From Paecilomyces variotii (taxonomy: Eukaryota), in the NCBI GenBank assembly GCA_004022145.1, contig RCNU01000038.1: a stretch of DNA of 32,601 bases. One strand, given 5' to 3'. A program made the position numbers and the translations under genes. Of the stretch, positions 1 through 32,601 are shown in pieces. The notes under the pieces were generated by a model that did not search any database, was not told where the DNA came from, and saw only the letters and a list, made by a program, of their open reading frames with translations. Position 1 is the stretch's first letter. Each line of letters begins with the position of its first letter.

Positions 1-3000
1 ATATTATTAAAAGAGTTTTTTTAAATTAAATACTTAAGTTATAGTATATATTTATTATATTACTCTTTATTAAAAATATTCTTAATATTATAATTATAGA
101 TTAAAAAGAAGGATTTTATTAAAATAAAATTAAGAAGAAGTATTAACTATAATATAAGAGAATTAATTATTTTAAACTTAAAAAGATTAAAAACTTATAT
201 AACTTAATTATATTAAAAAAGCCTATTAAAATAATAATAGACTATTAATATATAAAAGGCTAATATTCTTAAACTTATTTATATAGATATATATAATTAA
301 ATATTAAAATCTAAAAATAAATATATTTATTTTTTAATAATTATAAATAATTTTTTAAAAAAAATATAGATATTTCTAATAAAATTAAATCTAATATTAC
401 TCTTATCTTAAATAAATAAAAAAAAGATTAAAATAATAATAGGTCTTTAAATTCTTAATATATAATTAAATAATATATTAAAATTTAAGAATCTTTTTAA
501 GACTTAAAGAAAATAATTTAATATTTATTATAAACTAATAGTTCTATATATATTAATATAAAATAAAGCTATAAAATAAGTATATTAAATTATTAAAAAA
601 GGAATAAAAATTATATTTAAAAATTTAAACCTTTTAATTAAATTATAGGTAAAAATAGCTTAAACTAATATATATATTAGAAATAAAGTATTAAATAAAT
701 TAATAATTAATAAGGTTTAAATATTTTTAAAAAAAAAGCCTTATTAAAATTAAGCTATTAATTAATTATTTAAGAGTATAAAAATATTAAATAGTATTAT
801 ATATAAATCTAAAATCTCTATTATAAGATATATAAAAAAATAAATTAATAAATTAAAATAAGATCTATATTTTTATAAGATATATTAAGAAAATAAATAA
901 ATAATAAAAAGTTTAAGCTTTAAATATAAGAAAGATTATTAAAATTTATTAAGTTACGTTTTTTAAAAATAAATTAAAAAAATTTAAACTTTAAAATTCT
1001 TTAAAAATTATTATTAAATATAATATTAATAAAGAATTCAAGAGATTAATTAATAATCTAGCCTATTATCTTAAGTATATATATACTCTTAAATAAAAAG
1101 AAAAATAATATTAATAATTAGGAGAAGAGCTATAAGAAAGTTTTAGTTTTTTTTTAAAAAAAAAAGAAGTTTTTTATTAAAAAAAAATTAAGATATTTTA
1201 TTATAATAAAATTATAGAATAAGAGAAAATATTTAATTATTCTTACTTTAATAATTTAAATAATTATAAAGACTTATAAATAAATTCTTTATTCTTATTA
1301 AGTAAATAAATTATATCTTATATAGAGATTCTCTATATAATAAAGTATAAGAAGGAGAAGATTAAATTATTAAATAATAAATAAAATACTAAGAAGTTAT
1401 ATTAAGCAATATTTATATTAAACCTTTTATCTCTAGATATTAATATAGACTAGGAGAAATATATAGAATAAGTATTAAATACTATAATAATAGTATATAT
1501 AATAAAAAATATATTTTAATTTTAAACTTATATTATACTATAATTAATAACTCTATTTAAAATAAACTATAGCAGAATATATTTAAAACTAAAATAAATA
1601 TACTTTAAGTAAATAGAATTTTTAAAGTAATTATACTATTATTAGAAGCTAATATTATAATTAATTATTAAGTATTAGTTATAAAATATAATCTAAATAA
1701 TTTTCTTTAAAAACTTAAAGTATACTTTATTACTTAAGAGTTTATTTAGAAATATAATATTAATTTTAAGTATACTTTATTCTTATCTTATAATATAATA
1801 TACTATAAATATTCTTAATTATTATTATAATAAAGAATTATAAATACTATATTATAAATATTAATAATACCTTTATAGAATTAATATTAAAGGAAAAGAT
1901 TTATATAATATCTTTATTAAGAATAAATATACTATTAGAAATAATATTAAAAGTTTTTTAATCTCTATATAGTTTAAAGTAAGCTATAAAAGATTAAAAT
2001 TAAATCTATATAAAAATATTCTAGAAAATAAGTTTTATATAAATTAATATTAATCTATACTTATTATAGTATTTAAAAAAAGAGATTTTATTCTTAATAT
2101 ATATTAATAATATCTTAATTAGTATAAAATAAATAAAGAATATCTATTAGTTTAAATAAGAGTTTAAATTAATATATAAGATAAAAGACTTAAAAAAAAT
2201 AAAAAAAATCCTTAATATTTAAGTTATTTAGAATAGAAAGGATTAAATATTAATAATAAACTAATCTTATTATATTAAAAAACTCTTATTATAATATAGA
2301 ATAAATAAAGAGAAGATATACTTAATTAATATCTTATTAAATAAATATAACTCTTTAAAACTATTTAGCCTTTAAAATAAAAAAAATAAATTAAAGAAAG
2401 TATTAAAAGATTATTAATAGCTTAATCTATTTAATAATCTTAATAAAATTAAATATTATATTTATAATAAGTAGATTAAGTTAATATTTATTAAATCTAT
2501 TTAAAAAGTATTTTAAGATATTAAAATCCCTTATAAGATACTTATAATTAATTATATATCTTAGTTTTAAGTTTAATATAAACTAAACTAGTAACTTATT
2601 AAATATTTAGATTTAAATTATATAATAGATAAGACTAATTAGATATTAATCTTAAAGAATATTTTTACTTTAATTAATAGTTTAATAAGCTAGTTAAATA
2701 AGAAATAAAAGTTTATTACAACTTTAATTATAAAGGCTAAATATATAGCTATATATTAAGCTATAAAATAGTCTTAATAATTAGCTTTTTTTTAAGAGAT
2801 ATAGGATATAGATATTATATTAATCTAAATAAATTTAAGCTAATAATAAGAGAAGAGTAAGCTTTTATTATTAGTTCTCTAGTTAAAATCTATAAAAATA
2901 ACTAAATATTATTATTATTAATTAGAGATATTTATACTTATAAAAGATTAAAATATATTAATATTATATATTATTATATATATAACCTATATTAAAAGAA

Positions 3001-3125
3001 TAAGATTAATATTAAATTTATTAGAATATAAGATATAATAATAAATAGTTTTACTAAATTACTGCTAAAAGTAAACTTTTTAAGATTTTTAAATTAATTA
3101 AGATTAATTAACTTAATAAATTTAG
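1..3125 (+). pseudogene. pol: Copia pol relic (integrase, RVT_2-type reverse transcriptase, RNase H)
   Basis: De-RIP readings: LELIHIDICG..YFL..VDD (~268-355), EPTVPYTP.QNGAAER (~530-582), KLKARLVARGFTQKYGIDF (~1710-1770), SLYGLKQA (~1962-1985), LVYVDDIL (~2094-2117), KHIDIAYHY (~2950-2977), ADGFTKPL (~3040-3065). Many in-frame stops. Confidence 0.88.
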
Positions 3126-3137
3126 ACTAAGAAAAAG

Positions 3138-3408
3138 TATTATAAAATAATAGTTAAGACTAATAAGTTCTAATATAATAAAGATTTTATTTTAAAGAAA
3201 TTTTTAAGAATAATTTTACTTTAATAAAATTAAATAGCTTAAAGAAACTATTTCTTAAGCTTTATTTAAAATCTATTATCTTAATTAAGAATATATATAT
3301 ATATATTTTATATCTATTATATATGCTAATACTCTTTTTTCTTAAATATTATTAGCCCTTTAAGTTAGTTAAATAGTTTAAGAAATTTTATCTAAACTTA
3401 TTCTTTTA
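3138..3408 (+). repeat. Copia-A 3' LTR (~271 bp)
   Basis: Starts TATTATAAAA (RIP of TGT...) directly after the PPT and ends ..TTTTA (RIP of ..CA). Collinear with 30691-30962. Confidence 0.88.
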
Positions 3409-3569
3409 ACTATATATATAATTTTAATAATATATATTTTATATGCTTTTATTCTAATAATTTTAAAATACTTAATTATTAAGAAATCTTATTTTAAAAA
3501 AAGGCTATTTTATATATAATATAATATTAATCTGCTTAAGCGAGTAATTTAGTTAATAAAGAATTATAT
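3409..3569 (-). mobile_element. Fot1/pogo-type TIR element end (partial copy of the 5561-5998 family), interrupted by Copia-A
   Basis: Its reverse complement aligns with 5561-~5720. It ends in the TIR ..AAGCGAGTAATTTAGTTAATAAAGAATTATAT followed by TA (3570-3571). Confidence 0.75.
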
Positions 3570-3571
3570 TA

Positions 3572-4560
3572 ATAGCTAAAGATTTTTAAGCAATTAGTTA
3601 AGTAAATTCTTTAAGCTTAGATATAGTATTAAGAAAATCTTAAAGTATTTATATTATTAAGAGAAGTAAAGATAAATTGCAGATAATTATTTTATAAAAG
3701 AGGTTATATAGTATAATAAGAACTAATTAAATTTCTCTATAAATATATTATAATATTTATTAGGAGAATAAATATAGTATAAATTATAGCTATTACTTAA
3801 CTAGTTATAATTAATATTTAAAATATTTATATATTAGTAGGTTTATATAATATTAAATACTTATTTTACTAATATATAATCTAAGAATAGCTTTATATTA
3901 AAGCTTATTTTTAAAGGCATTAAAATTTTAATCTACTTATATAGAGTTATAATATAATATACTGTATTATATATAGAATCTATATATAAATATAAAGTCC
4001 GGCTTTAATTATAAAGTAAAGCTTTAAAGTATTTTTTAATTTATACTCTTTTAAATAAGGTATAATTATTTACTTTATCTTTAAATAATCTTATATAAAA
4101 TAGTATTATTTTATTAGAAATAATAATACTTTAGTATTTAAATTTAGTCTTTTTTATTACTAGAGTAAAAGAAATATTAATTCTAATTAAATTAATATAT
4201 AGGTTAAAAAGTTCTATTAATAAACTCCTAGATATCTTTTATACTATTAATTATTTTAAAAGTATATATATAATTTATATATAATTATAAGTTAAAAGTA
4301 AATACTAAGAGATAATATCTTTAAACTATCTATAAATATATTATAGCATATTATTAAAAACTAATAAAATCTATAATTTTAAATATTTAAAAAATAATTT
4401 ATAATCTATATCTCTATAAGGTTAAAATAGATAAATAAGTAGAATATTAAATACTATCTCTAAAAAGAGATTAATATAATTCCTTTAAATAATTATAAGT
4501 TTAAGATAAAGAAAAATAGCTTAAATTTTATTCTTATTAAATCTTCTATATAATTAAGAT
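3572..4560 (+). pseudogene. Probable piggyBac-like transposase relic
   Basis: De-RIP fragments occur in the expected order: L.KFFGL...YW (~3600-3660), KLQPLLDQL..F (~3780-3820), KPIPEGIKI (3901-3927), HLYT.NYF (~4234-4257), KW.DK..V (~4428-4452). The reading needs frameshifts, and no TTAA-flanked ends were found. Confidence 0.5.
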
Positions 4561-4599
4561 AAGATTTTATATAGCCTGCTAATTTAAAAAAACTAATTA

Positions 4600-5085
4600 A
4601 AGCTACTATATAATAATAATATTAGATAAAGTTGCTAAATTAAATTATAAAAATATATAATAAGAAGTTACTAATAATACGCTCTTAAGATATATTTAAT
4701 ATTAAAAAATATATATAAGTATTAGAATAAATAATATAAGCGTATAATTTATTAAATTCTAGTATATTAATAGTTTAAATAGTATATTTAATACTAGTAT
4801 TATTACTTAGAGAAGTAATTACTTAAAGCTATTATTTTACTAAATAATATTATATTTAAATTATTAAATCTTAAAGTTATATATTATCTTAATTAAGTAT
4901 TTTACTAGCAAATTTTTATATTATAGTACTACTATAGGGCAATTATTAAAATTCTCTAATAAAGGCTAAAAGATAAATAAAAGTTTAAGCTATATAAAGT
5001 AATGCTTATATTAAATCTTCTAGCCTTAAGTATTAATATAGACTTAAGGAAATATATAAAATAAGTATTAAATGCTATAATAGCA

Positions 5086-5116
<31 letters not shown>

Positions 5117-5328
5117 TATTTTAATCTTAAACTTATATTATACTATAATTAATAACCTTACTTAAGATAAACTATAGTAAAGTATATTTAAGGCTAAAAT
5201 AAATATACTTTAAGTAAATAGTACTTTTAAAATAATTATATTATTATTAAAAGCTAATATTATAATTAGCTATTAAGTATTAATTATAAAATATAATTTA
5301 AATAGCTTTCTTTAAAAGCTTAAAGTAT
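4600..5328 (+). pseudogene. Fragment of a Copia-A-related element (IN-RT linker and RT N-terminus)
   Basis: ~5005-5328 aligns with ~1413-1723, including ANIV..W.L.IKY....LQKLK. Sequence upstream of ~5005 does not match Copia-A, so the left boundary is a guess. Confidence 0.7.
5087..5110. repeat. (TA)12 microsatellite
   Basis: Read directly. The homologous site at ~1494-1501 has only a short TA run. Confidence 0.95.
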
Positions 5329-5560
5329 AAAGTAGCGTATTAAAAATCTTACTAGATTATTAGTACTAGTGTTATATTCTAATTATAACTTCTAGTTCGT
5401 TTTATTTACTATATTATTAATAGTTACTTTTAACTGCTATTTCTAATATTTTTATTAAATATAAAGCTATTTAGATTAATATTCTATATCTTAAACTTTC
5501 TTGATTACTCTAAAGTCTATATAAATATTATTGCTAATAATTACTATATTAGTAGTTATA

Positions 5561-5998
5561 ATATAATTTCTAACTAATTAAATTACCCGCTTAAATAAAT
5601 TAATACTATATTATATATAAGATAGCCCTTTTTTTAAATTAAAATATCTTAATAATTAAGTATTTAAAGATTATTAAAATAAATATATATAAAATATATA
5701 TTATTAAAATTATATATATTTAATTTTATTTACTTAAGTCTTATTATTTTTTAAATATTTTAAGTAAAATATAATTATAAAAATTATAATAGTAATTTAT
5801 ATTACTTAAATAATAAGTAATTTTTAAAGCTTAAAATTTTAATTTATAAAAGTCTATTATTATAGAAAGTAATATATTAAATATTATATATATTAAATAT
5901 ATAGTTATTAAGAAATCTTAATCTTAAATAATATTATTTTATATATTATATATTACTAATTTATTTAAGCGAGTAATTTAATTAATAGAGAATTATAT
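5561..5998. mobile_element. 438-bp Fot1/pogo-type (Tc1/mariner superfamily) MITE with ~43-bp TIRs and TA target duplication
   Basis: Left end: TA|ATATAATTTCTAACTAATTAAATTACCCGCTTAAATAAATT. Right end reverse-complemented: TA|ATATAATTCTCTATTAATTAAATTACTCGCTTAAATAAATT. ATAT is the RIP product of the ACGT start typical of Fot1-like TIRs, and the TIR contains an internal direct repeat (TAAATTA twice). Confidence 0.78.
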
Positions 5999-6420
5999 TA
6001 CTAGTAATTATACTAGTAATACTATATTAAAATATTTATTTATTAAATTACCGCTTAAATATAAGCTTTTATTTTATTTTTAATAAGTATTAATTTTAAA
6101 AATATTTATAAGTATATAGGAGTCTCTTCTATTAAGTAAAGAAATATTTAGAAGTAAACTATTTAATATAATTATTAACTAGAGGAAAATTCTCTTATTA
6201 AAGATAAATATATAATTAATATCTCTTATTTTAAATAATTTAAAGTTATTATAAAGAAGATTAAAAAAGCTATTATAGATTTAATTTAAAAAGATTAAGC
6301 TAAATATAAGAAATTTACTAAAGTTCTTATATATAAAACTAATATTTTCTATATATTTACTTATTAAATTTTTCGCGAGTATAGATTTTTAAAATATAAA
6401 CTTATATAAAAACTTAATCT

Positions 6421-9228
6421 TATTAATAAGGTAAAGCGCTATAAATTAGAATTTATATATAAGTATAAATACTAAATACTTAAAGATTAGAAAAATATTA
6501 TATAAAGTAATAAAATATCTATTATTTATTATACTTAAGCAGATTAAATTAAATTTATTAAAGCTTTAATCTAGTAAAGTAGTATAATAGAGAACTTTAA
6601 GCTAAAAAGAGAAAAGAAAAAGAATTTAAGAAAGAAATCCTAATTCTTTTATTTATAAGATTCTTTATTTTTTAACTGTTTTTAAATAATATAAGTAATT
6701 AAGGATTTTACCGGCAAATCTCTTATTTTATCTTTTTATTAAGTTAGCGCTATAATAGCGCTATAATATTACCCTTTTATTTAGGCTAATTTATCCCTAA
6801 ATTAGCGAGATAATTATTATTCTTTTCTTCCTCTAAATTAATATCTTTATTAATATAGTTAATCTAATAGTTTAAATTTATTAGCAGCTTAAGTTTATTA
6901 AAGAATTTATTATAAAACTCCTAAAGCTTTAATAGTAAATTTTTAAAATTTTTAATAAAATACTATATTAAATCTTTATTATAATTCTTTTAAATAGCCT
7001 TATATTAAAGATATTTATATTTAGTTTAAATAGCTAAGATTCTATTAACTTTCTATTTTAATTTACCTTAAATCTTAATTAGTAAAAGCTCTTTATAGAC
7101 TTAATATAAAATAAGATTATCTAGTATTTATTAAAGGCGATTTAAAAAAATATTAAGTAAATCTTTATAATATTAAGAAGTTTTAGCTTTTAAATATTCT
7201 TTATCTTTTTAAAGATTTTAAAGAGGCCCTCTATTTAATTATTAAGCTTTTATAAAAGTTAATTAGAAATTTAATTTATAGGTTTAATAAAAATCTTATT
7301 ATTAATATTAAAGTTAATCTCTTAATAGTATTTATTAGCTTATCCCTTTATTATTTCTAGGCTTTCTTAATAAAGGCTTTTATTATCTTCTAGATTTATT
7401 AAAGCCTATATATCTATTATTATACTTTAGTTTAATTAGCCTTTTTAAATATTAAAGTAAACTATAGTATTAAGCGTTAATTAAATAAAATATAGGGCTT
7501 ATATCTATATTTAACTATAAATAGAGATATCTCTATAAATTTATAGGTTAATACTATTATTATAAAATTAATTATTAGGAGATAATTTAATTAATTATTT
7601 TAATAATAGCTAATATAAGACTATAATCTTTAAGCTATATATTAGTTTAAAACCTCTATCTATATATTTATTTAAGAATATATAGTTAAAAAGAGCTTTA
7701 ATTTTATTCCTAGTAGTAAATAGAATTTATTCTAGAAATTTAAAATAAATTATAATCTTTAATTAGAAATTATTATATTAAAAGCGCTCTTATAATAGTA
7801 TATATATTTAAGAAAGATCTTAGCTATAGTTTATACTATAGCTATATTATAATAAAGAATAGAGATAAAACGCTTATTAAAACAGTTAACTATAATAAAT
7901 ATTATATTATAATTATACTTATTCTTTAAGAAAGATTAAAAATTTATAAAAATATATTACTATAATTATATAAAGATAAATAATAATTAAAGTAATTTTA
8001 ATAAAGAGTCTTAGAGATTTTTAGTTTAATAGCAGATTAAATAATTATTAATATATTAATTATTAAAACTAATTATTTAAGGCTAATAATAGCGAGACTT
8101 TATTAATTAAATATATCTTTATTATATCTTTTAGTATTTAGAATAAATAATAAAAACTTAATAATAAACTTTATCTAAGAGATATATTTATAAATCTCCT
8201 TAATTAAAGATAATTAATTATTTATTATATAATAAGAGCCTATTTACTAATTAATATATAGAGCTTTTTTAACTTATATCTTTATAGAATAATACTAGTT
8301 TAATATTCTTATAGTTTTCCCTAAGAATCTTATTTATTAAGATAAACTCTCTAGCTAATATTAAAGCTAAAAAGGTTTTTTATTTTACTAATTCTTTTTA
8401 AATTTATATATTTAAGACTTTAAGCCTTAATAAGTATTAAATCTAGTATTAGTTTATTATTCTTTCTATTAAGAAATATCTCCTTCTTATTATAATAAGA
8501 TATCGGCTAAAGTATTTAATTTCTTAAAATAATATTAGATTAAGAAATAATAATAAAATAGAAACTTTACTTATTAAGCCTATTTTAAATTTAATATATT
8601 AATAATTATAAAATATTTAAGAGTATAATAATCTATTAAGATATTAAATAGTTGGGCCTACACCTCGGCCCAGCCGGGGGCGAGCTCAGCCCACCCGAGT
8701 ATTTTTACTATTTTTTAAATGGGCCGAGCTTTTAAACTAAAAACTTCAAAAATTTATTAAAAGTCGAAACCTAAAGATATTTCACTTGAAATTAAATATT
8801 TATATAGGTTATAACCTATATCTTATATATATAAAAAAAGAAAAATTAAATATTTAAAAATCGATTTTTAAGAATTAAAAAACCAAGAAAGATTTGTAAT
8901 TTTCGAATTTCTATGTGTAATTTACTAACTCTTGCCCTAGCGTACCCAATTAAAATCCTAAAATCCTACTTTTAATATATAATGTAGACTAAAATATAAA
9001 TTATTTTATAATATTTTTTATATATTTCTACTATGCCTAAATAGGCTAGGAAAAATTAAAGTTTCTTGGGGTGCGCTGAGATCCCAAATACTTGGGTAGT
9101 ATAAGCTTTTAGGGTGGGCTGAGCTCGTCCCCGGCTGGGCTGAGCTATATCCTGTAAATAGTTTATTTATCTATAACTCTATAAGCTCTATATATTATTT
9201 CTTAAGAGCTTATATAATTACTAATATT
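6421..9228 (-). mobile_element. Ty3/Gypsy chromovirus family C, 3' part (RNase H end, integrase, chromodomain, PPT, 3' LTR), interrupted by MITE-1
   Basis: Minus-strand de-RIP readings: MLAIIQALKEWR (~9227-9192), TDHRALEYF..LNSRQARWAEFLS..YRPGK.N..AD (~8637-8502), RYYWP..C..C and WQHISMDF..VVDRFSK (~8095-7873), chromodomain EWEVDRILAV..W.GYD.DP.WY (~7062-6960). The PPT AAAAGGGTAA is followed by the LTR start at 6768. The left LTR boundary (6421) is tentative. Confidence 0.88.
8654..9154 (+). mobile_element. MITE-1: 501-bp non-autonomous Mutator-like element
   Basis: GC-rich ~43-bp TIRs (GGGCCTACACCTCGGCCCAGCCGGGGGCGAGCTCAGCCCACCC / GGGTGGGCTGAGCTCGTCCCCGGCTGGGCTGAGCTATATCCTG). Perfect 9-bp TSD TAAATAGTT (8645-8653, 9155-9163). 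A second copy lies at 23269. Confidence 0.95.
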
Positions 9229-12200
9229 ATTAGAAAAGGTATTAAAACTTATTATAAAGTCTTTAAGCATATAATATTTATTCTATATATTTTTTCTAGT
9301 CTGTATTAATATCTAGAGATAGGAGATTTAATATAAGTATTATTTAATATAACTTCTTAATATTTTATTTATTATTTAATAATTTAATTTTTTTTCTTTT
9401 ATATTTTATTATATAGGGGATTTTTATTAGCTAAGAGATCTTTATATAAGATATAACTTATTTACTTAATTAAAATAAAGAGTTTATCTATAAGTTCTTA
9501 TAATTATTTAAGTTATTAAAATAAAAATAATTAAATATTTTTTTTATTCCTTAATTTTATTATAATAAAATATTTTAATTTTTTTTAATAAAAAACTTTA
9601 TTTTTTTTAAAGAAAAGCTAAAACTTTTTTATAACTCTTCTCTTAATTATTAATATTATTTTTTTTATTTAAAAATATATATATACTTAAGATAATAGGC
9701 TAGATTATTAATTAATCTCTTAAATTCTTTATTAATATTATATTTAATAATAATTTTTAAAGAATTTTAAAGTTTAAATTTTTTTTAATTTATTTTTAAA
9801 AAATGTAACTTAATAAATTTTAATAATCTTTCTTATATTTAAAGCTTAAACTTTTTATTATTTATTTATTTTCTTAATATATCTTATAAAAATATAGATC
9901 TTATTTTAATTTATTAATTTATTTTTTATATATCTTATAATAGAGATTTTAGATTTATATATAATACTATTTAATATTTTTATACTCTTAAATAATTAAT
10001 TAATAGCTTAATTTTAATAAAGGCTTTTTTTTTAAAAATATTTAAACCTTATTAATTATTAATTTATTTAATACTTTATTTCTAATATATATATTAGTTT
10101 AAGCTATTTTTATCTATAATTTAACTAGAAGATTTAAATCTTTAAGTATAGCTCTTATTCTTTTTTTAATAGTTTAATATATTTATTTTATAACTTTATT
10201 CTATATTAATATATATAAAACTATTAGTTTATAATAAGTATTAAACTATTTTTTTTAAGTCTTAAAAAGATTCTGAAGTTTTAATATATTATTTAATTAT
10301 ATACTAAGAATTTAAAGACTTATTATTATCTTAATCTCTTTTTTTTATTTATTTAAAATAGGGGTAATATTAGATTTAGCTTTTATTAGAAATATCTATA
10401 TTTTTTTAAGAAATTATCTATAACTATTAAGAAATAAATATATTTATTCTTAAACTCTAGCATTTAACTATATATATCTATATAAATAAGTTTAAGAATA
10501 TTAGCCTTTTATATATTAATAGTCCCTTTTTTATTTCTAATATTAGCTATAATATATATTATATATTAATAGTCTATTATTATTTTAATAGGCTTCTTTA
10601 ATATAATTAAGTTATATAAGTTTTTAACTTTTTTAAGTTTAAGATAGTTAATTCTTTTATACTATAGTTAATACTCTTTTTTAATTTTATTTTAATAAAA
10701 TCTTTCTTTTTAATTTATAATTATAATATTAAAAATATCTTTAATAGGGAGTAATATAATAAGTATATATTATAACTTAAGTATTTAATCTAAGAAAATT
10801 CTCTTAATAATATAAATTCTATATTTAATAATACTTTAAATTATAATCTTATTTAACTTATTTAATATAGATATTATTTTTTTATTAAAATATCTATATA
10901 TATTTAATTATTAGTAAAATATCTTAGTTAATAAAAGATTTATTCTAAGGTTTAATATAAACAATATATTTTCTAAGTTTAATATCTTCTTATTCTTATC
11001 CCTTAAAATAGCTATTTTTATATATTTTAAATGCAGAGTCTCTTTATTTATATAAATATATCTTTATTAAATTTAAATTAATAGTTCTTTAAAGTAATAG
11101 TTTTTATTAATTATATATAAACTAATATTATTATCTATATATTATTAGGTTAAATTCTTATTAGTAATATCTTTTAAAAGATAAGTAATTTTATATAAGA
11201 CTTAGTTATTAAAAATAACTAAGACTAAGGATTTTAATTAAAATTAGCTCTTTTTAATATTTAAAGTTTTTTCTATATTATATATTCTATATTTCTTATC
11301 TTTTAATCTCTTATTCTTTAAAGATTAAACCTTTTTATAAATTTTATTAATTATCTTTATTATTATCTTATCTTAGATAATAAGATTATTAAATATTTAT
11401 TTAAAAGATTCTTTTTCTATCTTTAATTATTTCTTATACTTCTCTAAATAATAAATAGAAATAAATAATCTTTAATATAATAATCTTCTTTATAAATATA
11501 GTATTTAATAAAGATTTACTTATTTTTTATTAAGAATATAATAGTTAGTTTTACTTAAAATTAAGTCTTTATTTCTTTTAAAATAGCTAGAATATTATTT
11601 ATCTTTAAATTTTTATATATATTAATTACTACTTTAATTATAATATATTTTTTAAGCAATATTAAAAGTAATTATTATATTTTAGTCTTAAGCTTAGCTA
11701 AAGAAGATATTATATTATTAAATACTATAATTCTCTTTCTTATTTATTATAATTAACTTTAAATATTTAAAATTATTTATTTAAAAGTTATTTAAAAATA
11801 TATAAATAATTAGATAAATTAGCACTTTTAATTAAGAAGAGTTTCTATATATTTTACTTATAAAGCCTTCTATAATATATATATATTATTAAAGTTAATA
11901 AATCTATCTTAATTATCTTTAGATAAATATTTAGTAATCTAGTACTAAATAGCTATATTAGCCTTATTAAACTAATTATTATATAATTTTTTAATAAATT
12001 TAATAGCTTTCTAGTAATCTTTATTAATAAGCTATTTTTTTATATAAATAAATTATTTCTTATAGTTTTTCTTTAAAAGAGTAAAAATAAGTTTTTCTTT
12101 CTTATTTTTAATATTATTTATTAAGAATATAATAATAATAAGTTAATACTTTAACCTTTAATAAGATTTAATCTTTATTAGATTTAATACCTAATATAAT

Positions 12201-13499
12201 ATTAAAGTAATCTTATTATAAATTCTCTTATATAAGAATAACTTATTATTATTAATTTAAACTTAAATATTTAAGATAAAAAAAATTTTTACTATATAGC
12301 TATTTTTTTTAAGTTATTATAAATCTAGGCTTATAATTAATTAAAAAGAATAAGTTTAAATAGAATTCTCTAGACTAATCTAATAGCTTAAAAGGCTAAT
12401 AATATTTAAAAAGAAAGAATATTAGCGCATATAGTAGATATAAAGTATCTTTTTATATTCTTAATTAGAGTAATAGATTTTAAATAAAGTTAAGAAATAG
12501 TTTTTCTAAGCGGGCATATACCTCGGCCTAGCTAGGGCTGAGCTCAGCCTACCCTAGAAGCTCAGCCCACCCTAAAGCTTATCCTTAGCTAGGTTAAGCT
12601 TAACCTATCTTATACACAGATTAAGTATAAGCTCAGCATAAGCTAATTATGTAATTAATATAAAATTAGCTTATCTAAGGATTAATAATAATATTTATAT
12701 AATAAAACTTTTTAAAATTTATAATATATATATATATAATAGCTAATATAAAGCTAAGTATTATTATTTTTCCCTAAATACTTAAAAATAGCTAAGAATT
12801 AAATAACTATAACTAATAGCCAAATTAATAATATTCTTAATTAATAATTGTATAATATTCTTATTTAGATATATTAATATAATTCTTATAAAGGCCTAGT
12901 AAATACTAAATATATATTTAGTATCTATTATATTTAAACTAGATACTAACTTATTATAAAGCAAACTTATATAAAATTATAATCTTTATAAAGTATATTT
13001 AAACTAGTTTAAGAATATAATAAATAATTAAAATAATATTTATTCCTGTATAGAAAGTAAAAATAAAAAATTTAAGATATATTTTAAATTTCCTTTTTAT
13101 ATAGAACTTAATTAGATATATTTTTTTTATATAAGTTCTAGCAGGGCATATACTAAGCATATTTAAAAGGCTATTTCTCTTATAAATATTATTATTAGTT
13201 ATAGTAATATCTCTAAGATTATAGTTAATAATATTTAGAATAAGTTATTTATTCTTAAATATCTAATAACTTATTTTAGTAGTATCTTATATTTTATCTA
13301 TTAAAAGAATTCTTTACCTTATAACTGTTTTAATATAAATATCTATTAAATATTTTAATAATTTTTATTAAAAATATATCTATACCTTATTTTAAGTAGA
13401 TATTTAATATATTATAAATATATATTAAATATAGCTTAGATCTAGTTTAGGCTCTATATTTAAGGTAATTATAAGACCCTATCTCTCCCACTTCTTTAA

Positions 13500-16400
13500 A
13501 AGGATAAAAAGGATAAAATTTAAAATAAGGTATACTATTAGGCATATAAATGCAGCGGCATTAAATATTGTAAATATATATTAGAATATATGCTCAGATA
13601 ACGCTATAAATATAGCTATATTAAACTAAATATTTTTAAAATATTTTATAAAGAAGTAGGCTATATCTAATACTACTTCTGCTAGTAAATTTCTTAAAAA
13701 AAAAACTAAAAATTAATATAATAGATTTCTTTATTTTTAGAATTAATAATTAGCAAGGCATTATTTTTATTTAGAAAGTAAAATATAGATATATTTAAAT
13801 TAAACTTCGGTAATCTTTAAATAGTATAAAATAAGTTTAATTCTATATTTAATCTCAGCATATACTAAACATATCCTTAGCTATTAATTACCTTTATTAA
13901 TTACCTATTAGTAAGTAATTTTAAATTATAGCATATTATATAAGCTATCTCTATATATATAACTTAAATTTATATATCTTATCTGTATATCTTAATAGCT
14001 TATAAGATATATAATACTAATACTCCTATTTAATCTACTTATACCTATATTAATTATACTACTTTAAGGCGTATAATTTATAGTAGGTATTTACTCTATA
14101 TATACTAGGTATATATTAACTATAGGTCTAGGATTTAACTATCCTTAAGATATATTTAAAGTCCTATATAAAAAATATAATACTTTAATTAATATTTTTA
14201 TTCCTTATAATTAGGATTATTTTTTTTTATCCTTCTTATTTATTAAAAAGATTATATATATTTTCCTTTATTACTAATTAAGTTAAGTTAAGATTTTACT
14301 TAAGAACTTATAGATCTAATTAATTAAAGAGATATTCTTACTATAATTATATATATATTATATATATCTTAAGCCTATATTCTACATATATTAATTAGAT
14401 ACTTATAGATAAATTCTTAATATCTCCTAAAATATATATATTTAAATAAAAATATTAAGGTTAAGCTCTAAATTTAATTAGAGCTTTTTTAAATATTAAA
14501 GATAAAATTACTTATTTAATTTAAAAATAAAAACTTCTATAATACCTATTTAGTTTAAATATTGCTAGTTAGAATCTATTCTTACTATATGTTTTATATA
14601 TACTAATACTATATAGGGGTTATATAAGAGTATAAGTTTAACTAATATAGAGAAAGTAATAAATAATAAATTTATATAGTTAATATTAATAAAACTAGAG
14701 AATATATTATTATTTATTATATAAATGCTTAAGTAAAAATATTTATAAAAGCTAAATATCTTAAAATAGATTTAGCTTATAAGATAATATTTAAAAATAT
14801 AAATATCTTTTCAATCTTAAGCTAGAATTCTAAAGCTAAATATATATTTAACTTCTCCTTATTATATGTTTAGTATATACTAACTTTATATTAGGGATTA
14901 ATACCTATTGTTATGCTTTTATCTCTCTATAAACTTATTGTATATATTTTTAAATATTTAAATTATTATTTTAAATATTATTATAAGCTGCACATTAATA
15001 TATTTAATAGGCATATATTTTAAATAGAGAAGGGATATAGACTATTACTATAGATATATATAAAAAATAAGTATTTAATTAATATTATCTTAATAAATAT
15101 AGAGTATATGCTAAATATATTTAGGCTTTAATAATTACTTATATTTTATTTATCCTTCCCTTAACTAGCAAGAATATCTTAAGCATATACTTATCTTTTA
15201 CTAAATATATATTAAATATAATTTCTATAAAAAATTCAAAAGATTTTATCTCCTTATCTATTAATTAAAATATCTATAGAATCTATATTCTTACTAAGAA
15301 ATCCTTTAAACTATATACTAATAGGGTAAGGAATATCTAGATATTAAAAAATGGCTTTAAAATAAAATAAAATTATAGATTCTTACTATATTATTATAGG
15401 AAATATTAAAAATCCCTTTTAAATAATAGAGTTATACTTAAAAGCATACTAAATTATTTAAAAGTAATTACTTTTAAGATAATTATAATATAGAGAGAAA
15501 CCTATCTTTACTAGGGGCTATTTAATAATATATCTATATTTAGTATATACTTAATATCTATCTAGCATAGATTAAATACTAATAAGGCTAATTTATATTT
15601 AGTCTATAATAATATATAGAAGATATTACTAAATAATAAGAGCTTTTTAACTATAATATTAATAATATATAGCAAAACTATAATAATATTATATAAATCT
15701 TCTAATAGATATAAAGAAATAATAAGATAAAAGTTTAATATACTTTTAAATATATACTAAATATATCTTTTAGACTAATAGAATTAAAGAGCTGCTAATT
15801 ATTAAATAAATTAATCTTATTTACTATTTAATCTTAATAATCTCTATAATATACCTTTAGATAATAATAATAATCGATCTTCTAATAAAGATATTAATTT
15901 TAAGATTATTTTAATATCTTTATCTAAACCTTTTACTAAATATATACTAGCTAAAGATAAAATATCTATAAAGCATATATTAAGCAAAAATTAAGAAAAG
16001 GATTAACCTAAAGGTTCTAATTATTATTAAAGCTAGATTTAATCTAGAATTAAATAGATTAAGCTAAGCTCTAAAAAATTAAACTCAGATTATTATTCTT
16101 AATATAGATTAAATATAGAGTATATACTAAATAAAGATTAAGGAAGGGGTTAATTTAAAGATTCTAATTATTATCAGAACTAGATTTAATCTAGGATTAA
16201 ATAGACTAAGCTAAGCTCTAAAAAATCAGACTCAGATTATTATTTTTAATATAAATTAAATATAGAATATATATTAAATAAAGGTTAAGAAAGAGATTAA
16301 AAAAGAGATTAATCTAGAGGTTCTAGTTATTATTAGAGCCAGATTTAATCTAAGACTAAATAGACTAAGCTAAGCTCTAAAAAATTAAACTCAGATTATA

Positions 16401-17200
16401 TTTTTTTAATATAGATTAAATATAGAGTATATACTAAATAAAGATTAAGAAAGAGATTAATTTAGAGGTTTTAATTATTATTAAAGCTAGGTTTAATTTA
16501 AGATTAAATAGATTAAGCTAAGCTTTAAAGAATTAAACTTAGATTATTATTTTTAATATAGATTAAATATAGAGTATATATTAAATAAAGATTAAGAAAG
16601 GGGTTAATCTAGAAGTTCTAGTTATTATTAAAGCTAGATTTAATCTAAGACTAAATAAATTAAGCTAAGCTTTAAAAAATTATACTTAGATTATTATTCT
16701 TAATATAGATTAAATATAAAGTATATATTAAATAAAGATTAAAAAAGGGGTTAATCTAGAGATTCTAGTTATTATTAAAGCTAGGTTTAATTTAAGATTA
16801 AGCAAACTAAGCTAAGCTCTAAAAAATTAGACTTAGATTATATTTCTTAATGCAGATTAAGTAAAGAATATATATTAAATAAAGGTTAAAAAAGGAATAG
16901 ATCTAGAGGTTCTAATTATATTTAAAGCTAGATTTAATTTAATATTATCTTAATATCTAAAAGAGTTTAAATTCTTTTATTAGATTTAGATAGCTCTGCT
17001 AGTTTTAATCTAAAATATATACTAACTTTATATCTAGCATATATTATCTAGGAGTTAAGTATAGATTTTAGATAGAATAGAGCTTATATATATTATAGTA
17101 AAGGATCCTTATTAGAAAAAATAGCAGAGACTAATTTTATTATTTAATTAAAAGAAATAATAAAGTAAAGGCAATAAGAATTTAAGTAAGAAAAAGAAGG
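13500..17200 (+). pseudogene. MULE DDE transposase relic with short introns and a repetitive C-terminal region (ends approximate)
   Basis: De-RIP readings: H.H.PPPP.K (~14253-14283), YLEIDLAYK (D at 14769), GIQTIT.D.CKKQ (D at 15053), WQEHLKHILIFCQ.H.KRNF (CxxH at 15199-15210), HT..SES.H....N...R.LSLLGAI (E at 15460). Intron-like segments with CTAAC/GCTAA..AG at ~14840-14894 and ~15078-15124. Confidence 0.8.
15971..16941 (+). repeat. Tandem array of ~6.5 x 147-bp units inside the MULE (49-codon repeat with AT-hook-like consensus)
   Basis: The anchor AAGCTAAGCT recurs at 16061, 16208, 16367, 16515, 16662 and 16809, giving spacings of 147, 159, 148, 147 and 147. Units differ mostly by transitions. 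Confidence 0.95.
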
Positions 17201-17349
17201 ATTATTATAGTAGTTTATATAATAAATATATATATCTATATAGCTATAGTTATATAATAAATATATATATATTTCTTTTTCCCCTATAATAAGAATAAAT
17301 AAAAAAATAAAGAATATTATATTATAATTATTTAAAAATATAGAAAAAT

Positions 17350-19300
17350 AGTCTTTAAGTATAAGAACTTAATATTAAACTAAAGTTTGGTATTAATAAT
17401 CTTTAAGTATAAGAGCTTAATATTAAATTAAAGTTTAGCATTAAGTATATATTTAGGGGAGAGCTAGGCTTAAATATCTATATATTTAAGGCCTCTAAAA
17501 ACTTATCTTTAAAAAAGGAGATTATAATTTATAGATATAAACTTAATATATACTTTATATATAAAAAAGAAAAACTTACTAATAGATTTAATATTATAGC
17601 TATTAATGCTATAAAAATATCTATAGCTATAATTATAAGTATAGCTATACTCTAATTTAATTAATATTTCTTTATTAATAATATATTTACTTATATATTT
17701 ATTATAAAATATAGACTATCTGCGCTTTAATAGAGTTAAGGCAGGACCTATATTATAATCTAATTTAGTATATATATAGGATAAATTAGAAGGCTATTTA
17801 TTATTATTTCTATTATTATTATCTTATAATAATAGGATATTTTTAATCTATATAAGGTTAGTATATATATAATATAGGCAGGGGTATACTTACTATATAT
17901 TTATAAAACAGGGTTAATAAAAATATAGAATATTAAAATAAAGGCTAAGATTAATTAAAGTTAATATTAGGCATATATTAAATATATCTAAAAAGCCTGT
18001 TAAAAGTTATAAGTTATATATAAATAATAATATAAATAGTAATATAAATAATAAAGAAGATAATATATAGATTCTATTTATATATTAGTATATATTAAAC
18101 TTACTCTCTAATAAAATTAGCTCCTATAATTATTTTTAAACTTATTATTAGTATAAGCTATTTCTTTATAGAATATAATAATATCCTTAATTAGTATACT
18201 TCTTATATTAGAAGAAATATTAGCTTAATATAAGCTCTATATATACCTAAAACTTATTATAGTTTATAAATAAAGTTAGCGTCTTATTATTTATTAAATA
18301 AAATATATTTAATTAGCGCATTATATATTATTAGTATAGCTCTAATATATGCAAAATAGATTTTAAACTTATTATAGCCTAATTATCTTCTTATCTATAA
18401 TTATATTATTAGTCTTTATATTATAGTTTAATATTATAATAGATTAGTATATATCTAATATATACTAAGAATAATAATATACTTGCCCCTAGGTATATAG
18501 TCCTTATATAATATTATAACTTTAACTATTAGTATATTATATATATATAGAACTTATATTAGATTTATAATAGGCTATAAATTAATAACCTTATTATATA
18601 TAAGTAGACTATCTATATTTACCTATACTTAATAACTATAGAAGCTTAGCATATGCTTAATTAATTTTAAAAAAAAGATTTATATATTCTTATTTATACT
18701 TAAGATAGAAGACCTAAAGATTAATATATAAATATTTTCCTTAATAATAATTATAGATATTATCTATATTTAGCATACTTTTAATATATATATAATATCT
18801 ATTTATTAGATTTTTTATTTTCCTGTTTAGCTGTAGTATATAAATTTAAGATCTATATTAAATTTAGGTTAAGAACTAGGCCTATTTTTATTCAGCATAT
18901 ACTTAATATTAAATAGAGATATACTTACTATAGTAATACCTATAGTTTATTAGATTACCTACTGATAAAACTATATTATAGATAAGAAATTCTTTTAAAT
19001 ATAGCAGTATTTTTATAATTATATAATAATAATATAAGAGGGTAAACTATAATACTATAAAGGCAGGGCAAAGGCATTATTAAGGAGGTTAAAAATAATA
19101 TAAATAATATAAACTTCTATATAATAGGATTTTAATATTGCTTTAGTATATACTTAATAACTATCTTTATATATACTACTTTAATAAACTGTGTAAAATA
19201 ATATTAGTTCTAGCTCCCTATATATATTTTAATATTATTTTAACCTATACTTAGCATATACTATAATATAGCATAAAATATATATTATATATAGTTTCTG
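17350..19300 (-). pseudogene. Second, convergent, intron-containing gene relic of unknown product carried by the MULE (ends approximate)
   Basis: A clear minus-strand intron GTAAGT..CTAAC..TAG at 17893-17848. Further minus-strand GTAAGT donors near 17579, 18104 and 18928, and branch-like GCTAAC/GCTAA near 18280, 18650 and 18775. No recognisable domain. Confidence 0.55.
17352..17446. repeat. 48-bp direct tandem duplication (2 copies)
   Basis: TCTTTAAGTATAAGA(A/G)CTTAATATTAAA(C/T)TAAAGTTT(G/A)G(T/C)ATTAA at 17352 and 17400. Confidence 0.85.
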
Positions 19301-19936
19301 ATAAATATAGTTTACTATAATATAATATAAAAACTTTATTATAAATTATATAAGCTATATATATATTAAGCCTATTTAAATACTATACTGAAACTAACTT
19401 AGTATCTAAGCTAAACTTAGATTTTTCTTAAGTAAGCTGAGCTTTTTAGGTAGGTTAAGCTTAGCCCTAGCTAGGCTAAGCTATATCCTATTTCTAAGCT
19501 ATTTAATTTTATTAAAGTAAAATTATTCTTAAATATTTTTTTAAAGTAAAATCTTAGTTATACTAAAACTTACTAGTCTTAACTGCTATTTTATAATATT
19601 AAACTATATATTAAAAATATCTTTATAAGATTATATAATTTTTTATATAATTTAAAAGAGTTTAAACCTTATTTTTTAAATTAAATAAATATTAGCTAAT
19701 AAGTTAATTATTCTATTAAAATACTCTAAAATAGCTTTTTTTAAAATTCTTTTATCTTTTATATTAATATTATAATAATATTTCTCTTCTTAAGATTAAG
19801 CTTTATTAAAATTATTTTTTAACTTTAACTTATTTAAATAATAATAATAAAAGTTTATAATAATCTCTTAAATATATTATAAATAATATATAAGCTCTTT
19901 AATTAAATTATTATAATCTAATTACTTAATAATATA

Positions 19937-20073
19937 TCTTAGAGCTAATAAAAATGCTTAATTAAGGAAGCTATTTAGGGGGGAGCTAAACTGATCTATC
20001 TGGCTATTATTCTGCTAACTAAGCTAGCTACTAGCGCGGGCGATTACTACTAGAGCCCCTAGAGACATTAAAA
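19937..20073 (-). repeat. Copia-F 3' LTR (137 bp)
   Basis: Same length as 25305-25441 and differs from it only by C/T and G/A. Adjacent to the PPT. Confidence 0.92.
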
Positions 20074-23000
20074 TACCCCCTTCGACTATATTAGCAGATA
20101 GCTTAATTGCCTAATTAGGTAATTTATTAAACTCTCTAAATATCTAGTTTCCTTAACTTTATAAGCTCCTAAAACTTCTTAAATTTAATATAATCTAATA
20201 GCTTTATTAGGCTATCCGCTAAGTTTATTTTATTATTAATTTTTTATAATTTAATTATATTATTAGCTGCTATAGATTAAATAAAGAAATAGCAATTATT
20301 TAGCTATTTAATAATTAGTTTATAACCCTTATTTTTAACTAAAATTATAGCATTTACTATGTTAGTTCAGACTAATATAAGGATCTCTAGATCCTATTTA
20401 AGACCTAGGGTGTAGGCTAATTTTTTTATAAATATAGCTTCTTTTACTATAAAATTTAATATATAGAATTTAGTAATTATTATTAATAGAACTATTATTT
20501 GCTACTTCTTATTAGATTAGCTAATAAGTACCCCTTTATATAGAATTATAAATACTTTAATTAAAGTTCTATTAGGATTATCCTAGTAACTAGTATTTAT
20601 ATAAACTTTAATGCCTGTATTAAGATCTGCTCCTAGTTTAATATTATAGTTAGAAGCTTAGCAGATATATTATAGTAGATATTTTATTGCTTTAATATTT
20701 TTATTATTTAGATTATTTGCCTTTTATTATAAGTAGTTTATAGCTTAGGCTAGGTCTAGCTATATTTTAGTTACTAATTAGCTTAACTTTCTGATAAGGA
20801 TTTAATATTTAATTTTAATATCCTTATTAGCTAGTTCCTCTAAAATCTTTAGTCTGTATATTAATATTATAGGGACTTAGATTCTTATTAGTTTATTATT
20901 ATAAAAGCTGGAGTTAGCTAAAATAGCTAGCATATAGCTAGCTTAGCTTATAATAATTATTCCCTATTTCTAATCTTTATTAAGCTTATAATCTAGGAAG
21001 TTAAAGAGTTTGCTAAGAATTTTTATATTAAAGCAACTGCTTAAAGTTATTATAAATATATTAATATCCTCCTCTATAAATACTGCTATAAGTATATTAT
21101 TAATATAGATAATAATATACTATTCCCTATCTAATATAAGAATATATAGATTTTTTTCTAATAATATAAAGCCTATATTATAAAGTTTATCTATAAGTAT
21201 TATATTTTATAAATTAGTAGATTTCTGCAGTCTATATAAGGCGCAGTAAAATAAATAGACTTAATATTTCTCTATAGTAAATCCTATTAGCTATTATATA
21301 TAGATTTACTTATTATTTAATAGGGCGTTTAAATAAGCTGTAATAATATTATATTAAATCTAATATAACCTATATATAGCGATAAGAGTTAAAAATAGTT
21401 TAATAGCTATCTTACTTACTACTAGGCTATAGTATTATTTATATCTAATAGTCTATTAAAAATTACTGCAGACTATTTATTTAGCTCTATATTCCTTTAA
21501 GAAGCTATTAGCATTAGTCTTAATATTATATACCTATTTCCCTAGTAGGATTTTAATATTCTTATTATCTAGATAGGGGACTAGTAATTAAGTCTGCTTA
21601 GCTTTAAGCTTCTATATTTAACTCTTTATAGCTTATTGCTAGTTACTAGCCTATAAAGATTTAACTGCTTATTTATAGATGCGGGAGATTTTAATTTTAT
21701 AAGCTTATATAGGTTATAAAGCTAGAGCTAAGATACTATATTATTTACCCCCTTTAGTCTTTATAGCTTTCTTCGCTTAAGCTATTTAGATATTGCGAGC
21801 TTACTTATCTCCTAGCTAGGTAATTAGCTTTCTATCCTATATAAATTATAATATCTCTTTTATTAGTTCTTTTATAAACTATAAGCTAGTTAAATTAATA
21901 TAATTAGCATTTTTATACTTCATAGGACTAATATTATAAAATTCTTTATATAATAGATCTAGAGATATTAAGATATCTTTAAGTAGAGCTTAGTTAATTA
22001 GCTTATTTATCTAGGTATTTAGGTTGCCTATAGCTAGTTAGATAATATTTATATTTTTTTATATTTCTAATAGTTATTATTCAGTTTATTATTTAATCTA
22101 GGGTATAGATAATAAGATTCTAATATATTATTAGATAGTATCTTTAACTGTTTAATAGATTAGATTGACTATTTATAATTAATTCTTAATATATTATTTT
22201 AGAATAGGTATTTTTACTCTATTAATAGTTAGCGCTAGACCCTTTAATATAAGATTTTTTATAGTTATAGGAGTTAATAGATTATTAGAATTTTTAAAGA
22301 ATATAATATCTCTAAAGCATTTAATTTTACCTATTTTAGGGATCTAGACCTTATAAATATAATTATTATCTTTCTTATATTTAATTAGGTAATTAACTTA
22401 GGTATAAGATGCTATTTTAAATGCTTGCTTTTTATCTTCTTTAGGTATATAGAGATATATTTAATAACCCTAAACTTATAGATATTCTAGAGAGGGGTTT
22501 TTATTTAGCATATTAAAATATCTTCTTTATTTTATAATAAAAGGTTTAGTTTTATTTTTTTATAGCAGTCTGTTTATAATATAGGTAATAGTCTTAATTA
22601 TAAATAGCTAGAGGTTTTTTAGGAGTCTTAAAGCTATTATTATTATATAAACTAATAAGTTAAAATATTCTTTATAATGTTCTAAAGTGCTATTACCCTC
22701 TAAGATTTATAGAGATATTAGTTTAATCTTTAGTCCTTTAGCTTTAGCTTAAGACTTAAAGTTTAAGAATTCTCTCCTGCTATTAATTTTCTAGTATTAT
22801 AAGTAATTATCTACTAGTAAAATATTCTTAATCCCTTTAATAAAGGAGATTATATATTTTAAAGCTTTGTCTTTTAATTTTAATATATAGATAAATTATA
22901 TTCTTATGGCACTGTCTATAATAATAAGATAGTTAATATATCTCTAAATTCCTAGCAGCTTTATAGGCTAGGTATCTATATAGAAGAATTCTATTAATTA

Positions 23001-23268
23001 TAATATATAGGGCTAGAGATCTTTAAATATTAGTTGCTTTACCTTTATTATATAATATGCTTTATAATAGAAGTTTATATCCTTAGTAAGTTAGATAGCT
23101 GCGGGGTTTAATTTAGCAATAGCTTTAAGCTTTATAATACTAGTATATCTTATTCTCCTATATAGGAGCTCTAGTAATATTACTTATATAGCAATTTATT
23201 TGCAGAGCTTAAGCTATAGAATATCTTTATTCTTATATATATATCTAATAACCTAATTAGTATTTATA

Positions 23269-23787
23269 GGGCCTACACCTTGGCCCAGCCGGGGGCGAGC
23301 TCAGCTCATCCTAGAAGCTTAGCCCACCCGAGTATTTTTACTATTTTTTAAATGGGCCGAGCTTTTAAACTAAAAACTTCAAAAATTTATTAAAAGTCGA
23401 AACCTAAAGATATTTCACTTGAAATTAAATATTTATATAGGTTATAACCTATATCTTATATATATAAAAAAAGAAAAATTAAATATCTAAAAATCGATTT
23501 TTAAGAATTAAAAAACCAAGAAAGATTTGTAATTTTCGAATTTCTATGTGTAATTTACTAACTCTTGCCCTAGCGTACCCAATTAAAATCCTAAAATCCT
23601 AATTTTAATATATAATGTAGACTAAAATATAAATTATTTTATAATATTTTTTATATATTTCTACTATGCCTAAATAGGCTAGGAAAAATTAAAGTTTCTT
23701 GGGGTGCGCTGAGATCCCAAATACTTGGGTAGTATAAGCTTTTAGGGTAGGCTAAGCTTATCCCTGGCTGGGCTAAGCTATATCCCA
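23269..23787 (+). mobile_element. MITE-2: 519-bp non-autonomous Mutator-like element inserted in Copia-F
   Basis: Same family as MITE-1, with one extra 18-bp subterminal unit (AGCTCAGCTCATCCTAGA). Perfect 9-bp TSD GTATTTATA (23260-23268, 23788-23796). Confidence 0.95.
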
Positions 23788-25304
23788 GTATTTATATTTA
23801 CTAGTCTATTATTTCTAGAGTTATGCTATATTCTATATAGCGTTTTATTTTAGATTATAAAAAATAGATAGTATTTCTACTTTAGTATATATAGGGTATA
23901 GATAAGGATATTATTTGTATAATTATTATTAAGTTCTAGGTCTAGTCTAATAATACCTTCGCCTTTACTTTTACTTAGGATATTATTAGCATAGTTATAT
24001 TTATATTATTATTTTTCTTTACTAATAAAGTCTCTATATTTAATAAACTAGGACTTATTATTATATATATTTCTATATATTCCTAAGTCTGCTATTTAGC
24101 TAATAGGTAAGATAAGTATTATTAAAATTATTATCCTTATAAAACTGCTAAAATTCTTTTTTTTTATCTTATTTTTATAGATTAAAGTTAACTTTTTTTT
24201 AATTTAGCAAAGTCTAGATGCCCCTTAATAGGCGCTATTAGTTAAGGACTTCTTCCTTAAGATAATAGCAATTTATAGAGTTATATTTAAATATATAGTA
24301 ATATTTATATTTACTTTTAATAAACAGCTTCTTCTCTTATATCTTATAAGCAAAGTCTAGAGAATCTTTACCTAGAGGTAGACCCTTTAATAATCTATTT
24401 AACTATCTGGTCTCTTAGATAGAAGTCTTATTTATAAATATAGCTAGGACTGCTTAAGCACTCTTATAAGATCTTACTTAATTAATAGCTTTAAAGCTAA
24501 ATTGCTGGAATTCCTCTATTATTATATTAATTAGGGGTTTAATTTATTAAGCCTATTTAATATAATAGGAGTTAGTCTAAGCTAATATTTTAAATTTAAG
24601 CTATTTAAATATTAGTATTGCTGCACTAAAGGGCGAGAGAGTTAAGCTTATATTATTTAATTTTATTATGCGATCTCTAAATTTAGTAATATATTATTTA
24701 ATTATTTTATATTGGGATTTAGTTATAGTAATAGCTTACTAGAATATAAAAAGTCTGCCTAAAGCTAAGCTGCAGTTAATAATCTTTTTAATTGCTTTAA
24801 TATACTTATCTATATAGATTAGCTTATTTAGCATAATTTTTATAGTTTTAATTAGCTTATAGTCTATCTAACTATTGATTTAGCTCTTTACTATTAAGCT
24901 AAGCTTTCTTTATATCTTATAGACTTTAGCTTTATCTTAAAATATAGGTCTTTTAATAGATATATTAATTAGGTCTTTATAATTTATTATTTAAGGACTT
25001 CTTTAATTAGCTAGAGTTAATTATTAAAGTTGCTATTATTAATTAATTATTTAGCTATTATAAGTATTTTATCTTATATAGTTTTTAGCAGCTTTAATCT
25101 TTAATAAGTTGTGACTACTAGAGCTATTAAAGGAGTTAACACTAAAGATAGGATTATTATCTTAAAGGATTAGTCTATTTAAGGGTAAAGATCTATTAGT
25201 TTAACTCCTTATCTTAGGTATTATTTTTAATTAAAAAATTAAAACTCTAAGGTATCTGGCTTATCTATTTGAAATAATAATAAGGCTAAGCCGGGCTTAT
25301 AACT

Positions 25305-25441
25305 TCTTAAAGCTGATAAAGATATTTAATTAAAGAAGCTATTTAGGGGGGAGCTAAACTAATCTATCTAGCTATTACTTTGCTGACTAAGCTAATTACT
25401 AGCGCGGGCGACTACTACTAGAGCCCCTAGAGGCACTAAAA
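25305..25441 (-). repeat. Copia-F 5' LTR (137 bp)
   Basis: Direct repeat of 19937-20073, immediately followed on the minus strand by the PBS. Confidence 0.92.
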
Positions 25442-27568
25442 ATATATTATAATTAAAGGCTTTTATAGCTATAATATTATTATTAAAAATTTAAATTATC
25501 TTTAATAATTTATTTTTTAAAGCTATTAATTTTAATAAATAGTAATAAAAATTATTTTTATCTAGGTATAAAATTTTTAATAATAAGATAAAATAGGCTA
25601 ATATTAAATATAAAATAGATATATATTAAAATAAATAAGTTAAGCTAATAAATATATAGGCTAATAACCTTAATAATATAAAATAAGCTAAAATAGTAAA
25701 ATTCTTCTAGTTAAATTTCTTCTAAGAATATTAAATATAAATATTCTAAGTATTTAATTAAATAAATTATCTTATATAATAATAATAAGCTAAAATTTAA
25801 TAATAATTAATTTACTCTTTATAATAAGCTTAAATAATATAAATCTAAATATAGATATAATTTATAATATCTTATATCTTTTTAATAAAGGCTTTAATAT
25901 CTTTAATAATAAGCTAATTTATAGGCTAAATAAACTTAAATCTTATATATAGATAAAATTTATAATTAAAAAAAAAAGTAATATTTAATAGTCTTAGAAT
26001 AATAAGAGTTTAATATAAATTTAGCTAGAAATAGCTAATTAATCTAATTATTTTATAAATAGCTAATATAAGCATATAAATATTATTTTAAAATAGTATT
26101 TATCCTTTTAATTTAATTATTAGTCTTAGAGTAATAAATAATAAATAATAGGTTTATAATATTTAAATATTAAGTTAAGTATTTTTAAAAAGTAATAATA
26201 AATTAAAGATTTTAATTAAATATTATAATCTTTAATAGCTTATAAAGCTTCTATATATAATAAATATATAATTATATTACTTTTTTAATATTATAAATAG
26301 CTTAATAAAGAATAAAATACTTTATCTTTATAAATTAATCTATAATAACTAATATAATATTATAATCTTAATAAAATATAAATCTAATAATAAAATCTAT
26401 TAAAATATCTTATTAAAAGTATTTAAGAATAAAGAGCTAATATAAAACTTTTTAATAGCCTTTATTTAAAAATATAATATAATAATAAATATAATAATTC
26501 TAGGTTTAATAATTTATATATTAATATATATTTAGCTAATAATATTTTTATAAGATTAAGTTATAAAGCTTATATTTTTTAAGATATTTAAATATATATT
26601 TATTATAATATTCTTATAATAAATAAGCTTTTAACTTATTATAATTAAGAATATATAAATAGTTTTTATAATATAAATATCTTCTTCTTTATTAATAATT
26701 AATTAATATAATCTTAAGATAATAATTAGCTTTATAGTCTAAGGCTTATAAAATAGACTATATTAAGTTATTAAATAAATAAGCTATATTTAATAAGTCT
26801 TTAATATTAAATAATATTTTAATTTATTAAGTATAATAGAAAAATTTAACTAATTTTATTTAATAAATAAAGCTATTTTTTTAATAAATAAAATAATTTT
26901 TTTAATAAGTTAAATTATTTCTTTAATAAGTTAAATAATTTTAATAAACTAATTAAATAATAAGATAAACTAAATAAATTTTTTAAGCTAAATAATTTAA
27001 TTTCTTAAAATAAATTAAGTAAATATTCTTATAAATTTAATAAGATTTTTAATCTTTTAAGCTATTAAATTAATAAAATAAATATATCTTATTATTTAAT
27101 TCTTAATAATAGCTTTTAATTTTAGAGATTTTTAAATTTATAAATTAAGATTTTCTTTTTTTAAGACTATTTAGCTTTAATATTATAGCTATTTATTCTC
27201 TTTTTTAAAAAGATCTTCTAATCTCTTAATTAAAGTATTAAGCTTTATTCTTTATTTTTTAAAATAATATATAATTTAAAAATTAAATTAAGATAAGAAT
27301 TTAAATTAATAGATTTATTATTAGTTTAATAGCTTAATTAATATAAAATATTTTAGATTATAATAGTTTATAATAACTTTAATTAGTAATAATATATTTT
27401 TAAGCTTAAAGTATTACTCTTTAAAATAATAAATAATTATTAATAATTTTTTATTATAAATCTTATAATTATATTTTATAATAAAAGGTTTTTTTAAAAA
27501 AAATATAATAAAATATTAGATTTCTTTATTATTATATTAAAATATAATTTTAATTAATATATAGTTAG

Positions 27569-30500
27569 TATTAAGGTACAGGCTTAGGAAGCAGGTTAAA
27601 ATAAATAGAATAAAGTAGTTAATACTAAGACTAGCTATAGAATCTTTATCTAGCTAATTTAAACTAGAATAAGCTATTATAGATAAGCTTAATAAATAAA
27701 ATATAGCTTAAGAAGCTTAAATTTAAATTAAGCTATATATTAAAGATATCTTTATAAGATTATATAATTCCTTATATAATTTAAAAGAGTTTAAACCTTA
27801 TTTTTTTAAGTTAAATAAGTTTTAACTAGTAGGTTAATTATCCTATTAAAATACCTTAAAGTAGCTTTTCTTAAAATTTTCTTATCTCTTATACTAGTAC
27901 TATAATAATACTCTCCTTTTTAAGGTTAAGCTTTATTAAGACTATTTCTAGGCTTTAGCTTATTTAAATAATAATAATAGAAATTTATAATAATCTTTTA
28001 AATATATTATAGATAATATATAGACTCTTTAATTAAATTATTATAACTTAATTACTTAATAATATATTATAGTTAAAGGTCTTTATAACTATAATATTTT
28101 TATTAGAAGTTTAAGATATTTTTAATAATTTATTTCTTAAGGCTATTAACTTTAATAAATAATAGTAAAGATTATCTTTATTTAAATATAAGATCTCTAA
28201 TAATAAAGTAAAGTAGGCTAATATTAAATATAAGATAGATATATATTAAAGTAAGTAAGTTAAGCTAATAAATATATAGGTTAATAATCTTAATAATATA
28301 AAATAGGCTAAGATTCTTTTAGTTAAATTTCTTCTAAAAGTATTAAATATAAATATTTTAAATATTTAATTAAATAGATTATTTTATATAATAGTAGTAA
28401 GCTAAAGTTTAATAATAATTAATCTACTCTTTATAATAGGCTTAAATAATATAAATCTAAGTATAGATATAATTTATAATATTTTATATTTTTTTAATAA
28501 AGGCTTTAATATCTTTAATAATAAGCTAATTTATAAGCTAAATAGGCTTAAATCTTATATATAGATAGAACTTATAATTAGTAAAAAAAGATAATACTTT
28601 AATAATCTTAAAATAGTAGAAATTTAATATAAATTTAATTAAAGATAATTAGTTAATTTAATTATCTTATAAATAGCTAATATAAATATATAGATATTAT
28701 TTTAAAATAATATTTATTCTCTTAATTTAATTATTAATTTTAAAGTAATAAGTAGTAAATAATAAGTTTATAATATTTAAATATTAAGTTAAGTATTTCT
28801 AGAAAGTAATAATAAATTAAAGCCTTTAGTTAAATATTATAGTCTTTAATAGCCTATAAAGCTTCTATATATAGTAAATATATAATTATATTATTTTTTT
28901 AATATTATAAATAGCTTAATAGAAAATAAAATATTTTATCTTTATAAGTTAATCTATAATAACTAATATAATATTATAATCTTAGTAAAATATAAGTTTA
29001 GTAATAAAATCTATTAAAATATCTTATTAAAAGTATTTAAGAATAAAGAGCTAATATAAAACTTTTTAGTAGCCTTTATTTAAGAGTATAATATAATAGT
29101 AAATATAATAATTTTAAGTCTAATAATCTATATATTAATATATATTTAGCTAATAATATTTTTATAAAATTAAGTTATAAAGCTTATATTTTCTAAGATA
29201 TTTAAATATATACTTATTATAGTATTCTTATAATAAGTAAGCTTTTAGCTTATTATAGTTAAGAATATATAAATAGTCTCTATAATATAAGTATTTTTCT
29301 CTTTATTAATAATTAGCTAATATAATCTTAGAGTAATAATTAGCTTTATAGTCTAAGGCTTATAAAATAGATTATATTAAGTTATTAAATAAATAAGCTA
29401 TATTTAATAAGTTTTTAATATTAAATAAATATTTTAGTTTATTAAATATAGTAGAGAAACTTAGCTAGTCTTATTTAATAAATAAGGCTATTTTTTTAAT
29501 AGGCTAAATAATCTCTTTAATAGGCTAAATTATTCTTTTAATAAGTTAAATAATTTTAATAGACTAGTTAAGTAATAAGGTAAATTAAATAAGTTCTTTA
29601 AGCTAAATAATTTAATTTTTTAAAATAAGTTAAATAAGTATTTTTATAAATTTAGCGGGGTTTTTAACCTTTTAAGCTATTAAGTTAGCAAAGTAAATAT
29701 ATCTTATTATTTAACTCTTAATAATAGCTTTTAGTTTTAGAGATTTTTAAATTTATAGGTTAAAGTTTTTTTTTTTTTTAAAACTGTCTAATTTTAATAT
29801 TATAGCTATTTATCTCTTTCTTTAAAAAATTTTTTTAATCTCCTAGTTAAAGTATTAAGCTTTATTTTTTATTTTCTAGGATAGTATATAATTTATAAGT
29901 TAAACTAAGATAGAAACTTAAATTAATAAGCCTATTATTAATTTAGTAGCTTAATTAATATAAAGTATTTTAAGTTATAGTAGTTTATAATAACTTTAAT
30001 TAGTAATAATATACCTTTAAGCTTAAGACGCTATTCTTTAAAGTAGTAAATAATTACTAGTAGTTCTTTATTATAAATCTTATAATTATACTTTATAGTA
30101 AAGAGTTTTTTTAAGAAAAATATAATAAAATATAGAATTCTTTTATTATTATATTAAGATATAACTCTAGTAAATATATAATTAAATAAATTAGTTTTAA
30201 TTATAATCTTATAGGTCTAGTTAAATAGCTTTAAAATTAAGGCTTAAATAAATATTTTTTAAGGCTTTAAAATTAAACTAATAAGTAATTATTTAATTAA
30301 AGAGAACTTCTTTTTAAGTTAAATTTATAAATTATATAATTATCTTAAAAAAATTATAAATAAACTAATAATAAAAGTTATTAAATTTAATAAAGGCTTA
30401 TATATTAATTATATAAGTTAGGGTCTTCTATTTAGTAATTATTTTTACCTTATTTAAGTTTATTTTAATATAGTCCTAGCTAATAATAATACTTAAGAAC

Positions 30501-30690
30501 TTAGTCTTAAAGATAATAAACTTATACTTCTAGATTTTTATATATAAGCTTACTTTATATAGCTTCTATAAAATAGTATAAATATATTAAATATATTTAG
30601 AATAAGTTATATTATATATTAAGATATTATTAAAGTATATAATATAAAAGATATTAAGGTAATTTTATAGAATATTATTAATAAACTATT
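27569..30690 (-). mobile_element. Ty3/Gypsy chromovirus family E, copy 2 (RT C-terminus, RNase H, integrase, chromodomain, PPT, 3' LTR 27569-27907)
   Basis: Minus-strand de-RIP readings: YLDDILIYS (~30637-30611), ETD.SDY..GV.SQY....LHPVAFFSKK....NYEIYDKELLAII.CF.EWR (~30198-30027), RQARWSEFL..YRPGK..KPDALTRR (~29936-29838), HPG..K.Y.LI.RKYYWP and WQDISIDFIT (~29200-29000), chromodomain EEW.VEDILDS..Y.VKW.GYD (~28138-28040). The PPT AAAAAGGAGAGTAT precedes the LTR. Confidence 0.92.
29478..29560 (-). repeat. Degenerate ~21-bp (7-codon) tandem repeat in the RNase H-integrase linker of Gypsy-E (also at ~26863-26945)
   Basis: TTTAATAGGCTAAATAATCTC-like unit repeated 3-4 times in both E copies. 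Confidence 0.7.
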
Positions 30691-32601
30691 TATTATAAAA
30701 TAGTAGTTAAGACTAGTAAATCTTAATATAATAAAGATTTCTTTTTAAAGAAATCTTTAAGAATAATTTTATTTTAGTAAAATTAAGCAGCTTAAAAAAA
30801 CTATTTCTTAAGCTTTATATATAAAATCTATTATCTTAAATAAAAATATATATATATATTTTATATCTATTATATATGCTAATATTCTTTCTCTTTAAGT
30901 ATTATTAGCCTTTTAAGCTATTTAATTAATCTAGGGAATTTTATCTAAACTTATTCTATTTAATTAATTATAAGCTTAGGTTTATAGTAACTTAAGAGAA
31001 ATAGCTATATAGTAAAAATTTTTCTATCTTAAATATTTAAGTTTAAACTAGTAGTAATAAGCTATTTTTATATAAGAGAACTTATAATAAGATTACTCTA
31101 ATATTATATTAAATATTAAATCTAATAAAAATTAAACTTTATTAAAGGTTAAAATATTAATCTATTATTACTATATCCTTAATAAATAATATTAAAAATA
31201 AGAAAAAAAACTTATTTTTACTCTTATAAAGGAGAATTATAAAAAATAGTTTATTTATATAAAAAGATAGCTTATTAATAAAGATTATTAAAGAATTATT
31301 AAGTTTATTAAAAAGCTATATAATAACTAATTTAATAAGGCTAATATAATTATTTAATACTAGATTATTAAGTATTTATTTAAAGATAACTAAGATAAAT
31401 TTATTAACTTTAATAATATATATATATTATAAGAGGCTCTATAAATAAAATATATAAAAATTCTCCTTAATTAAAAGCATTAACTTATTTAGTTATTTAT
31501 ATATTTTTAAATAACTCTTAAATAAATAATTTTAAATATTTAGAGTTAATTATAATAAATAGAAAAGAGAATTATAATATTTAATAGTATAATATCTTTT
31601 TTAGCTAAGCCTAAGATTAAAATATAATAATTGCTTTTAATATTACTTAAAGAATATATTATAATTAGAATAATAATTAATATATATAAAAATCTAAAGA
31701 TAGATAATATTCTAGCTATTTTAAAAGAAATAAAGACTTAACTTTAAATAAAACTAACTATTATATTCTTTATTAAGAATAAATAAACCTTAATTAAATA
31801 TTATATTTATAAGAAAGATTACTATATTAAAAATTATCTATTCTTATTTATTACTTAAAAAAATATAAGAAATAGCTAAAGATAAAGAAAGAAGTCTCTT
31901 AAATAAATATTTAATAGTCTTATTATTTAAGATAAAAAAATAATAGATTTAATTACTAAACTCTATAAAAAAGTTTAATCTTTAGAAAATAAAAGATTAA
32001 AAAATAAAAAGTATAAAGTATATAAGGTAGAAGAAACTTTAAACTCTAGAAAAAATTAATTTTAACTAAAATCCTTAACTTTATTTACTTTTAATAATTA
32101 AGTCTTATATAAGATTACTTATCTTTTAAAAGATATTATTAATAAGAATTTATCTTAATAATATATAGATAATAATATTAGTTTATATATAATTAATAAA
32201 AACTACTATTTTAAAGAATTATTAATTTAAATTTAATAGAGATATATTTATATAAGTAGAGAAATTCTATATTTAAAATATATAGAAATAGCTGCTTTAA
32301 AAGATAAGAATAAAAAAATATTAGACTTAGAAAATATATTATTTATATTAAACCTTAGAATAAATCTCTTATTAATTAAGATATTCTACTAGTAATTAAA
32401 TATATATAAGTGCTTTAATAAAAGAATAATATCTATATTAAATAAATTAAATAAGATTATAATTTAAGATACTATTAAATATAGAGTTTATATTATTAAA
32501 AGAGTTTTTTTAAATTAAATATTAGGTTATACTATATATTTAATATACTACTCCCTATTAAAGATACTCTTAATACTATAATTATAAATTAAAAAAAAGA
32601 T
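30691..32601 (+). mobile_element. Copia-A, 5' part (5' LTR 30691-30962, PBS 30966-30976, gag-protease relic), inserted in the RT of Gypsy-E copy 2; runs off the window
   Basis: The LTR matches 3138-3408 and is followed by PBS AATTATAAGCT. The internal region is collinear with the reverse complement of ~10700-12340. Position 32490 corresponds to position 1 of the first copy. Confidence 0.92.

Follow-up and report, generated by a model that had tools for sequence, protein, structure and literature searches.

Organization of the locus

The window analysed here, a 32,601-nucleotide stretch of Paecilomyces variotii contig RCNU01000038.1 (GenBank assembly GCA_004022145.1), contains a 6,979-bp element that hosts a tandem array of a 147-bp unit and is bounded by terminal inverted repeats and a target-site duplication of 9 bp, along with two short relatives of this element.

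12503-12511, unstranded: left copy of the target-site duplication TTTCTAAGC
12512-19490, + strand: Mutator-like element, 6,979 bp, heavily RIPed (GC 17.6%, RIP index 0.33)
12512-12577, + strand: left terminal inverted repeat of 66 nt with GCTRAGCTY motifs, colinear with the ends of both short elements
19425-19490, - strand: right terminal inverted repeat, inner limit approximate
19491-19499, unstranded: right copy of the target-site duplication TTTCTAAGC
8654-9154, + strand: 501-bp non-autonomous relative with termini of the identical type, nearly un-RIPed (GC 31.5%, RIP index 0.84), duplication TAAATAGTT
23269-23787, + strand: 519-bp non-autonomous relative (GC 30.6%, RIP index 0.90), duplication GTATTTATA

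The host of the array is a Mutator-like element (MULE), as the sequence-only reading had claimed; this assignment follows from the 9-bp duplications and the shared inverted repeats, and the element carries a RIP-degraded MULE-like transposase. All three Mutator-type insertions in the window are flanked by perfect target-site duplications of 9 bp, within the 9-11 bp range of Mutator-like elements (those of the short elements are located at 8645-8653 and 9155-9163, and at 23260-23268 and 23788-23796, respectively), and the terminal inverted repeats are common to the 7-kb element and the non-autonomous members. The empty site is represented at about 30790-30798, where a paralogue of the host repeat continues without interruption. 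The short elements are 98% identical to each other over 470 bp; when they were aligned with the ends of the 7-kb element after R/Y collapse, only the 66-nt terminus stood out (scores of 74-117 compared to the control maximum of 71). The core of the terminal repeat, GCTRAGCTY, is found 21 times in the window against 2.9 matches expected, with 18 of these 21 inside the three elements, including one in each unit of the array. Metagenome contigs scanned with the terminal-repeat core, or with an R/Y pattern of the motif region described below, produced no match.

The surroundings had been described as RIPed, and the composition of the window bears this out: the GC content is 16%, and the observed/expected ratios are 0.14 for CpA, 0.15 for TpG and 0.37 for CpG. 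The depletion of CpA and TpG and the excess of TpA are of the RIP type, with TpA/ApT of 1.30 and (CpA+TpG)/(ApC+GpT) of 0.22, where values above 0.89 and below 1.03, respectively, are taken to indicate RIP. A ciliate genetic code (table 6), which opens all reading frames, was considered and rejected as an effect of the loss of TGA through RIP. RIP has been found to be experimentally active in a close relative of the fungus concerned, and AT-rich DNA accounts for about 8-14% of the genome in two P. variotii assemblies (PMC6300479).

The transposase and its family

12993-15522, + strand: RIP-degraded transposase body, homologous to residues 1-712 of P0016, with about 10 frame changes

A RIP-aware, frameshift-tolerant alignment identified a degraded Mutator-like transposase on the + strand, with 274 bits for P0016, a homologue of 1,021 amino acids, and 221 bits for P0012, compared to 21 bits for either sequence reversed. 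The transposase body is further supported by a phmmer search with a read-through frame, which retrieved 14 proteins at E ≤ 1e-3, and by tblastn. The alignment of the homologous family contains a D..D..CxxH..E pattern, and, by alignment, what is left of the putative catalytic residues D, D and CxxH lies near 14769, 15053 and 15199-15210. The core of P0016 groups with the PF10551 MULE clusters at 0.92-0.94 in language-model features. In databases, the members of this family, from Aspergillus, Blastomyces, Elaphomyces and a lichen fungus, are listed only as hypothetical proteins, so that the family now gains a name. Side by side with these results, stop-codon density proved misleading in the Trp/Gln-rich core, where the true frame at 15124-15522 is the most stop-rich one.

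Profile searches detected the family at the margin only. Among the 15 homologues scanned against Pfam, two matched MULE below the 27.6-bit cut-off (P0005, 14.6 bits, E 0.047; P0018, 13.5 bits, E 0.097), and P0016 matched no Pfam family. There was no match to the MULE domain PF10551 in the six read-through frames of the window, and the only Pfam match in those of 12400-19703 was Sos7 at the chance level (E 0.08). Pfam has little power on this DNA, because the control region 20000-24951 yielded only a sub-threshold SH3_retrovirus (E 4.3e-5, 23.8 bits, cut-off 27) and DUF493 (E 0.36). Neither an N-terminal zinc finger of the WRKY/FLYWCH type nor a C-terminal SWIM zinc finger was found by Pfam in the homologues, features that are not universal in the MULE superfamily. 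A profile search of PDB sequences gave a single chance-level match (E 0.9) and no solved relative, and of the proteins retrieved in the hunt for full-length relatives, 1 in a search for longer sequences and 9 in a profile search, none has a close tail.

A tandem array of a 49-codon unit

15967-16947, + strand: tandem array of a 147-bp (49-codon) unit, 6.6 copies
16397-16408, + strand: T-rich run with an extra base, lengthening unit 3 to 160 bp
15992-16018, + strand: motif 1, +f1, the only unit retaining the Pro codon CCT; aligned with RGRPR of P0016
16139-16165, + strand: motif 2, +f1
16286-16324, + strand: motif 3, +f1, together with its 12-bp in-frame duplicate at 16286-16297
16446-16472, + strand: motif 4, +f2
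16593-16619, + strand: motif 5, +f2
16740-16766, + strand: motif 6, +f2
16887-16913, + strand: motif 7, +f2, degenerate last unit with AGA replacing the second TAA

Tandem Repeats Finder reported one array of period 147 and 6.6 copies (85% matches, 3% indels, score 1278) and a 12-bp sub-periodicity at the DNA level within it (16273-16312). The differences between units comprise 357 transitions and 105 transversions. Successive copies are spaced by 147, 160, 147, 147 and 147 bp. The long unit had been described as one of 159 bp that adds a single in-frame RGRG; the 12-bp in-frame duplicate is present, immediately before the third nine-codon motif, but the actual length is 160 bp, the remaining base being the extra one in the T run, which shifts units 4-7 to +f2 relative to units 1-3 in +f1. 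The lengths of the unit (147) and of the internal duplication (12) are both divisible by three, which is expected by chance in about 1 case in 9. As they stand, all frames within the array are rich in stops (31-48 per 300 codons), and three-base periodicity is weak everywhere.

The claim of a 49-codon repeat with seven copies of a nine-codon motif was confirmed, with the motif present in 7 of 7 units and starting at 15992, 16139, 16298, 16446, 16593, 16740 and 16887; three of the four positions given earlier are exact, and the last, 16886, was one base off. The codon alleles also agree with those previously listed. At the Pro position, CCT occurs in unit 1 only, with TCT in four of the seven units and TTT in two. 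The G-R-P core exists solely as a composite, given that no present-day unit combines GGT with CCT: when TAA is read as Arg, unit 1 has D-R-P and the others have G/D/N-R-S/F, so that the AT-hook core is found in 0 of 7 units. Once RIP is reversed, the Gly of the core and the Arg and Gly that flank it can be made out.

Openness of the proposed frame through the array depends on seven T/C positions per unit that would have to be C, of which three keep C in at least one unit. The seven include the first bases of both in-motif codons of the form xGA, now TAA, and of two further T/C-AA codons per unit that would have to have been CAA; at all four codons, the first base is T in all units. The replacement of the second in-motif TAA by AGA, in unit 7 only, is weak backing for the reading of TAA as CGA, because it takes a T>A transversion together with A>G, within a local palindrome of a degenerate last unit.

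Relation of the array to the transposase tail

15782-15853, + strand: conserved C-terminal tail block, +f1, with a FNPxNPYDV-type end, here FNLNNLYNI
15815-15991, + strand: 59-codon stop-free stretch, +f1, joining the tail block to the first motif

The fusion of the array to the transposase reading frame, as proposed in the sequence-only reading, stands in part. The conserved tail block lies in the proposed frame. Of 65,060 positions compared, its location scores highest for each of the two homologues (17/24 and 15/24), and the frame is open from this block to the first motif; units 4-7, in contrast, are shifted to +f2. Aligned with the tail of P0016, frame A of 15782-16160 scored 123, a value reached by 0 of 60 shuffles (64.5 ± 8.1), with frames B and C at the null level. 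This alignment lays RGRPR of P0016 on 15998-16012 and continues through the motif to 16111. Taken alone, the part from the hook onward is marginal, with scores of 43-48 against the null of 31-36, reached by 3 of 100 and 7 of 100 shuffles. The tail of P0012, the other homologue that has one, did not align above null (22.5 compared to the null maximum of 24.8), and no + frame downstream of the array showed similarity to the distal tails of the homologues. In a word-based protein search, 0 of 3,068 candidates scored with the proposed frame as the query, which is weak evidence given that the query is RIPed. The tail block, the open frame and the P0016 alignment support the placement of the array at the C-terminal tail position of the MULE-like family.

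Several other scans of this region yielded observations of their own: stop density pointed to +f1 upstream of the array, tiling of the P0012 tail with a permissive compatibility score produced only noise, and the un-RIPed short elements swamped a log-odds scan for the hook of P0016.

A less RIPed copy of the array

The only open reading frame on record over the array is P0002, also from P. variotii, which represents a far less RIPed copy and encompasses about 2.6 array units and both flanks in 177 uninterrupted codons. It is RIP-compatible with the window at 272 of 274 codons (123 of 124 and 149 of 150 window codons), and nearly all differences between the two copies are C>T and G>A. P0002 is read in frame C, which differs from the frame of the tail block. 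It has no Pfam family above the cut-off, and the AlphaFold2 model, with a mean pLDDT of 31.3, was built from single-sequence input and is uninformative.

The comparison with P0002 partly upholds the claim that the in-motif TAA codons are RIPed CGA. Given P0002, the middle base of both codons must have been G, so AA was GA, but P0002 fits CGA (Arg) and TGA (stop) alike because the first base of xGA falls on a synonymous third position of Val in the P0002 reading. We infer that this first base was C, that the frame continued over the entire array and that units 2-7 had Pro as well. Bearing on the last point, both copies have a unit 1 that departs from the inner units in one and the same way (QA instead of RT in frame C), so that the Pro codon may be peculiar to unit 1. 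When the units are aligned, only 1 of 7 still has G at columns 49 and 55, although P0002 shows that G was the original base at both; survival of C in one unit of seven is therefore normal for this array.

Identity of the motif

The homologues give a divided answer on the AT-hook: P0016 carries RGRPR at the position colinear with motif 1, whereas the tail of P0012 is basic and Ser-rich without RGRP. A scan with the AT_hook model (PF02178), the profile named in the suggested check, produced no match in the read-through frames, nor in P0016, which does contain RGRPR; this model is very short and has little power. RIP-compatibility by itself is nearly worthless as evidence for the motif: of 65,144 places examined in the window, 707 are RIP-compatible with RSGRRGRPRT at 7 or more of its 10 residues. 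The lesson for the method is that RIP-compatible matching alone yields hundreds of false AT-hooks.

Multiple hooks in one protein are known from the HMGA type, in which several R-G-R-P cores separated by flexible spacers jointly bind the minor groove of AT-rich DNA. Going by what is known of AT-hooks in general, the motif described here may bind AT-rich DNA. Proteins of the HMGA type are small, belong to the chromatin of the host and have three hooks as well as an acidic tail, whereas here the candidate hooks, up to seven at a regular 49-residue spacing, would sit in the tail of a transposase. AT-hook extensions of MULE transposases have already been described (PMC1702500, Babu, Iyer, Balaji and Aravind 2006); that work places AT-hooks outside the catalytic domain of the Mutator-like core, C-terminal extensions included, which resembles the arrangement proposed here. 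In contrast to the MULEs covered there, the candidate motif is part of a 49-codon module repeated in tandem 2.6 to 6.6 times and deduced through RIP, in a fungal family that falls beneath the cut-off of every Pfam model. Among fungal DNA transposases, a GRPR-like motif is found in the paired DNA-binding domain of Dici, a Tc1/mariner-type element from Diutina catenulata; this is a single N-terminal motif between two helix-turn-helix units in another superfamily, unlike the C-terminal tandem array considered here (PMC13469147). A literature search for the combination of Mutator, RIP and AT-hook found no paper on this question.

Competing explanations of the array

The explanation that we favour, with somewhat better than even confidence, is that the array is an amplified 49-codon piece of the MULE transposase tail, read in the frame of the tail block and containing an AT-hook-like R-G-R-P at least in its first copy. 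The alternative that would dispense with translation altogether, and which we regard as rather unlikely, holds that the open reading frame ends at a TGA at 15992, so that the repeat comprises the last codons and the 3' untranslated region, the hook being a by-product of purine-rich 12-bp sub-repeats. The invariant T at every candidate stop, the abundance of stops in all frames of the array, the 12-bp sub-periodicity and the lack of detectable likeness to the homologue tails beyond the array are all in line with this possibility, and so is the terminal-repeat core present once per unit; a link between the unit and the terminal repeat was nevertheless rejected, because the RIP-compatible run of 16 that the two share was reached by 9% of 400 random segments. 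Further against an untranslated array, unit and internal duplication alike have lengths divisible by three, the P0016 alignment passes through the motif, and the tails of the homologues continue beyond the conserved block for 100 to 240 residues or more, compared to the 46 codons between this block and the first xGA here.

Translation in the frame of the tail block does not by itself imply seven hooks. It is unlikely, but less so than a switch of frame, that a true AT-hook existed in unit 1 or in none, with R-G-R-S in units 2-7 forming a generic basic, Ser-rich, low-complexity tail that served, for example, in nuclear import or unspecific contact with DNA or RNA, without a preference for AT-rich sequence. 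The predominance of TCT and TTT over CCT, the distinctness of unit 1 in both copies and the composition of the P0012 tail speak for such a tail, whereas the behaviour of columns 49 and 55 shows how readily an original base is lost from six units, and P0016 has Pro at the aligned place. Very improbable, in our estimate, is the possibility that the coding frame is that of P0002, either as a separate small gene or as a shifted tail, with a hydrophobic 49-residue unit and no AT-hook. The 177-codon openness of the less RIPed copy over units and flanks speaks for it, along with a first codon position that is G-richest in units 4-7, a count that is pseudo-replicated because the units are copies of one another. 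Frame C, however, does not resemble the tail of the family (39 compared to the null of 42.9), the conserved block immediately upstream sits in the other frame, and P0002 has neither a Pfam family nor a confident predicted fold, the latter from the uninformative model. Moreover, where a coding stretch is rich in Ser, Arg and Gly and has few hydrophobic codons, its +1 frame would probably be open by chance, and since RIP would put stops first into a frame rich in CGA, CAA and CAG, a gene caller would be expected to choose frame C in a lightly RIPed copy.

Returning to amplification of the transposase tail, the history of the array is probably as follows. Tandem amplification would have acted on 49 codons of the C-terminal tail, which was probably disordered, and in the active ancestor these would have been translated in the frame of the tail block with one basic Gly/Arg motif per copy, of which at least the first would have been an AT-hook-like R-G-R-P, as at the colinear place in P0016. 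Amplification would have multiplied the motif to about 2.6 units in the less RIPed P. variotii copy and 6.6 in the present one, which RIP later destroyed. Overall, the sequence-only interpretation is partly supported.

Possible implications for target choice

A role of the tail in the choice of AT-rich, RIPed targets is hypothetical. In its full form, which we consider quite improbable, a multi-AT-hook tail in an active relative would tether the transposase to RIPed DNA of about 15-20% GC and direct insertions into gene-poor RIPed islands, the number of hooks (2.6 or 6.6) would tune this bias, and the two nearly un-RIPed 0.5-kb relatives would be its products. The near-identity of the two short elements and the scarcity of RIP in them point to recent movement into RIPed DNA. 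The earlier description of three Mutator-type insertions with AT-rich duplications holds for their number and for the 9-bp length, but the duplications have A or T at 6 to 8 of 9 positions and are no richer in A/T than the window itself (84%).

Proven targeting modules, namely the chromodomains of Gypsy elements and the Ty5 system with Sir4, steer insertion into silent DNA by recognizing histone marks or a silencing protein. The tethering logic proposed here is the same, with the difference that a cut-and-paste transposon would hypothetically read DNA composition directly. If our reading of the array holds, in-frame tandem duplication multiplied a composition-reading motif in a fungal cut-and-paste transposase. 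If the targeting hypothesis is true as well, the tail would be a DNA-composition-reading counterpart of Gypsy chromodomain targeting, providing a DNA transposon with a testable “safe-haven” route of integration and helping to explain the persistence of this family alongside RIP.

The host element and its short relatives

The window consists of repeats nested within one another. It is heavily RIPed (GC 16%, TpA/ApT 1.30, composite index 0.22; observed/expected ratios of 0.14–0.15 for CpA and TpG and 0.37 for CpG) and contains no ORF of 100 codons. TGA is nearly absent throughout, and with the ciliate code all six frames can be read for thousands of codons without a stop (for example, 1..19440); a variant genetic code was rejected, because RIP, by depleting TpG, produces such open frames as a by-product. 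The RIPed repeats include a direct duplication of 2.1 kb (25437–27567 and 28057–30184, 88% identity); two further long duplications are inverted (1–1487 vs 10813–9263 and 10700–12511 vs 32601–30790, 88–91% identity).

Comparison of the window with itself showed that a repeat uninterrupted at ~30636–32601 (reverse) is interrupted at 12511/19491, with a perfect duplication of 9 bp, TTTCTAAGC, at the junctions. The inserted element has its termini in common with two short elements:

12512–19490: inserted 7-kb element, 6,979 bp, inverted termini
8654–9154: short non-autonomous element, ~0.5 kb, with its own 9-bp duplication
23269–23787: short non-autonomous element, ~0.5 kb, with its own 9-bp duplication

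Over 470 bp the two short elements match each other at 98% identity; both are barely RIPed (GC 31%, index 0.84–0.90, against flank indices of 0.00–0.62), so either the family entered already RIPed DNA or RIP does not act on copies this short. The combination of near identity and near freedom from RIP within fully RIPed DNA suggests recent transposition, and an intact transposase source may therefore still exist in the species.

The transposase body

A Pfam search of six read-through frames found no family, a result of low weight given that the neighbouring retroelement control was barely detected either. In that control region (20000–24951), the only family trace was SH3_retrovirus at ~22286–22502 on the minus strand (E 4.3e-5, 23.8 bits, cut-off 27); the neighbouring Gypsy elements with chromodomains postulated from sequence alone left no signal there in Pfam, which has low power on this DNA.

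When a single read-through frame (12600–16196) was used as the query of an exhaustive phmmer search, 14 proteins were recovered at E ≤ 1e-3. Some (P0001, P0002, and P0003) are ORFs of copies of this element that RIP has hit far less; the others are true homologues from Aspergillus alliaceus, A. stella-maris, and Blastomyces percursus, to which further searches added Elaphomyces granulatus and P0016, a protein of 1,021 residues from the lichen fungus Candelina submexicana; all true homologues are annotated as hypothetical proteins. In a RIP-aware, frameshift-tolerant alignment written for this analysis, with the reversed protein as control, residues 1–712 of P0016 align to 12993–15522 on the plus strand (274 bits vs 21 reversed), and P0012, another homologue, scores 221 bits vs 21 reversed. 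The P0016 path changes frame ~10 times; two of these changes are indels of this copy, because P0001 spans both as one ORF. At 15124–15522 the true frame (+f0) is richer in stops than either of the others, because RIP turns its Trp/Gln-rich core into TAG and TAA; stop density is thus a misleading guide to frame in RIPed DNA.

The assignment of the element as Mutator-like is well founded, given the 9-bp duplications, the long inverted repeats, a D..D..CxxH..E pattern in the family alignment, sub-cut-off matches to the MULE domain, and the grouping of the P0016 core with MULE clusters by language-model features (0.92–0.94). The MULE matches came from 2 of the 15 homologues scanned, and Pfam by itself yields no MULE assignment.

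The repeat array

Tandem Repeats Finder identified a single array at 15967–16947 (period 147, 6.6 copies, 85% matches), with copies spaced by 147, 160, 147, 147, and 147 bp. The nine-codon motif, proposed to read R-G-R-G-R-P-R-G-S once RIP is reversed, is present in all seven units with the codon alleles listed by the sequence-only reading, two of whose measurements shift by one base: the last motif starts at 16887 rather than 16886, and the long unit is 160 rather than 159 bp. The long unit contains a 12-bp in-frame duplication (16286–16297) and an additional base within the run of T near 16397–16408, because of which the motif lies in +f1 in units 1–3 and in +f2 in units 4–7. No present-day unit (0/7) combines the Gly codon with the Pro codon, and the Pro position reads CCT in one unit, TCT in four, and TTT in two. 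Units differ from one another chiefly by transitions (41 columns with transitions only vs 17 others; 357 transitions vs 105 transversions in pairwise comparison), hence the array predates RIP of this copy.

The sequence GCTRAGCTY occurs 21 times in the window, vs 2.9 expected: 11 times in the termini of the 7-kb element and its two short relatives, once elsewhere in the 7-kb element, and 6 times in the array, one per unit (16063, 16210, 16369, 16517, 16664, and 16811). A longer RIP-compatible match between an array unit and an element terminus was not significant (9% of random segments equal it). The ~2.5 kb of the element 3' of the array (16950–19430) includes a 48-bp tandem repeat at 17347–17455, and downstream of the array the plus strand is purine-rich (GC skew +0.23 to +0.29 over 16001–18000).

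The frame entering the array

Both tailed homologues, P0016 and P0012, have a common conserved block ending in an FNPxNPYDV-type motif. A six-frame scan for RIP-compatible matches covered every one of the window's 65,060 codon positions and returned a single best site, the same for both, at 15782–15853 in +f1 (17/24, next best 14, and 15/24, next best 13); no stop interrupts +f1 between 15815 and 15992, where the first motif begins. The frame proposed for units 1–3 (frame A) is that of the conserved block. In local alignment with every window codon free to take any RIP-reversible meaning, and with equal freedom for the controls, frame A over 15782–16160 scored 123 against the P0016 tail (composition-preserving shuffles 64.5 ± 8.1, 0/60 reaching 123), with frames B and C at null (50 vs 47.7 and 39 vs 42.9). 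A simpler dynamic-programming run scored P0016 at 27.0 (null maximum 23.4) and gave nothing above null for P0012. Downstream of the array, no frame showed similarity to the homologues' distal tails, and a protein search queried with frame A found no protein.

RGRP is the core of the AT-hook. P0016 contains RSGRRGRPRT 34 residues past the conserved block, the first motif of the window lies 46 codons past it, and the P0016 RGRPR was aligned onto 15998–16012. From the motif onward, taken alone, the similarity is marginal (43–48 vs null 31–36; reached by 3/100 and 7/100 shuffles). No RGRPR-type motif is present in P0012, and Pfam makes no AT_hook call in P0016. The P0016 ten-mer is RIP-compatible at at least 7/10 positions at 707 of 65,144 places in the window, and RGRP fits at hundreds, so that compatibility with RIP says almost nothing by itself about Arg/Gly/Pro motifs in this DNA.

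A less RIPed copy and the competing readings

P0002 (KAJ9246703.1), annotated as a hypothetical protein of 177 residues in Paecilomyces variotii (6,092-nt contig), spans the array as a frame C ORF of only ~2.6 units:

15891–17022: counterpart of P0002, frame +f2, then +f0

Among gap-free aligned window codons, 272/274 (123/124 + 149/150) are derivable from codons for the P0002 residues by C>T and G>A alone, which makes P0002 usable as a guide to the pre-RIP sequence. That the real frame of the array is frame C, open in P0002 and at null against the P0016 tail, appears very improbable; P0002 matches no Pfam family above cut-off, has no confidently predicted fold, and is probably an out-of-frame ORF that overlies the tail repeat of the transposase in a lightly RIPed copy. 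Read against P0002, frame B necessarily contains stops.

Both in-motif TAA codons ended in GA because they span Val-Glu and Val-Asp in frame C. The proposed derivation of TAA from CGA thus holds for the last two bases; the first is a synonymous Val third base, T or C, giving stop or Arg. An open frame A requires C at seven T/C positions per unit, of which three show C in at least one unit and four never do. It is accordingly conceivable, albeit unlikely, that the ORF ended at the first of these codons and the array was untranslated. A CGA required by P0002 elsewhere in the unit reads TAA in all seven window units, so complete CGA-to-TAA conversion does occur in the array. The Pro/Ser codon corresponds to an Asp third base, again T or C, followed by CT, and unit 1 alone keeps C; units 2–7 could then read R-G-R-S in the right frame, leaving a merely basic tail, a rather doubtful variant that overlaps the reading we favour. 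Two columns with G in only one of seven units are truly G in P0002, hence a lone surviving C is normal in this array. On balance, we lean, with some reserve, towards in-frame amplification of a 49-codon piece of the transposase C-terminal tail carrying the candidate AT-hook-like motif, after which this copy would have been killed by RIP and indels.

Implications for a proposed targeting role

MULE transposases with AT-hook additions have already been published (PMC1702500), as has a fungal Tc1/mariner-type transposase with a GRPR-like motif (PMC13469147). The design described for MULEs is similar, and the tandem multi-hook module would be a variant of it; neither such a module nor targeting of RIP islands appears in titles and abstracts of the papers retrieved on Mutator elements with AT-hooks or RIP, which is not proof of absence. 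In each of the three target duplications 6–8 of the 9 positions are A/T, and the window as a whole is 84% A/T, so these insertions lend targeting no direct support. Given that RIP is reported to be experimentally active in P. variotii (PMC6300479), targeting of AT-rich RIPed DNA by the candidate hook tail is an attractive and testable hypothesis.
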